Part shown: positions 1 to 53,353 of the stretch, in pieces
Layout: every line of letters begins with the position of its first letter
Position numbering within the stretch: position 1 is the stretch's first letter
Virus record (IMG/VR): IMGVR_UViG_3300025425_000027
Location: 1 to 53,353 of that record
Reading direction: 5' to 3' (one strand)
Length of the DNA stretch: 53,353 nt
DNA from: a virus
Taxonomy: Duplodnaviria > Caudoviricetes
Translations under genes and position numbers: made by a program
Notes under the pieces: generated by a model
What the model saw: the letters and a program-made list of their open reading frames with translations, nothing else
What the model was told of the DNA's origin: nothing
Database searches by the model: none

Positions 1-132
1 TTTTTAGAGCGCAAGCACGTCAAGTTTATTGTGCTGTGGGGCGCTGCTGTGACGTGCGTATTGGGCGCTATCATACTCGAAAGGTTTTTTCTATGACTGA
101 CAGTGACCTGACAGCCTTTCAGGCGTCACAGC
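1..132. repeat. Terminal direct repeat or circular assembly overlap, left copy
   Basis: Identical to 53222-53353 except C/T at window positions 12 and 21. Confidence 0.95.
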
Positions 133-281
133 TCCAGTACCTGCGCTCTGAGGTAGACCGGGCGCAGGATGACAGCCTTAGAAGTGACCCGCACCCAAAC
201 GCTCAGAACAAGCTATTCTATGCGCGTGAGGAGCTTCGGACGTTCACCAGCAATCTAAGAGTAGCTGGTAAAAACATCTAA
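93..281 (+). CDS. Hypothetical protein (MTDSDL...)
   Basis: ATG at 93 overlaps (ATGA) the stop of the small gene that spans the genome junction; AAAGG upstream. Confidence 0.7.
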   Translation: MTDSDLTAFQASQLQYLRSEVDRAQDDSLRSDPHPNAQNKLFYAREELRTFTSNLRVAGKNI

Positions 282-299
282 ATATAAAAGGAAAAAACA

Positions 300-1127
300 A
301 TGATACTAGAAAATGATTACTACTGGTTTCAGTCTGCGCTTACAGATGAGCAATGCGATTACATTATTTCTATTGGTGAAAGTGAAATGAAAAATGCCAA
401 GGCTAGAGGCGATTCAATTGACGCATCAACTTTTGACGGAAAAGATAAGTGTTCGATGCTTGAATCTGGTCTGAGAGAAGATGAATTGTTAATGCAAGGC
501 GATTCCACAATTGATGTGATAAAGAACAAAGGAACAAGAGACAAATCCTTTGTTCGTGATACGCACATATCTTGGCTAAATGATAAAGAAATTTATTCAT
601 GGATTACTCCATATTTAAACGAAGCCAATCTTCGTGCTGGTTGGAATTTTGAATGGGATTGGAGCGAAAGCCTGCAATTTACAAAGTATGGAAAGAAGCA
701 GTTTTATGGTTGGCATCCAGATGCTAATGCGAAACCAAACCCACCGTTTTGGGATGAAAGAAATCCACCAGATGGTGAGCATTATGATGAGGTGGAAGAA
801 AATGGTGAAACTATTTGCATTCCCAAGGGAGGATGGGACTTAAAAGAAAACAAGAAAAAATGGTCAAGAGATGCAAATTATGCTAATAAAATTCGCAAAT
901 TATCTATGACTGTTAACCTAACAAAACCTGAAGACTATAAGGGCGGTAATTTAAAGTTTGATTTTGGGCCTCATTCTGAAAATTCTAGATTTCATACTTG
1001 CAAAGAGATCCGTCCGCGTGGGTCTATTATTGTTTTTCCATCAGACAGGTATCATCAAGTCACACCTGTAACGCATGGGACAAGATACTCACTTGTCATG
1101 TGGTGCATGGGAATGCCTTGGAGGTAG
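300..1127 (+). CDS. 2OG-Fe(II) oxygenase, prolyl-4-hydroxylase-like
   Basis: Motifs QFTKY...WHPD (HxD), RKLSMTVNL, YKGGNLKF, IVFPS..YHQVTPVTHGTRYSLVMW (distal His and Arg). Confidence 0.92.
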   Translation: MILENDYYWFQSALTDEQCDYIISIGESEMKNAKARGDSIDASTFDGKDKCSMLESGLREDELLMQGDSTIDVIKNKGTRDKSFVRDTHISWLNDKEIYSWITPYLNEANLRAGWNFEWDWSESLQFTKYGKKQFYGWHPDANAKPNPPFWDERNPPDGEHYDEVEENGETICIPKGGWDLKENKKKWSRDANYANKIRKLSMTVNLTKPEDYKGGNLKFDFGPHSENSRFHTCKEIRPRGSIIVFPSDRYHQVTPVTHGTRYSLVMWCMGMPWR

Positions 1128-1156
1128 AATTATCTAAGTTACCGAAAACTAACAAC

Positions 1157-1239
1157 AATAAAAAACTTTTCTTTTACCCCTTGCATTATTTGCAGGGGGT
1201 CTTATATTAGTTGTATAGAGAGATTTAGAAAGGACTACA
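1157..1239 (+). promoter_or_regulatory. Early promoter/RBS module, copy 1
   Basis: A/T tract, TTGCAT-N16-TATATT, hairpin overlapping the -35, RBS AGAAAGGA; 83-bp repeat of 1758-1840. Confidence 0.8.
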
Positions 1240-1241
1240 CC

Positions 1242-1505
1242 ATGAGAAAACAATTGATCTGCAAATCCACACCCAAGGGTTGGAAAGTCATCATCCGCGT
1301 GACTGACGCGAAGTTCGAGGGATCGAACTGCGACACCACGATTGCCAGCTTTGCCAAGCGCCCAATGGGCCTGATCACAATGGCGGCTGCTGTGACAGCT
1401 CTCCAGAAGAGTGTCTTTCTGGATGAGATCAGCATCATTGCCAACAAGGCGCGGCTTGATGAGCTGATCAGCGTGGGCATCGTAGATCGGGAGGTCTTGG
1501 CATGA
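1242..1505 (+). CDS. Hypothetical early protein
   Basis: ATG directly after the AGAAAGGA RBS. Confidence 0.8.
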   Translation: MRKQLICKSTPKGWKVIIRVTDAKFEGSNCDTTIASFAKRPMGLITMAAAVTALQKSVFLDEISIIANKARLDELISVGIVDREVLA

Positions 1506-1738
1506 TTTATGAATGGGAAAAAGAGATCGATATGGAAGCGATCATTGAGAAGGCAAATTTAGATTTGCCTGACCACCTCACCATTATTGGCCTTGCTGTG
1601 GTCAACACAGAACAAGTTGAGGCTTGCCTGAAAGTCAATGAAGACTGGGTTGGCAACGGAATAGCACGGATGGATGTGATGTCTGACGTAAGCGGAGACG
1701 CTAAGAGGCTGTACGAAGAATGCTTTAAAAAGCCATAA
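1502..1738 (+). CDS. Hypothetical early protein
   Basis: GGAGG RBS; ATGA overlap with the preceding gene. Confidence 0.75.
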   Translation: MIYEWEKEIDMEAIIEKANLDLPDHLTIIGLAVVNTEQVEACLKVNEDWVGNGIARMDVMSDVSGDAKRLYEECFKKP

Positions 1739-1757
1739 GTCCTTTGGTTTAAACGAT

Positions 1758-1840
1758 AATAAAAAACTTTTCTCTTGGCCCTTGCATTATGTGCTGGGGC
1801 CACTATATTAGTTGTATAGAGAGATTTAGAAAGGACTACA
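1758..1840 (+). promoter_or_regulatory. Early promoter/RBS module, copy 2
   Basis: 74/83 identical to 1157-1239 by manual alignment; same -35, -10 and RBS. Confidence 0.8.
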
Positions 1841-1842
1841 AA

Positions 1843-2415
1843 ATGGCATATTCACACAAACACCCCGGCGCTCAGAACTACCACTCATCAATTCAGAGCT
1901 ACAAGATGGCTAACGCCGCTGACACCAAGCGCAAAAATTGGATTGCTACTGATGACCGCGCCCAAGAGGTCATTGATTTTGTTAAATTTGAAGACCCAAA
2001 CGAGCAAGGCTTTTTGCCAGCAGTTAAAAAAGGCATCTGGCAGTTTGGTTCGCCCACCGAAAACATGCGTAACGCCGTGGTCAAGATGATTGACAAACGC
2101 GCCGCTCAGAAGGCTGAGTGGGCCGCTAGAGACGGCAAGTGCGAGTTTGTTGGCACAGTGGGCGAGCGTCAGTCTTTCGCTCTCACAGTCAAGCACGTTG
2201 TGTCTTTGGACGGTGGGGACTGGGGTACGAGCTACATCAACATCTGCCGCGATGCCGACGACAATGTTGTGATCTACAAAGGCTCGAACTTCTGGGGCAA
2301 AGACAGTGTAGTGACCTGCATGGCCAAGGTTAAAGATCACGGTGTTCGTGAAGGTGTAAAGCAAACCATCATCCAGCGCCCCACCAAAGTAATAGTAAAC
2401 GGAGAGGCTTGGTAG
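1843..2415 (+). CDS. Early protein with probable C-terminal OB-fold
   Basis: Start reassigned to MAYSHK after the RBS; C-terminal FVGTVGER...AKVKDH...KQTIIQRP beta pattern. Confidence 0.7.
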   Translation: MAYSHKHPGAQNYHSSIQSYKMANAADTKRKNWIATDDRAQEVIDFVKFEDPNEQGFLPAVKKGIWQFGSPTENMRNAVVKMIDKRAAQKAEWAARDGKCEFVGTVGERQSFALTVKHVVSLDGGDWGTSYINICRDADDNVVIYKGSNFWGKDSVVTCMAKVKDHGVREGVKQTIIQRPTKVIVNGEAW

Positions 2416-2450
2416 CCTCTTCTACCCCACCTCTGAGAAAGGACTACAAA

Positions 2451-2630
2451 ATGTCTAAAGTTAATGACTGGTCAATCGAATTGAAGGAAATGGGTAGCAC
2501 AGCTCCCTGCCACGTCTGCAATGGCGATGGCAAAGTTGAGGTGCAGATTGCTGCTGATGACTTCCGCGAAGACACTTGCGATATGTGCAATGGCTCTGGC
2601 GAGCTGGAGCTGGATGATGAATATGAATAA
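2451..2630 (+). CDS. Small DnaJ-type zinc-finger protein
   Basis: Two CxxCxGxG motifs (CHVCNGDG, CDMCNGSG); AGAAAGGA RBS. Confidence 0.8.
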   Translation: MSKVNDWSIELKEMGSTAPCHVCNGDGKVEVQIAADDFREDTCDMCNGSGELELDDEYE

Positions 2631-3045
2631 GGGTCAGGAAAATCTCCGCATTGCGCTGCGCGATAATCTCAAAATGAAGTTCTACAAGGTGGAGGGGAAG
2701 GGCGGAACGCCCAACCTCCACTATCTTGGCAAGGGCGACTGGCCCACAGGCTGGATGGAAATCATCCACTTGGAGGAGTGGGGCAAGCGCGTCACTACTG
2801 GCCTGCGCCTAGAGCAAGCCAAGTGGATGCAGGATTACATCGACAGTGGCGGCAGTGCGTGGGTGGTGATCCGTGTGGGCCTAGCCACATGCCTGTTCTG
2901 GGGGGATGCGGTTTTTGATTTACTAGATCGGCCCAGCCCAAAGAACTTTATGGGTCTGGCTGTCTGGAGCAAAAACGGCAACCTGTTGAAAGAGGATTGG
3001 AAGCACGTTGAGAACATGATCCTCAACGCAAACTCTGGTTATTGA
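2623..3045 (+). CDS. VRR-NUC/resolvase-like PD-(D/E)xK fold protein with degenerate active site
   Basis: GTPNL...WMEII...LRLEQAKW...GGSAWVV; PD has become PN and ExK has become EII. Confidence 0.6.
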   Translation: MNKGQENLRIALRDNLKMKFYKVEGKGGTPNLHYLGKGDWPTGWMEIIHLEEWGKRVTTGLRLEQAKWMQDYIDSGGSAWVVIRVGLATCLFWGDAVFDLLDRPSPKNFMGLAVWSKNGNLLKEDWKHVENMILNANSGY

Positions 3046-5141
3046 GCTTGGCTTAACAGAGCTGGGTTCGTGCTTTGGATTAAGCTCTGCAACGCTGGGG
3101 ACTGTGTGATGTCAACGTCCTCTATAGGCTGCTCAATTGTTGCGGCTTCAGCCGCACCGGGCATAATAGCGCCACCCAAAGCCTCAATATAGGATAGTAC
3201 GTCTTCCCTAAACTGTGAGTCTCTTGAAGAAATTTCCATCAGCCTGCCCAAATGGTATTTTACACTGTTTGGGTTTTTACCCATTTGCGGACCAGACTTT
3301 ACAAGCCACCTAACAAACTCTGGCTTTGTAACAAGACGCGCTGAAACATATGGCGCAAGAGCGGCCCCAGCCAATCCAACCGCTGCTGTAGTAGCCGCTG
3401 AACCCACATCGTACCCTTGGCCAATCATGCCCAATCCAGCCACAAGTGGGCTGAGTGTGGCGGTGAAACCAATAGTCTGACCTGTCTTGCTATTATTTGC
3501 AAATGCGTCAGTGGATTTTACATCGTTTAACATTTCAACAAGGCTATCTAAATCAGCCCTATTGTTTCCTTTTCCAAACAATGCATCCTTTGCGCTATCG
3601 GCTAGTTTCGAGTAATTCGTCAAGAACTTTGCGGTTGAGAACTCTTCAATTGCATCCTGACCAGCGGGGCTAGTCATACCAAGCCTGCTAAGAACTGACG
3701 CCTTTATGTCTCCACGCTGTGCCGCAGGGATATTTCTCAATATCTTTTTTAACTGCTCGCCGCTTTCTTTTGTACCCTGCATCATAAAATTAAAAGCCTG
3801 AACGGCAGTTCTTTTTTCTTTATGCAGTTGGTCAAAGACAGGTTGAACATCAAACCTCTGTCTATTTCTGGTGTAAATATCTGCCTTTGAAAGAGCTTTA
3901 TTAGCTTGTTCACCACCGTAATTTGTTACGGAATCTTTCATGTCATTAGTCAGAGACGTATAGACTGTGTCTAGATAACTAGCGGAATCGCCGTAACCTT
4001 GTCTTTTTAAGCCATCTATTTTTCTACGAAGATTTGTCCGAAGCTGGCGAAGAGTTTGTAAGTCTATACCACCGCCAGCTTGGGAATCTGCGATTAACCT
4101 ATCAGTCTCATCAAGAGCTGCCTGCATGGACGGGCGCAAAGATTGCTCTGCCCTAGACAGTTCATCCTTGAGCTTTGCGCGTAATTCTATGACATTATTT
4201 ACACGCCCACTAGCATCTGGGGCCAAGTCAAAAGCTGCATCGTATAGCTCACCTTGAGTGGCTTTAAATTTTGCTAAACCTTTTTCTGCGCCTGTCTGTA
4301 GTATCTGGCCAATCTCACCGCCCTCTTGGACGGGCTTGCCATATTTTGAAGCTATATCTCGAACGGCTTGCCCCGCAGATGTTCTGAATGCATCAAACTG
4401 TTCAAATATAATTGGAGATGACGTAGGGAAATCTCTCATCCGCTGTTCAAAAAACATTAAAAAAGGAGACTGGGTTGAAGTCCCTGCTGACGGAAGTTTC
4501 ATTCCCAGCTCACCAGCAACGGCTATACGCTCCCGTGCTGCGGCTTGCCTTGCTGGGCCAACGCCTGCCAACCTTCGTGTAATAGCACCGGGAGCTGCGG
4601 CTAACGCGCTACCAGCTTTTTCCACAAGTTTACCGCCGACAACTTCCAAGCCAATATTTGTGGCTGCTTTAGCCCCTTGCTCTGCAAGGCTACCGCGATC
4701 AACTGAAAAAGGATCAGGAAGAAAAAAATCAACAGCCCTATCGTACAATTGGCCTGCGCCCTCAGATGCCAGTGCAGCCGCCGCTGGAACTGTCACAAAC
4801 TCTTCTGGCGTTGCCACTTGTGGGCCTAGCTGGCCCCCAACAAGAGCTGCCGCTCCACCAACAGTACCTGCTACACCAGAAAGAATATCTCGACCAACAG
4901 ACACATAGTCGCCCATATCAAGACCCTTTGGGTTGTATAGGGTCTTTTGGCCAGTCGCTGGGTTAGTATAAATAAAATTATCTTCGCCCATTGGCGTACC
5001 CGCAGTTGAAACCGCGTCTGGGTAATATTGCTTTATCGCTTCGAGCCTACGCTCTGGGTTATCAAAATTGCCTACAATTGCACGAACTTTTTTTGGCGCA
5101 CCAGTGCTTGTATCGATAGCTGTAAATTTAGGGCCTGCCAT
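3039..5141 (-). CDS. Large internal virion (DNA ejection) protein
   Basis: 700 aa, helical, Gly/Ala-rich hydrophobic segments; last gene of the podovirus structural operon. Confidence 0.65.
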   Translation of the reverse strand: MAGPKFTAIDTSTGAPKKVRAIVGNFDNPERRLEAIKQYYPDAVSTAGTPMGEDNFIYTNPATGQKTLYNPKGLDMGDYVSVGRDILSGVAGTVGGAAALVGGQLGPQVATPEEFVTVPAAAALASEGAGQLYDRAVDFFLPDPFSVDRGSLAEQGAKAATNIGLEVVGGKLVEKAGSALAAAPGAITRRLAGVGPARQAAARERIAVAGELGMKLPSAGTSTQSPFLMFFEQRMRDFPTSSPIIFEQFDAFRTSAGQAVRDIASKYGKPVQEGGEIGQILQTGAEKGLAKFKATQGELYDAAFDLAPDASGRVNNVIELRAKLKDELSRAEQSLRPSMQAALDETDRLIADSQAGGGIDLQTLRQLRTNLRRKIDGLKRQGYGDSASYLDTVYTSLTNDMKDSVTNYGGEQANKALSKADIYTRNRQRFDVQPVFDQLHKEKRTAVQAFNFMMQGTKESGEQLKKILRNIPAAQRGDIKASVLSRLGMTSPAGQDAIEEFSTAKFLTNYSKLADSAKDALFGKGNNRADLDSLVEMLNDVKSTDAFANNSKTGQTIGFTATLSPLVAGLGMIGQGYDVGSAATTAAVGLAGAALAPYVSARLVTKPEFVRWLVKSGPQMGKNPNSVKYHLGRLMEISSRDSQFREDVLSYIEALGGAIMPGAAEAATIEQPIEDVDITQSPALQSLIQSTNPALLSQAQ

Positions 5142-5143
5142 TT

Positions 5144-6898
5144 TTATTCCTCTACAATTATGCGGCCATCAGACAACTGCTTGTACTTAACGCCACCTAT
5201 CTCATACTCATCAACAACAGTTATAGCCGCTGGGGCTTGGGTGGCCTGCCCAGAAGCGGAGCTATCTACAGGAATACCATGCTTATTTGGATCATATTTT
5301 CTATCTGATTCTGGGATTGTAGGATCGTACAAAAGTTTGCCTTGCGACAGAAGTTGATTTGTATCTGTGAAATACTGCGCCAATACCGCTAGTTTGTTTT
5401 TGGCTTGAGCCTCATTGTCAAAACTTGATGGATAATACAGTGTCATGTAATTTTCAACTTCTGCTGGTGGTACAGCCGCGCCAGATCTGGCACGAAGCAA
5501 AAGCTCAATCGATCTTTTCATGGCTTGGTATGCAGTTCTTGAGTCACCAGTTAAACTGCCCTCTGGGCCTACACCACCGCCGGGAATTACATTTGAAGCA
5601 ATGACAAGGGATTTGTTGAATACACCACCTGGAAAAATAAGATCGGAAGCTATTTTAACATCTCTCATGCCACCGCGAGCATCAACGATACCTTGTGCCG
5701 CTTCCTTTGGTATGTTTTTAGGGGCAGAACTAACAACCGTAAATTCCCTGCCAGCAATCACAATAGTTTCAGTTTTTGGTTGTTTATTTTCATCATCGGG
5801 ATCGATTTCTACCCCGATAGGCTGTTGAGATGCAATCTCCCTAATTTGATTAGCAATTTCTAGACCATATGACTGTTCAATTATTTTGTATGCATCTTTG
5901 CCGGGATAAGTGGCAGTTTTTGAAACTCCGTCTTCCACAAAAGTAATAGTTTCTGTTTTTGACATATCTGTGACATCATTAATAAATGTTCCTAAAGATC
6001 TAGAATTTACAACATTAGGATTTGCCACGAAACTATCTACAAAATCAAAAACCCTATTAGTAGCGCGTTCTGGCGCAGATCCTTGTGGTGGCGATTTTTC
6101 ATCTGGCAGAGCCGCAGTTGGAAGGTGTTTTGTTTCATCAAAATCACTTCTAAGAATGCTTGTAATTCTTTCATCAATTTGAGTCGCAGGATCGTCTGCC
6201 TCGCCACGCAAAATAACAGTCATGCGGGTTTTGTCTTCAGATGTTGATGAATCTTTTGGAAGAGCGGAGACTGGAAGGTGTTTTGTGGAGTCAAAAGAAC
6301 CGCGAGGAATACTTGTAAATCTTTCATCAATAGGTGTATTTAAATCGTCCGTACCCTCTCTAAGAATAACATCCATTCGGGTGTTGTCTACGCTAGTAGA
6401 AGTCTTCGGCACACTGGTAACCCGAACGCTCCCGTCAGTTGGCAGTTCAGAAAATTGTTTTGGTGTTAGTGGCGTCTCGGCTGGAGTAGTAAATGTGCCG
6501 TCTTCATTTTTATTGGAAACCATATAGAAGTCAGGCTTGCCGTATGTCGCTCTTGCAGCCTTTGGCGGCTTCAAACTTGGAGCCAATTGAACCGCTGTTT
6601 GCATCCGCGCCCGGTCTGTCTCACGCTTCTCTTTCTTCTTGGCGTTTAGGTAATCTAACGGAGCGCCCATTGAACCAACCGCAGCACCCAGAGCAGTCGC
6701 ACCGGGGACTGATGCGGCTTTACCCATTTCAGCAAAGAACTGGAACGCAGCTTCCCAAGGGTCAGCTTCCGCCACTTGCGGGTAAAGCTGGTTGGCAAAA
6801 TCCATAGCCTGCTGCCCAGCCTTTGCGCTGCCGCCTAGAGTGTTTAGAACGCCAAGATTAATGGAGTTTATATCTGTGCCAGAAGCGCCTAAAGCCAT
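5144..6898 (-). CDS. Internal virion/ejection protein with ~51-aa duplication
   Basis: Position in the ejection cluster; LLRARSGAAVPPAE motif; internal repeat. Confidence 0.6.
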   Translation of the reverse strand: MALGASGTDINSINLGVLNTLGGSAKAGQQAMDFANQLYPQVAEADPWEAAFQFFAEMGKAASVPGATALGAAVGSMGAPLDYLNAKKKEKRETDRARMQTAVQLAPSLKPPKAARATYGKPDFYMVSNKNEDGTFTTPAETPLTPKQFSELPTDGSVRVTSVPKTSTSVDNTRMDVILREGTDDLNTPIDERFTSIPRGSFDSTKHLPVSALPKDSSTSEDKTRMTVILRGEADDPATQIDERITSILRSDFDETKHLPTAALPDEKSPPQGSAPERATNRVFDFVDSFVANPNVVNSRSLGTFINDVTDMSKTETITFVEDGVSKTATYPGKDAYKIIEQSYGLEIANQIREIASQQPIGVEIDPDDENKQPKTETIVIAGREFTVVSSAPKNIPKEAAQGIVDARGGMRDVKIASDLIFPGGVFNKSLVIASNVIPGGGVGPEGSLTGDSRTAYQAMKRSIELLLRARSGAAVPPAEVENYMTLYYPSSFDNEAQAKNKLAVLAQYFTDTNQLLSQGKLLYDPTIPESDRKYDPNKHGIPVDSSASGQATQAPAAITVVDEYEIGGVKYKQLSDGRIIVEE

Positions 6899-6912
6899 AA
6901 CCTGATCCTACT

Positions 6913-7902
6913 CTATGAGTTCATAAGTTTGTATGCGCTTGCCAGACCGCCCATACCAGCCACGGTTTGGCCGAACAGAGATGGGTTTGCACTCATCTGC
7001 GACCCAGTGGTGTAGCTGCGGTTAATCGTGTTGTACGGGGTTCCTGAGAGCGCACCCAACGTGAAGTTAACCATTTCCTGTGGATACATCTTCTGATCAA
7101 GATAGTCAGCATATGCTAGATCCAGAGCCTGTTGATCAAGCTGCCTGCGAGCTTCGCCAGCGCCGATAAGTCCAGCGGCGGCTTGCGTCTGCAAGTCTTG
7201 CACCATTGGGGCCATGCCTTGGTATGCATCCATCTGCTGGATGCGTGAGGCTTCGTTTGTCTCGTAAGCCTGACGGGCCTGAGTGTCTGCGCCAAAACGC
7301 GCCTGTCGATCAGTGTCAAAGCGACCAGAGGCAAAGTTTAGACCTTCACGGGCTGCACCCGCCCTCAAGTCTCCTGCGGCCTGTGCGCCCTCGCCAGCGA
7401 CTGTGCCTTCCATGATGCCAAGTCGGCTACCGAATGCGCCGCCACCTGTAGAGGCTCTGGCCCGTGCATCGTTCTGAGCGCGGAGCGTTTGCTCTTCAAT
7501 CTCGCGGACGGCAGGGTCCATAGCCGACTGATAGATGTCCATGTAGGGCTGTGCGCTCTCAAGGCTAAAAGGATCGCCCATAAGCTCTTCACGGGACATG
7601 GTGTCATATCCAGCGCCTAGAGTGTCTGCCACTTCACCAGCGCGGTTCATGTATGGCATATAGCTCTCTGCACCATCCTTGAGGATGTTCATGCCTTGGC
7701 GCTCTTCTTCTGTCAGACGATTGCCGTCATAGGAGGCTGTCCGTGCGCCTGTGTACATGGGGTATGGCGAATTTGCTATTTCAGCAGCTCGCTCAAATGT
7801 GGTTCGACCCGCAGCGGTTACCCACGCTGGTACACCCGTCTCTCCTACTGTCTCGCTAGAAGATGGCAGTTCCGAATATGATGGTGTGCAAAAGCCGCCC
7901 AT
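6913..7902 (-). CDS. DNA ejection/pilot protein
   Basis: Q/A-rich, GGGAFGSR motif, C-terminal Gly-rich hydrophobic helix; follows the GNAT gene. Confidence 0.65.
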   Translation of the reverse strand: MGGFCTPSYSELPSSSETVGETGVPAWVTAAGRTTFERAAEIANSPYPMYTGARTASYDGNRLTEEERQGMNILKDGAESYMPYMNRAGEVADTLGAGYDTMSREELMGDPFSLESAQPYMDIYQSAMDPAVREIEEQTLRAQNDARARASTGGGAFGSRLGIMEGTVAGEGAQAAGDLRAGAAREGLNFASGRFDTDRQARFGADTQARQAYETNEASRIQQMDAYQGMAPMVQDLQTQAAAGLIGAGEARRQLDQQALDLAYADYLDQKMYPQEMVNFTLGALSGTPYNTINRSYTTGSQMSANPSLFGQTVAGMGGLASAYKLMNS

Positions 7903-8340
7903 TTAAGCCTCCATGTAAAGCGATCCAACCTTGGCCATGCCAAGTCGCTCATAAAAATTGTCTTTTCGGTCAATATCTCCAGAATAGACATGACCAAGTT
8001 TGACCTTGATGTTGGCGTCTCGACCTATTTCTAGGAAACTTTTCACCAGCGTTAGGGCCGCTCTTGATTTTCTATGCTCTTTATACACAAAAAACCACAG
8101 GTCAGCCAAGTATAATTTGTCGGACCACCAGTCGGACGTTTCCATCCCGCCAATAGATCCGATAATTTTGCCGTTAACTTCCGCCACAATGACAACGCCC
8201 CTGTGCAGGGCATTGTTAATTGCAGTGGTCAGCTTTTCGGAATTGACTGGCGATGTGCCGTCAACTGTCCCTGAGTGCATGACCATAAGCATCATGTACA
8301 ACTCAGATAAGTCTTCGACTGTCGCCAATCTTAATATCAA
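7903..8340 (-). CDS. GNAT acetyltransferase in the structural module
   Basis: ILRLATVEDL, FFVYKEHRKSRAA, FYERLG GNAT motifs. Confidence 0.85.
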   Translation of the reverse strand: MILRLATVEDLSELYMMLMVMHSGTVDGTSPVNSEKLTTAINNALHRGVVIVAEVNGKIIGSIGGMETSDWWSDKLYLADLWFFVYKEHRKSRAALTLVKSFLEIGRDANIKVKLGHVYSGDIDRKDNFYERLGMAKVGSLYMEA

Positions 8341-8672
8341 GCCATGCCGCCTAGTGCGCCCATCTGTGGAGCCGCCTGTGGGGCTGGAGTCTCTTGTGGC
8401 ATACCGCCGCCGCCCTCTACTGCCGCAATAAGCTCTTGCAGCTCTGGGAGGAGCTTCATGAGAACTTGAGCCACCTCTGGGGTGATGACAGTGTCCAGCA
8501 TTTGCAGCTCTTGCTCTGACATAGCTGACAGACGTGCCACCAGCATTGCTGCGATTTCTTCGTCTGGCTGTAGCAGGTTCTTCATTGCCTCTGGTGGGAG
8601 GTTACGCATTGGGTTTTCGGCGTTCATATTAGCGCCTGCCATGTCTGGCATCATCATTGGTTCACGGGCCAT
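8337..8672 (-). CDS. Hypothetical virion-associated protein
   Basis: Start reassigned to MAREPMMM after GAAGGA; coupled to its neighbours. Confidence 0.65.
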   Translation of the reverse strand: MAREPMMMPDMAGANMNAENPMRNLPPEAMKNLLQPDEEIAAMLVARLSAMSEQELQMLDTVITPEVAQVLMKLLPELQELIAAVEGGGGMPQETPAPQAAPQMGALGGMA

Positions 8673-8673
8673 A

Positions 8674-10041
8674 TTAAATTTCCTTCTGTTTATAGAGAAC
8701 TGTCCAGTCTGTTGTCTTGCAGAACAAACCAATAGACCAGCAAATTGGTTCTAAGATCTTGCGGTACACTTTGCCAAGGTAGTCTGGCTTGTCACGCTTA
8801 CCGTAGATGTATGCGATCTCATTGGCGCGGTGTCCAGCAACGTGCGTCCAGAAGTTGACCAAGCGGCCCTTACGCATCTGACGCACCATCCAGACAGCCC
8901 AGACGTGATACCCAGCAACGTGCTGCGGCGTCAGGTAATCTTCGGTGAATTTGTAGTCCAAAACCACTTGCTTGCGGGTCATGATGCCTTGACGCATGAG
9001 TTCATTACAGATCACGCGGCCACCTATCGCACCGCCGATAAATCCACCAATGCCCGGCAATAATGCATTTCCAATGTAAGAACCAAAACCAACTTTTGCC
9101 CCAGTTTTTATAGATTCCTTGAGGTTTTTACCAGCAATCAAATTTGCCGCTACTGTAGCTAGACCCACGCCAGCAGATCCGTATAAGTTTGACCTACCTG
9201 CCGCTGACAGCCCTCCGTCTTCACCTCCGAAGCCAAGACGATCTGTGACACCACCAAAATATCCTTTAACACCAGTTCCAGTCAGTGGTCCTGTGGCTCT
9301 ATCTACAGCTAATTTCCTTGCTTCAGCTTTTTGCCTCATTTTAATAGCTTCTGGTGAGTTGCCTTGAACATTAAGTCGCTCAAGAAAATCTGGATCATTT
9401 ATTTCCGCCTGCAATGCTTCTGCATCAGTTCCACTTATAGTGCCTTTTCCAGCCGCAAGATTTGCATTTTTAGTGTCAGGACTGAATTGGACATAAGAAG
9501 AAGATCCGTCTTTCGGAGTTTTAAAAATATCCAGAGGAGAATCAAAATTAGATGTAAAATCAGTAAAACCTTCAGAAAATTTATCAACTCCCCCAGCGGC
9601 AGCGACTGATCGACCAAACTGCCCACCAAGTCCAGCCGCTACCTGAGTTACCGCAGCAATACCCTCTTGCTTGTATTGCTCGCGCATTGCCTCTTCTGCT
9701 GACATGCCTGTCTCAGCGGAAAAATCAGCACTTAGACGTGCCACTTCTTCTTCGCTGATCTGATCTTCTTCTGGGTCAAACGTGACCTCACCTGTCTGCT
9801 TTTGCGAGATCCAGCGGAACATTGGCATATATTTTGTGCCGTAGACGTTCTGCATTTCTTCCAAATCAAATGTCGGTGTGTTTGATTGCAACTGATATGT
9901 TGGAACAGTTATCGTGCCGTCTTCGTTTGTGACAACAGCCGTCCGATCTTCATCTGGACTGCTGTAATCGCCACCGGGCAATGCGCCAAGCGCACCATCT
10001 GGGATAAGGTTAGATCCTAATACGATTGGTTGATACGCCAT
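8674..10041 (-). CDS. Internal virion protein with glycine zipper and C-terminal VICxEL domain
   Basis: LLPGIGGFIGGAIGG followed by RVICNELMRQG...GYHVWA. Confidence 0.6.
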   Translation of the reverse strand: MAYQPIVLGSNLIPDGALGALPGGDYSSPDEDRTAVVTNEDGTITVPTYQLQSNTPTFDLEEMQNVYGTKYMPMFRWISQKQTGEVTFDPEEDQISEEEVARLSADFSAETGMSAEEAMREQYKQEGIAAVTQVAAGLGGQFGRSVAAAGGVDKFSEGFTDFTSNFDSPLDIFKTPKDGSSSYVQFSPDTKNANLAAGKGTISGTDAEALQAEINDPDFLERLNVQGNSPEAIKMRQKAEARKLAVDRATGPLTGTGVKGYFGGVTDRLGFGGEDGGLSAAGRSNLYGSAGVGLATVAANLIAGKNLKESIKTGAKVGFGSYIGNALLPGIGGFIGGAIGGRVICNELMRQGIMTRKQVVLDYKFTEDYLTPQHVAGYHVWAVWMVRQMRKGRLVNFWTHVAGHRANEIAYIYGKRDKPDYLGKVYRKILEPICWSIGLFCKTTDWTVLYKQKEI

Positions 10042-10364
10042 TAGTTTATCTCCAGTAAGCTGGCCACTACATGCAACCGATTAGCTGTCGCTGCCGTGAC
10101 TTTTAGTATTTCGTTTTCCTCAACAACCAGCGGCTCCGTCAAAAGTTCTATAGTTGTATTAGCAGCAACTGCCGTAACTTTGAAGAGAGAAAAAATTGCT
10201 GCGCTGGCGTCTGTTATTGTGACTGTGATCGTGTCTGCATTGCCAGTATCCTCAGACACCAAGATAGATTTAACCAAGGTTGTTGTCGCGCCGGGGGCGG
10301 TGTACAGAACCGTGGCGTTTGTGCTTGTCAGGTCAACTTTTGCATTCTTATAACTATTAGGCAT
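10041..10364 (-). CDS. Small beta-rich virion protein
   Basis: LYTAP...VKSILVS...LVVEENEILKVTA pattern typical of tail-associated proteins; TAATG coupling. Confidence 0.65.
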   Translation of the reverse strand: MPNSYKNAKVDLTSTNATVLYTAPGATTTLVKSILVSEDTGNADTITVTITDASAAIFSLFKVTAVAANTTIELLTEPLVVEENEILKVTAATANRLHVVASLLEIN

Positions 10365-10549
10365 TACGATATAAACCACGCTGTAGCTTCGGCCTGATCA
10401 ACGGCCACTTGAAGGCCAGTTGACGCCGCAAAGTAAGTCGCCTGCTTTTCAAGCTCAAGGGTGTTGGTCAGTCGGTTCATATAACCGCGATTGTATTGGC
10501 TTGGCGGCGTGGGTAGCCGCAACACCGCAAGTGGAGATCCCTGTGCCAT
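10364..10549 (-). CDS. Small tail-associated protein
   Basis: LPTPPSQY motif; follows the tail hub gene. Confidence 0.6.
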   Translation of the reverse strand: MAQGSPLAVLRLPTPPSQYNRGYMNRLTNTLELEKQATYFAASTGLQVAVDQAEATAWFIS

Positions 10550-12450
10550 TATCGCAGCCCATCCTGTCTTGAGTTAACTCTAAAATCGCCCAGCGTCCAA
10601 TCGTCTTGGGTTCCCGTGCTTTGGAACTTGAGCGCGATCTGACGGCCCTTGGCGCGGGTGCTTACTTTATCAGTTGTTGACGTAATCGTGAACGGCCCCT
10701 TTGTCACCTCAGTGGCATTGGGGTATTTGCGTGTGTTCATGTACAGCGACAGAGACGTGCTAGATGTCATGGTTACATCTGGGATGACCTGATCCACCAT
10801 GTATAGCGTCTCGCCATCTTGACTGATCTCGCGTGGCGCACCTTCAATGTAGCTGTTCATAGCCGCGCCATCGGCACTTGTGCCTGTCTCTTGGTTGTAC
10901 AGGTATCCATCTGGATCAAACGCAAACGGGACAACTTTAGCCCCAAAGCTGTCGCTCCAAACCGTGCGATCCATTGTGCCTACTGACCAGCAATTCTCTG
11001 CATAATTAAATGTGACATATGAATCTGGCTCTGGGTTTATCGTCCCCGCAGGGTTGTCATTTGAGACATAGAACCAAGTGATTTCTTTGAACTCTTTATT
11101 GTGTCCCACGGTTGTCTTTTCAATAAAAGATGTCTGAAGTCGATCAGCGACATAATACTGAACGGGGCATGGCAGCTCATTAACAATACCATCATATTTG
11201 AAAAAGTTTCTCTTTCCCATCCAGTAGACATCACCATCGACACTTATCATTGTGTTGAGGCCAGCGGCCCCAGAATCCGTGGCTAGAAGGCGGAATGAGA
11301 ATATGAAGTCTCCGCCAACAAAGGTCATGCCATACACAGCTTCATCTGTAGATATGATCGTTTCTTCACGGGCAGGAACCATCGCCACGATTTTTGTGCC
11401 AATTTCCAAACGCTGGTCACCAGCCGTGTTGACTGCTGTGGGAGCAAACTTAGTAAACTCTTCTTGGCTCGACCAGCGCACCAGCATGTTATCGACATTT
11501 CCAGAGCTGTATGATGTGCATCCACCTGCAATGAAGTGTCGGTCAGGGAATGACACTGTGGTCACTCGCACCACGCTAGGGACGCTCTGAGCGCCTGCTA
11601 TAGATGACGCAAGCACTGCACGGTCTGCTATGCCCCCAGATGTATCCCAGTAATAGATTGCGCCCCCACGAACTGTGGCTAGAAGGTCTTCGCCCCAAAG
11701 CGATAGGTTCCAAGAGCTGTTATCCAGAGACACAGTGCTTTCTGAGGCGGATCTTGGCGTACCCCATGCCTCGTTACCCCATCCACCAGCGCCCCAACCC
11801 AATGCTGGGGCCGCGCTTTGGACGCCCAGCCCATTATTTAGCCCGATCAGATATTTGATAGTGACTGTCCCGCCGCCTGCCGCGACAGTTGAGGAGGCCG
11901 CAGATGGGACAACAATGGTGTAAGAATCCGCATTAATGCGAGTTATCTGATAGCCATAGTAAGAATTTAAAGTGTCAGCAGAGATGCCGCCAGTAGCTGT
12001 TGTTCCGCTGAGAACAACCCAATCACCCGTCAACGCCCCGTGCGCGGTGTCTGTAATCGTTACGGTTGTGCTTCCATTTGTAGTCGCCACTGGGTTGGTC
12101 AAGCCAGTTTGTGTCGCCCGAAGTGGCGTTATATCGTAGATTGCGCCATTCTCAATAATAAGAAGGTGATTGTGCGTACCGACAGCCAGACGGTCCACGC
12201 CATCCACAGCGGCCCTCCAGTAAAGCATACGGCGAGCGATGCCTTCTATGGTTGTTTCCGTAGTAGTAATATCGCCACTTGGGCTAATTTCGTGGAGTTC
12301 GTCTTTCTGCCAGCCGCCCAACTTTTCAGGGTAGCCGTTCTTAAAACGCACAAGATCACTATCAACCCAAAACGGGCCGTTCTTGCCAGCAGCATACTCA
12401 GTGATGTCCTTTACGACACCGGGGTTATATTTTAAGAGCTGCAATGGCAT
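10549..12450 (-). CDS. Tail hub/nozzle (P22 gp10-like packaged-DNA stabilisation protein)
   Basis: WVDSDLVRFKNGYPEKLGGW start, VRWSSQE, RAKGRQIALKF end; beta-propeller-like, with an inserted beta domain. Confidence 0.75.
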   Translation of the reverse strand: MPLQLLKYNPGVVKDITEYAAGKNGPFWVDSDLVRFKNGYPEKLGGWQKDELHEISPSGDITTTETTIEGIARRMLYWRAAVDGVDRLAVGTHNHLLIIENGAIYDITPLRATQTGLTNPVATTNGSTTVTITDTAHGALTGDWVVLSGTTATGGISADTLNSYYGYQITRINADSYTIVVPSAASSTVAAGGGTVTIKYLIGLNNGLGVQSAAPALGWGAGGWGNEAWGTPRSASESTVSLDNSSWNLSLWGEDLLATVRGGAIYYWDTSGGIADRAVLASSIAGAQSVPSVVRVTTVSFPDRHFIAGGCTSYSSGNVDNMLVRWSSQEEFTKFAPTAVNTAGDQRLEIGTKIVAMVPAREETIISTDEAVYGMTFVGGDFIFSFRLLATDSGAAGLNTMISVDGDVYWMGKRNFFKYDGIVNELPCPVQYYVADRLQTSFIEKTTVGHNKEFKEITWFYVSNDNPAGTINPEPDSYVTFNYAENCWSVGTMDRTVWSDSFGAKVVPFAFDPDGYLYNQETGTSADGAAMNSYIEGAPREISQDGETLYMVDQVIPDVTMTSSTSLSLYMNTRKYPNATEVTKGPFTITSTTDKVSTRAKGRQIALKFQSTGTQDDWTLGDFRVNSRQDGLR

Positions 12451-12463
12451 AAACAATATTCCT

Positions 12464-13285
12464 TTAGGACAGCATTGCGTTATAAGTCTTCGGGCCTACG
12501 ATCCCATCAGCAACAAGATCTTTACTTTCCTGCCACGCCTGAACCGCCTTTTGCGTCATTATACCAAAAACTCCATCCGTTTCCAGTCCTAATGCGGACT
12601 GCACCTTTTCAACTTCTTTGCCAGTTGATCCAACCTTTAATAGGATAGGCGCACGGACAACAACGTAGCTGCCACCTAAGATGTCCAGAGAGCGTTTGTA
12701 GTGGTGCTTTCGATCAGCAAGGCCAATCGTTCCGCCATTAATTTTTTTGGTCGCCTTAACAACATCCTGAGCGTCTGCGTGGCGGTTTAAGTTGTTTTCA
12801 TCCCAAAACCAGCAAGCACTTTCCAACGCGCCGCGCTTGGTTCCAAGGTATTCGATTGTGTCATCTAGATCCATGCCAACGCTCTTCGCAAAGGCAGATA
12901 CGTTGTCGAAGCCCGTCAATTGGATGACGCCTTTTCCCGAAAATTTCCAGCCATCCCCGCTCGACGGCGGTCCATTACCCATGCGGCTCGCATATACGAT
13001 ATTAGCAATCTTTTCGGGCTGACGATGGTATTCTTGAGCATCGCGCCCAGCACGTTCAAAATATTTAGGGAAGATAGCGTTAAGGCCCTTGGCAGAATAA
13101 TTAAGGTTTTCTTTTAGAACTTTGAAGTTCAGGCTTTCATGGCCACACTGAGCAACGAACATTGCAATTCTATCTTCGGTGTTCACACCATATTTTGGCA
13201 AAAGTTCTTGCATGGGTTCGACCCAGCTTTCCCAATCATCGTTGCCATGAAGCAAGTGCTTTACCTGTGAAGAAGTTAAGATCAT
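12464..13285 (-). CDS. Endolysin: GH19 domain plus C-terminal peptidoglycan-binding domain
   Basis: AQCGHES, ENLNYS, GDGWKFSGKGVIQLTG, TKKINGG; DGVFG..T..AV...Q...L..DGIVG. Confidence 0.93.
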   Translation of the reverse strand: MILTSSQVKHLLHGNDDWESWVEPMQELLPKYGVNTEDRIAMFVAQCGHESLNFKVLKENLNYSAKGLNAIFPKYFERAGRDAQEYHRQPEKIANIVYASRMGNGPPSSGDGWKFSGKGVIQLTGFDNVSAFAKSVGMDLDDTIEYLGTKRGALESACWFWDENNLNRHADAQDVVKATKKINGGTIGLADRKHHYKRSLDILGGSYVVVRAPILLKVGSTGKEVEKVQSALGLETDGVFGIMTQKAVQAWQESKDLVADGIVGPKTYNAMLS

Positions 13286-13737
13286 TTGTTTGCTCCCATA
13301 AATTTACTTACACTTCTCTGCCCGAACCAAAACGCTATGATTGCGCTGAACAAAGCCTGTGTTTCATCATCAAACATCAGCGGAACTGCGTCTTGCCAAT
13401 CGTTGCCAGCTTCCATTGCCTTTAATAGTATGACCGCTTTGACGGATAGGAATAAAGCAAAAAAAGCATAAGTAATAACAGGCCGTACAGATGCGGATAA
13501 TCCTGCGGCAAAGCCGCTACGAGGGTTAGCAAATTCATATAAAGCCTTCGTTTCTGCAATCTCAGCTTGCTTATCTAGTTTCTGGATGTCGTGCGTAACG
13601 CCAAGGGCCGCGAGTTCGCCCTGTAGTTTAAGTTCTTCAATTCGGTTTTTGTGATCCTGTTTCTTTTGAAAGAACCCCAGCACTTGGGGAAGGAACGATG
13701 TCCCAAAGCCCAACGCGCTACCTAATAAAGCTATCAT
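13282..13737 (-). CDS. Holin (GTA-holin 3TM-like)
   Basis: SVRPVITY...IIAFWFGQR; adjacent to the endolysin. Confidence 0.75.
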   Translation of the reverse strand: MIALLGSALGFGTSFLPQVLGFFQKKQDHKNRIEELKLQGELAALGVTHDIQKLDKQAEIAETKALYEFANPRSGFAAGLSASVRPVITYAFFALFLSVKAVILLKAMEAGNDWQDAVPLMFDDETQALFSAIIAFWFGQRSVSKFMGANK

Positions 13738-14048
13738 TCTTTCTTACCTCCCAGCTTAGAAAATCCAAAGAATGCCCCAACCAGCGCAGATACGGATACA
13801 AAATAAACCCCAGCGATACTAGCAAGAGAGTTCATCGCTTGATCCAGCCCCATAATAGCGCACAGGACTATAGCGAAGGGATAAAGCAGCATTCCAGACA
13901 GAGCAAACCAAGTCATCTTACGCTGGGCATCTCGCTGGGCATCTTCGTCATCAAGCACACGCTTCCGGTTTTCTAGGGCCAGAGCGTCCCACTCAGACTT
14001 ATCTATGTTGCCAGATCCGTCACTGTCGGCCTTTTCAAACTCAGTCAT
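13734..14048 (-). CDS. EF-hand plus 2-TM membrane protein (holin/antiholin-like)
   Basis: Canonical EF-hand loop DSDGSGNIDKSE; two hydrophobic helices; basic C-terminus. Confidence 0.7.
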   Translation of the reverse strand: MTEFEKADSDGSGNIDKSEWDALALENRKRVLDDEDAQRDAQRKMTWFALSGMLLYPFAIVLCAIMGLDQAMNSLASIAGVYFVSVSALVGAFFGFSKLGGKKE

Positions 14049-14057
14049 ATCAATCTC

Positions 14058-14570
14058 CTAATCAGCCAAAGGATTGTCTAATGCACGTTGCAATTTACCC
14101 ATAAGCCTGTCCTCAAGTTCCTTCATATCCGCGTCTTGACTGCTTCTAACACGTTCTCTCTGATTTTCAAAACGAACTTCAGCAGCGTCAATCATAGCGC
14201 GGACCTTGTCTTCCATCTCCCGAACCATGTCTTCTATACGGTCAGTCTGCTGTTCGATCCGCAAAATGTCATCCGTCAGGCCATTCTTGATGGCACGGGA
14301 ATACTCGACGCCCTCCTCAACCTTCTCAGCAATGCCAAGCATTCGAGCGTCCATAACTTCCATTTGCTGTTGATACTCCCCAATATCAAGCCCTGCTACC
14401 TCTTCAATCTTTTGATACAGTACAAAGCCACCGTACAAACCACCAACTACCGTAGATATGAAAGCAAAGATTGCAAAGATAGATGCGAAGGTAAACTTAA
14501 AACCACCTGCCTTGATCTCGCGGTCTGCGAGGCCATCAATGTTATCTGCAACTTTAGTCAGATCAGTCAT
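14058..14570 (-). CDS. Membrane-anchored coiled-coil protein
   Basis: One N-terminal TM (FTFASIFAIFAFISTVVGG), long heptad region ending ALDNPLAD. Confidence 0.75.
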   Translation of the reverse strand: MTDLTKVADNIDGLADREIKAGGFKFTFASIFAIFAFISTVVGGLYGGFVLYQKIEEVAGLDIGEYQQQMEVMDARMLGIAEKVEEGVEYSRAIKNGLTDDILRIEQQTDRIEDMVREMEDKVRAMIDAAEVRFENQRERVRSSQDADMKELEDRLMGKLQRALDNPLAD

Positions 14571-15004
14571 CAGTTTTCAAACTCCATTTCGCCTTCATCG
14601 TTTTCACCTGATTCCTGCAACTTTTTAAGCTGTTGCAGTTCAGCGCGAAGCATTTGAATTTCAAGGCGTCTGTGGGTTAGCTCCATTTGAAACAAGTCAT
14701 CACAATTCACACGGCTTTTAGGCTTATCTAAAGGAATAACGACACGCGCATAAAGGCCAATGTCCTTACCCTGCCCAACGCCGTTTCCAATGTCGGTTAT
14801 AACACCCGTAACACCCCACTCAAGTGTCGTGCCGCCGCCGACAGCATTGCTACAATCCAGATTACCAGCGCGAAAACGATCAGATTGATAGTTCATCGGT
14901 GCGCTTGGGAGTTGGAGCGCAAGCGAACTGCTTTCCGATCTCGCCTCAAGAACGCTAATGAAAATTATAAACGATACCATCCAGAAAACTACATACCATT
15001 TCAT
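14570..15004 (-). CDS. Exported protein with Cys-flanked amphipathic beta-hairpin and coiled coil
   Basis: Signal peptide; C...TLEWGVTGV...IGLYARVVIPL...C, then a heptad helix. Confidence 0.7.
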   Translation of the reverse strand: MKWYVVFWMVSFIIFISVLEARSESSSLALQLPSAPMNYQSDRFRAGNLDCSNAVGGGTTLEWGVTGVITDIGNGVGQGKDIGLYARVVIPLDKPKSRVNCDDLFQMELTHRRLEIQMLRAELQQLKKLQESGENDEGEMEFEN

Positions 15005-15387
15005 GGCCTAGCCCCATCAACTCGCGAACATATCCTAGAGGAGATTACCGTCTTGACGCCAGCCTTCTTTAGCATCTTGGATGTTGTGCATAGATACACC
15101 GCCCGAACTAAATCAGCTTTTCTTATGTAGACTGAAAAGTCTTGCCGCTCCTCATGTTTTACCTTTAAAACTCTGTACTTTGTGGCAAAGGGTACGTTGA
15201 TCCAGTCAGCATCGAAGAGGGCGATCTTATAATACTTAACGTCAGATCGGTAATTAAACAAAGACATCTCTGCCTTCATTACCCCCTCAACGTAGGAAGG
15301 TTTTAGAGTTGGATAGGCAGGCGTCATTTCATGTGCCGCCAAAGCAGAAGACCAGACAAGAAACAACAGTGATGCTTTAGTTAGCAA
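15001..15387 (-). CDS. Exported Ig-like protein (PapD-chaperone-like)
   Basis: Signal peptide ending ALAA; beta-rich (MSLFN...YYKIALFD); 2 Cys; TTG start. Confidence 0.6.
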   Translation of the reverse strand: MLTKASLLFLVWSSALAAHEMTPAYPTLKPSYVEGVMKAEMSLFNYRSDVKYYKIALFDADWINVPFATKYRVLKVKHEERQDFSVYIRKADLVRAVYLCTTSKMLKKAGVKTVISSRICSRVDGARP

Positions 15388-15865
15388 TGCACTCTGCCTG
15401 TACGATGGCGGTATAACTTCCGCCGGGGAACGCTTTATCTACACCATAAATAGCAGTTGAGCTTGTATCGAACCAAGTGCTGCCAGCTACAGTTAAACTG
15501 AAATCAGTAGTAGCACCGTAAACAACTTTGTTGGTGTCATATGCTGACATGGTGGCATCTGTAGTTTGTCCTACAGCAGTAGAGCCAGTCCAATTAACAG
15601 TGTCCGTGAGCGTTGGCGAAGATGAAAAAGCTGTAGGCGATGTAATCCGCGCAGTATAGTAATTTGCAACGGCTACATCATACCTAACTATAGGGACAAC
15701 TCCACCATCAGCCGGAAGCGTAGACAGCTTTGTAGCCGTAGGGTTGCCATAAACACCCGGCGTGTCCGTTTGGATGATGCACTTTGCCTCAATGTTGCCA
15801 ACAATTTCTACTTCGGCAAGCGCAGGGAAAGCGCACATTGAAAGAATTAAAACAGGATACTTCAT
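15377..15865 (-). CDS. Exported fimbrial-subunit-like protein
   Basis: Signal peptide ending ALA; EVEIVGNIEAKCII N-terminus; Thr/Ser-rich beta strands; GGSYTAIVQAEC C-terminus. Confidence 0.65.
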   Translation of the reverse strand: MKYPVLILSMCAFPALAEVEIVGNIEAKCIIQTDTPGVYGNPTATKLSTLPADGGVVPIVRYDVAVANYYTARITSPTAFSSSPTLTDTVNWTGSTAVGQTTDATMSAYDTNKVVYGATTDFSLTVAGSTWFDTSSTAIYGVDKAFPGGSYTAIVQAECIAN

Positions 15866-15873
15866 ATTGGACC

Positions 15874-16746
15874 TCATTCATCATATTGCATCTGCACCAT
15901 TTGTTCATGCAGCAATTGTTGCGCTAAATTATTTCTCAGTGCCTTACTATTATCGGGTAAATTAGCATCCGTCAAAGTTTTGACATCTCCGTATCTTCCA
16001 CCGTTTATCGTTGAATTATAGTACATAGCCAAATCAGTTTGGAGATTAATTGCGTTTATTATCTCAGCTTGGCCCTGCACCCGCAGCATTGTTAGCGCAT
16101 TATTGGACGCAGTAAGTCCCATTTCCAGCCTTGTCTCTTTTTCTTCATCGTCATCGTCAACGATACGGTTTCCATCCTGATCATATTTAAAGTTAGTGTC
16201 GCTGTCTAAAGCTGCAAGGATAAGTTCGTCCTCAAGAGTGTTATAAACCTCAACATCAACTACGGGAGGCGCAGGCTTAACGTAACCTACACAGCCGGAG
16301 TTTAATTGCGGATCGTAACACGCATCAATCCGGTAGCTGTAAACCACAACCGCATCCTGAACGCTTCCCGTACCGTCAACAGATATAGAACCGTTACCCC
16401 AATTCACACCGGGGGTATTGCCTAACGCAAATGATTTGGTGATCCGGTTGCCGGGAACGCCGCTCCAATCGTCAGTTTCTCTAAAAATATACCCACTGCC
16501 CAGAGCATTTAGATTGCTTACATGGACCTTCATGGCGTCTTCGGTATTCTTGACTGTTGTGTAGCGATATATAAGGCCATTTATGTCTAAGCCCGTCACA
16601 GAGGGCAGTACAGACCCCATTGACCAGTTTAGGCCACTGTATGCAGCGTTGCCCGTTGCACCGTATGTAAACGGCTCAGAGTAAGAGGAGGAGGCCAAGA
16701 GCGCCAAGTACAGCGCCAACACCAACCTTGGTGTCCTTATCAACAT
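15874..16746 (-). CDS. Exported protein (beta-sandwich, acidic linker, helical tail)
   Basis: Signal peptide; CYDPQLNSGC; DDDDEEKE linker. Confidence 0.7.
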   Translation of the reverse strand: MLIRTPRLVLALYLALLASSSYSEPFTYGATGNAAYSGLNWSMGSVLPSVTGLDINGLIYRYTTVKNTEDAMKVHVSNLNALGSGYIFRETDDWSGVPGNRITKSFALGNTPGVNWGNGSISVDGTGSVQDAVVVYSYRIDACYDPQLNSGCVGYVKPAPPVVDVEVYNTLEDELILAALDSDTNFKYDQDGNRIVDDDDEEKETRLEMGLTASNNALTMLRVQGQAEIINAINLQTDLAMYYNSTINGGRYGDVKTLTDANLPDNSKALRNNLAQQLLHEQMVQMQYDE

Positions 16747-17233
16747 TATTAAACATACCTTTTATAGCACCCTTGTCCATCTTCTGAGCGGGTTCGATAC
16801 TGTCCTCCGCCTCCCATGCCATCGTAGCAGCATCGCCTATTAGACCTCTAATTGGGCAGGGCGTCCCGGCATTCTTCATGGCAAGTTTTACGTTTGCATC
16901 TTGGCACATTACCGATACAGCCGCCACTTTCATGCCCATATCATACATAGTCTTAGCGTTCTTTAAGCGTAAGCAGTTCTCTTCGGTGTAAACCTTGCCC
17001 ACTGATATGCCAAGAATTTGGGTTTGTACTGCACCAGATACGCCAATCGTGCAAAGATCGCCCGTCCCAGTGCTGATTTGTGGGGATATTGCAGAGGGTG
17101 GAGGGCTGCGAACCGTGGTGTCCATTGTCCCAGACGAAGTTACATTACTGTCGCTATATACCGTGTCCGAAACTTGGGCATTGGCTAGGCCACCCGTCAA
17201 GATAAAAACCAATATGGCGATTAGGCGAGCCAT
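16676..17233 (-). CDS. Exported 4-Cys protein with beta-hairpin and C-terminal TM
   Basis: Signal peptide ending ANA; DLCTIGVSGAVQTQILGISVG...ENC...MCQD...TPCP; hydrophobic C-terminus. Confidence 0.75.
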   Translation of the reverse strand: MARLIAILVFILTGGLANAQVSDTVYSDSNVTSSGTMDTTVRSPPPSAISPQISTGTGDLCTIGVSGAVQTQILGISVGKVYTEENCLRLKNAKTMYDMGMKVAAVSVMCQDANVKLAMKNAGTPCPIRGLIGDAATMAWEAEDSIEPAQKMDKGAIKGMFNNVDKDTKVGVGAVLGALGLLLLL

Positions 17234-17424
17234 TACATCCTCATTAGGACCGTGACTAAAAGACCAATAATGGACGCAGCCGCAGCAATCATAATGGATT
17301 CCAACCTCTTGATTCTAATGTACAAATCTTTGAATTGAATTTTAACCTCAGTTTTAATTGCGATGACTTCCTTTTCCAATCCATCAATCCGTGCATGAGC
17401 TGAGCTTACTGTTCTTTTGTCCAT
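17233..17424 (-). CDS. Small coiled-coil plus C-terminal TM protein (XhlA/holin-like)
   Basis: RIKRLESIMIAAAASIIGLLV. Confidence 0.65.
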   Translation of the reverse strand: MDKRTVSSAHARIDGLEKEVIAIKTEVKIQFKDLYIRIKRLESIMIAAAASIIGLLVTVLMRM

Positions 17425-17762
17425 TAAACTTCAACCTTATCCCAGCTTGTTGTGTCTTCGTTCCACTCATAAGAATAACCATCGTCAGGGTAATCTACTG
17501 GGGCCACCCACAAAAAAGTATTATTATCCAGCGTCCAGCTTGGATACACTTGAGGTTCATAAAAAACATCTAAAGTTGAATCGTAAATAAACCCAATCCC
17601 AGCGTAGTTTTTACGCAAAGGAGTGCCGCCCAAAACGTGGACGCCGCCTTTTGTATTGTACGATGTTTGAACCCAAGTTACTTCTTGAGTGTCGATAAAG
17701 TCTTGCTCTGCAACGATTACGTTGGTCACAATCCCATCTTCTATTTTTGCATAATGTGACAT
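17424..17762 (-). CDS. Tail fibre-associated protein
   Basis: HYAKI...VTNVIV...WVQTSYN...RKNYAGIG...WNE motifs; follows the Gly-rich fibre gene. Confidence 0.7.
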   Translation of the reverse strand: MSHYAKIEDGIVTNVIVAEQDFIDTQEVTWVQTSYNTKGGVHVLGGTPLRKNYAGIGFIYDSTLDVFYEPQVYPSWTLDNNTFLWVAPVDYPDDGYSYEWNEDTTSWDKVEV

Positions 17763-17772
17763 GATTAGTTTC

Positions 17773-18600
17773 CTATACTGGCGTCAAATATCGAATTATA
17801 ACAATACCAGAACCACCAGTTTGGACGTTACCGGGGGCATTAAATGCCCCGCCTCCGCCGCCGCCAGTATTGGCTTGTCCGCCAGTTGATGCGACATTGT
17901 CCCCGTTATAAACAGCTCCTGCGCCACCGCCGCCACGGCCACCGCCGCCGGGTGTGGCTGGCTGGCTTAAATGCTGCCCACCCCCAGAACCTCCAGAAGC
18001 TCGCGTTGTGCCTGTAAATCCTTCGCTTGATCCAGCGCCGCCCGGTCCACCTTTCCAAGTGTAGTTTGATGGCGTTCGCCCACCATTTCCACCGACTCCA
18101 CCTTTGCCGCCGCCGCCGCCGCCGCCAGAGCCATACGCATCACTGGCTCGATTCCCGCCATTGTTGCCTTGCCCAGCCGTTCCAGACCCTCCCGGTCCAC
18201 CGCCAGATCCACCATCGCCGGAATTCCCTGACGTAGTCCCCCCGCCGCCGCCGCCAATAGCCGTTAACTCACCAAAAACAGAATCAGCTCCGTTATTTAT
18301 AGCGCCAGAAGCAGCGCCAGCCCCAACAGTAACGGTGTACGGCCCCTTTTGTATTACAACGTCTGTACTGTACAGGTAACCGCCAGCGCCCCCACCGCCT
18401 TTGTCATATCCTGTCCCACCGCCAGCAATTGTTATGACATCAGCAAGACCTTGTCCTCCAGTTACAGTAAATGTACCACTGCTAGTAAACGTGTGAATAG
18501 TATAAGAACCAGAGGTGCTTTCTGTTCCACCCGTAGCTCCTGTAAGAGCGCCAAGACCGCCGCCAGAACCAAAACCTAAGACTTGATATCCAAAACTCAT
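17773..18600 (-). CDS. Glycine-rich tail fibre/receptor-binding protein
   Basis: HTFTSSGTF, AGGG...GGGGAGG, NTGGGGGG, GGSGIVIIRY. Confidence 0.8.
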   Translation of the reverse strand: MSFGYQVLGFGSGGGLGALTGATGGTESTSGSYTIHTFTSSGTFTVTGGQGLADVITIAGGGTGYDKGGGGAGGYLYSTDVVIQKGPYTVTVGAGAASGAINNGADSVFGELTAIGGGGGGTTSGNSGDGGSGGGPGGSGTAGQGNNGGNRASDAYGSGGGGGGGKGGVGGNGGRTPSNYTWKGGPGGAGSSEGFTGTTRASGGSGGGQHLSQPATPGGGGRGGGGAGAVYNGDNVASTGGQANTGGGGGGAFNAPGNVQTGGSGIVIIRYLTPV

Positions 18601-18609
18601 GTTACACTC

Positions 18610-19920
18610 CTACGCATCATTTGCCGCATCAGTGGTAAAGAACAGTTTAATGCCCAGCAAACGAGCTACTCCTGTTTGACCGCTGGCGCTTGCATCGTTG
18701 TTAATTTGGAAGAAGCATTGGTCATTATCCGCAGGGCTTCCAGCAATTGTAACTGCTCCACTCTCCGCAGACACCATGAGGTCATTAGATGTACCGCTAT
18801 GAGCCAGTGCAGTTGTTGCAACCAGTGTTCCAAATGCAGTGTTGATTGTATCGTCAGAGCTTACAGCAATTCCACCTAACTGCCATACGACTGTGCCTGT
18901 GTTAGTTCCAGTCACAGTCCAGAATGGCTGGTAAGTAATTGTACCAAGGTTCCAGCTCTTTGGAAATGAGACGGCAAACTGAGCAAAAACATCGCTGGCC
19001 GCTGCAAAATCCAACACCTTCAAGTCAGGGCGAAGTGCTGTGGTTTCTACTTGTTCAGGGCCAGCACATCCGTTTGTAGTAGATGGGTACATAGCAGACG
19101 CTGGAATCCAGATGGTTTCCTTACCTGCTATTTTTGCAACGACTCCGTCTAGCTGGTTTAAGTCAGCAGCCGAACTTGTCATTGCTGTTGCGCCTATTGT
19201 AATCTGGCCTTCTGGAACAATTAGCCCCCCCGCACCGCCAAGAATTAAATCATCTGCCGAAGCGTCCCAAAGCATATAAGCTGACGCAGTATCGCCAAAG
19301 AGCTTAACATCGTAGCCCGTGTCATCAACGCCAACAGATAGCGTAGCGTCAATCTGCACAGCGCCATCAATGTCCACAGCGTCTAGGTTTGCAGTGCCGT
19401 TAACATCGATACTGCCTTCAAGATCAATGTCACCGCCGACAATTAAATCATCCGTAACCGTCAGATCGTCATCAACCAACATATCCACAACATTCAGCGA
19501 AGCAAAGGCATCTACGAAGGCAGCGCCAGAGCCAGCCCCATCGCCATATACCGCTTTGGTTTGCCCTGCTGGGATTGTGATGTTAGCACCAGATCCCTGA
19601 GAGATGATAATGTTCTGAGATCCGCTAGTGGCGTTCTCAATAAACCACATTTTATTGACCGTGTTTGGGCCGATAGTGATCGTACACGCACTGTCTAGAG
19701 TACCTGTGTACTTCAGGAACATTGCCCTGCCGGGGTCAGAAGCGCCATCCGCGATTGTGGTTGTGTGCGTGTCGGCGTTGGTTGTTATGGCTTCTGTGCC
19801 AAAGCCAAACGCCTCACCGATCAATTCGAGGTTAGTATTCGTGACTGTTCCCCATGAGCCTGACTGATCGCCAGTTGCCATCTCATTTAGGCGAAGGTCA
19901 TTTACATAGGTAGAAGCCAT
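18610..19920 (-). CDS. Tail fibre protein
   Basis: MASTY...WGTVTNTNL N-terminal anchor, beta-helix-like repeats, distinct C-terminal domain. Confidence 0.75.
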   Translation of the reverse strand: MASTYVNDLRLNEMATGDQSGSWGTVTNTNLELIGEAFGFGTEAITTNADTHTTTIADGASDPGRAMFLKYTGTLDSACTITIGPNTVNKMWFIENATSGSQNIIISQGSGANITIPAGQTKAVYGDGAGSGAAFVDAFASLNVVDMLVDDDLTVTDDLIVGGDIDLEGSIDVNGTANLDAVDIDGAVQIDATLSVGVDDTGYDVKLFGDTASAYMLWDASADDLILGGAGGLIVPEGQITIGATAMTSSAADLNQLDGVVAKIAGKETIWIPASAMYPSTTNGCAGPEQVETTALRPDLKVLDFAAASDVFAQFAVSFPKSWNLGTITYQPFWTVTGTNTGTVVWQLGGIAVSSDDTINTAFGTLVATTALAHSGTSNDLMVSAESGAVTIAGSPADNDQCFFQINNDASASGQTGVARLLGIKLFFTTDAANDA

Positions 19921-19937
19921 GTTTCTTTATCCTTTTA

Positions 19938-20357
19938 TCAATCAATACGGATGATAGCAGCCGCGCCCGGTGCTGGGAATACGATACGGAATGTACCTGA
20001 CGAAACTGTAAAGTCACCGCCGAAGTCCAAGACTGCAATCGAATTATCGCCAGCAGTTGTGTCGTTATAGATCAACGCGCCACGAGCTGTGAATGTTGCT
20101 GATGCCCACTCTGGGTTATCAAAGTCAACGTAAGCAGTCGTTCCTGTTGTGCCAATCACTGGACTGGCAAGAACTACACCGCCAGCCGAATATCCAGTAC
20201 CACTTATTTCGTTTGTGGCTGTATATGCGGTTGTTGTTGCATCTAGTGTCGCTGAAGAAGTGTACAGCGCAATCTTAATGGAATCTGTATCCAGATCCTG
20301 TTCTTTTTGGAACAAGTCTTCCTTAAAACTTGTACACATTGCTTGAGTAATAGCCAT
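19938..20357 (-). CDS. Virion structural protein
   Basis: MCTSFK...KIALY...GTGYSAGG...ARGALIYN...VLDFG. Confidence 0.7.
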   Translation of the reverse strand: MAITQAMCTSFKEDLFQKEQDLDTDSIKIALYTSSATLDATTTAYTATNEISGTGYSAGGVVLASPVIGTTGTTAYVDFDNPEWASATFTARGALIYNDTTAGDNSIAVLDFGGDFTVSSGTFRIVFPAPGAAAIIRID

Positions 20358-20980
20358 TATAGACCTCCGTTATATTCTGCTGCGTAATCGCGTTGCATTT
20401 CTTGTACTGTAAGTTGCACTGCTTCGTCAAACTGTGTCTTATAAAGCGCCAATGTTTCCCCAGCTTTGAGGAAGGCTGACGCCTCATAGAGACACGCGGC
20501 AAGCAACACATTTTCGGCATTGTCGCCAATCCAGTTGTTTGTGTTGCTTGAACTTAACCCCGTCTCAGGAGCTATGTAATCTACTTGATATGTATCCGTC
20601 GAATCTGGCGTTGGCGCAAACGTGACAACAGTCCCAGAGATCCCAGCGTTTTTCGTACTATATATAATCGGAGTCCCTTGCGTGGCCGCATTTGGCCAGT
20701 AATCGCGCAAATATGAATCAACTCTGTGATCTAAATATGCCGCGACATTTGATGATATGACAGATACCTGACGGATCATTCTTGCGGAAGGAACAGTGTA
20801 ATCTGCCGTACCAGCAACCATATTACCTGTGGTTGTCTGCCGAAAACACGGCAGATTAGGCAACCGTTGGAAGATCATTGTCTCAGCTTGTTCTATGATT
20901 TCATCAATAGAGGCTTGCAGCTCAGAGCTGTCATCCTCTAAGAAGTTCTGAATATTTGCAACTAGCTGTGTGTAATTCAC
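20357..20980 (-). CDS. Head-tail adaptor / tail tubular protein
   Basis: MNYTQLVANIQ...PTPD...LLAACLYEA adaptor pattern. Confidence 0.7.
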   Translation of the reverse strand: MNYTQLVANIQNFLEDDSSELQASIDEIIEQAETMIFQRLPNLPCFRQTTTGNMVAGTADYTVPSARMIRQVSVISSNVAAYLDHRVDSYLRDYWPNAATQGTPIIYSTKNAGISGTVVTFAPTPDSTDTYQVDYIAPETGLSSSNTNNWIGDNAENVLLAACLYEASAFLKAGETLALYKTQFDEAVQLTVQEMQRDYAAEYNGGL

Positions 20981-20990
20981 TTATTCATCC

Positions 20991-22124
20991 TCACTGCCAA
21001 GACCCTTCACCCCATCCATCTATACCCCAAGACGTTTCAATTTGAACTGACGCAGTGCCAATCGCGCCAGTACCGCTTACCGAAGCTGGGCGTGGCAATG
21101 TATCCGCCTGCCAAGCACCAGCGCCCCATTCGCCAATGCCCCAACCTAATCCTTCAGAACCAGTTAGGATACTAGCTGTACCTATGGCTCCTGTGCCAGC
21201 GACTCCTGTCTCAATAGCCTCAGACGCAGAGACCTCTTCGCCAATAGCGCCTGTTGCTCCTATACCCGAAATACCTGTTACAAGCAATTGAATGTTGCCA
21301 TCACCAGAGATGCCAAATCCTGCCACTTCACCCGTGCCAGCAACACCTGTCTCGCCTAGTTCTACTTCTGGAACTTCAGCACCTATTGCACCCGTACCAA
21401 CCGCTGCGGTTACGGCAGCGTAGGATTCAAATGCAATTGTACCAACGCCACCTGTCGCAGCAACACCAAGTTCTGGTATTTCTGTCTCAACGACTTCTGT
21501 TCCTATAGCGCCCGTACCAATCACTGATGTTGCTGGAGCATCTGTTGTGATGTGCAGTGTTTGTGAGCCAAGAGCGCCTGTCCCTGCCACGCCTGTTACG
21601 TTTGGCTCATTCGTAATCTCTGATGTGATGCCTATTGCACCAGTGCCAAAAACACCTACTGGAACTGCATCATTTTGAATAACTTCCGTACCTGTCGCGC
21701 CCGTACCTGCCAGACCAGTAACAGCCACATCTTCGTTGTCAGATACAATCGCTGTGCCTATAGCACCCGTGCCAGACACTCCAGTGACATCAAATATGTA
21801 ATCCCTGTCTACGTTGGAAACAAATCCAATTACACCCTGACCGTGAACACCCACGCCGGGGCGCAATCGTGGATCTATAGTCCAGTCTTGGGTGTAGCCG
21901 ATATAAACAACAACATTCTCAGGATCTGTGTCTGGCCGTGGATTAAACAGTGCTGTCGCATCAACTACATTTTTTGCAGGCGTTAGTTGTGGTTGTTTTG
22001 GGTCAAAGTCTTCTGGAGAAACACGCAAGCCATCCCAAGTGGTCTTCAACTGGGTGTAGGGAACCTGAAGACCGCCTATGTCGCTTATCGCTTGGGATTT
22101 TTTTCCTCTTGCGTATTTCGTCAT
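20991..22124 (-). CDS. Virion protein with TGVAGTGAIG repeats
   Basis: About 10 repeats of (V/E)TGVxGTGAIG; WGxxxWGxxxW motifs. Confidence 0.7.
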   Translation of the reverse strand: MTKYARGKKSQAISDIGGLQVPYTQLKTTWDGLRVSPEDFDPKQPQLTPAKNVVDATALFNPRPDTDPENVVVYIGYTQDWTIDPRLRPGVGVHGQGVIGFVSNVDRDYIFDVTGVSGTGAIGTAIVSDNEDVAVTGLAGTGATGTEVIQNDAVPVGVFGTGAIGITSEITNEPNVTGVAGTGALGSQTLHITTDAPATSVIGTGAIGTEVVETEIPELGVAATGGVGTIAFESYAAVTAAVGTGAIGAEVPEVELGETGVAGTGEVAGFGISGDGNIQLLVTGISGIGATGAIGEEVSASEAIETGVAGTGAIGTASILTGSEGLGWGIGEWGAGAWQADTLPRPASVSGTGAIGTASVQIETSWGIDGWGEGSWQ

Positions 22125-22804
22125 TATGATAAGTTCAGCGCAGTTGGCTGAATCCTTAAACTTACACCGTCATTGTCTGAAGCCGATGCGAAGGTGAATG
22201 CACGTTCATACATTTCATTTAGGATCTGAAACTTCTCGTTTGCAAACTTCAGAGACATCTTACTAGCCAAGCCAGCGCATATGCACTCATTCCAGCGGTA
22301 CGGGATGTCGGCGTCCTGATTAGACGCCGTAACGTCTTCAAGCTGATTTATAGCCCAATACACCATGCTATACGTTGTGCGATTAGGAACCTGCCAGAAG
22401 TAGGCCACAGGCGTATACAGCTTGTCTAGCATGTACTGGCTAGGCTTGCCGGGGGACGTTTTGTTTGGGAGCTGATTATAGTCAGAGATCGACACGCGGT
22501 TGATGATCTGATCAGACGTATCTGTGCCAGAGCTATCACGCACAACGGCATCCATGATGTCGATAGTGCCTGCTGGCAGCGTATACGTTGACTGACCGTT
22601 TATCAGTGTCAGCGTGTTTTGACTTAACGCCCAGTAATTAATGCCGCGATTTGCCCACTCAGAGAAGAGGAGGTTTAGGCTGCGCCTTGCGGACACAGCC
22701 CTATCACCAGTCTGGACTTGTGGGTCAAGACCGCAACGCTCAAACGCCTCAGTGATTATTTCCTGTATGTCAGGTCTAAACGCTACGGTTCCCGAAGTTG
22801 CCAT
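22124..22804 (-). CDS. Head-closure/adaptor protein
   Basis: ARRSLNLLFSEWANRG; PNKTSPGKPSQY. Confidence 0.7.
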   Translation of the reverse strand: MATSGTVAFRPDIQEIITEAFERCGLDPQVQTGDRAVSARRSLNLLFSEWANRGINYWALSQNTLTLINGQSTYTLPAGTIDIMDAVVRDSSGTDTSDQIINRVSISDYNQLPNKTSPGKPSQYMLDKLYTPVAYFWQVPNRTTYSMVYWAINQLEDVTASNQDADIPYRWNECICAGLASKMSLKFANEKFQILNEMYERAFTFASASDNDGVSLRIQPTALNLS

Positions 22805-22816
22805 GTCGTACCTCTA

Positions 22817-23230
22817 TCAATATTTTTTAACGGCGCGAATAATCACTTGATATGCATCGCCAACCGCTCCAGCCCCAGTTGTTGTAAACTTGATGTCGCC
22901 TGTGCCGTTAGCACCGTATTCCGCGCTATTGGGTAGCCCACCAAATTTCTCAAAAGTTTGGTATCCCTGCTGATCTTCTGCCAAATGCAAAATAATAATA
23001 TCAGTATCTGCGTCTGCCAGTACCTCAACTGTCATTCCATGCAAAATCCACTGGCATTCCACAATGCGTACACCCGTGCAGGTTGCGCCATTTGCATTTG
23101 CCGCGAGGGCAGACACATCTATTTTAGCCACTGCACTTTCGTTCCCACCATCGACATATTGATATTGGAATGCAAATACGCACTCATGTGTGTTGTCGAT
23201 GATCGTAGTCGATGTTGTAATGTCGGCCAT
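22817..23230 (-). CDS. Virion structural protein
   Basis: Operon position; FGGLPN...TGDIKFTT. Confidence 0.6.
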   Translation of the reverse strand: MADITTSTTIIDNTHECVFAFQYQYVDGGNESAVAKIDVSALAANANGATCTGVRIVECQWILHGMTVEVLADADTDIIILHLAEDQQGYQTFEKFGGLPNSAEYGANGTGDIKFTTTGAGAVGDAYQVIIRAVKKY

Positions 23231-23250
23231 ATTAATCTCCTATGGTTATA

Positions 23251-23273
23251 GGTGGGAGCCGAAGCTCCCAACC
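23251..23273 (-). other. Intergenic UUCG stem-loop
   Basis: Minus strand GGGAGC-TTCG-GCTCCC; no U tract. Confidence 0.5.
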
Positions 23274-23283
23274 AAAATGATTA

Positions 23284-23832
23284 TTAGGCAATTTGAACGT
23301 ACTCAACGATGAACGTAAACGAACCCGCTGTCGTAGCATCCACTGTGTTAGTAACATTACAGTAAATTGTACGCTCTGCTGAAGCATACTGAGCAGAGAT
23401 AGGGGCCGTGGCGGCGTTTTGAGTAGTAGCAACCAAGGTAGTAGTTGTTACGTTTCCAACGACAACTGTTGTACCGCCATCTAGGATCTCATCTGCGATA
23501 GCTGCAACAATTTGTGCGCCCGAAGAGGATGTTCCAACTTCATAGCCAATATCACCAGTTCCAATAACGGGAGCCGTGTCACAAAATATCTTAATGTTTG
23601 TGATGATTGTGTTTGCTGGCTGAGTAAACTCACCAATAGTCGGGCTGTCGCCTGCTGTGGTGTTTACTGTAACGCCTGTGGCGAAGCCAACGTGCTTTAC
23701 ATATTTGTCGGTGACAATACCTGTGGACGCAATAGTTGCAATGTCTGTATAAGCACCAGTTGTTGAATTTTTAGAGACAACTTGGAAGCCGCCTTCTGAG
23801 CGCACTGGTCCTGTGAATGTTGTGTTAGCCAT
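23284..23832 (-). CDS. Virion structural/decoration protein
   Basis: Start reassigned to MANTTFTGPVRS after the AGGAG RBS. Confidence 0.7.
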   Translation of the reverse strand: MANTTFTGPVRSEGGFQVVSKNSTTGAYTDIATIASTGIVTDKYVKHVGFATGVTVNTTAGDSPTIGEFTQPANTIITNIKIFCDTAPVIGTGDIGYEVGTSSSGAQIVAAIADEILDGGTTVVVGNVTTTTLVATTQNAATAPISAQYASAERTIYCNVTNTVDATTAGSFTFIVEYVQIA

Positions 23833-23910
23833 GTGATTCTCCTGTCGTGGCAAATGTCAGACGCACCATGCGGCTGTCAGGGATATTGAGACAATACATC
23901 ACATCGTTTT

Positions 23911-23943
23911 AAAAAGAAAGAGGCGATCCGAAGACCGCCCCTT
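23911..23943 (-). terminator. Rho-independent terminator after the major capsid gene
   Basis: Minus strand AAGGGGCGGTC-TTCG-GATCGCCTCTT followed by TCTTTTT. Confidence 0.8.
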
Positions 23944-23966
23944 AATCATAACATTCTGGAGAAATG

Positions 23967-24866
23967 TTATGCTCCTTCGGAGCCAAACACACCACGCCAG
24001 TCGGTGTAGCCGAAGCTGTAACGCTCACGCACTTTATAGCGCACGTTGCCAGTCTCGAAATCACCTTCCATGCCTTTTTTCATAGGCGAGCGTTGGAACA
24101 TTTTCAGTCCATCAGGAACGTCAGTTGTGACGAAGAACCCGTCTGCGTCTGTCAGACGGCGCATCACATGATAACCTTTTGGCAGGTAACCGCCAGAACG
24201 GATAGCATTGATGTCGTTGTCCGCAGTGCCAACGCGAAGCTGGGATTCCAGCAGGCGCTCTGCAACAAACGTGTAGGCCGTTGGGATAACCAACTGCATA
24301 CCTTGGGCAGCAATCCGAAGACCACGATCATCCTTCATATCCGCGATTTGGATAAGAATGGCTTCAAGTGAAACTTCTGACAAGTCAGCCGCTGTGGCTA
24401 ACGTGTTAGACTGGTTGCCGTTCTGCGTTGGGTGAGTTTGGCTCAAAAGAGTAGTGCCATCTCCACCGTTTGCAGTTGTCGCGTTGTTCAAGACGTTAGC
24501 CGCTTTGATTTCCTTAGTGGAAGCCATAGAACGGGCAAGAGCCTTGGTGTAGCGAGAAGCAATTGAGCCATACTGGCCGTCTTCTTCAGCTTCCTCAGTG
24601 ATTGAGAATGCCAAAGCAACTGTTTCGTGCTGGTAACGCGCAGTCCACTGCTGGCCAGCGTCATCATAAGAGATGGCTGAACCTTCAGATTTAGTTGGAG
24701 CAGAGCCAAAACCGGATAAAAGTACGTCCTCCTCGAATGCCTTCTGAGAAGTATTCGATGCGAAGACCGCCGCATATTCAGCAGGGTACTGGTCGTATTC
24801 TAGGCCAAACAAGGTGTTTAGACCCGGCTCAAGCATTTTAGCAAAACTTGCTCTATTCATAGCCAT
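23967..24866 (-). CDS. Major capsid protein (HK97-fold, Mu gpT-like)
   Basis: LEPGLNTLFG, ARYQHETVALAFSITEEA, RERYSFGYTDWRG. Confidence 0.9.
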   Translation of the reverse strand: MAMNRASFAKMLEPGLNTLFGLEYDQYPAEYAAVFASNTSQKAFEEDVLLSGFGSAPTKSEGSAISYDDAGQQWTARYQHETVALAFSITEEAEEDGQYGSIASRYTKALARSMASTKEIKAANVLNNATTANGGDGTTLLSQTHPTQNGNQSNTLATAADLSEVSLEAILIQIADMKDDRGLRIAAQGMQLVIPTAYTFVAERLLESQLRVGTADNDINAIRSGGYLPKGYHVMRRLTDADGFFVTTDVPDGLKMFQRSPMKKGMEGDFETGNVRYKVRERYSFGYTDWRGVFGSEGA

Positions 24867-24881
24867 GATTTAAATCCTTCC

Positions 24882-25433
24882 TTAGATCCCGGCGCTATCT
24901 TTAAGAAGATGCTCATTGATGAGAACTTCCATGATAGCATTCGCACCAAACGCATTGTCTGGTGCATGGTAAAGCGCAAGGATCTTGCAGGAAGCAGCTC
25001 CCGCAGCCATTGTGCCGCTCAGTTCAAAACCAGATTGACCTGTAAGGGTCGAACCTGCGCCTGCAACAACATCGCAACAATTGCCAATGTTTGTTTGTGC
25101 AGTCGTACCAGCAGACTGGGCTTTAAACACAGTCATTGGGCCATCATATACATGAGCAATGATGTCCGTAGCTACTGTGCCTGACGGCCAGTATTCACTG
25201 TAGACGTATGATCCGTCTGCGGCTGTATATGAACAACCATCAAACACACCAATGTTATTTACTTCAGTAGCAGTATGCGGTGTCACAACACCATCAGCAG
25301 TAAGAATGCAGAGATCACCTTTGAAGATGTTTTCTGCAAGACCACTTGTGATGGTATACTGATTTGTGCGTGGTGCATTACCGCTCATGTGACGAATTGG
25401 GACAAACCCAAAGGCAGCATCAACATTTGCCAT
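24882..25433 (-). CDS. Capsid-associated/decoration protein
   Basis: MANVDAAFGFVP; immediately upstream of the major capsid gene. Confidence 0.7.
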   Translation of the reverse strand: MANVDAAFGFVPIRHMSGNAPRTNQYTITSGLAENIFKGDLCILTADGVVTPHTATEVNNIGVFDGCSYTAADGSYVYSEYWPSGTVATDIIAHVYDGPMTVFKAQSAGTTAQTNIGNCCDVVAGAGSTLTGQSGFELSGTMAAGAASCKILALYHAPDNAFGANAIMEVLINEHLLKDSAGI

Positions 25434-25457
25434 TTTTTCGCTCCTATAGCGTTAAGG

Positions 25458-25940
25458 TTAATCGCTCATGGCAGATAAAGATCTGCCGCGACTTGTTTCG
25501 GACCTACGATCCTGATGGATCGGTTGTCCATGACGCCGTCCTAACGCATCAAGGTCACCTGCAACGGATTCGTTTTGCTCACCATTCTTGTTAGAATAGT
25601 ATTCCTTCATTGCCAAATGCCGTTCTTCTGGCATTTCACAGAGCAACATTCCTTCGATGCCTGTACAGCCTTGCCACTGCCCGTGATTGATAGTCGGAAA
25701 CAACTTACTCATCACAGTTTCAGCTTTACGCGGTTCCCACCCTTCACGCATACGTTTGTACACGTTATCTGGCGTATCTTTCCCTTGAATCGAGGTCGCT
25801 ACCCACCGTTGGACATAACCGGGACGTGCTTCGGGTGCATCCAAAAGTGCTGGGGGTTTCCATGCAGTCATAGGACGTGAGTCCTCATCGCGCACAGAAT
25901 TACGAGCTTCGTCCGCACGAACATTTCTTTTCTCAGTCAT
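25458..25940 (-). CDS. Conserved head-module protein
   Basis: WKPPALLDAP...RW...NVYKRMREGWE. Confidence 0.65.
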   Translation of the reverse strand: MTEKRNVRADEARNSVRDEDSRPMTAWKPPALLDAPEARPGYVQRWVATSIQGKDTPDNVYKRMREGWEPRKAETVMSKLFPTINHGQWQGCTGIEGMLLCEMPEERHLAMKEYYSNKNGEQNESVAGDLDALGRRHGQPIHQDRRSETSRGRSLSAMSD

Positions 25941-25942
25941 GA

Positions 25943-26836
25943 TTATTGTTCCCTCTGTTGACGACGAATTTCGGCTTCATACTTTTTAAGGCCATTTGCG
26001 TCATTAATTCCAAGTTCCCGTGCCATTCTGAGATGATCTTGCGACATCCTCACTCTATTGCCCTTGTAGCTAGAACCGCCTGTAGTGGGGGCGACTGGTG
26101 GTCTACTTTTTGTTCTAGGTTTACTTGGACTTGATCCAGAAGATAACTCAGGAAATACTTTTTGTAAACGGTTGTTTAGGTGGTCGTAATATTCGTCCGA
26201 ATTTTTGTCGAAACCTTCGAGGTCAAGTTGGACATCAATAGCACGGGCCGCAGCCGTCTCTCGTTCAAAGCCAGCGGCATTAAACCAGTTATTTTGCTGC
26301 CACCAATTCATAGCCTTGGGGGGAGCTGGGTTTTGTGCAGCTTGCTGTGCGCGGCCCACTGTAGGGGATGCGGCAGCGCGTTGCTGGCTTTGTTGCTTCT
26401 GCATTTCTGCAATACGCATAGCCGCTCGCATGTCGGCCATTTGCTCTTGGAAGTTAACCTGCGCTTCGGTGTCGCCCTCCTCCACAGCCTTGTGTAAAGC
26501 CTGCTTTGTTTGAGCGTAACGCTGATTAAACATATCCTCAGAAGATTTCTGTGATCCTTGCTCCAAGCGTTCCAGACGTTTCTGGAGCTGTGCGTTTTGC
26601 TCCTGTATCTCTCTGGCTTGGATCTCAGCCTCACGGCGCTGGCTTACGAGCTTCTGGATGCGCTTCTGAACCTTGGGGCCATAGTCTGGCTCCTCTTGCT
26701 CTTCAGCAACGTCCACAGCCTCCTCACGGGCCTCCTGTACGGGATCGTCAATTACTTCAATCTCGAAGTCATCAACCTCACCCTTGGCCTTTTTAATTTC
26801 GGCCTCGATTTCATTCATGATGTCATTTTCTGCCAT
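25943..26836 (-). CDS. Capsid scaffolding protein
   Basis: Acidic N-terminus, VQKRIQKL coiled coil, NNWF, MARELGI...Y C-terminus; position in the head module. Confidence 0.7.
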   Translation of the reverse strand: MAENDIMNEIEAEIKKAKGEVDDFEIEVIDDPVQEAREEAVDVAEEQEEPDYGPKVQKRIQKLVSQRREAEIQAREIQEQNAQLQKRLERLEQGSQKSSEDMFNQRYAQTKQALHKAVEEGDTEAQVNFQEQMADMRAAMRIAEMQKQQSQQRAAASPTVGRAQQAAQNPAPPKAMNWWQQNNWFNAAGFERETAAARAIDVQLDLEGFDKNSDEYYDHLNNRLQKVFPELSSGSSPSKPRTKSRPPVAPTTGGSSYKGNRVRMSQDHLRMARELGINDANGLKKYEAEIRRQQREQ

Positions 26837-26840
26837 TGTA

Positions 26841-27254
26841 TCATCCTATATATGCGGCGACATCAACGCCATCTGGCAAGATCGATGTGATTTCATCATC
26901 GTTCAGCAGAAGGAATTTAACGCCCTTGATAACAAGTTTCTGACCAGCATATTTTCCATAGGTTATGCGATCTCCGACCTTGGGAGTAACTTCGGTACGC
27001 CAGCGTTCACCAGTGTCCCTGTCCCGATATGCCAAGTCGCCCAAGGCGCAGACCGCGCCATGAGCTGTCAGGTATTCTTCATTATCTTGTGATATTGTTG
27101 GGAGGTGTATCCCACTCGCGGTTTTTCTCTTAACCTGATTAGGCTGGACTAAAACCTTCCAATTTAAAGGTATTGGCAGTTGATCCGAAGTTATCGTGGC
27201 TTCAGTATCTTCGTCGGTAAAAGTTTTATCATGTTGATGAGACATGTCATTCAT
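26841..27254 (-). CDS. groES: Phage co-chaperonin GroES
   Basis: PLNWKVLV, KTASGIHLP, PKVGDRITYGKYAG, LLNDDEI. Confidence 0.9.
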   Translation of the reverse strand: MNDMSHQHDKTFTDEDTEATITSDQLPIPLNWKVLVQPNQVKRKTASGIHLPTISQDNEEYLTAHGAVCALGDLAYRDRDTGERWRTEVTPKVGDRITYGKYAGQKLVIKGVKFLLLNDDEITSILPDGVDVAAYIG

Positions 27255-27444
27255 CCTCTTCGTTTATGTTTTTAATCGTCTCGCGGATAATCTCAGATGC
27301 TTGCATTAAGCCCTCTGCGATCCCTACGTTTTTTTGGTATGAGCTAAAGTCGGACATCCGACCATCGGCCATACTCTCAGCTATCTCCAGCCTTTGTTTG
27401 TCCAGATTTTTCCTGATCTGCTGAAGCAGGTCGCTTATTGTCAT
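27247..27444 (-). CDS. Small helical head-module protein
   Basis: DFSSYQKNVGIAEGL; upstream of groES. Confidence 0.7.
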   Translation of the reverse strand: MTISDLLQQIRKNLDKQRLEIAESMADGRMSDFSSYQKNVGIAEGLMQASEIIRETIKNINEEDE

Positions 27445-27511
27445 CTTTGACGCCTCCACGCATGGATACGCCAGTGACGTGAATAGTCACATCTTTTTTT
27501 TCCTCTGACAT

Positions 27512-27649
27512 TTAGTATCCTTTCTTAGTGTAGCTCTTCTTTACAGCTTTTTTCTTCTTCTTAACAACTTTCTTTTTCATTTTTTTTGCTCCTGACATTG
27601 ATACGTTCTTTCCTTCCGACATTAATTTTCCAAAACTTGCGCGGTTCAT
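27512..27649 (-). CDS. Small Lys-rich protein (45 aa; not in ORF track)
   Basis: Manual translation: MNRASFGKLMSEGKNVSMSGAKKMKKKVVKKKKKAVKKSYTKKGY; abuts the upstream stop. Confidence 0.65.
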   Translation of the reverse strand: MNRASFGKLMSEGKNVSMSGAKKMKKKVVKKKKKAVKKSYTKKGY

Positions 27650-27841
27650 TTATACATTCCCCGCTGATAATTCACGGGCTAAGATCTTGAGCGTATCGGC
27701 AAAGCCCTTGTCCAGCTCTTTAGCCGCCATAGCAAACTTGCGTGGCGATACGTCATCGCTATCCAAGCCACGCCGCTCTAGGAAGCTCTTCGCTGCCCTG
27801 ATTTCTGCCTGCGCTACGCGCTTAACTGCCGCTCTAGCCAT
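27650..27841 (-). CDS. Hypothetical protein
   Basis: GGAGG RBS; coupled to the upstream gene. Confidence 0.7.
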   Translation of the reverse strand: MARAAVKRVAQAEIRAAKSFLERRGLDSDDVSPRKFAMAAKELDKGFADTLKILARELSAGNV

Positions 27842-30800
27842 CTTGGCCTCCTACTTGATCTAACGCACCATAACCTGTCCCAGCGCCAACTGCCAATGGC
27901 ACGGCGTATGTTGGAATGCCTTTTTTCATTATAGCATCAACAAGCCTTTTAGTTAAAGGCAGAGCCGTAACGGCCTCTAATGCTGATGATGTCTCTATCA
28001 CTTTTCCTACTAGCTGTGCGTCTGGATCATAAGATTTTGCTATATCAAGTAGGTTGCTTGGAGCGATTTCACCGTAGAAAGCCCTGTGACCCTCAAGATC
28101 GCCATAGGTATATTTCTTGACCATCTCTGGGTTTGGCAAAGTGATGTAATCGGCCCCGCTTTCAATAGCATCCATCAATTGACGCTTTAAGGTCATGTTA
28201 ACCCATGTATCTGTGCTTTCAATGAAAGGTGCGCCAGTCTTGGTTTTTGAAAAGTTTTGATTGTCGAACCTTTTGAGACCTGACGATAATGAATCTATTT
28301 TAGGGACGTTTTGAGCATATGAATTAGCCCAATCAACATAATCAGAGGGGATATTGTCAGTTGTGAATATGTATTGAGCGAAATCATCTAATTCTGAACG
28401 ATAGTTGCTCATATTTCCCCTGACGTGGCCAAAGAACGTGCGATTATCTAGTAGTTGGTCTGGTCGCCAAACCTGACCATCTCTAACATTATTAATGTCA
28501 ACGCCACTTTGTTTGTTTTTAAAGTCAGCTATAATTTTTTTGTAAATTGCAAGTTTCTCTGGATATTGCTCTCTGCGGAATACAGTACCCAACCCGACAT
28601 CATCACCAAATACAATCCTATTCAGATCATCTTCAGCACCCTTTATTTCGTCACTAAGTTGCTCAGATAAATAACGGTATTCACCCATTTGGATTTCTTG
28701 TTCACGAGTTCTTGGAGTATATTTTGTTACTTCCCCAGTTTGCTTGTCTTTATCTCTAAGGGCTTGAGCGGCATCAGATTGGATTTCTCCAACGTGATAC
28801 GCTGTCCCGCCACCATCGACAGGAAACTCAGCCGTTCTGACGTGAGCAACTAAGTTTGTATCTCTTCCAGTTTCCTCAAAGTGAGTTTCTTTGAAGTAAT
28901 CATCAGGCAATCTGCCTGTCGGATCTCTGAACTGATATGTGGTTTCTGCTGTATTCGTACCGCCTGATGGGAAGTATTTTGTGTATTCTAGTTCGCTTGT
29001 ATCAGCAGATGCTCCTGCATCACCAAAGATCATTCTACCATAAAGCTCTGGATCGTATTGCTCCATTTCATCCAACTCTTCCTGTAATGACTCACGGGCC
29101 ATATCATTAAAGTCAGGAGCGTCAGCCTCTATGGCTGCGTCTTTATCAGAATAAATAGACCATTGCTTGTTCATTGGATTATAGTCTCCAATCCAACCAT
29201 CAGGATATTTTTCAGCCAATGCTGCGCCATCTTCAACGCCATCCATAAACTCTGCGATTTGATCTAAACCCTCATAATTTCCAGCAGCTACATAGTCAGA
29301 TATGCTTTCAAAATCAGTGCCATATTCCCAATCTTGTTCAAAGTTTTCTCGTAACAGATCAAACCTGTCTACAAGATTGTCATCTATGTAGTTTTCCACA
29401 GCCATACGGGTGTCGCCACCCTCTGATCTCAAAACGCCTTGCGCTATTTTTCTTTCTGCTTCCACTAAGTCTTTATTCTCATTTAGGTATTGTATCAGTT
29501 CAGTCTTAGTAACGTCTGTGCGACCTTCAAAAGCCTCATCAGCTCCAGACCATTCCAGCTCTTTAGCTTTAGCGCCGTTCTTTAGCATCCACTTCTTCAG
29601 AGATTTGTACGCACCCTTTTCTTGTGGAAGATTCTCCGCTGCCTTCATTGATGGGCTAAAGGTAGGAATATAACTATTGTTACCAAAAGCGCCTGTCAGC
29701 GCACCCATGTCTGTCTCTTGGCCCACGCTCACATCATTAAGGACACCGTACTGCCTCTCAGCTTCAAGCGCCTCTTGGATCGTGGGCTTGGCTTGGTTAA
29801 AGACAGTCGGAGTGGCGTGTTCCTTTAAGTAATCAAGATCAATCCTACGGCGCATGGATTGATCTATAGGCTCTCCAGTAGCAACTTGGATTATAAGATC
29901 CGCTGCGCGTTCTTCTGCTTCTGTTTTGGGTATCGGCAAATTGTATCTTGCGTACAAATCACGCAATTGATCAGCATATTGAGCATCTGAGATTTGGTAT
30001 ACTGGACCTTTTTCTTTTCTTATGCCAGCTAAATACTCTTCAACCACGCTTGGGGGCTGCCCTGACTCCCTAAGAGTTTGCACACCCAATCGAACAGACG
30101 GATCTTGATACTCTGGGCGACTGTCGAGTGCTATATCAATGCGCTCATTTAACATGCGATCATACGCAGCGTTGGCTTCATCTATCTCGCTGAAGTCAGC
30201 ATCCGTAAGCTCCAAATCATTTAAGAGTTGGTCATCTTCTCGCGTAAAGGCCGCTGCACGGTTTCGAGCCACTAACTCTTCCAACCCGCCGTTAAACCAA
30301 TCAGTGTTTATTGGCTGCACAACATCATCTGGAGCCAAATCTTCATCCAAGATTAGATCAGCTACAGCGTCATCCATTTCCGCGTCTGTAAGTTCGTCTG
30401 GCTGTTGGGCGCGAAGACGCGCACCCAGCTCTTCCATTGATAGACGCGGTGCTTCTATCTCTTCAAAGTTGGCTATGGGTATGAAGTCATCGTCAACGGC
30501 GTCCAGTTGCTGTTGTTGTGCTGCTAAAGCGCCAAATTGTGGCGTATCTGCTGGCATGTCGGGGGTAATTGCCGCTGGCGGTTCAGGCAATCTTTTTGCC
30601 GCTGTGGCAACTTTGGACGCCTTTCCTAGCCTGCTAAATATGCCTAGATATGGAGCTGCATATACCTCTGCAAATTCAACACCAGCCAATAGATCTCTGG
30701 AAAGCCTGTCTTCTTGGTTCTCGGTCTGAAACGGCATTTGCTCTGCCACAAAGCCAGCCCCAGCTCCCAATCCAGAAACAATGGTGCTGAACAACCCAAG

Positions 30801-31142
30801 GCCAGCGTCAGCAATGCCACCATAAACATATTGAGCGCCCTTTGGCCCACCGGGGTAAAAAGCCATCTCTGGCATCATAGTTGCCACGCCTTGCCCCGTA
30901 GCCGCATTTTTAAACATCTGACCAGCGTTGCTTAAATATTCGCCTGCCACATCAAAGCCGTAGTTGCTTAGAGGCTTTTCTTTTTGAGTTGCTGTCGGTG
31001 CTACATATCCAACGGGGTCTGCGCGAGGAACCATAGGGTTTTCAGCGTAATAATTAGTTAAATAATCAGCATATGCCTGCGATGGGATGTTCGGGCTTCC
31101 ATCTTCATTGAATGCACCGTCTGCAAATACTCTTTCAGCCAT
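27834..31142 (-). CDS. Large polyvalent-type internal virion protein
   Basis: ~1100 aa, start reassigned to MAERVF; KELEWSG and HF...AHVR...GEIQSD...APF...LKR domains. Confidence 0.6.
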   Translation of the reverse strand: MAERVFADGAFNEDGSPNIPSQAYADYLTNYYAENPMVPRADPVGYVAPTATQKEKPLSNYGFDVAGEYLSNAGQMFKNAATGQGVATMMPEMAFYPGGPKGAQYVYGGIADAGLGLFSTIVSGLGAGAGFVAEQMPFQTENQEDRLSRDLLAGVEFAEVYAAPYLGIFSRLGKASKVATAAKRLPEPPAAITPDMPADTPQFGALAAQQQQLDAVDDDFIPIANFEEIEAPRLSMEELGARLRAQQPDELTDAEMDDAVADLILDEDLAPDDVVQPINTDWFNGGLEELVARNRAAAFTREDDQLLNDLELTDADFSEIDEANAAYDRMLNERIDIALDSRPEYQDPSVRLGVQTLRESGQPPSVVEEYLAGIRKEKGPVYQISDAQYADQLRDLYARYNLPIPKTEAEERAADLIIQVATGEPIDQSMRRRIDLDYLKEHATPTVFNQAKPTIQEALEAERQYGVLNDVSVGQETDMGALTGAFGNNSYIPTFSPSMKAAENLPQEKGAYKSLKKWMLKNGAKAKELEWSGADEAFEGRTDVTKTELIQYLNENKDLVEAERKIAQGVLRSEGGDTRMAVENYIDDNLVDRFDLLRENFEQDWEYGTDFESISDYVAAGNYEGLDQIAEFMDGVEDGAALAEKYPDGWIGDYNPMNKQWSIYSDKDAAIEADAPDFNDMARESLQEELDEMEQYDPELYGRMIFGDAGASADTSELEYTKYFPSGGTNTAETTYQFRDPTGRLPDDYFKETHFEETGRDTNLVAHVRTAEFPVDGGGTAYHVGEIQSDAAQALRDKDKQTGEVTKYTPRTREQEIQMGEYRYLSEQLSDEIKGAEDDLNRIVFGDDVGLGTVFRREQYPEKLAIYKKIIADFKNKQSGVDINNVRDGQVWRPDQLLDNRTFFGHVRGNMSNYRSELDDFAQYIFTTDNIPSDYVDWANSYAQNVPKIDSLSSGLKRFDNQNFSKTKTGAPFIESTDTWVNMTLKRQLMDAIESGADYITLPNPEMVKKYTYGDLEGHRAFYGEIAPSNLLDIAKSYDPDAQLVGKVIETSSALEAVTALPLTKRLVDAIMKKGIPTYAVPLAVGAGTGYGALDQVGGQDG

Positions 31143-31143
31143 A

Positions 31144-31401
31144 TCACCACGCCTTACATGACCAGTATCTGGCCTTTGTTTTTGGACCGGGTTCATCACA
31201 GTTGTGACGCGCCCTGAAGTTAGATCTGCGGCCCTTCTGCGTTTTCTTGATGGTCATTTTAGGATCGCCAAAGGTAACGCGCTTAATCTTATCACCGTCC
31301 GTCACATATACCACAGACTTCTTCTTGCCGTAAGAAGTTTCGCCCTTGGATATGCGGCGTGGGTTGTTCAGCTTGACGCTCTTACCTTTGTAGGTTGCCA
31401 T
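31144..31401 (-). CDS. Small basic phage protein
   Basis: FGDPKM...RRSNFRARHNC...ARYWSCKAW. Confidence 0.75.
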   Translation of the reverse strand: MATYKGKSVKLNNPRRISKGETSYGKKKSVVYVTDGDKIKRVTFGDPKMTIKKTQKGRRSNFRARHNCDEPGPKTKARYWSCKAW

Positions 31402-31403
31402 TA

Positions 31404-31571
31404 CTAGCTGGCCATCTTCTTAGCTGTAGCCGACAAATCCTTCTTGTGGACTAGAAACTTGCTGGAGGCAGTGTGCTTTGCGCCAGACATAACATTGCCC
31501 TTGGCGTCCTTGTGGGTAGCGCCCTTATGCTCTTTGCCGTTCTTAAAGTAGTGCTTAACGCCTTTAGCCAT
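31404..31571 (-). CDS. Small basic His-rich protein (not in ORF track)
   Basis: Manual translation MAKGVKHYFKNGKEHKGATHKD...SGAKHT; TAATG coupling. Confidence 0.65.
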   Translation of the reverse strand: MAKGVKHYFKNGKEHKGATHKDAKGNVMSGAKHTASSKFLVHKKDLSATAKKMAS

Positions 31572-31720
31572 TATGCTGTTCCCTCTATGATTTCGTCTTC
31601 AATTTGCTGCTCTATGGCTTCGTCTTCAAGATATTCCTGCATGGCGTTGTGCGCTACAAGTTGTTCTTTCAACATTTCTACATGCAAAGAATCAATCTGG
31701 TCTTGCTTGATGATACCCAT
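31571..31720 (-). CDS. Small acidic protein (not in ORF track)
   Basis: MGIIKQDQID...IIEGTA; coupled on both sides. Confidence 0.6.
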   Translation of the reverse strand: MGIIKQDQIDSLHVEMLKEQLVAHNAMQEYLEDEAIEQQIEDEIIEGTA

Positions 31721-31905
31721 TATGCTTTCCTCGCCTTCTTAGGCTTCTTCGCGGTCTTAGCCGCAGCCTTAAACGCGCCCTTGGCTGGTGCGCCCTTGGC
31801 CCCAACCTTACGCATTGTCTCGCCAGATCCAGCCTTGATGCGTTTCTTCTTTGCTGCAATGTTGGCGTATAGTCCCGCTGGTTTTTTCTTTGGTTTCTTA
31901 GCCAT
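31720..31905 (-). CDS. Small Lys/Ala-rich basic protein
   Basis: GLYANIAAKKKRIKAGSGETMRK...GAP. Confidence 0.75.
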   Translation of the reverse strand: MAKKPKKKPAGLYANIAAKKKRIKAGSGETMRKVGAKGAPAKGAFKAAAKTAKKPKKARKA

Positions 31906-33788
31906 TAGATGCCATTCTCCTCTGGAAGTTGCTGATCGTCAGATGGTAGCGTACCAAGGGCAATGCCTCCTAAAGGAACACCAAACATTGTTGTGCCACC
32001 GCCAGCTATAGATCTTTTAGGTCTAGGCTCATTAATCCAGCTTGTGCTGCTAAATCCGCCAGACGCCTCTTCAATTAAATCAAGAGCCTGCTGTTGGGTT
32101 AAGTCACCACGATCAACAGCAGTCCATATGGAGTTTATCTTGGTTTTATTGTCTAGGCTTTTATTGTTGAAAAGACCTCTTATGCCTTCCCAGACAATTG
32201 ATTGTGTTTCTCTAGGTAAAAGCCCACGATCCGCACCAACGGCCCTGTAATCGTCTGCCGTCAAGCCGTACAAGCCTTTTGCACCCGTAGCCTTAGAAGA
32301 CCCGCCAGCCATTCCCAGTCCTTGCGTTGTCAATTGATCAGACCCAGCTAATGGCCGCATCAACCCAGCAGCAATAGCATGAGTGTCAATTGTAACATCG
32401 CCCATATCTGAAAAGGGAACTTCTATATTGTTGAAAAAGTTTCTGACTTTGTGTCTATCGCCCATTGCATCGGAAATGGATCTAAAATCTCCATTGCTTT
32501 CGATTGCTTTTACAGCCTTTTCAATTTCACCAAATCCACCCCAACCAATGTTTGCAGGGACGCCTTTCCCTGTCAAAACAATATCTGCAAGGTCACCTTC
32601 TGGAGTCAAAGCGCGATAGGTTTTAGGGTTGTGAGCTTCATCATATGCTCTAACCCACATTGCTTTTTGCATTGTGTCTTCGAGTTCGTCGTATGTTTTT
32701 CCTTTAATGCTTTCCCATACCTTTGCATTGCCTTTATCTTTAAAGGCTGGATACTTATCGGCCACATCCGTCATTTCAGATGACCAAGGGAAAGTTCTTT
32801 TACTAATTACCGCATCAGCAACACGCTCTGCCAAAGAGGCATTTTTAAACCAGTCCATTTGAGGGGACAGAGCTGCAATTGCTCCAGACATAGACGATCT
32901 AGGTACACCGTACTTGATTGCAAGTTCTTCAGAAAAACGATTTGCACCAACATACCATAATTTTGCCCGGTCTTGGAATTGGGGTGGTAGTTTATCCATG
33001 ACCCAATTTAAATTTTCTTTTTGCATTGCGCTAACAAAATCAGCAGCATCTTCTGGAGGTAAACCCTGTATACCAGCGAAACCGGGGAAATATGTTTCGT
33101 TATCAACATATGGGTTTTTCTTATCAGGATTCTTTCTAGCGTTAGTTAGAAAGTCCATATTCTTTTCTGTTGTGCCGCCAGCGTCCATAGCTGCCTTATC
33201 AATCACAAGACCGCCGCTGTATACTTCTTCAGCAGGAAACACGCCGCCTGTTTTTTCTGTTCCCACGGTAGGAACACGGGTTGATATTCGACCAGTTGGG
33301 CCAAAACTTGGATCTGCGCCGGGAACTCTATTTGTAGATAATTGGCTTATACTCCCAATTGGATTTCCTAAAAGATCAGTTGATCCTACTTTTTCAGCAA
33401 ATATATTGCCACCCATAGAACCTAGCGTACTAGGGTCATACGTTGGCATAGCATCAACGATTTTATTAGCGCCACTAGCAACACTTCTAGCCCCTGCCAT
33501 AATTGCTTTTTGGGCAACGTCACCGATACCGGGGACTAATCCAATGATTGTGGCCGCAGCTCCAACGCCGCCAAGAATGCCGATCAAGGCATAGTTGGGA
33601 TCGTCTTTTTCAAGCTCACTAGCAATCATATCGACTGTTTCGTAAGCACCCTTAATATCACCAACAACAGGAACGAAATCAAGCAGGAGGCTTTTATCCT
33701 CTGCTGTTAGTTTCATAGATTGCTTGCCGACAGGAGCGTTTACAGGTCTAGGCGCATTTTTTGTAGACAAACCACCGATTCTAGCCAT
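31905..33788 (-). CDS. Pre-toxin-TG-like N-terminus fused to a helical DNA-glycosylase-like domain
   Basis: LDFVPVVGDIKG...LVPGIGD; WY...AALSPQ...N; KVRNFFNNI; VTIDTH; ETQSIVW. Confidence 0.55.
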   Translation of the reverse strand: MARIGGLSTKNAPRPVNAPVGKQSMKLTAEDKSLLLDFVPVVGDIKGAYETVDMIASELEKDDPNYALIGILGGVGAAATIIGLVPGIGDVAQKAIMAGARSVASGANKIVDAMPTYDPSTLGSMGGNIFAEKVGSTDLLGNPIGSISQLSTNRVPGADPSFGPTGRISTRVPTVGTEKTGGVFPAEEVYSGGLVIDKAAMDAGGTTEKNMDFLTNARKNPDKKNPYVDNETYFPGFAGIQGLPPEDAADFVSAMQKENLNWVMDKLPPQFQDRAKLWYVGANRFSEELAIKYGVPRSSMSGAIAALSPQMDWFKNASLAERVADAVISKRTFPWSSEMTDVADKYPAFKDKGNAKVWESIKGKTYDELEDTMQKAMWVRAYDEAHNPKTYRALTPEGDLADIVLTGKGVPANIGWGGFGEIEKAVKAIESNGDFRSISDAMGDRHKVRNFFNNIEVPFSDMGDVTIDTHAIAAGLMRPLAGSDQLTTQGLGMAGGSSKATGAKGLYGLTADDYRAVGADRGLLPRETQSIVWEGIRGLFNNKSLDNKTKINSIWTAVDRGDLTQQQALDLIEEASGGFSSTSWINEPRPKRSIAGGGTTMFGVPLGGIALGTLPSDDQQLPEENGI

Positions 33789-33925
33789 TACGTTGTCACC
33801 TTCTTCTTGCCGTATCCAGACGCATAGGTGATCGCGCGGCCCTGCTTGGTTGCTTCGGCTTTAGTCTTGTAGACCTTGCCCTTGCTTCCCCAGCGATAGC
33901 CGCCCTTGACCTTCATCACAGGCAT
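33788..33925 (-). CDS. Small basic protein (not in ORF track)
   Basis: Manual translation MPVMKVKGGYRWGSKGKVYKTKAEATKQGRAI... Confidence 0.65.
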   Translation of the reverse strand: MPVMKVKGGYRWGSKGKVYKTKAEATKQGRAITYASGYGKKKVTT

Positions 33926-33926
33926 A

Positions 33927-34211
33927 TCAGCCCCCCAGAAGTTTATTCATCATCTCATGGACGTTGCCGCCGTCGAGCTTCATGACTTTGACCTTGACAT
34001 CATTGCCATCTGGCATCTCCATCATTTCTTCGTCATCGTACTCTTCTTCGTACTCTTCATCGTCATCGCCCATGCCGTGCTGGCACATCAGGAGGAAGTT
34101 GACCAACTGTTCGTCGCTCATATCCAAGCCGTCAGCATCATGGGCAAAGCCCATTTTATGCTCAAACATCTTGGCGTTGTCTTCCATGTTTTCTACGTTA
34201 ACTTCAGCCAT
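33927..34211 (-). CDS. Small acidic protein
   Basis: AGGAGG RBS; D/E tract. Confidence 0.7.
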   Translation of the reverse strand: MAEVNVENMEDNAKMFEHKMGFAHDADGLDMSDEQLVNFLLMCQHGMGDDDEEYEEEYDDEEMMEMPDGNDVKVKVMKLDGGNVHEMMNKLLGG

Positions 34212-34220
34212 GATGGCCTC

Positions 34221-34691
34221 CTATCGCATTGGACGCGCTTGTGGGCGCATTGGAGCTGGACGTGCCTGTGGGCGCGTTGGGTTAACAAGACCTGCGGCAA
34301 TTGCATCATCCATGCTCATGACGTTGGACGGGGCAACGGTCACGCCGCTTGATGGGCCATATGTTTCGCCGTCTTGGCTGGGCATCTGATTTTGCATTGG
34401 CAAGTTCATCTCGCCTTCGGACATGCCGCCCATTGAAACTTGATCCATTGGCAATCTAGCTTCGCCTTCTGACATTGAGCCAAAATTATTAGCTGGAGCG
34501 TAGCTAGGCATGTTGCCAACAACCGCCTCAAACATCTCGCGCTCACGGTCAGTAAGTGCGCCGCCAGCTTGAATGCGTTGGCCAATCATCATCAATTGCT
34601 CTGATGACTCCTGATCCATATCACCGGGGCGAATGTTTTGAAGAAATGTCATGACCAATCGGTAGTCTGGGTTTTCTGTGATATTAGGCAT
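34221..34691 (-). CDS. Hypothetical protein with MSEGE and RPQARP repeats
   Basis: AGGAGG RBS; repeated short motifs. Confidence 0.7.
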   Translation of the reverse strand: MPNITENPDYRLVMTFLQNIRPGDMDQESSEQLMMIGQRIQAGGALTDREREMFEAVVGNMPSYAPANNFGSMSEGEARLPMDQVSMGGMSEGEMNLPMQNQMPSQDGETYGPSSGVTVAPSNVMSMDDAIAAGLVNPTRPQARPAPMRPQARPMR

Positions 34692-34732
34692 TACGGCCTC
34701 CTATGTTTTTTCTATGCTTACGATGTTTTCAA

Positions 34733-35902
34733 CTAATTTGCTACCACTGAGTTTTGTCTGTCTCTGTATATCCGAAACGCTTCATCAATGTCTTCTTGGG
34801 TCATGTTGGGCATTTGTTGTTGTATGCCCGGCAGAACCTCAGATTGAAACTTCTCATACAACGGGCTTGCATAAACTATTGTGTCTGGGTCCATTGGGAT
34901 TGGTTCATAGCTTGTCATCCGTTCTGGTTGATTTAAATCAGAAATTGGAACAACCGTCCCGCCGCCCATGCCAGTCTCAGGAGGCCAAGCTGCGGTAGGT
35001 TGTTGATTGCCATCATTGCCCATATTCAACGCGCCAATGCTGGCGTCTGTCATGGGGTCTTGCTTTTTGTTCTCTACATAAGGGACAAATCCGTCATCAC
35101 CAAAATATCCCCTGTAAACACCGTCTTTCATATCTGCTTTTGCCCCAGCATTTAGGGCAGCTTGGTGCTGATCCATCATTGCGCGTCTGTCATTAATGCC
35201 GCCTTCAAGCATCTTTTCGCCAAGGTAACCGCCGACAAGTGGGATGGTCAGCCCCGGTAAGAAAGAGCTAAAGTAAGCTGGGTCGCTTGGTGGGATATTC
35301 TCAAGCTGCGACTGGCGTATCTTAAACTTTTGCAGCGCAACGGCATAATCTTGGTTTGACATTTTGCCTTGCTTTGGTGGGGCGTTGTTGCTGAAGTCAT
35401 CAGAGACGCCGTAGATGTAATCTTTAGCTCCAGATTTATTGGTAATGAAGCCACCGCCCGTTAGGGATTGCCCAGTCGCCTCTTCGACTAAGTTTCCGCC
35501 AACGTATTTAGCACCATCAAAAGGTGTAAAAATATTGGCCAAATCTTCTCTGCCAGAGTTTACTGTTGTCAACGCGCCCAAATCTTCTTGGGTGAAAGTT
35601 CTAGGTTGTACACTAGAAGGACGGTTACCACTGATGTCTCTATTGGGGTTATCGTTGCTTGGGTCATTAGCCTGACCCACTGTCCCGTACCAAGTCTTTG
35701 CGCCAGTTTCAGCAGCGCCAGTAGAAGCCCCTGAACTATCAACATTTACAAGTTTACCACCACGGTATTCCATGTTGTCGTCGGGGGTAAAAAAGTTGGC
35801 AAGGCTTTCCTTTAAGCTATTAGTTGGTGGGTTTTTATCGCTACCGCTTGGTGTATTAGCTGAACCAACACCACCAGACCCACCACCACAAAATCCACCC
35901 AT
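34733..35902 (-). CDS. Putative internal virion protein (MGGFC N-terminus)
   Basis: 389 aa; internal repeat LAN.FTP.D...Y.GG.LV. Confidence 0.6.
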   Translation of the reverse strand: MGGFCGGGSGGVGSANTPSGSDKNPPTNSLKESLANFFTPDDNMEYRGGKLVNVDSSGASTGAAETGAKTWYGTVGQANDPSNDNPNRDISGNRPSSVQPRTFTQEDLGALTTVNSGREDLANIFTPFDGAKYVGGNLVEEATGQSLTGGGFITNKSGAKDYIYGVSDDFSNNAPPKQGKMSNQDYAVALQKFKIRQSQLENIPPSDPAYFSSFLPGLTIPLVGGYLGEKMLEGGINDRRAMMDQHQAALNAGAKADMKDGVYRGYFGDDGFVPYVENKKQDPMTDASIGALNMGNDGNQQPTAAWPPETGMGGGTVVPISDLNQPERMTSYEPIPMDPDTIVYASPLYEKFQSEVLPGIQQQMPNMTQEDIDEAFRIYRDRQNSVVAN

Positions 35903-36171
35903 TATACCATCTCCACTTGCTGTTGCTGCGGTTGAGGCTGCTGTGGTTGCGATTGCTGCATCATGGCCTCTGTAATTGCGCCCAGCGCACCGGGTTCACC
36001 CCCACCCATGCGCCGCTTGATCTCCATAACCTTGTCGATCAGGTACTTGTTCATATCCATTGGGGGCTGACCCTGCGGCCCACCCTGCGGATGTGGCGGT
36101 CCACCCTCTTGTGGCAAACCGCCAAAGGCAGAGGGATCGACTGGAGGCAAATTATATTGTGGGGGGTACAT
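35902..36171 (-). CDS. Pro/Gln-rich small protein
   Basis: Overlaps the portal stop; TAATG coupling to the next gene. Confidence 0.6.
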   Translation of the reverse strand: MYPPQYNLPPVDPSAFGGLPQEGGPPHPQGGPQGQPPMDMNKYLIDKVMEIKRRMGGGEPGALGAITEAMMQQSQPQQPQPQQQQVEMV

Positions 36172-38623
36172 TCTTCATCATCTCCATCTGGATCTTAGCT
36201 GCATTCTTCTCACGCTCTAGCTGCAAGTCAGCCTCCAGCCTCATGATCTTCGCCTGCATGTCTTGCTGCGCCTTGGCTGCGTCGATCTCCATGTCCTGAC
36301 GCGCTTCAGCCTGCTTGATCTCAATGCCAGACCTTGCCTTGGCCTGATCTGCTTCGATCTGGGCCGTTGTACGGGCCTTCAGAGCCTCCGTCTCAAGCTG
36401 CGCGAGCTGCTGTGCATATTGCAGCGGATTGCCCTGCTGTTGGCCACCCTGTCCGCCCATGCCTACCAGTGCTTGGATTTGCTTCATCTGAGGAGCTGCC
36501 GCCACAACTTGAGCTGCGCGTTGGCTAATCAGAAGATCCATCTGTGGGTCAACCTCACCAAACCTGAAGTCTGGGTCTTTGAAGTTTGGCATTGGCGGCA
36601 TCTCCATCTGGATGCTTGCCTCCATGCGCTGACGGTACAAAAGCGCGATATGCTCTGCGATGTGAGCGATCAACACAGGCTGCATTGCCTTCGCGCCGGG
36701 ATTGCCAGCCAAGGACGGATCTTGCAGGAACTGAATGTGAACCGCAATGTGCGCCTCATGATCTTGCTCTGGGAAAGCGCGGATTGGCTTGCCATAGAGA
36801 ACGCTCATGTTCTCATCGATTACATCCATCTGAACCGCCTCTTCAGGCTTCTTTAGGATCTCATCAATGTTGGGTATTCGGATCGCCTCATACATACGCT
36901 TATACGCTTGGTATAGGTCATGAAGCTGCGGAGCTGATCGCGCCATTTCCAAGACAGCTTGAGCCTGCGCGATGCGCTGGGCTGTCGAGAAGATGTTAGG
37001 ATCAGACACTGGAACAATGTCAATCCGGTCATCAAAGTCGGAACGATAGATAATCTCCGCAGCTCCTGCCTGCGAAAAGCTGAACTCATCGGGGAGATTC
37101 TCAGCGTTCAGTCCCGCAAGAAGTTTGAACTCTTGACCCTGCGCGTAGTGCAGGCGCTTGTGGATTGCGCTAAACGCCTTCGATCCCTGTTCGATCAGGG
37201 CGACAGTCGTGCCGACTGGGGCGTTTGGATTTGCGTCACCGATATTGAGATCTGCCGTGCTGGCAAACCGCTGACCCGCCTCGACCATAAAGCCAAGCAG
37301 GTTGAACAGGGAGCTTGATGGCTCCTTGAATGGCAGCGGCATGATTGCCTTGTTCACGTCATCAACTGTGCTGTCGAGATCAATAAACTCGCCGGGGCTG
37401 ATTTGCATGTCGCCGCCCTGAACACGGCCACGCAGCTTAAAGCCACCCTGCATGTTTGCGAATGCGGCACTGTCGAGGAGGGCGCGAAGAGATCCTGTCG
37501 CTGCTTTGCCCAAGCCGCCGATCATGTGGTACAGACCGAAGCCATAGAAGCCTAGACCGGGCAGGAACTTATAGCTCACAAACCAATCGCGGCGTTTCTT
37601 TTCTTCGTCTTCTTGCTTCCAGTTGCGGCGGATGGCCACCACGTTCTGGTTTTCATAGTCAATTGTGATCACATATGGGATGGCCACTGCGTTGTCATCG
37701 ACATCACCGTCATCCATTTCCTCGCCGTCAATGCCGTCAAACAGGTCATAGACGTGCATCTCAAGCAATGTCATCACATCGTCTTGGCTGTCATCGGACT
37801 GGTCAACGCCTTCAATCTCACCGATCACATCGCCTGACGGATCTAGGCCATCGCCGCCACCGTACTTGGTCGGCAGGTAGTATCCGTTTTTAACGTAGCG
37901 ATTGAAGTCATTCTTCGGCATACGAATGACGTGGGTGTAGCGGGGTGACGTGTAGAGGTCTTTGCTCTCTGGGGCCACGACAAAGTCTTCAGCCTTAACA
38001 AACTGGCTGCACTGGCGATCTAGGTTGGCGTCCCACCATACTTTCTTGAACGTGTGACCGATCAGCGGAAGGTGGAATAGCATCTGATCCAGATCAGGGA
38101 AGTATTCGGGCATTTCCTGCGTGATCTGGTAGTTCATGTATTCGCGGACGCGGCGAGCTTGCTCTTCTAGCTTTTCGTCTGGCGTACCAATGATGACCGA
38201 CTTGACCGGGCCACCTGACGGGTACAGCTCTGCTATGGCTCTGGCGTTAAACTGGGTTGCGGCTTCAGCGATCAGCGGGTGTACCACGATTGACAGTCCG
38301 CGTGTCGCACGTTCATCTTCGCCGTCAGCCATGCCGCCATCGGGGTCTAGGGTCTTTAGCCCTTCCTTGTAGCGTTCCTCCCACTCAGCACGGGCTGCGC
38401 GGTCATTCTCGTAGAACGTCACAAGCTCTTGCGCTTTTCGGGCAAGCTCTTTTTCGTCGATAACTTCGGCTAGGTTTTGGTCGAACTCTGCGTCATCCAG
38501 CTCATCCATGTAGTCCAGCTCTGGATCTCCGATCAGGACATCGCCATCGGCAAGTTCTTCGATCATGAGTTCGTCGGCTGGAGCGCCTTCGGCAAACGGG
38601 ATAATATTTTCTAGTTCAGCCAT
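36152..38623 (-). CDS. Portal protein (P22-like, long C-terminal barrel)
   Basis: HPLIAEAATQF, YMNYQ, GLGFYGFG, APVGTT, DPNIFS; Q-rich helical tail; follows TerL. Confidence 0.9.
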   Translation of the reverse strand: MAELENIIPFAEGAPADELMIEELADGDVLIGDPELDYMDELDDAEFDQNLAEVIDEKELARKAQELVTFYENDRAARAEWEERYKEGLKTLDPDGGMADGEDERATRGLSIVVHPLIAEAATQFNARAIAELYPSGGPVKSVIIGTPDEKLEEQARRVREYMNYQITQEMPEYFPDLDQMLFHLPLIGHTFKKVWWDANLDRQCSQFVKAEDFVVAPESKDLYTSPRYTHVIRMPKNDFNRYVKNGYYLPTKYGGGDGLDPSGDVIGEIEGVDQSDDSQDDVMTLLEMHVYDLFDGIDGEEMDDGDVDDNAVAIPYVITIDYENQNVVAIRRNWKQEDEEKKRRDWFVSYKFLPGLGFYGFGLYHMIGGLGKAATGSLRALLDSAAFANMQGGFKLRGRVQGGDMQISPGEFIDLDSTVDDVNKAIMPLPFKEPSSSLFNLLGFMVEAGQRFASTADLNIGDANPNAPVGTTVALIEQGSKAFSAIHKRLHYAQGQEFKLLAGLNAENLPDEFSFSQAGAAEIIYRSDFDDRIDIVPVSDPNIFSTAQRIAQAQAVLEMARSAPQLHDLYQAYKRMYEAIRIPNIDEILKKPEEAVQMDVIDENMSVLYGKPIRAFPEQDHEAHIAVHIQFLQDPSLAGNPGAKAMQPVLIAHIAEHIALLYRQRMEASIQMEMPPMPNFKDPDFRFGEVDPQMDLLISQRAAQVVAAAPQMKQIQALVGMGGQGGQQQGNPLQYAQQLAQLETEALKARTTAQIEADQAKARSGIEIKQAEARQDMEIDAAKAQQDMQAKIMRLEADLQLEREKNAAKIQMEMMKNVPPTI

Positions 38624-40127
38624 AAAGGGTCATCCTTTGTTTTTCTACTGGTTCGTCTTCTTCTGGGTCTTCGCTATGCCCAACGAACCAACCTTTTCGC
38701 AATCTTAACCACGCTTGGGTGCATGTGTCCACTACGTCATCATTCGGATGCGCTGGGAAGGCAGCACATATGTCTATTAAATCTTTAGCCCATTTGCGGC
38801 TGCTTGGGTAGAAAATTCTTCCATCTTCCAACATCGCGCTCGAAGCGTGGGCGCGAGCTTCCTTATCACGGTCAGGAGAATATGCCAATACGGGGACGCC
38901 AGCCATGCGGAGATCCTGCAAGAGAGACTGGCCTGACGCCTTCTTCTCAATCAGAACTGCGTCTGGCTCCCAGAGATCGTATGATTCCTGTGCGATCCTG
39001 CGGAGGTCTGGATAGCTGACCTTGTCGTACCACGCCTCCAGCACGATGGCGCACATGACGCCCTGATGGCGAAACACGCCCCAAGTGGTTCTGGCGCTAA
39101 AGCTGGAGCTTTCCTTTGCCTCGAAGGCTGTGTCCCATGATTGCAGGACGTATTCGATATTGTTGGGCATGTCCTCGCTTTCCCAAGGAACCCACCAGCT
39201 AGATTTGAGGATACCGCCGCCCTTGGGGCTTGGTCGCTGCTGTAGCTGCCCAGCGGCTGCGTAGGAGCCAAGAGAACGCTCTAGGGTTGTCAGGGTGTGT
39301 TCATCGATCCTTTCGGGCCAGAGAAGCTCACCCTCCTTGGTGCGTGGATCTGTGAAGCCAAGGCTTGACCTTATTGGATTTGGTGAGCCAATTTCGTATC
39401 GCGCTGGGATACATAAGTGATCCCACTCATCGCCAAGCTGGTTTGCTAGGACGTGGCCCGTCAGGTCTTGTTCGTGCAGGCGCTGCATGATTATGACGAA
39501 TGCGCCTGTCTTGGGATCGTTAAGGCGTGTCTGCATGGCCTGATCCCACCAATCTAGGACGCCTTCACGCACTTTGGCGCTGTCGGCTTCGACGCTATTG
39601 TGCGGATCATCGATACAGATGATGTCGCCACCATCCCCGGTTAGAGCGCCACCAACTGATGTGGCAATGCGGTAGCCTGTTGCATCGTTTTCAAACCTTT
39701 GCTTTTGGTTTTGATCGTCGGTCAGCTTAAACTTGTCACCGAAATGAGTTCTGTACCACGGGCTATCGATCAGCCTTCGGCACTTGGTGCTGTCTCTGAT
39801 CGACAGGGAGCTTGCGTAGGATGCGTAGAGGAACTTCTTTGACGGTTGCGTGGCCCACGTCCATGCAGGCAGCACAACGGCCACTGACAGCGACTTCATG
39901 TGCCGGGGCGGCACGTTAATGATCAGGCGCTTGATATCGCCATTAACTACGGCTTGGAGGTGATCGCTGATTGCATCGATGTGCCAGTTGTTTTTGAACT
40001 CAACGCCCGGTTCAATCGTCGGCCATGCTGCTTTCGTAAACTCCCTCAATGATCTCCGGTACTTTTCCGCCCTGACTTCCTCCAGCGTAAGATTGCTCAA
40101 AAGCGCGTTCAATTGCTGCGAGTTCAT
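38616..40127 (-). CDS. terL: Terminase large subunit
   Basis: INVPPRHMKS (Walker A), IDDPH, IMQRLHE, SWDTA, IEKKASG, DDVVD. Confidence 0.95.
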   Translation of the reverse strand: MNSQQLNALLSNLTLEEVRAEKYRRSLREFTKAAWPTIEPGVEFKNNWHIDAISDHLQAVVNGDIKRLIINVPPRHMKSLSVAVVLPAWTWATQPSKKFLYASYASSLSIRDSTKCRRLIDSPWYRTHFGDKFKLTDDQNQKQRFENDATGYRIATSVGGALTGDGGDIICIDDPHNSVEADSAKVREGVLDWWDQAMQTRLNDPKTGAFVIIMQRLHEQDLTGHVLANQLGDEWDHLCIPARYEIGSPNPIRSSLGFTDPRTKEGELLWPERIDEHTLTTLERSLGSYAAAGQLQQRPSPKGGGILKSSWWVPWESEDMPNNIEYVLQSWDTAFEAKESSSFSARTTWGVFRHQGVMCAIVLEAWYDKVSYPDLRRIAQESYDLWEPDAVLIEKKASGQSLLQDLRMAGVPVLAYSPDRDKEARAHASSAMLEDGRIFYPSSRKWAKDLIDICAAFPAHPNDDVVDTCTQAWLRLRKGWFVGHSEDPEEDEPVEKQRMTLYG

Positions 40128-40494
40128 GAGTACCGATCCTTGTGAGGTCGAGGGTTATGGTTTTTTCCTCGTGAATTTTTGTTTCTGTCTTATCCACCCA
40201 GCCTGCGCGGTTCTTCAGGAAGAAGATGATGGCTGTGTTGTCTCGTTCTACGGTGGCATTCTCGAACAGAGCATTGGTTACAGCATCTATGCCACGGGCC
40301 TGCCCTCTTTTTATAGCTTCTGAAAATTCTGAATTTTCTGACTGATGAAGCATGAAAGTTGACGTGTGAATACCCAGCATTCCAGCGCATTGTTCTTTGG
40401 TTAGACCCTTTGCCATAAGGCTTTCAGTCTTCTCTAAGACTTCGTCGGTAATATCAAACTTTGGTCTACCGACTGGATTTTTGGCTTTTGCCAT
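40012..40494 (-). CDS. terS: Terminase small subunit
   Basis: VGRPK, HTH, EFSEAIKRG, TAIIFFLKNRAGW; start reassigned to MAKAK. Confidence 0.85.
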   Translation of the reverse strand: MAKAKNPVGRPKFDITDEVLEKTESLMAKGLTKEQCAGMLGIHTSTFMLHQSENSEFSEAIKRGQARGIDAVTNALFENATVERDNTAIIFFLKNRAGWVDKTETKIHEEKTITLDLTRIGTHELAAIERAFEQSYAGGSQGGKVPEIIEGVYESSMADD

Positions 40495-40551
40495 TCCTTG
40501 ACCTTTCTTTTCAGTGGTTAGCTGTATTTTGGGAATGTAGATCAGATCTTT

Positions 40552-40601
40552 AAAAAAAGAAAGACCCACCGTTGCAGTGCGAAACCTAGCCGGGTGGGTC
40601 T
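40552..40601 (-). terminator. Terminator-like hairpin upstream of terS
   Basis: Minus strand AGACCCACC...GGTGGGTCT followed by TTCTTTTTTT; the loop is long. Confidence 0.55.
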
Positions 40602-40668
40602 AGTTTAATGATGAGGTCACAGGCATGACCCAATCGAGCAGTGTGTTTTGGCTATCACATTGCGAGCA

Positions 40669-41442
40669 TTATTGGAATGGGCATTTATTTATTTCATCAG
40701 CTTTTTTCCAGAACCTTTCTCTTTTAACATAAAAATCACGGGAACCATCAAAAATATTTTTTACAAAGTTCATGCCAGCTCCAGAGCTTCTTATGGCTTT
40801 GAATTTATCTTTATCTACCAAATGATGTCGAATTTCTATTTTACGATCAGTCATGGGGTGCAAGATAGCCATTGGCGTTAGCGGTTGAATATTAAAATTT
40901 TGCACTTTTTCATTTTGCTCCACCATATAGTTCATATGTGTCGCGGTTTGAGTTTTAAATTGCATTACTCCCGGCAGTAAGGTTAGGCCGTTCAATGTAT
41001 CTGATTGGCTCCAAGTTGGCTGGGTAAATGTAAAGTAAATTAATTCTCTGGTTTTGATTGCCCAAGGAGATAAGAATTTTATATTTTGTCTATTCTTTTG
41101 AGCAAACCCGCTCCACTGTTCTTGTTCATGTGACCCTGAGTGTAGGTCAAAGTCTTCATTAGATGCAGTCCAACCATAAAAATTATTTCCAAAGTTGATT
41201 GGGTTTACATTTATTTCAACTTCCCCCCACAGCGGAATTACGATTCCCTTGGCATAATAATCAATAAACCCTTTACAATATTTTATTGTTGCATCGTTTT
41301 TTTTATTAAATTTGCTTTCATTTTTCCACCATTCTGGGATGTATTTATGTGAGTAATCTATTTTTGCATTATTGTAAGCGAAGTGGCTTGATGTGTAGCA
41401 ATCCAAAAATATAGGTTTTTCTTTTTTACTTTTAAAGAACAC
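40669..41442 (-). CDS. AT-rich hypothetical protein (possible dUTPase-like beta fold)
   Basis: PEWWK...TIKYC..FIDY..G.VIPLW...KFLSPW...LPG...TPMA. Confidence 0.6.
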   Translation of the reverse strand: MFFKSKKEKPIFLDCYTSSHFAYNNAKIDYSHKYIPEWWKNESKFNKKNDATIKYCKGFIDYYAKGIVIPLWGEVEINVNPINFGNNFYGWTASNEDFDLHSGSHEQEQWSGFAQKNRQNIKFLSPWAIKTRELIYFTFTQPTWSQSDTLNGLTLLPGVMQFKTQTATHMNYMVEQNEKVQNFNIQPLTPMAILHPMTDRKIEIRHHLVDKDKFKAIRSSGAGMNFVKNIFDGSRDFYVKRERFWKKADEINKCPFQ

Positions 41443-41452
41443 AACTATCTCC

Positions 41453-41728
41453 TCACATTGCTAGTAATATGACAAGAACTGCGGCTATTAGAACTACGAA
41501 TGCTGTGCCTGCCATCATTTCTTTTGCCCATCCTTCTGGCTTTTCGTCGTGTATATCGACGTGACCACGCAGGCTGACTGAGATCCACTGGCCTTTCTTT
41601 GCTGGCTCTTCGCCTCTTTGTGTGTGGACCCAGAGGTCTGGATTTCCCAGTCTCTTGCTTGATTCTAATTTTACCCAGTCTGGGATTTCTGATGTGAAGC
41701 CCTTGAACTTCCAAGACTTAATAATCAT
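41453..41728 (-). CDS. Small protein with C-terminal TM
   Basis: PDW...HTQRG...AKKGQWI domain plus hydrophobic C-terminus; ATGA coupling. Confidence 0.6.
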   Translation of the reverse strand: MIIKSWKFKGFTSEIPDWVKLESSKRLGNPDLWVHTQRGEEPAKKGQWISVSLRGHVDIHDEKPEGWAKEMMAGTAFVVLIAAVLVILLAM

Positions 41729-42306
41729 GATTGATTTCCTTTATGCTTAGTGCAGTATTTTTTCTGCTGTTGCGGTAGCGGCTCGTTGCATAGCTCACCC
41801 ATAAACATCCTGCCTTCGTCTATGATATATCTCTGACAGGTTTTGTATATTTCCTCTGGGGGTTTTGATATGACTGGGAGATACCATCCTTTATTTTTAT
41901 TGATTTTAATTTTCACGTTAAGCCACGCGCTTATTTTTTCTTCCGAAACTTCTTTTTCCCGAAGGGCATTGACCAATTCTTTGACGCACATTTTGCCAGC
42001 ATTTGGTGTGTCCATCATTTTTTGTTGGCTGACATTTTCCAAGAACTCATCAAAGGTCATGTGGTTGGCGGGGATATTTTTGATAACATTTTTGAGCCGT
42101 GCTGAAATAAACAGGTCGCCCATTGTTGTGGCGTTTTTTCCAAGCTCAAATACTTTTTCAAACCTTGCCCCCATTGCAATTCTAGCCCTTGCTCTTTCCC
42201 TACCTACGCCTAGCTCTTCGCCTATTTCGCGGAGAAGTTTGCCTGACCGCCTAAGTTCCAGTGCGTACTGATTAAGTTTGGCACTTCTGTTATTAACGAC
42301 CATCAT
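41725..42306 (-). CDS. Sigma70 region-4-like HTH / RNAP alpha-CTD / Zn-finger fusion
   Basis: LREIGEELGVGRERAR; DLFISARLKN...TPNAGKMCVKEL; C...C...CxxH. Confidence 0.7.
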   Translation of the reverse strand: MMVVNNRSAKLNQYALELRRSGKLLREIGEELGVGRERARARIAMGARFEKVFELGKNATTMGDLFISARLKNVIKNIPANHMTFDEFLENVSQQKMMDTPNAGKMCVKELVNALREKEVSEEKISAWLNVKIKINKNKGWYLPVISKPPEEIYKTCQRYIIDEGRMFMGELCNEPLPQQQKKYCTKHKGNQS

Positions 42307-42309
42307 GTC

Positions 42310-42501
42310 TTATTCCTCCTCGAATACTTGATTGCCTATTTCGATGGGCAATTCGATTGTTGTTATTCTAAAGTTGCACTTTAGGCAGGCGCGCCTGCGC
42401 TTTACTGTTGGGAAGCCATATGCTTCGTGCGGCCTTGAGTCTTTGGCTTGCAGCTTAACGCGGCCCTTGCAGTTTGGGCAGTGGGTTACGGCTAGGGTCA
42501 T
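42310..42501 (-). CDS. Stand-alone NrdR-like zinc ribbon
   Basis: CPNC...DSR...KRRRACLKCNFRITTIE; no ATP-cone. Confidence 0.75.
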   Translation of the reverse strand: MTLAVTHCPNCKGRVKLQAKDSRPHEAYGFPTVKRRRACLKCNFRITTIELPIEIGNQVFEEE

Positions 42502-42674
42502 GCTGCCTCCACTTCTTCTGGCATAAGTGACATATAAATATTGCTGTCACTTAATTTAGCTTTGAATATATCTGGGTGTGTAAAAAAACCACCAACAGAA
42601 ACCACTGTCGCTTCTTTCCCAAAAAATTGGCAATGTTTGTTTGTGATAATTACTTTATCGTTAGGTTTTAACAT
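42498..42674 (-). CDS. Small KOW/SH3-like protein (58 aa; not in ORF track)
   Basis: MLKPNDKVIITNKHCQFFGKEATVVSV...; AGAAAGGA RBS. Confidence 0.7.
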   Translation of the reverse strand: MLKPNDKVIITNKHCQFFGKEATVVSVGGFFTHPDIFKAKLSDSNIYMSLMPEEVEAA

Positions 42675-42678
42675 TGGG

Positions 42679-42755
42679 TATTCCTTTCTAAATAACTATA
42701 CTACACTATCTAGTACACTAAGTAGTGTAGTGCAAGTGCATTAGATAAAAAAGAT
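42679..42755 (-). promoter_or_regulatory. Divergent third copy of the early promoter/RBS module
   Basis: Minus strand: T tract, TTGCAC-N17-TAGATA, TACACTA/TAGTGTA inverted repeat, ATTTAGAAAGGAATAC. Confidence 0.6.
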
Positions 42756-43115
42756 TTAGGCCATGTTTAGCTTGACTGGGAGATACCATCCCTTGCGCCT
42801 GTCTCGCTCGCCTTCATCGAAGTTCCGCTCCCAACGTAGGACGTTCACTTCTTCGCTTTCTTCTGAGGCAATTATGCAGGCGACCATGACGGCTATGGGA
42901 TCTCCACCACCGGGCCAGAGTAGGAAGTCATCTGGGCTGAAGCCCTCCATAGCCTTTCGAGCTGTTGTGATAGCTTTGGCTGGATTGAACTGCGGCTTGT
43001 CTTCAGGCTCGAAGACGATCTTGAGTTTACCGTATCTTGCTGCGTCTGTGAGGTCTGGTGTCCACCCGAACTTATTCTCTCTTGGTCGTGACACGATATA
43101 GACGGTGCTGGTCAT
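42756..43115 (-). CDS. Hypothetical alpha/beta protein
   Basis: Start reassigned to MTSTVY after AGAAAGGA; DFLL...GDP...VLRWER...YLPV. Confidence 0.75.
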   Translation of the reverse strand: MTSTVYIVSRPRENKFGWTPDLTDAARYGKLKIVFEPEDKPQFNPAKAITTARKAMEGFSPDDFLLWPGGGDPIAVMVACIIASEESEEVNVLRWERNFDEGERDRRKGWYLPVKLNMA

Positions 43116-43189
43116 TTTGTATTCCTTTCTGAGTGATGTTGAATTGCTGGTATCACGGCCTTGCACAGATATAAACTGTAAATTGATTA

Positions 43190-43490
43190 ATGGCATTAAC
43201 GTCATATTTATGGCATAGACCAAATCTGCCATAATTCATTCAACTGATACTCTTTATTTATATAGTATATATTATATTATTATTATTATTATTATATATA
43301 TGTCATACTGTCATACCCCCCCCTTCTACTACACACAGGGGGGTACTAGGGGGGGGTGTAAAATAGTATTAGAGTACATGCCATAAATGCCATAAATGCC
43401 ATAAATACTTAACGTGTTGGTATTGTTGAAGGAAACAGTGATTTTAGGCATGTCATAAATACTGCCAATAAACATGCCATAAATAAAAAC
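43190..43490. other. Putative replication origin
   Basis: Non-coding; (TAT)n AT tract, C8/G8 inverted arms, repeated ATGCCATAA iterons. Confidence 0.65.
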
Positions 43491-43512
43491 CCCACCTTTT
43501 GAGGGGCGGGGT
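43482..43512 (-). terminator. Rho-independent terminator of the primase operon
   Basis: Minus strand ACCCCGCC...GGTGGGGT followed by TTTTATT. Confidence 0.7.
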
Positions 43513-43671
43513 CATCGTGTGGGTGGCCGTTGATATGCATGTCGTTTGGCGCAGTCTGGTAGCAACGTAACCAATCAAAACAACCGCCATTTTCCCGTGG
43601 CTAAGCGTATTTTTATTAAGTTAAACCACCCACTGGGAACTTAAATCACACCTTATTGGGTGGGTAAAGTG

Positions 43672-43992
43672 TTATGTATTGCCGCCTTGAAATTTAATTG
43701 TCTCGACTTTTGCCTCTGGTTTTTCGGCAATAAGTTCTGCCCCACAACTGAGATACCCACAGCCATCCTGCCAATGATCTGCATTTTCGGGAGTTGACTT
43801 GATCCTAGCAATTTTCAGGAGGGTCATCATGACCCCAACTTGATGCGGTTCGATTGGCGTTTCCAAGAAAACTGACCAGAGTTTTGCAATCATAGTCAGG
43901 TTGGATTCCATGTCACCGTGCTGCGCTGCGCGATCTTTTGTGACGTACTGCTTTGCGGTGTCGAGGATCTCTGATCTTGTATATTTTGTCAT
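43672..43992 (-). CDS. DUF6378-like phage protein
   Basis: DRAAQHG...IAKLWS...MMTLLKIAR...DGCGY. Confidence 0.75.
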   Translation of the reverse strand: MTKYTRSEILDTAKQYVTKDRAAQHGDMESNLTMIAKLWSVFLETPIEPHQVGVMMTLLKIARIKSTPENADHWQDGCGYLSCGAELIAEKPEAKVETIKFQGGNT

Positions 43993-44249
43993 TTTTTCTC
44001 TCCGACTAAATTGTATCTGGCGATGTAATCTGAGACGCCTTGGTAGGTTATTTTTAGGATGTTAGAGATGTCTCTGCGGGTCTTGCCCTCACCCAGCAGA
44101 GCTTCGATCTTTTCGGCCTTGGGTGGGAGGACAACATTGCGGCCATACTTTCCGAAGTAATCGGCTCCTCCTATTGTACCCCAAGTTTTTCTTGCACGGG
44201 CATTTTCTGCTTTTGCTGTCAGTTTCATTTGGTGGATCATGTTATTCAT
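43989..44249 (-). CDS. Small HTH DNA-binding protein
   Basis: GKTRRDISNILKITYQGVSDYI; GAAAGGA RBS. Confidence 0.65.
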   Translation of the reverse strand: MNNMIHQMKLTAKAENARARKTWGTIGGADYFGKYGRNVVLPPKAEKIEALLGEGKTRRDISNILKITYQGVSDYIARYNLVGEKK

Positions 44250-44263
44250 CTTTGAGTCCTTTC

Positions 44264-46558
44264 TCAATTAATTGGTGGGGCGAAGTATGCGAAGCGTGGA
44301 CGCCCTCTGGCCCCTTGGTTTTGGTCGCGGCACTCAATGCCCCGGTCTGTCTGTAGTGCGTCCAGAACGTCTGCACGTTTGCGTCTGTCCATATTAGCGA
44401 AGGCTGAGACGCTGCGCGACAGGTCACGCTCAGTTAGTCCACCTAGTCCAGCCTTTTCGATACGGGCATAGACTGCCTTACAGGCTGCATCGAATGGGCC
44501 TTCGGCCATGTTCGAGCGGAACATTTCGATAGTTTGCTTGGCGTAGTAGTTAACGTAATCGATGCTCCACTGCATTGCGTCTGAACCGATATCATCTTGT
44601 CCCATTGATCGCGCCACGATTAGGGACAGGCGCATGGCGATCTCTCTAGATCGATTGTACATGGCCTCTAGTCCAGTGCCAGTTTCTTTCTTGATTGCGG
44701 CTACTAGACGCTCTTCGTAGTCGCGCAGGAGCTTCTTTGCCTCTGGGGTGAAGACAACTTCAATTGGGTGTGGCGGCATATCGTTGATGTTGCCTGCATC
44801 TAGGTCACCTTCGTGGGCGTTTGCGTGTTCCTTTGCCCAAGCTGACAGCCTATCAGAGATAGATGAGCGGCGCTTTTCTTGGGACATCTGGACGCCGATA
44901 TCTGATTTGACGATCAGGAAACGGTTTAGAAGACCAGAAGCCACGTCACCACCACCGATTGCCTGCATGAACTCAGAGGGCGTTGACATGCCGACTAGGG
45001 TTAATGACGGGCGCTTAACTACGGTTTCGAGCTTTGCTGCCTCAGAAGACTTCATTGTGTTGGTTGCGTAGCCTTGCTGCCTTAGAACGCCGTCTTGCCT
45101 GCCAAAACATTCCATTATGGAGGTGAGGGCGTCTGCCTTGTGCTGCATTCCTTTTGCTGCGGCGGCTTTAAGCTGACGGCCCAGCTCATCAACTACAGAG
45201 ACGTGGGTGGGCTTTTTTGTGAGGGTGGACATGACGCCTGCACCACTGGTGTATCCAGATGGGCCGATCAGCTCTTCTAAACCAGACTCTTCAAGCAGCT
45301 CTTCTAGGACAGTCTTTGTGTGTTCCTTACCAGATCCAGTCTCGCCAATGTTTAGGAAGTATAGGCTGGTGAAGTTTCGCTGATCTGTAACCCAGCGGCG
45401 CCCCATTGCCACTGACCCGAAAGCTAGGGCGCACTGAACAGCGAACTGTGGCTGGGGCTTGATGGCGGTGACAGTGTAGTAATTGACCACATCTTGCAGA
45501 ATGCCGGGTACTGACAACAAGTCTTCGGGTACTGTATTTAGTGGTAGGTCCGCCTGTTTGGGCTTTGACATAATGTTGGCGGCTACCTTTGCGCCGTGTT
45601 CGATGGCCTCACGATCATATTCGTGGTTTGGATCTTGGGTGACGTTCATCATCTGGGCCGCGTCTTTAACTGCCTTGCTGACATTACCCATGTGTTCGTA
45701 CTGACACCAAAGCTCGAAGGCATCGAAGGTGTGTGCCGAATCAAACGGATCTGATGCGTGGTGGCTATAGGCACGGCCATCATCGAACAGCTTTACGCCT
45801 GCCAGCTTTGAGGTGGAGTTTGGCGATAGGTATCTGCCACGGGATGTTGGCTTGTATCCGTACTGAACCAGCAGGGTGTGCATGTCGTGAGTTTCATTGA
45901 ACTGGTCTATGACTGACGTGCCTTCACCCTTTGGGCGGGGCTTGCGGGTTGGCTGGAACTCTGCCTTCTTTTTCCACGGGCATATGTCTTGTAGCTGTGG
46001 TCGAAATTTATCCCAGTCACGCCATAGGGTCAGGAGCTGTGGCGGTAGATCTGGGAGGCCATCAAAGATCGACCTGCCTGCCCACTCATAGGGACGGCCA
46101 GTATCTGGGTGGATCGATGGGGGCAGAACGTCCTGCACTGAACCAGCTCGAAGCTCGAAGACCACTTCGGTCTTGCGTGGATCGTCTTGGACTGGCCACG
46201 ATATCTTGTGGGTGATTAGATCGGGTGGTGCTTTAAAGATCAGCTTGCCACGATTTTCACGACCAATGATTTGGGGTGCGGACTGCATAAGCTCAGAGAA
46301 GTCGATGCCCAGCTCTTCAAAGATTATCTTTGTGTGTTCGACGTTATCTATATCAACAGCACAAGTGCCGCTGGCTCCATGTAGTAGACCTACATTGTGA
46401 TTCGGATTCTGCTCGTAATACAGCCGCGCTGCATCAGGATCAGACAATGCCTTCTCTGGTTGCTGCCAGCCAAATCTCGTTGGGCCTTTAGAGCCTGCGG
46501 GGATCGTGACTAGATACCAGCCAAGTTTAGAGCAATAGTCTTCAACTGGGAATTTCAT
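44264..46558 (-). CDS. Bifunctional primase-polymerase fused to a P-loop helicase (DUF3987-like)
   Basis: NVGL...AVDID...VLPPSIHP..G..Y.W; Walker A GETGSGKE; VVDE; GLLNRFL. Confidence 0.88.
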   Translation of the reverse strand: MKFPVEDYCSKLGWYLVTIPAGSKGPTRFGWQQPEKALSDPDAARLYYEQNPNHNVGLLHGASGTCAVDIDNVEHTKIIFEELGIDFSELMQSAPQIIGRENRGKLIFKAPPDLITHKISWPVQDDPRKTEVVFELRAGSVQDVLPPSIHPDTGRPYEWAGRSIFDGLPDLPPQLLTLWRDWDKFRPQLQDICPWKKKAEFQPTRKPRPKGEGTSVIDQFNETHDMHTLLVQYGYKPTSRGRYLSPNSTSKLAGVKLFDDGRAYSHHASDPFDSAHTFDAFELWCQYEHMGNVSKAVKDAAQMMNVTQDPNHEYDREAIEHGAKVAANIMSKPKQADLPLNTVPEDLLSVPGILQDVVNYYTVTAIKPQPQFAVQCALAFGSVAMGRRWVTDQRNFTSLYFLNIGETGSGKEHTKTVLEELLEESGLEELIGPSGYTSGAGVMSTLTKKPTHVSVVDELGRQLKAAAAKGMQHKADALTSIMECFGRQDGVLRQQGYATNTMKSSEAAKLETVVKRPSLTLVGMSTPSEFMQAIGGGDVASGLLNRFLIVKSDIGVQMSQEKRRSSISDRLSAWAKEHANAHEGDLDAGNINDMPPHPIEVVFTPEAKKLLRDYEERLVAAIKKETGTGLEAMYNRSREIAMRLSLIVARSMGQDDIGSDAMQWSIDYVNYYAKQTIEMFRSNMAEGPFDAACKAVYARIEKAGLGGLTERDLSRSVSAFANMDRRKRADVLDALQTDRGIECRDQNQGARGRPRFAYFAPPIN

Positions 46559-46734
46559 TCTGCCTCGCTTAGATATTCGCTAAGTTTTTTCCACGTTGTG
46601 AGGCTGATTTGCTCATTACCTGTGGCGATTGATTTAACAGTGGGGTGGGATAGGCCACACCGCTCTGCCACGACAGTCAGGCGGCGATCTTGGAGCGCGA
46701 CCCTAATATCGTCTATTGGTATTAGTTTTTGCAT
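46555..46734 (-). CDS. Cro-like HTH regulator (59 aa; not in ORF track)
   Basis: Manual translation LQDRRLTVVAERCGLSHPTVKSIATG...TWKKLSEYL. Confidence 0.75.
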   Translation of the reverse strand: MQKLIPIDDIRVALQDRRLTVVAERCGLSHPTVKSIATGNEQISLTTWKKLSEYLSEAE

Positions 46735-46844
46735 TTTTCACCTTTTTTTGCGATTGAGTACAAAAATATCTTTACAGGCTGCAAATCTTTCTGTAAACCA
46801 ATTTCTGTAGAGAGTGTGAAAAAGAGAATCGAAAGGAAATTGCA
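46735..46844. promoter_or_regulatory. Divergent promoter region with palindromic operator
   Basis: TTTACAG-N13-CTGTAAA at 46771-46797, between divergent operons. Confidence 0.55.
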
Positions 46845-47222
46845 ATGAGCAATATCGATGGATTGGCCTCCCAGTGGCTAGAAGTAAAGGCGTTAGAAAA
46901 GAAGATTATCGCACAGCGCCACGCGATAGAAGAGCAAATAACTGAGGCACTAGAAGCCAAGGGTGAAGGCTCCATTACCCACAAACTTGATGAGCATAAG
47001 ATCACGCTGACACAGCCTGTGTCTCGCAAGGTTGACGCCATCGTTTGGGAAAAAATCAAACATAAAATTCCTGAGAACATGCACCCGGTGAAGGTGACAT
47101 TATCGGCTGACGCGGCTGGCTGCAAATATCTGGTGGAGAAAGAACACCGGATGTGGGCCAAGATTGCTGATGCCTTTGAAACTAAGCAGGGCAAGATCGG
47201 CGTTAAAGTCGAAACCTTTTAA
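46845..47222 (+). CDS. Hypothetical replication-module protein
   Basis: GAAAGGA RBS; first gene of the rightward operon. Confidence 0.75.
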   Translation: MSNIDGLASQWLEVKALEKKIIAQRHAIEEQITEALEAKGEGSITHKLDEHKITLTQPVSRKVDAIVWEKIKHKIPENMHPVKVTLSADAAGCKYLVEKEHRMWAKIADAFETKQGKIGVKVETF

Positions 47223-47248
47223 TTGAAATCTGAAAAAGGAAAAATGAA

Positions 47249-48058
47249 ATGCACATTGATCAAATAGCCACAACCATCACACCTGAGATGGCGAGTGAAC
47301 TTCTTACAAAGAACTACGCAAACCGTAAGCTATCAAAGCCAAACTATACTCACTACATGACCGACATGCTAAATGGGTCTTGGCAGCTTAACGGGGAGAC
47401 AATTAAGGTCGCCATTGATGGTGAGTTAATTGATGGTCAAAATAGACTGACTGCTTGCGTAATGGCAGGAAAACCTTTCCGAACTGTTTTAATCACGGGC
47501 CTTCCGAATACTGTAAAGAAGACCATCGACGGTGGGAAAAAGCGTTCGTTTAATGACCGCGCCCAAATGGACGGAACAAAGCACGGTGCAGCGGTGGGAA
47601 GTGCCATTAACTTTATGGCCAGCTTGGCTAATAAAACTTCCAGAAAAACGGCACTACTTACGCACAGCGAAATGTTTGAAGTATTAGAGATGCACCCAAA
47701 ACTTTGGGATAGTGCGGAATTTTGCTATAAATGTTTTACTGGCATGGCAAGCTCTCTAACTGCGCTGCACTATATCGCGTCATCATTAGGTAACAAAGAT
47801 GAGGCTGATTCTATGGTTCAAGTTTGGCGAGACGGACAAAGAACATATGAGAATGACGCAATGGTTTTCTGCCGTGAGTTCATGATCAGTGACAGCCAAA
47901 AACAAAAAAAGGCGGACTACAACTTTAGGTATTCCTTGTTGATAAATTGTTACAACAAGTTCCTGACTAAGTCGCCAATGACACAAGCCAGACTTCGAGC
48001 GGATCTAAGTTTCATCGATGGCTGGAACGAATATGCAATGTTTAAAAAGGAGAAGTGA
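47249..48058 (+). CDS. ParB/Srx-like domain protein
   Basis: ITPEMASELL..N..NR...W.LNGETI...LIDGQNRL. Confidence 0.7.
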   Translation: MHIDQIATTITPEMASELLTKNYANRKLSKPNYTHYMTDMLNGSWQLNGETIKVAIDGELIDGQNRLTACVMAGKPFRTVLITGLPNTVKKTIDGGKKRSFNDRAQMDGTKHGAAVGSAINFMASLANKTSRKTALLTHSEMFEVLEMHPKLWDSAEFCYKCFTGMASSLTALHYIASSLGNKDEADSMVQVWRDGQRTYENDAMVFCREFMISDSQKQKKADYNFRYSLLINCYNKFLTKSPMTQARLRADLSFIDGWNEYAMFKKEK

Positions 48059-48124
48059 AATGGAGAGAACAATGGATGAAATTTTAGATGAGGTGTTTGG
48101 CCTTGTATTTGGGAAGGATTGGTA

Positions 48125-48883
48125 ATGGCTATTAATCTTAAATCACTGTCGAAGCCTACGGGCCAACGACCAATCATTGCCACGCTCTTTGGTGAGGGCG
48201 GCATGGGCAAGACCACTCTGGCTGCTATGTTTCCCAATCCTGTGTTTATCAGGACTGAGGATGGCACGGCCAGTCTGACAGGTAATGACAACGTCAGCAT
48301 GTTTCCGCTGGCCACGTCCACTCAGGATGTTCTGGATGCGATTGAGGCTTTGGCAACGGAGAAGCACGAACACAAGACACTGGTCATCGATAGCATCACG
48401 CAACTGGCCACACTAATTGAAAGCGAAATTGTGGCGTCTGATCCGAAGGCAAAGTCGATCAACCAAGCGGGTGGCGGCTACGGCGCGGGATACAGCACGG
48501 CTGCTGAAAAGCATCGGCAGATCCGCGAGTGGGCTGGTTCGCTTGCCTATGAGCGCGACATGAACGTGATTTTCATTGGCCACGCCGACACTGAGACGTT
48601 GGACTTGCCAGACATGGACCCATTCGCACGGTACACGGTGCGGATGCATAAGAAGTCTATCCCGCACTACACTGACAACTGCGATCTTGTTGGATTAATC
48701 CGACTGAAGACATTTGTCCGTGGCGGTGAGGGCGACAAGAAACGTGCGATCAGCACTGGGGAACGCGAGATCATCTGCTTCCCACAGGCATCGTCAGTTA
48801 CTAAAAACCGCTTCAACATAAGCGAACCTTTGCCGTTCACGTTTGACGGCGGCAACCCTTTTGCAGACTTTATAACAGAGTAG
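48125..48883 (+). CDS. Sak4-like AAA ATPase (recombination/annealing)
   Basis: GEGGMGKTT, TLVIDSIT, GYGAGY, IGH, KNRF. Confidence 0.85.
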   Translation: MAINLKSLSKPTGQRPIIATLFGEGGMGKTTLAAMFPNPVFIRTEDGTASLTGNDNVSMFPLATSTQDVLDAIEALATEKHEHKTLVIDSITQLATLIESEIVASDPKAKSINQAGGGYGAGYSTAAEKHRQIREWAGSLAYERDMNVIFIGHADTETLDLPDMDPFARYTVRMHKKSIPHYTDNCDLVGLIRLKTFVRGGEGDKKRAISTGEREIICFPQASSVTKNRFNISEPLPFTFDGGNPFADFITE

Positions 48884-48894
48884 GAGAAACTCAA

Positions 48895-49362
48895 ATGGAC
48901 TTAAATGGATTTAACGCGCTGGAGATTGAACCAGCAACATCATACGAACCGCTGCCAGCGGATTGGTATAAGGTTGTCATCACTGACACCGAAGAGAAGC
49001 CAACCAAGGCGCAGACGGGTTCATACCTTCAGCTCACGATTGAAGTGATCGAAGGCAACCATGCGGGTCGCAAGGTGTTTGATCGCCTGAACCTGAAGAA
49101 CCCGAACAGCGTTGCTGTTGAGATTGCCCAGCGCAGCCTGTCAAGCATCTGTCGCTCTATTGGGGTCAACAACCCGAAGGACAGTATGGAGCTGCGTGAC
49201 AAGCCTCTGATGGTTAAATTGGCGGTGAATCCAGCGGACGGCCAGTACGGCGCGTCTAACGACATCAAGGAGTATGCAGCGGCCAACGGCGCAACTGCGT
49301 CACCAGCTCCTGCGGCTGCGGCGGCAACGGGTGGCACAGCTACGCCACCTTGGAAGCGATAG
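48895..49362 (+). CDS. ssDNA-binding protein (DUF669-like)
   Basis: YEPLPADWY...GRKVFDRLNL...N.IK.Y...PPW. Confidence 0.8.
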   Translation: MDLNGFNALEIEPATSYEPLPADWYKVVITDTEEKPTKAQTGSYLQLTIEVIEGNHAGRKVFDRLNLKNPNSVAVEIAQRSLSSICRSIGVNNPKDSMELRDKPLMVKLAVNPADGQYGASNDIKEYAAANGATASPAPAAAAATGGTATPPWKR

Positions 49363-49373
49363 TTCTTTTCTAT

Positions 49374-49402
49374 GATGGGGCGGCTGGTCTGCCCCATTTT
49401 GT
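49374..49402 (+). terminator. Hairpin/terminator after the SSB gene
   Basis: ATGGGGCGG...CTGCCCCAT followed by TTTG. Confidence 0.55.
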
Positions 49403-49485
49403 GAATAGAAGGAGGGTACGATGCTAGAATATATCGTGATAGTTTTTGTTATTAACCTATCGTTAAACATGATGGGGGTGTTTCA

Positions 49486-50427
49486 ATGAACCTTGAGCCA
49501 ATGGCCACGCCAAAGACGATTGAGGCGATTTACCAATACTACAAAGACAGGCGCAAGAATGAGCATCGGCCCCACTTGGGCGGGAGCCAGATCGGCAACG
49601 ATTGCAGCCGCGCTCTGTGGTATCAATTCAGACACGCTTGGCGTCCTAGCTTTGATGGTAGGATGCTTCGTCTTTTTGAGACGGGTGATCGTGAAGAGGA
49701 TCGGGTTGTGTCGAACCTTCGAGCTGTCGGCGTTAAGGTCTGGGAGAAAGATCCAGAGACGGGATTGCAGGTTAGGTTCGAGGCTTGCGGCGGTCACTTT
49801 GCATTGAGCTTAGACGGTGTGGGTGAGGGGTTTAAGGAAAGCAGCAAGCCACACACGCTTGAGTTCAAGACGATGAACGAGAAGAACTTCAAGGCTCTGA
49901 AGAACCTTGGATGCAAGAAGTCCAAGCCAGTGTATTGGGCGCAGTGTCAGATCGGGATGCACTTGGCGGGGATCGACAGGTGCTATTTCTTTGCGGTCAA
50001 CAAAAACACAGATGAGATGTACGGCGAGCGGATTAAGCTCGACAAGGCGGAGGCCAAGCTGTTGGTCAGCAAGGCTGAGAACATTGTGTTTTCGGCAACA
50101 CCGCCCTCGAAGCTGCACGAAGATCCCAGCAACTGGCAGTGCAAGTTCTGTTCTTACTGGGCTGTCTGCCACGGTTGCAAGATCCCAGAGGTGAGCTGTC
50201 GGACGTGCAGCCATGTGACACCTGAGAAGGATGGAACGTGGACCTGCGCCAAGGGCAAGCCTGTTGAGACGTGCGATGAGCATTTGTACATCCCTCAGAT
50301 CATGCCGAAAGATTTGGTTGTGACGGACGCTGGTGATGATTTCGTTGAATACGAGGATCAGGATACTGGCGAGGTCATCCGCAATCAGGGCAACAGCCAA
50401 GAGATATTCGACGGGAGGATGCAGTGA
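49486..50427 (+). CDS. Cas4-like PD-(D/E)xK exonuclease
   Basis: LGGSQIG..CSR, LDG, LEFKT, QCQ, CKFC...C. Confidence 0.85.
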   Translation: MNLEPMATPKTIEAIYQYYKDRRKNEHRPHLGGSQIGNDCSRALWYQFRHAWRPSFDGRMLRLFETGDREEDRVVSNLRAVGVKVWEKDPETGLQVRFEACGGHFALSLDGVGEGFKESSKPHTLEFKTMNEKNFKALKNLGCKKSKPVYWAQCQIGMHLAGIDRCYFFAVNKNTDEMYGERIKLDKAEAKLLVSKAENIVFSATPPSKLHEDPSNWQCKFCSYWAVCHGCKIPEVSCRTCSHVTPEKDGTWTCAKGKPVETCDEHLYIPQIMPKDLVVTDAGDDFVEYEDQDTGEVIRNQGNSQEIFDGRMQ

Positions 50428-50702
50428 TGGACCGCGAAGGATTAGGTGAAGTAATTGCAATCATGTTGGATGTTATGCCGGGTAATATCAGTGAAAAAGA
50501 CATTTCAATCATCATGGTCAATTTCATCATTAATAAGAAAATGGCCAATCACTGGCCGCTAATAAATGAGTATATCGAAAACGGTTTGGTTGAGTTTTTG
50601 GTTTCTAAGGCTGTCGAGAACGACATGAATGGGCGGTTAATCCAAGACGCCGTTAAAGATGCGAATGATTTTCTGGAGGGAATTGTAAATGGCGCAGGGT
50701 GA
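50424..50702 (+). CDS. Hypothetical protein
   Basis: Coupled within the operon. Confidence 0.6.
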   Translation: MMDREGLGEVIAIMLDVMPGNISEKDISIIMVNFIINKKMANHWPLINEYIENGLVEFLVSKAVENDMNGRLIQDAVKDANDFLEGIVNGAG

Positions 50703-51216
50703 AGAAAAGATCTTGAGCATCAGATTGACGCGATCAGAAATATCAGAAGCAAAGCAGGCGGCTGCGCTACGCTGGCAACTGGCACGGGCTAGTGGAGTTG
50801 CTAACCAGCGCAGAGACAATAGGTCAGACGGCGACATCGACCTTTTAGGCGTCAAGGCTGAGATAGCTGTGGCGAAGGCATTGCAGCTTCCATACAGGGC
50901 GTCCGCACTTGGGATCGATAGTGGGGCAGACATCTGGGCAGATGACGTTGGCATTGATGTGAAGTCTACATTTTATCAGACAGGCAAGCTGCTGTTTAAG
51001 TCTCTGGAAGCATTCGTTGCTGAGTATGCCATATTGGTTACGGCATCGGGCGAAGAGGATGTGATGCGCGTTATTGGCGGCATGGGCCGGGATAGATTTA
51101 AGACTGACGCAGTTCAAGTGGATCTTGGCCGGGGTCCATGTTGGGTTGCAGCCCAAGATACATTGACGCCGATAGAAGGTGTCTGGCTTGGATTTACGCA
51201 ATGGAGGATGCGCTGA
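50689..51216 (+). CDS. Restriction-endonuclease-fold protein
   Basis: GVKAEIA...DSGAD...IDVKST. Confidence 0.6.
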   Translation: MAQGEEKILSIRLTRSEISEAKQAAALRWQLARASGVANQRRDNRSDGDIDLLGVKAEIAVAKALQLPYRASALGIDSGADIWADDVGIDVKSTFYQTGKLLFKSLEAFVAEYAILVTASGEEDVMRVIGGMGRDRFKTDAVQVDLGRGPCWVAAQDTLTPIEGVWLGFTQWRMR

Positions 51217-52880
51217 TGACCTTTGAATTAAGAGACTACCAGAAAGATGCGATTGACGGCCTGTACAACTATTGGGCTGGCAAGGCTGGGGACAACCCAC
51301 TGATCGTTGCGCCGACTGGGTCTGGCAAGACGGCGATCATCGCGCAGTTGATTAAGGATGCTATGGGCTTTCCCGGCACACGGGTGCTGGTTGTGACGCA
51401 TGTGAAGGAGCTGTTGGAGCAAGGCGCAGATGGGTTGCTGAAGCTGTACCCAGAGGCTGATTTTGGACTCTACAGCGCAGGTTTGAAGCAAAAGGTGCTA
51501 GGCAGACCAATCACGTTTGCAGGCATCCAGTCGATCTGGGAGAGGGCGTATGACATTGTGCCTGCCCCTGACTTGGTTCTGATCGATGAGGCGCACTTGC
51601 TACCCAAAAATACTGAGACAAGATACAATCGGTTTATCGCTGATCTGAAGGTGTGCAACCCAGACGTGAAGGTGGTGGGGCTTACGGCCACGCCATACAG
51701 GCTGGACAGCGGGTATCTGCATGAGGGAAAAGGCGCGATCTTTGACGGGATTGCCCACGACATCCCAGTGGCCATGCTAATGGAGCAAGGCTACCTGTCG
51801 CCTGTGATCAGCAAGGGCGGCGTAAAGCAGATAAATCTGGAGGGTGTTGGCAAGCGGGGCGGTGAGTTCATTGAGAGCCAGCTTGCAACTGCGGCGTCTG
51901 ACCCAGAGCTGGTGAGGTCTACTGTCGAGGAGATCGTGCGGCTTGGATCGGATCGGAAAAGCTGGCTGGTGTTCAGCAGCGGGGTCAACCACGCTAATAT
52001 GTTGGCTGATGAATTTGAGGCCCACGATATTGCAGTTGGCGTGGTGACAGGCACAGACAGCGACAAGGTGCGCGAGAAGACCATTGCAGACTTCAAGAGC
52101 GGTGAGCTGCGCTGCCTGATTAACGTGAACGTGTTGACCACGGGGTTCGATCACCCACCAGTTGATCTAGTCGCTTTGGTTAGGGCTACGGCATCGACGG
52201 GCCTTTACGTTCAGATGGTGGGCCGGGGAACGCGGATTGCTGACGGTAAGGAAAACTGCCTGATTCTGGATTACGGCCAGAATGTCGAGCGGCACGGGTT
52301 TATCGATCAGGTAAAGCCAAAGGATAAGATGTCGAGCGGAGACGGCGAAGCGCCGACCAAGCAGTGCGAGAGCTGCCAGACAATGGTTCACGCAGCCTGT
52401 CAGATCTGCCCTGAGTGCGGGTTCCAGTTTCCTGCGCCGACACTCAACCACAGCGCAAACTCCTATCGTGGGGCCATGCTATCGTCTCAGGTAGTGGCTG
52501 AGTGGTATGACGTGGATAGCGTGGCGTATGCGCGGCATAAGAAGGAGGGCAAGCCAGACAGCGTGAAGGTGACGTATTACGCTGGGCTGATGGCTGTGAG
52601 CGAGTGGCTATGCCCAGATCACGGCGGGTATGCTGAGAGCCGCTACAAAGCTCGCAAGGCGTTGCTGACCTCTGATGCCAACAGCACGGATGATGCACTC
52701 AACGAATGCCAGTTTTGGGTTAAACCCAGCAAGATTAAGGTTAAGCCATCCAACCATGACCCGCGCTATCAAGAGATCGTGCAGTTTGATTATACTCAAG
52801 TGGAGAGAAAACATGAGACGAAGACGCAAGGCTTCGGGGGTTACGCTAATCTCAACGACCTCGAAGACATACCCTTCTGA
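51216..52880 (+). CDS. SF2 helicase (RadD/YejH-like) with Zn finger
   Basis: LRDYQ, PTGSGKT, DEAH, TATP, TGFD, QMVGRG, CxxC..CxxC; start reassigned to MTFEL. Confidence 0.93.
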   Translation: MTFELRDYQKDAIDGLYNYWAGKAGDNPLIVAPTGSGKTAIIAQLIKDAMGFPGTRVLVVTHVKELLEQGADGLLKLYPEADFGLYSAGLKQKVLGRPITFAGIQSIWERAYDIVPAPDLVLIDEAHLLPKNTETRYNRFIADLKVCNPDVKVVGLTATPYRLDSGYLHEGKGAIFDGIAHDIPVAMLMEQGYLSPVISKGGVKQINLEGVGKRGGEFIESQLATAASDPELVRSTVEEIVRLGSDRKSWLVFSSGVNHANMLADEFEAHDIAVGVVTGTDSDKVREKTIADFKSGELRCLINVNVLTTGFDHPPVDLVALVRATASTGLYVQMVGRGTRIADGKENCLILDYGQNVERHGFIDQVKPKDKMSSGDGEAPTKQCESCQTMVHAACQICPECGFQFPAPTLNHSANSYRGAMLSSQVVAEWYDVDSVAYARHKKEGKPDSVKVTYYAGLMAVSEWLCPDHGGYAESRYKARKALLTSDANSTDDALNECQFWVKPSKIKVKPSNHDPRYQEIVQFDYTQVERKHETKTQGFGGYANLNDLEDIPF

Positions 52881-53202
52881 GCATTCGGAACAGGTTGGTT
52901 TTGTCAATTGGTTTCGGGTTCAGTATCCAAACGTGCTGATCTTTGCGATACCCAATGGAGAGAAGCGAGCGATCACCGTGGCCAAGCGATTGAAGGCGGA
53001 GGGCGTGGTGCGGGGCATACCAGATCTTTTCATTCCACAGTGGAACCTGTGGGTTGAGATGAAGAGGGTTTCGGGTGGGCGACTTTCCCCCGAACAGAAA
53101 GGAATGATTGGATACCTTGAGGGTGTTGGCCATAAAGTGATTGTAGGCAAGGGCGCGGCGGATGCGTCAAAGCAGATACTGGAGTTTAGAAATGGAACAT
53201 GA
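52813..53202 (+). CDS. VRR-NUC nuclease
   Basis: EHSEQ...IPNG...GIPDL...WVEMKR..GRLSPEQ. Confidence 0.88.
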   Translation: MRRRRKASGVTLISTTSKTYPSEHSEQVGFVNWFRVQYPNVLIFAIPNGEKRAITVAKRLKAEGVVRGIPDLFIPQWNLWVEMKRVSGGRLSPEQKGMIGYLEGVGHKVIVGKGAADASKQILEFRNGT

Positions 53203-53317
53203 AGAGGGCTTAGAGCCATTATTTTTAGAGCGTAAGCACGTTAAGTTTATTGTGCTGTGGGGCGCTGCTGTGACGTGCGTATTGGGCGCTATCATACTCG
53301 AAAGGTTTTTTCTATGA
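53192..53317 (+). CDS. Small membrane protein spanning the terminal repeat (not in ORF track)
   Basis: MEHEEGLEPLFLERKHVKFIVLWGAAVTCVLGAIILERFFL; both repeat substitutions are synonymous in this frame. Confidence 0.65.
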   Translation: MEHEEGLEPLFLERKHVKFIVLWGAAVTCVLGAIILERFFL

Positions 53318-53353
53318 CTGACAGTGACCTGACAGCCTTTCAGGCGTCACAGC
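53222..53353. repeat. Terminal direct repeat or circular assembly overlap, right copy
   Basis: Matches 1-132 with 2 mismatches. Confidence 0.95.

Follow-up and report, generated by a model that had tools for sequence, protein, structure and literature searches.

Six contiguous genes in a 53,353-nt stretch of DNA from a virus of the Caudoviricetes (hereafter the window) form a real module, their co-occurrence in related loci being far above chance. Our favoured but tentative reading, to which we give a probability of roughly 40%, is that their products build a complex across the periplasm that is linked to lysis and takes the place of spanins. The cassette may represent a route through the bacterial outer membrane that has not been described for phages. 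SAR11 phages are among the most abundant viruses on Earth, and to our knowledge the means by which spanin-less phages, those of SAR11 included, open the outer membrane is largely unknown. As the family of one cassette gene (g185) occurs in cultured pelagiphages and roseophages, the question is testable with existing phage–host pairs. According to the abstract of a preprint (bioRxiv 10.1101/515445), no spanin can be recognised in about 15% of the phages that infect Gram-negative hosts.

Organization of the cassette

All six open reading frames (ORFs) proposed by a previous sequence-only reading were recovered on the minus strand between positions 14058 and 17233, each abutting or overlapping the next (Table 1). 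The overlap between g185 and g290 is 71 nt, the start codon of g128 is TTG, and the g166 ORF begins at 15877, with 15865 as its second in-frame ATG. The cassette had been placed between tail fibres and a holin/endolysin pair; holin-like and endolysin-like genes do lie downstream, while the supposed tail fibres upstream match PHROGs of ‘unknown function’, and among relatives an annotated tail fibre is found upstream in the roseophage relative only. Profile searches returned no Pfam or NCBIfam family for the cassette proteins, searches of Pfam, PHROGs and NCBIfam returned no spanin, holin or other lysis family, and a fold search against BFVD yielded no match to a named structure.

Table 1. Genes of the cassette and its surroundings in the window
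Gene	Position	Strand	Product
g63	17233..17424	-	63 aa; N-terminal heptad segment and C-terminal hydrophobic anchor; weakly XhlA-like
g185	16676..17233	-	185 aa, exported; Thr/Ser-rich linker, 4-Cys domain, C-terminal hydrophobic tail
g290	15874..16746	-	290 aa, exported; beta-rich N-terminal domain, acidic linker, helical C-terminal part
g166	15377..15877	-	166 aa, exported beta-sandwich; invariant Cys33 and Cys163
g128	15001..15387	-	128 aa, exported single Ig-like domain; invariant Cys100–Cys120 pair
g144	14570..15004	-	144 aa, exported; Cys51–Cys101-bracketed amphipathic hairpin, C-terminal charged helix
g170	14058..14570	-	170 aa, inner-membrane; N-terminal TM, periplasmic coiled coil, C-terminal D/N-N-P-L
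g104	13734..14048	-	104 aa; N-terminal EF-hand-like loop, two TM-like segments, basic C-terminus; holin-/antiholin-like
g151	13282..13737	-	151 aa; candidate holin
g273	12464..13285	-	273 aa; endolysin-like, C-terminal peptidoglycan-binding-type domain

Conservation and distribution

Among 122 related loci (counted with duplicates left in), the six genes are complete, collinear and on one strand in 92; the other 30 are cut by a contig end, and there are no exceptions. The sequence-only reading had staked its proposal on the genes recurring together elsewhere, and gene order is indeed kept in 92/92 uncut loci. Identities among these loci go down to about 30–60%, and the flanks of the cassette differ from locus to locus while gene order holds; no additional gene is common to all 92 complete loci. 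In some of them the cassette adjoins terminase-like or unrelated genes, as expected of a mobile accessory module. Across 185,579 species, each represented by one genome, a pattern-based search of limited sensitivity found the cassette only in five short metagenome-bin contigs.

The two outer genes, g185 and g170, have homologues that recur in cultured pelagiphages and a roseophage. In the pelagiphage HTVC033P and the podovirus MW202481 a reduced set lies a few genes from a lysozyme and consists of a g185-like protein, a long exported protein whose linker is acidic or Pro-rich, and a g170-like or TM-plus-coiled-coil protein. HTVC115P and the roseophage CRP-810 have g185- and g170-like genes, and the stretches examined around these contain no genuine annotated lysozyme. 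Homologues of g170 are HTVC115P gp49 (E 4e-37), CRP-810 gp51 (E 1.6e-9) and an unannotated ORF of MW202481 (E 1.8e-10); HTVC033P gp44 scores E 0.39 against the g170 profile, and its link to g170 is therefore solely one of architecture and the C-terminal N-P-L motif. In the search for the g185 family, E <= 0.001 is reached by 7902 of the 8000 candidates (protein clusters) that were scored; g185 matches phrog_20531 (5.7e-16) and has homologues in pelagiphages, roseophages and also Ralstonia phage RSP15.

Predicted export of five cassette products

Five of the products begin with a hydrophobic segment followed by a small-residue site, and alignments of 21 sequences show the segment to be kept despite sequence drift. 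A 10-residue hydropathy maximum of at least 1.8 is reached by 21/21 members for g166 and g128, 20/21 for g290 and g144, and 19/21 for g185. Conserved sequence begins directly after the small-residue site, and the mature chains contain 4, 2, 2, 2 and 2 Cys, each an invariant column, which bears out the earlier description of five signal-peptide proteins with even Cys numbers. From these patterns we infer signal peptide cleavage; the signal-like N-termini and conserved Cys pairs fit folding in the periplasm.

The same features weigh against the cassette products being virion or virion-assembly proteins, such as accessory parts of tail fibres, with hydrophobic N-termini that are not signal peptides. 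The surroundings offer something for this reading: the cassette sits inside a structural gene row, Gly-rich and fibre-like genes lie upstream, and the lysis genes are followed by a ‘virion structural protein’ (phrog_3287, 2.3e-63) and proteins of the ejection type. Beta-sandwich folds are, moreover, common in tail fibres. We nevertheless regard it as highly improbable, as a hydrophobic-then-small pattern kept in all five proteins together with invariant Cys pairs is typical of exported rather than cytoplasmically assembled proteins, and the BFVD search supplied no named structural counterpart.

A predicted chaperone–subunit-like pair

The product of g128 has an invariant His at its predicted mature N-terminus, and its AlphaFold2 model (pLDDT 86) resembles domain 1 of PapD/FimC-type chaperones, as well as MSP domains, in Foldseek and VIA results; the predicted structure shares the Ig-like fold of that chaperone domain. 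Its neighbour g166 has a conserved N-terminal segment (x-V-x-I-x-G-x-V-x-x-K-C) and carries its invariant Cys near the first and last strands, and its top Foldseek rows include the PapG pilin domain, AggA, FimG, CfaB and Caf1. Complex prediction for g166 with g128 gave an ipSAE of 0.82 (runs 0.79–0.83) versus 0.01 for the best control, with at least 95% of contacts shared between runs and a partner pLDDT of at least 89. The ipSAE pass mark admits 58 of 80 solved complexes and also 2 of 110 mismatched pairs, counts that are roughly valid for g166–g128 because the alignments are our own. The score may also stem from learned likeness to solved chaperone–pilin complexes and not from real binding.

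The predicted interface on g128 comprises residues 19–25 and 107–122. Contacts of g166 with g128 at 161–117, 163–119 and 165–121 imply a parallel register; g128 residue 117 touches g166 residues 35 and 161, and g128 residues 19–20 touch g166 residue 34. In the predicted complex, the N-terminus and last strand of g128 would grip g166 at its first and last strands. Contacts of this type are the geometry of donor-strand complementation. Residues 22–29 of g166, with alternating hydrophobics and an invariant Gly, are absent from the predicted interface. If the Ig-fold pair works by strand donation, the chaperone–subunit principle would exist outside chaperone–usher pili in a minimal one-domain form, which would bear on the evolution of such systems and provide a small model for strand-exchange assembly.

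At the level of sequence, these families stand apart from their structural counterparts. PapD_N (Pfam PF00345) matched 0/21 and then 1/61 g128 members, the single match being at E 0.0096 and 16.3 bits versus a cut-off of 23; at E <= 10 the same profile had no match anywhere in the window, although it did respond to an E. coli control. Comparison of g128 with FimC by hhalign gave a probability of 0.2–0.4%. No g166 member (0/21) matched a fimbrial Pfam family at E <= 10, and hhalign of g166 against an alignment of FimA, FimI, FimF and FimG gave 9.6% over 35 columns, with the N-terminal segment falling on the first strand of FimA and not on the donor extension. A second chaperone domain (PapD_C) is lacking in the 128-aa, one-domain g128; of 171 representatives of its family at E <= 0.001, 170 are at most 181 aa and the exception is a 2258-aa repeat protein. 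As judged from gene content, there is no usher: the largest cassette product has 290 aa, and no gene beyond the six is common to the 92 loci. The earlier assignment of g128 as an Ig-fold chaperone is thus upheld in its fold and predicted g166 binding, and fails on the PapD_N signal and the number of domains; that of g166 as a pilin has the Foldseek matches on its side and lacks any fimbrial sequence signal. As in chaperone–usher pili (PapD/FimC/Caf1M), an exported, disulfide-bearing protein with the domain 1 fold is encoded next to an exported, disulfide-bearing beta-sandwich partner, and each is predicted to bind the other by way of its first and last strands; the cassette differs in having no sequence signature, second chaperone domain or usher, and in being phage-borne.

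The protein g144 has a conserved, strand-like N-terminal motif (S-S-S-L-N-L-x-L-P), a hairpin with a variable tip, and a charged C-terminal helix ending in F-E-N. It matches phrog_37374 (4.4e-6); three of its four weak matches to solved structures are Saf pilins (E 0.067–2.2), and 1/21 family members matches Saf-Nte_pilin (E 0.0096). The hairpin had been proposed to form an outer-membrane pore; these matches weakly suggest instead a likeness to the hairpin within the SafA pilin fold.

An alternative built on this pair, along the lines of the sequence-only reading, is an usher-less miniature pilus, in which g128 would chaperone g166 by donor-strand complementation, g166 would polymerise or receive the N-terminal strand of g144 as a cap, and g290 would act as tip or adhesin. 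The resulting fibre, on or in the envelope of the infected cell, would serve aggregation, superinfection exclusion or receptor masking and not lysis. The pilin matches of g166, the parallel pairing of first and last strands, the g166 segment 22–29 left outside the g128 interface and the Saf matches of g144 all speak for it, as does the position of the cassette after possible tail fibre genes, next to which exclusion genes are commonly placed. A pilus of this kind would have to manage with neither an usher or other outer-membrane pore gene nor a second chaperone domain, and the near absence of PapD_N and fimbrial signals, together with the low hhalign probabilities, argues against it. The phage also appears lytic and has the cassette among its row of late genes; genes for exclusion, by contrast, are usually expressed early or from a prophage. 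We therefore consider a pilus somewhat unlikely; should the module block superinfection or mask receptors, it would be a widespread factor in marine phage competition.

Predicted membrane anchors and comparison with spanins

The sequence-only reading had described g170 as a TM-anchored coiled coil and possible inner-membrane tether, and its architecture agrees. It has no Cys, a TM-like segment at about residues 21–52, and a heptad segment at 92–132 that was reached by 0/200 shuffles; the length of the coiled coil varies among homologues, and within the C-terminal D/N-N-P-L the N-P-L is invariant. The i-spanin Rz has class II, N-in topology with a periplasmic coiled coil, as described by Kongari et al. 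2018 (PMC6139136). With its N-terminal TM, coiled coil and place in a lysis gene cluster, g170 is like the i-spanin partner of two-component spanins (lambda Rz/Rz1) in architecture, with no sequence relation. At the other end of the cassette, g185 has an SPPPSA motif within its linker and a strongly conserved 4-Cys domain that includes a Gly/Ala-rich hydrophobic stretch (53 invariant columns in the alignment), and its hydrophobic tail closes the protein. In combining a terminal signal with a membrane anchor at the opposite end, g185 recalls the unimolecular spanin T1 gp11; the signal region of g185 has no conserved Cys in 21 sequences, and so no lipoprotein signal of the unimolecular-spanin type. 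Between them, g290 has its one Cys pair in the N-terminal domain and ends in a conserved motif (H-x-x-M/L-V-x-x-Q-Y); profile and structure-sequence searches gave it no family and no solved structure, and the C-terminal half of HTVC115P gp53 matched it weakly (E 0.01 among 458 ORFs). As in spanins (PMC6139136), conserved C-terminal motifs of the cassette proteins might mediate contact with a partner.

A crude all-frame pattern scan, which unusual lipoboxes could escape, found four candidate lipobox ORFs, none at 12.4–17.5 kb and so none near the lysis genes, in line with the earlier remark that no lipoprotein spanin is apparent. The cassette differs from spanins in this lack of a lipoprotein or lipobox, in having six proteins where spanins have one or two, and in sequence.

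In the spanin-replacing reading that we favour, the six genes would together make up a phage-specific module whose products form a complex in the envelope of the host cell. The complex would be made late, alongside the lysis genes, a timing we infer because the gene row is unbroken and on the same strand. Held in the inner membrane by its N-terminus, g170 would extend its coiled coil outward, and the parts would assemble into a structure spanning the periplasm from the inner membrane, with g170 and possibly g185 as anchors, g144 and g290 as connectors through their conserved terminal motifs, and g128–g166 as a strand-paired core or chaperoned subunit. After the holin and endolysin have acted, the complex would breach or fuse the outer membrane in place of an Rz/Rz1-type spanin. 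Against this role stand the lack of any match to a known lysis family, the loci in which the cassette has no detected lysis-type neighbour or adjoins terminase-like or unrelated genes, the number of genes, six being far above the one or two that known spanins need, and the chaperone–subunit-like pair, which suggests fibre assembly. We know of no role for a fibre in lysis. A variant that joins the two themes, and that we judge unlikely, is an usher-less, self-contained donor-strand system of abundant marine phages in which g128 primes g166 in the periplasm, g144, g290 or further g166 donate strands, and the resulting strut, anchored in the inner membrane by g170/g185, breaches the outer membrane or fuses it as infection ends. 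If true, this would add a new class to the known phage lysis machineries and would be the first chaperone–subunit system to act within the periplasm and not through an usher.

Lysis neighbourhood

Downstream of the cassette lie the 2-TM protein g104, the weakly holin-like g151 and the endolysin-like g273. Two Pfam matches were below cut-off, g104 to EF-hand_5 (4.7e-5) and g151 to GTA_holin_3TM (E 0.0089); g151 also matches phrog_6637 (3.6e-22), and a homologue lies directly 5′ of the lysozyme in MW202481. NCBIfam matches to g273 cover residues 214–271, and its DNA matches Vibrio phage genes annotated as endolysin. A g104-type gene is within 3 kb of the cassette in 46/92 loci (directly after g170 in 30), a g273 homologue within 4.5 kb in 21/92, and a g104-, g151- or g273-type gene nearby in 50/92. 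A search for relatives of the window's own lysis genes detected no lysis-type neighbour in the remaining 42/92; only 59/92 loci reach at least 2.5 kb downstream, and many break off a short way past the cassette. Sites resembling promoters and terminators are no more frequent than expected by chance, and no integrase was found among 10 ORFs tested.

The position directly upstream of 2-TM and holin-like genes, and the frequent adjacency of g104 with its EF-hand-like loop, would also suit a periplasmic sensor or regulator of lysis timing resembling the T4 antiholin RI, in which the exported proteins would attach to the holin or endolysin on its periplasmic face, or sense the state of the envelope, and so delay or trigger lysis. 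Precedents are an antiholin reported to be exported by way of a cleavable signal peptide (PMC8385771) and partial curli (CsgGF) modules carried by pelagimyophages and the OM43 phage Melnitz, whose exported products are proposed to control lysis (PMC9004378). Like those modules, the cassette looks like an incomplete fibre-secretion gene set of a marine phage with products predicted to be exported to the envelope; unlike their recognisable CsgG/CsgF homologues, its proteins match no family and resemble the chaperone–usher pathway. We hold such a timing role to be quite improbable, since six strictly co-inherited, structural-looking proteins exceed any known antiholin system, the cassette also occurs with no detectable holin neighbour, and Pfam, PHROGs and NCBIfam searches showed no similarity to RI or other antiholin families.

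Immediately upstream of the cassette, g63 is probably the first gene of the lysis-linked cluster. It has TM-like windows at 40–45 and a heptad segment at 1–35 (reached by 2/200 shuffles), and it matches Pfam XhlA at E 0.017, below cut-off. In the PBSX XhlA/XhlB/XlyA cluster, too, a small coiled coil with a C-terminal anchor precedes holin-like and lysin genes; that cluster comes from a Gram-positive host and lacks any counterpart of the six exported proteins. A detectable g63 homologue is directly upstream of the cassette in only 7/112 loci, and a g63-like architecture precedes the g185 homologue in MW202481 and CRP-810.

Gene content and predicted export

The complete virus record (53,353 bp) carries a head-to-tail run of six minus-strand ORFs, from 17233 down to 14058, which we name by the amino acid length of their products. 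In five of the six products (all but g170) a hydrophobic N-terminal segment is followed by a small-residue site. Their mature parts contain 4, 2, 2, 2 and 2 Cys, all of which occupy invariant columns in a 21-sequence alignment per family, and in these alignments the N-terminal segments keep their hydrophobicity while drifting in sequence, with conservation beginning right after the presumed cleavage site. Based on the hydrophobic N-termini, the small-residue site, the conservation pattern and the invariant Cys, we infer that these five proteins are exported. The remaining product, g170, lacks Cys and carries its TM-like segment internally, near residues 21-52; over residues 92-132 its heptad score, a crude measure, was reached by none of 200 shuffles. 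The sequence-only reading had described a six-gene run of exported-type proteins with one TM/coiled-coil member, and this description is borne out by the ORFs, the N-terminal segments, the invariant Cys and the heptad segment.

A shared stretch of 65-80 nt, read in two frames, encodes both the hydrophobic C-terminal tail of g185 and the g290 signal peptide, an overlap retained at every locus where both ORF boundaries were compared. Two loci seemed to carry a g144-g170 fusion, which was rejected, as a stop codon lies between the genes. A promoter and terminator scan gave results at chance level, and no integrase was found among 10 ORFs tested.

Features of the window, with strand and annotation
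Feature	Position	Strand	Description
g63	17233-17424	-	Directly upstream of cassette; weak XhlA-like match; coiled coil and C-terminal anchor
g185	16676-17233	-	Cassette ORF
g290	15874-16746	-	Cassette ORF; 71-nt overlap with g185
g185/g290 overlap	16676-16746	-	Two reading frames
g166	15377-15877	-	Cassette ORF
g128	15001-15387	-	Cassette ORF; TTG start
g144	14570-15004	-	Cassette ORF
g170	14058-14570	-	Cassette ORF
g104	13734-14048	-	Directly downstream of cassette; EF-hand-like loop and two TM segments
g151		-	Downstream of cassette; weak GTA-holin match; phrog_6637
g273		-	Downstream of cassette; endolysin-like
68-aa ORF	30644-30850	-	Lipoprotein-type start
1121-aa gene	27834-31199		Contains the 68-aa ORF in another frame
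2OG-Fe(II) oxygenase	300-1127	+
Prim-Pol/DUF3987 primase-type protein	44264-46558	-
SF2 helicase	51138-52880	+

Conservation of the cassette

None of the six proteins could be given a functional name from Pfam, NCBIfam or PHROGs. Clear PHROG matches were limited to g185 (phrog_20531, 5.7e-16) and g144 (phrog_37374, 4.4e-6), both to families of unknown function. Profiles of g166, g128, g290 and g185 found no usable match among solved-structure sequences; in the ESM Atlas g290 had no match and g185 matched unnamed viral clusters only. For g166, tblastn against 50,697 GenBank phage records returned no match and a fold search in BFVD no named relative. By hhalign there was no paralogy among g166, g144 and g290, whose signal peptides alone aligned. 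Keyword searches of open-access text turned up no description of this module.

Relatives of the whole set were collected from IMG/VR with g166 (40 loci) and with the g185 alignment (the 80 top-ranking loci out of 591 or more). Going through one genome per species (185,579 species) yielded only 5 loci, all on short metagenome-bin contigs of mutually inconsistent taxonomy. Across these searches, all six genes are present in the window's order and on one strand at 92 of 122 loci (duplicates included); a contig end cuts 30, and the order is broken in none. The six are the only genes common to every uncut locus, with flanks that vary and include terminase-like, nuclease and unknown genes, protein identities that fall to about 30-60% among related loci, and carrier contigs of a few kb up to 197 kb. 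The cassette is thus a module and not a series of ORFs lined up by chance. Several studies have sampled close relatives of this stretch, in metagenomes of salt-lake, marine, seawater and lake origin.

Individual families extend further: the g185 family comprises 7902 clusters at E <= 0.001 among 8000 candidates scored, and the g128 profile has 1113 matches, with no Pfam domain on the best 120 matches of each search. In one 2258-aa protein from the g128-family search (P0388), four stretches match the N-terminal part of the profile (E 6.5e-7); its Pfam matches look spurious and it may be a repeat protein.

Predicted folds and the g128-g166 pair

The predicted fold of g128 is a single Ig-like domain (pLDDT 86). 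Foldseek gave no match at E <= 0.001, and among the matches listed 27 of 33 rows were chaperone-usher chaperones (FaeE, FimC, PapD, Caf1M, SafB, DraB), aligned over their first domain with a best E of 1.6e-3 and TMq of about 0.5. For g166, predicted to be a beta-sandwich (pLDDT 81), the best rows were chaperone-usher pilins (PapG pilin domain at 3.5e-3, AggA, FimG, CfaB, Caf1) with carbohydrate-binding modules interspersed. The g144 profile has four weak solved-structure matches, three of them to Saf pilins (E 0.067-2.2, over a 38-residue hairpin), and one of 21 g144 members matches Saf-Nte_pilin (E 0.0096); these two weaker hints likewise point to a chaperone-subunit likeness.

Mature g166 and mature g128, each supplied as its own alignment, gave a predicted complex score of 0.82 (runs 0.79-0.83; best control 0.01), with at least 95% of contacts agreeing between runs and partner pLDDT of at least 89. 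In calibration, 58 of 80 solved complexes but also 2 of 110 mismatched pairs cleared the pass mark, counts that apply only roughly with our own alignments as input. The predicted interface sets g128 residues 19-25 and 107-122 against g166 residues 30-37 and 153-166, and the lowest-error g166-g128 pairs (161-117, 163-119 and 165-121) imply that the two C-terminal strands pair in parallel; residue 117 of g128 is also predicted to contact residue 35 of g166. A hallmark of donor-strand complementation is that the last strand of the chaperone's first domain runs parallel to the last strand of the subunit. The prediction supports binding and a chaperone-subunit-like geometry, short of proof, because a pass can arise from likeness to solved complexes and the geometry is read from scores and contact pairs.

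His19 of g128, exactly at the predicted mature N-terminus and within the predicted interface, is invariant in 21 of 21 and nearly invariant in 61 sequences, as part of an H-E/Q-x-T-P-T/A-Y-P motif. A copper 'histidine brace' was dropped as a role for this residue, given its place in the interface and the lack of a second invariant His.

The sequence-only reading had suggested a surface fibre acting in aggregation or superinfection exclusion, with a tip adhesin or lectin among its parts. This stays live, as no structural signal is stronger than the chaperone-subunit likeness, but the cassette differs from a true pilus system in three respects. It holds no usher-sized gene, and g128 has no second chaperone domain, since all but one of 171 family representatives are at most 181 aa long. 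Judged from profiles, sequence-level membership in chaperone-usher families fails as well: PapD_N matched none of 21 g128 members and one of 61 (E 0.0096, below cut-off), fimbrial families matched none of 21 g166 members, PF00345 had no match at E <= 10 anywhere in the window whereas the E. coli control did respond, and profile-profile probabilities were 0.2-0.4% for g128 against E. coli FimC and 9.6% for g166 against Fim pilins. These absences argue against a true pilus system, and we consider a fibre, exclusion or adhesion role unlikely.

Genomic context

The genomic context points to lysis. Searching for relatives of the window's own lysis genes, we found at least one lysis-type neighbour for 50 of the 92 complete cassettes. 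A g104-type gene lies no more than 3 kb away in 46 (directly after g170 in 30) and a g273-type gene no more than 4.5 kb away in 21; only 59 loci extend at least 2.5 kb downstream. The N-terminal EF-hand-like calcium-binding loop of g104 (Pfam EF-hand_5, 4.7e-5) falls just below cut-off, and its two TM-like segments and basic C-terminus recall the topology of a holin or antiholin, with the loop as a possible Ca2+ sensor.

A lipobox scan found no candidate o-spanin, the lipoprotein partner of the i-spanin, between 12.4 and 17.5 kb. A 68-aa ORF elsewhere has a good lipoprotein-type start (a hydrophobic stretch, then L-A-L-G-C), but its position is remote from the lysis genes and it probably arose by chance. 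The topology of g170 is that which Kongari et al. (PMC6139136) describe for the i-spanin Rz. In one marine metatranscriptome library (X20), six short contigs (38-257 nt aligned, two at least 99% identical) fall within 12464-17424, where they map to g170 and g185, to the junction of g144 with g128 and to the endolysin-like gene; as DNA can occur in such libraries, they do not show transcription.

Reduced gene sets and proposed role

The two outer genes, of g185 and g170 type, recur without the middle genes in cultured phages, which is more telling for a link to lysis than the neighbour counts. A lysis-linked envelope complex is the best-supported explanation of the cassette, and we put the chance that it substitutes for a spanin at roughly 40%. 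In such a complex g170, and perhaps g185, would be the inner-membrane anchors and g128-g166 a strand-paired core, with the conserved terminal motifs of g170 (D/N-N-P-L), g144 (F-E-N) and g290 (H-x-x-M/L-V-x-x-Q-Y) as candidate docking points; the exported complex would then disrupt the outer membrane. Incomplete curli CsgGF modules of marine phages, which their authors link to lysis control (PMC9004378), offer a partial precedent. Less likely than either the lysis complex or the fibre are a lysis-timing sensor, which we hold to be improbable, and a role in the virion, which is very improbable. From sequence and models, we rate the cassette as a putative envelope-spanning lysis or assembly device made of unrelated parts; that it represents a new kind of system, a periplasmic strand-exchange assembly serving lysis, seems quite improbable.

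Gene sets with g185-like or g170-like members in cultured phages
Phage	Genes
HTVC115P	gp54 g185-like; gp53, 466 aa, C-terminus like that of g290 (E 0.01); three small genes; gp49 g170-like (E 4e-37)
HTVC033P	Lysozyme gp50; TM protein gp49; two small genes; gp46 g185-like; gp45, 534 aa, signal-like N-terminus and acidic linker; gp44, TM, coiled coil, C-terminal N-P-L (g170 profile E only 0.39)
Roseophage CRP-810	gp53 g185-like; gp52; gp51 g170-like
Podovirus MW202481	Small coiled-coil/TM gene; unannotated g185-like ORF; 368-aa Pro-rich protein, predicted exported; unannotated g170-like ORF; one further gene; g151-like gene; lysozyme

The unannotated MW202481 ORFs (3348-3851 and 4688-5095 of the stretch L050) match g185 (7.6e-47) and g170 (1.8e-10), and CRP-810 gp51 (4671-5093 of L049) matches the g170 profile at E 1.6e-9. 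The latter is annotated as a 'lysozyme', yet it is a TM and coiled-coil protein without lysozyme features.

Follow-up and report, generated by a model that had tools for sequence, protein, structure and literature searches.

A phage protein that couples a sigma region 4-like helix-turn-helix to an RNA polymerase alpha-CTD homologue: a possible regulator of late transcription

The protein studied here, P0001, joins a true homologue of the RNA polymerase alpha subunit's C-terminal domain (alpha-CTD) to an N-terminal helix-turn-helix (HTH) of the sigma region 4, LuxR and DeoR class, and ends in a conserved Cys/His tail. Its gene lies in a translationally coupled operon just 5' of the terminase genes in the window, a stretch of marine phage DNA of 53,353 nucleotides. 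We tentatively regard P0001 as a regulator that binds DNA through two modules and controls the switch to late transcription, a reading that we hold to be about as likely to fail as to stand, if not slightly more so.

Results

Gene, operon and transcription unit

P0001 and its neighbours are encoded as follows:

43279-43513, minus strand: probable start of the P0001 transcription unit
42498-42674, minus strand: p58, the small gene that opens the coupled block
42310-42501, minus strand: NrdR-type zinc ribbon of 63 residues, upstream neighbour of P0001
41725-42306, minus strand: P0001, the gene under study (193 residues plus stop, ATG start)
41453-41728, minus strand: p91, downstream neighbour of P0001

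The ORF list and its translation recovered the P0001 gene with exactly the strand, length and ends given in the original prediction, and the strings cited there are present in the protein (LREIGEELGVGRERAR at residues 24-39; MGDLFISARLKN through KMMDTPNAGKMCVKEL at residues 62-111). A Shine-Dalgarno sequence, GGAGG, stands 8 nucleotides 5' of the start codon. An opposite-strand ORF of 142 residues (41843-42271) was considered a shadow ORF of the true gene. The stop codon of p58, for which family searches returned no match, shares 4 nucleotides with the start of the zinc-ribbon gene; the zinc-ribbon gene, assigned by PF22811 (E 3e-9) and TIGR00244 (E 3.4e-6), ends with a gap of 3 nucleotides to the P0001 start; and the ATG of p91, whose product has a hydrophobic C-terminal tail, overlaps the P0001 stop codon (ATGA). 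p58, the zinc ribbon, P0001 and p91 thus make up a translationally coupled operon.

The transcription unit probably starts behind a terminator-like hairpin (43513-43488), which is followed by sigma70-like promoter matches at 43468-43441 and 43314-43279, each agreeing at 10 of 12 positions in a consensus scan. All six copies in the window of an iteron-like element, TTTATGRCAT, cluster at 43207-43483, upstream of the operon, against 0.30 expected by chance. Since the closest relatives, L003 and L009, were the only ones in which this array was seen, we left it out of our preferred explanation. Relatives appeared in three metatranscriptome runs only as short contigs, one of which, 183 nucleotides long, covers 42153-42336; because DNA carry-over is possible in such contigs, they do not show expression.

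An alpha-CTD homologue in the middle of P0001

Profile searches, hhalign and structure comparison delimit the middle domain:

41917-42132, minus strand: alpha-CTD homologue (double helix-hairpin-helix), P0001 residues 59-130

P0001 searched alone matched the Pfam alpha-CTD model (RNA_pol_A_CTD, PF03118) at E 0.001 and 19.2 bits, below the cut-off of 23.8. The same model was matched at E<=0.01 by 20 of the 34 aligned relatives, the best at 3.7e-14, and it appears in the precomputed annotation of 5 of 97 homologues. The family profile retrieved alpha-CTD chains from the PDB at E 5.5e-8, and hhalign aligned the family with E. coli alpha-CTD (alpha 256-321) over 65 columns at a probability of 95.9% (E 5.1e-9). 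Another match of the family profile against the PDB, to the 'CAP REPEAT' of 8vd6 (E 1e-6), was rejected as a helical-repeat artefact; the one relevant paper with that code concerns de novo protein design.

The AF2 model of P0001 has a pLDDT of 81-94 per 10-residue block across residues 11-130. In VIA comparisons residues 59-129 form a compact double helix-hairpin-helix that superimposes on the alpha-CTD chains 1z3e_B (Z 7.4, rmsd 2.4 Å, 62 residues) and 5vi8_T (Z 7.1, rmsd 1.6 Å, 53 residues), where Z-scores of 5-7.5 are in the middling range by the tool's own scale. Foldseek paired the model with isolated alpha-CTD chains at TM 0.63-0.72, with every E-value above 0.001; its search of the PDB and BFVD gave no match at E<=0.001, and we read these pairings as no more than compatible with the sequence evidence. 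Both the alpha-CTD homology that had been proposed and the expectation that the middle domain would model as this fold are borne out, and the middle domain is a true alpha-CTD homologue.

P0001 differs from the polymerase subunit in other respects. NCBIfam rpoA models match residues 54-122 only, with 14.6 bits where the cut-off is 277, and the RpoA architecture is absent: the HTH takes the place of the alpha N-terminal domain. Without that N-terminal domain, P0001 is not a polymerase subunit. The domain has three inserted residues behind its first helix pair, is 18-33% identical to the alpha-CTD of E. coli and showed no special likeness to alphaproteobacterial alpha-CTD when the family profile was run against the PDB, which argues that it is no recent copy of a host surface.

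We take R265, N268, N294, G296, K298 and S299 of E. coli alpha to be its DNA-contact positions, and four of these six are kept in P0001. Alignment with rpoA 245-329 places R265, N268, N294, G296 and K297 at R70, N73, N102, G104 and K105, so that the claimed retention of the R, the N and the N-x-G-K motif holds for P0001 itself; W321 is likewise kept, as W128, whereas K298 and S299 are replaced by M106 and C107. Across the family, R70 is R in 84/113 sequences, N73 is N in 81/112, N102 is N in 78/112, G104 is G in 109/113 and K105 is K in 100/113. About a quarter of the family (26/113) instead has K at the R265 equivalent, with A or W at the N268 position and H at the N294 position, and only 2/113 members have K at the K298 position. 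The loss of K298 and S299, together with the group bearing K in place of R265, suggests that minor-groove reading by the domain may not be universal in the family. The position of E261, through which E. coli alpha contacts sigma region 4, is F in 101/114 family sequences.

A sigma region 4-like HTH at the N terminus

The N-terminal domain has four helices and a pLDDT of 81-94:

42136-42291, minus strand: HTH of the sigma region 4, LuxR and DeoR class, P0001 residues 6-57 (recognition helix at residues 36-48)

P0001 alone matched Pfam Sigma70_r4 (PF04545) at E 0.013 and 15.5 bits, below the cut-off of 24.1, and 16 of the 34 aligned relatives matched it at E<=0.01, the best at 1.7e-7. The family profile found sigma region 4 in the PDB at E 0.003, and hhalign paired the HTH with region 4 of E. 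coli sigma70 (residues 570-599) at 72% over 30 columns (E 3.4e-5); the N-terminal 58 residues searched alone against the PDB returned nothing under E 1.5. VIA scores for the HTH ranged overall from Z 5 to 7.5, with 7.5 for a DeoR DNA-binding domain, 6-6.9 for ECF sigma4 domains, 5.4 for the G20C small terminase (TerS) and a weak 5.2 for Mu Mor (1rr7_A). The HTH alone also matches a TerS-like ORF, with an N-terminal HTH, in L026.

P0001 shares the G-V-x-R-E-R-x-R pattern of sigma-70 region 4.2 as well as the ECF sigma4 fold. In contrast to sigma-70, it lacks regions 1-3 (Pfam and NCBIfam gave no match to region 2 or 3), its first recognition-helix position is variable, and the DeoR DNA-binding domain matches it at least as well. 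Thus, of the proposal that this domain is the sigma70 region 4.2 HTH, the sigma4-like character stands, while the assignment itself widens to a generic class: with moderate confidence, the domain is a sigma4/LuxR/DeoR-class HTH. Lacking region 2 or a demonstrated flap-binding surface, it is no piece of a sigma factor in the strict sense. Within the recognition helix, E37 is kept in 102/116 sequences, R38 in 109/116 and R40 in 107/117; the R584 equivalent varies (V in 44, R in 29 and K in 24 of 116), and the Q589 equivalent is Q in 52/117. Taken together, these comparisons of sequences and profiles indicate that the likeness of P0001 to alpha-CTD and to sigma region 4 goes beyond chance, but at the level of the family only.

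Linker and Cys/His tail

Two further segments complete the protein:

41860-41916, minus strand: lysine-rich hypervariable linker, P0001 residues 131-149
41728-41859, minus strand: Cys/His tail, P0001 residues 150-193

The linker (pLDDT 46-64) occurs in at least four variants in alignment A1. Its KGWYLPV segment is encoded by a 22-nucleotide repeat that is common to a Pam3_gp32-like gene, the copies at 41871-41892 and 42773-42794 being identical at 21 of 22 nucleotides.

The tail reads TCQ.Y.I..GR...G.LC..PL...QKKYC..H, and the C/C/CxxH arrangement first noted there is both present and conserved. The pattern C-x15-C-x11-C-x2-H is near-invariant in the family (C157 in 83/89, C173 in 84/87, C185 in 83/88 and H188 in 83/86 sequences), and among 10 diverse tails 17 of 45 columns are invariant, all four Cys/His positions included. 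The PDB yielded no significant match to the tail (best E 1.3), the best Pfam match was CxC6 at E 0.0033, below the cut-off, and no Atlas look-alike of residues 146-193 scored as high as 0.9. The AF2 model of the tail by itself (alignment A3) was unusable, at a pLDDT of 58.4. The conserved ligand-type residues indicate that the tail is probably a zinc site, in a fold without known match. A -1 shift in an A-run is the sole route to the tail in 5 of 19 gene copies. Relatives L015-L019 carry A7-A10 runs; split genes there may reflect either programmed slippage or errors of assembly.

A small family in a conserved regulator slot

P0001 belongs to a small family that turned up solely in viral metagenomes of marine and saline origin; a threshold of E<=1e-3 gives 97 homologous clusters. 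A tblastn search of 50,697 phage records yielded no match for P0001 or the distant P0120, and P0116 matched 14 unannotated records through its alpha-CTD part only. The two-domain core is shared with short HTH plus alpha-CTD proteins of about 125-140 residues from uncultured phages and bacteria, known by automatic annotation, which are 27-33% identical to P0001 and have neither the lysine-rich linker nor the Cys3His tail. PF03118 and PF04545 both stand in the precomputed annotation of P0119, BFVD holds 135-residue proteins of uncultured Caudovirales named 'RNA polymerase, alpha subunit, C-terminal', and Atlas clusters of 131-137 residues with Sigma70_r4 or RNA_pol_A_CTD serve as leads only. A search for longer fused forms found none, which is weak evidence. 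In the literature surveyed, judged by titles and abstract openings, no fusion of a sigma4-type HTH with an alpha-CTD is described; the gene tables of PMC10149686 may annotate the gene.

Of 18 related loci, 16 have p91 3' of the P0001 gene, and terS, terL and portal come next in 15 of these 16, the remaining locus ending too early. The NrdR-type zinc ribbon lies upstream in 9/18. p91 is 60% identical to gp01 of CRP-902, in which the slot directly 5' of the p91 homologue is filled by an unrelated MarR/TrmB-like winged-helix protein; this replacement argues that the slot is a regulator slot. L003, a 99%-identical phage, encodes between p91 and terS an extra protein that matches Sigma70_r4 strongly (E 1.9e-16), and L024 has a distant HTH plus partial alpha-CTD-like ORF between a possible TerS and TerL. 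No RNA polymerase gene was found among the window ORFs scanned, and the CRP-901 paper states that the isolates depend on transcription by the host (PMC10149686).

A terminator and T-tract module ahead of terS

A candidate site of action and its twin have the following layout:

40526-40650, minus strand: candidate site of action ahead of terS; a pair of conserved hairpins, with TCTTTCTTTTTTT after the second, then AAAGATCTGATC and a -10-like TACATT
23883-23948, minus strand: second copy of the module (repeat family D10); hairpin, TCTTTCTTTTT, GATGTGATG and TATTGT, upstream of the gene at 23284-23853

Intrinsic-terminator-like hairpins with T-runs stand directly ahead of terS in 15 of 15 related loci that reach terS, and in CRP-902 as well; the hairpin shows compensatory changes at 6 of 20 predicted pairs in relatives. 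The TACATT, about 30 nucleotides before the terS start, has no -35-like hexamer, and a consensus scan of the stretch from the hairpin to terS gave no sigma70-type promoter match. A -10-like TACATT or TAAATT after the T-run is conserved among relatives. A pattern search for the hairpin/T-tract module returned 2 matches against 0.00 expected, both ahead of late-region genes, and TCTTTCTTTTT has only two exact minus-strand copies. Rfam models run on 40000-47500 gave three chance-level rows only, none near gathering scores.

Phages with a P0001-type gene do not all have the same sequence in the variable part of the module, and HTH types and terS-upstream motifs co-diverge in a manner inseparable from shared ancestry. 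CRP-902 lacks a P0001 gene, yet its hairpin, T-tract and -10-like layout is the same as that of L018, which has one; hence the module does not depend on P0001 in a simple way.

Discussion

P0001 as a proposed regulator of the late switch

We favour the view that P0001 regulates the phage's own late genes, since its coupled operon lies just 5' of a terminator-insulated terS block and CRP-902 fills the slot with a MarR-like protein. Expression of P0001, from the host-type promoters at about 43.28-43.47 kb, would precede that of the late genes, and the protein would target the step at which the host RNA polymerase switches to transcribing late (packaging and structural) genes. Its sigma region 4-type HTH is expected to read the major groove, and its alpha-CTD-type helix-hairpin-helix the minor groove of an adjoining A/T tract, while the basic linker and the probably zinc-binding Cys3His tail may add contacts to DNA or RNA polymerase. 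The likeliest site would be the terminator-insulated promoter region before terS, which has no -35 element, along with its twin at 23.9 kb; there the T-tract would fill the -35 region, beside a GATSTGATS element. DNA binding, the choice of these sites, activation over repression and zinc binding are what we infer. Several points speak against this reading: the module varies among phages that have the gene and persists in CRP-902, which lacks it; minor-groove reading may not be universal in the family; the structural Z-scores are middling; and the HTH also resembles the N-terminal HTHs of small terminases (G20C TerS and the L026 ORF).

Late-gene regulators of the RinA/ArpU type, Mu Mor/C, P2 Ogr and lambda Q are encoded just 5' of packaging genes. 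P0001 is likewise small, of DNA-binding type and placed directly 5' of terS and the late operon, and it shares a Cys/His motif with P2 Ogr and lambda Q. No family match to RinA/ArpU, Mor/C, Ogr/Delta or Q is found for P0001 among the Pfam, PHROGs and NCBIfam matches listed, and we know of no alpha-CTD-type domain in RinA/ArpU, Mor/C, Ogr or Q. T4 MotA reads the -35 region of phage promoters without a host-type -35 element; as an instance of sigma appropriation its likeness to P0001 is conceptual only, with no homology and no AsiA-like partner identified.

Other readings

It is unlikely, though worth weighing, that P0001 instead occludes promoters, the main function first suggested for it, its two heads binding an UP-like A/T tract and the -35 element so as to block host rRNA or phage early promoters. 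The window does hold two strong, near-identical promoter cassettes (1151-1244 and 1752-1845) in which an A6/T-rich tract lies directly 5' of TTGCAT-16-TATATT, and P0001 has no evident activation surface. Equivalents are conserved for alpha R265, N268, N294 and G296 and for E. coli sigma E585, R586 and R588, which we assume to be -35-reading positions. Against occlusion, the variable R584 and Q589 equivalents make a fixed host -35 hexamer an unlikely common target, and the K298 and S299 equivalents are lost. The late-block position and the MarR-like replacement in CRP-902 fit a phage-internal regulator, but do not separate an activator from a repressor.

Somewhat more doubtful is a further reading, in which P0001 is a free-standing version of the polymerase's upstream promoter reader. 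Placed on the T-tract and -35 region of terminator-insulated late promoters without a -35 element, it would supply in trans alpha-CTD- and sigma4-type contacts that are out of reach of the host holoenzyme there, or else its two heads would shut off UP-element promoters. In part of the family, -1 slippage on the A9-A10 linker run would tune its activity by yielding tailed and tail-less isoforms.

The terminator-like hairpins with T-runs ahead of terS, and the failure of the consensus scan to find a sigma70-type promoter from there to terS, also suit a Q-like antiterminator that rides on RNA polymerase, with the sigma4-like domain on the beta flap, the docking site of sigma region 4, and its other parts on DNA or RNA, and allows read-through before terS and at 23.9 kb. 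In lambdoid phages the Q gene sits just 5' of the late block, as the P0001 gene does, and lambda Q combines a Cys/His motif with a DNA-binding domain, as P0001 does. We nonetheless consider this improbable: the matches listed for P0001 include no Q-family sequence or fold, flap binding by its HTH is pure conjecture, and the conserved -10-like TACATT/TAAATT after the T-run fits a promoter and not pure read-through.

Slightly less probable again is a DNA-handling accessory role, in which P0001 would help the small terminase at the packaging site or bind the TTTATGRCAT array as a replication or partition factor. Its likeness to TerS-type HTHs, the ORF between a possible TerS and TerL in L024 and the excess of clustered iterons upstream of the operon speak for such a role. 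However, the window has a separate, well-supported terS (phrog_309, E 6.8e-27), one to two genes and a terminator stand between it and the P0001 gene, CRP-902 packages its DNA without P0001, and the iterons are confined to L003 and L009.

Finally, although both modules share the fold of the polymerase parts that activators contact, it is very hard to credit P0001 as a decoy titrating host activators or other proteins that touch the alpha-CTD or sigma region 4, because the surfaces this requires are not evidently conserved: of what we take to be the E. coli contact patches, E261 has given way to F and the 285-290 stretch reads SQQKMM.

Implications

To our knowledge, the alpha-CTD is known almost solely as a part of RNA polymerase. 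If P0001 does act as a regulator of the late switch, the reuse by a phage of an alpha-CTD as a DNA-reading head beside a sigma4-type HTH would amount to a novel transcription-factor design; if it instead blocks UP-element promoters, it would represent a new principle of host shut-off. The Cys3His tail, which has no known relatives, and the terminator/T-tract module before terS are defined objects for experiments. CRP-901-type roseophages are reported to be abundant and of global distribution (PMC10149686). These phages lack a polymerase of their own, and P0001 would, if our preferred reading is true, offer a testable entry point to the control of their late genes.

Identity of the virus and the gene

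The virus record spans 53,353 bases in its entirety, with an estimated completeness of 100%, and its direct terminal repeats of 132 nt (window 1-132 and 53222-53353, 98% identical, repeat family D1) would suit either a genome that is complete and terminally redundant or an overlap left by circular assembly. Its nearest cultured relatives are the Roseobacter phages CRP-901 and CRP-902 (OQ401624.1), with 79.7% nucleotide identity across 40% of a 10.6-kb query and 87.7% protein identity in TerL. According to PMC10149686, the hosts of these 2 phages belong to the CHAB-I-5 lineage, the genus is described as globally distributed, and the phages are said to depend on host transcription. The gene under study is one open reading frame at 41725-42306 on the minus strand, with a Shine-Dalgarno GGAGG 8 nt 5' of its ATG, and encodes the 193-residue protein P0001. 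In RNA runs, relatives were present as short contigs only, which do not demonstrate expression.

P0001 joins a helix-turn-helix to an alpha-CTD homologue

As a single sequence, P0001 failed to reach the Pfam cut-offs for either RNA_pol_A_CTD (PF03118, the RNA polymerase alpha subunit's C-terminal domain, or alpha-CTD; E 0.001, 19.2 bits, residues 59-117, cut-off 23.8) or Sigma70_r4 (PF04545; E 0.013, 15.5 bits, residues 25-43, cut-off 24.1), and its only PHROGs match was to one unknown family, over residues 7-52. The domain evidence was far stronger at the family level. Among the 34 relatives in alignment A1, 20 matched PF03118 (best 3.7e-14) and 16 matched PF04545 (best 1.7e-7) at E<=0.01. 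The A1 profile likewise retrieved alpha-CTD chains from the PDB, from E 5.5e-8 downwards, together with chains of sigma region 4 (E 0.003-0.02). Using hhalign, A1 aligned with E. coli alpha 245-329 at 95.9% probability (E 5.1e-9; P0001 61-128 on alpha 256-321) and with E. coli sigma70 540-613 at 72% (E 3.4e-5; P0001 22-51 on sigma70 570-599).

An AF2 model built from A1 had a mean pLDDT of 75.9, with ten-residue blocks scoring 81-94 for residues 11-130 and 36-64 from 131 to the C-terminal end. We compared this model with 48,161 representative chains using VIA-align, which regards Z below 8 as middling; residues 59-130 superposed on alpha-CTD chains 1z3e_B (Z 7.4, rmsd 2.4 Å, 62 residues) and 5vi8_T (Z 7.1, 1.6 Å, 53 residues). 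Residues 1-60 resembled a DeoR DNA-binding domain (Z 7.5) and many ECF sigma4 domains (Z 5.5-6.9), as well as domains of the LuxR/GerE type, Mu Mor (Z 5.2) and the small terminase of G20C (Z 5.4). Foldseek returned no match to the model at E<=0.001; its best rows, all above that value, were alpha subunits, with isolated alpha-CTD chains at TM 0.63-0.72 and 1.8-2.3 Å.

Taken together, these results identify the middle domain of P0001 as an alpha-CTD homologue and the N-terminal domain as a helix-turn-helix (HTH) of the sigma4/LuxR/DeoR class, with sigma region 4.2 as the nearest sequence pattern. The fusion proposed by the original prediction was borne out by the family profiles, hhalign and the structural comparison, the superposition on 1z3e_B and 5vi8_T included; the sequence strings that it quoted are present, at residues 24-39 and 62-111. 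P0001 as a whole belongs to neither the RpoA nor the sigma family, and has one homologous domain from each.

The DNA-reading face is largely kept

We next counted residues in 123 sequences, comprising P0001, all hits of the two protein database searches, and fragments. Alpha positions refer to E. coli alpha 245-329 from NC_000913.3; the functional roles assigned to them are those we take from the general literature.

E. coli alpha residues and their equivalents in P0001 and its family
R265: R70 (R 84, K 26 of 113)
N268: N73 (N 81/112)
N294: N102 (N 78, H 26 of 112)
G296: G104 (G 109/113)
K297: K105 (K 100/113)
K298: M106 (K in just 2/113)
S299: C107 (C 71, A 28 of 113)
E261: F66 (F 101/114)

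These counts indicate that P0001 and roughly three in four family members largely keep the face with which the alpha-CTD-like domain would read DNA. The R, N and N-x-G-K residues expected at this face are indeed present (R70, N73, N102, G104 and K105), but the equivalents of K298 and S299 are replaced. Judged by residue conservation, the protein-contact patches of the domain are not evidently conserved; position 66 corresponds to E261, the residue that contacts sigma region 4. In the HTH, 102/116 sequences retain E37 (E585), 109/116 retain R38 (R586) and 107/117 retain R40 (R588). At the first recognition-helix position (R584 equivalent), 44 sequences have V, 29 have R and 24 have K.

The Cys3His tail, the linker and split gene copies

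The Cys/His residues noted earlier in the tail are C157, C173, C185 and H188, conserved in 83/89, 84/87, 83/88 and 83/86 aligned sequences, respectively; ten diverse tails share 17 invariant columns of 45. Searches of the PDB and Pfam with the tail gave nothing significant, no Atlas look-alike exceeded 0.9, and the tail modelled alone adopted a low-confidence fold.

The lysine-rich linker is hypervariable in A1. In P0001 it holds KGWYLPV, encoded by a 22-nt stretch. This stretch is one copy of a direct repeat (41871-41892 and 42773-42794, 21/22 nt identical) whose second copy lies at the 3' end of the Pam3_gp32-like gene, and both copies encode KGWYLPV, there at the C-terminus of the protein. 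Recombination may have left the repeat as a scar, or the two proteins may share a short motif here.

In 5 of 19 gene copies (the window and 18 related loci), namely L015-L019, the tail lies in the -1 frame. The shift follows A7-A10 runs in the linker, for example at about 4160-4180 in L016 and 3405-3420 in L018; sister copies, L013 and L014 among them, are in frame with a difference of a single A, and no run in the window's own copy exceeds A6. The frame-0 products correspond to database entries of 145-159 aa (e.g. P0081, P0099 and P0094, the last from 13 contigs). Split copies reflect either programmed slippage, yielding two isoforms, or homopolymer assembly errors. All 5 shifts run in the same direction, and one configuration is common to three independent assemblies. 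The database entries P0083, P0085 and P0086 are shifted at sites without homopolymers, so that assembly error or decay is no less likely than programmed slippage.

The gene lies in an operon-like cluster before the packaging genes

Gene order around the gene under study
44264-46558, minus: primase-polymerase
minus, after the primase-polymerase: DUF6378 protein
43513-43488, minus: terminator-like hairpin, after the DUF6378 gene
43468-43441 and 43314-43279, minus: sigma70-like promoter matches
minus, between the promoter matches and p58: Pam3_gp32-like gene
minus, between the Pam3_gp32-like gene and the zinc ribbon: p58
minus, directly before the gene under study: NrdR-type zinc ribbon, 63 aa
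41725-42306, minus: gene under study
41453-41728, minus, directly after it: p91, hydrophobic C-terminus
minus, between p91 and the hairpin pair: p257 (phrog_7084, unknown)
minus, between p257 and terS: hairpin pair
minus, after the hairpin pair: terS, terL, portal

From p58 through the zinc ribbon and the gene under study to p91, successive genes are separated by no more than small overlaps or gaps (4, 3 and 4 nt); this implies co-transcription and probable translational coupling. In related loci, p91 lies 3' of the gene in 16 of 18, followed by terS, terL and portal in 15 of those 16, and the zinc ribbon lies 5' in 9 of 18. The small p91 protein, with its hydrophobic C-terminal anchor, has no family match; in database entry P0097 its C-terminal half is joined, through a deletion, to the HTH of the gene under study.

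CRP-902 also has a p91 homologue (60% identical), directly 5' of which stands gp02 (273-602), a 109-aa MarR/TrmB-like winged-helix protein. gp02 is unrelated to P0001 and occupies the same slot, apparently as a non-orthologous substitute for one regulator by another. In L003, a related locus with a 99% identical gene copy, a 203-aa protein strongly matching Sigma70_r4 (E 1.9e-16) is encoded at 2477-3088 between p91 and terS, a position taken in the window by p257, an unrelated gene. These 2 cases thus mark this stretch as a hot spot for transcription regulators.

Candidate targets and the likeliest function

The hairpin pair upstream of terS (40567-40650, minus) has counterparts at the corresponding position of L003-L019 and of CRP-902 (10427-10531 of L002). 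The first hairpin is small, with a CCTGT loop invariant in all relatives and CRP-902; the second, kept just as widely, is GC-rich, with a long loop containing CACTGCAAC, and is followed by the T-run TTTCTTTTT(T). Compensatory changes occur at 6 of 20 predicted pairs. The hairpins may act as a terminator, belong to a leader RNA or serve as a packaging signal. 3' of the T-run, the sequence is variable for 12-14 bases (AAAGATCTGATC in the window) and then runs into a conserved -10-like TACATT/TAAATT and an A-rich stretch. The module has no -35-like hexamer, and a promoter scan of it gave no sigma70-type promoter. The combination of hairpin, TCTTTCTTTTT, GATSTGATS and TAYWKT occurs exactly twice in the genome, at 40526-40564 and 23883-23948 (both minus), the latter preceding a gene at 23284-23853; both copies stand before late-region genes and qualify as late-promoter candidates lacking a -35 element. 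We suggest that a T-tract in the -35 region could be read by an alpha-CTD-type head. HTH type and terS-upstream motif co-diverge, a pattern not separable from phylogeny; L018 carries the gene, yet its motif is of the CRP-902 type.

The likeliest function of P0001, held tentatively and at slightly under even odds, is that of a regulator that binds DNA through two heads and governs the switch to late transcription, with activation at late promoters without a -35 element as the preferred mechanism within this reading. Promoter occlusion, suggested by the original prediction, is unlikely. The targets it had in mind are two strong early-type promoter cassettes (1151-1244 and 1752-1845; 94 nt, 86% identical), each with an UP-like A/T tract and TTGCAT-16-TATATT, and with the -35 element covered by an inverted repeat that shows co-variation in its outer bases. 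Of a third copy (2436-2453), the ribosome-binding part alone is present, and the three copies precede three tandem small genes. A Q-like antiterminator, for which the terminator reading of the terS-upstream hairpins would be the relevant one, is decidedly improbable, and a packaging or replication accessory very improbable. The other early suggestion, a decoy for activators, we consider scarcely credible.

Elsewhere in the window, all six copies of TTTATGRCAT fall within 43207-43483 (0.30 expected), three of them in tandem with a 9-nt period. A C8...G8 inverted repeat lies next to them, as do two copies of GTATGACA and a (TAA)n run. This iteron-like array, which the window shares with L003 and L009 only, may be an origin or operator region.

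Distribution of the family

The P0001 family is small: a search of 5.8 billion proteins gave 97 clusters at E<=1e-3, and one of 1.84 billion gave 29 representatives, 6 of these below 1e-30. No match was found in 50,697 phage records, CRP-901 and CRP-902 included, and no longer fused forms were found, which is weak evidence. Near-identical DNA occurs in salt-lake, marine, seawater, freshwater and ice metagenomes (four runs). Distant relatives (27-33% identity) of 123-138 aa consist of the HTH and alpha-CTD-like domain only, one of them carrying both PF03118 and PF04545 in its precomputed annotation; similar proteins of 131-139 aa from uncultured phages and bacteria in BFVD and Atlas serve as leads only. 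Literature searches, judged by titles and abstracts, gave no description of the HTH, alpha-CTD and tail architecture. The metagenomic protein P0121 (413 aa) contains about six tandem alpha-CTD-like helix-hairpin-helix repeats and is a further use of this domain outside polymerase. Within a known kind of protein, the phage HTH regulators, P0001 would be set apart by its second head for reading DNA, which is unusual, and by its orphan Cys3His tail.
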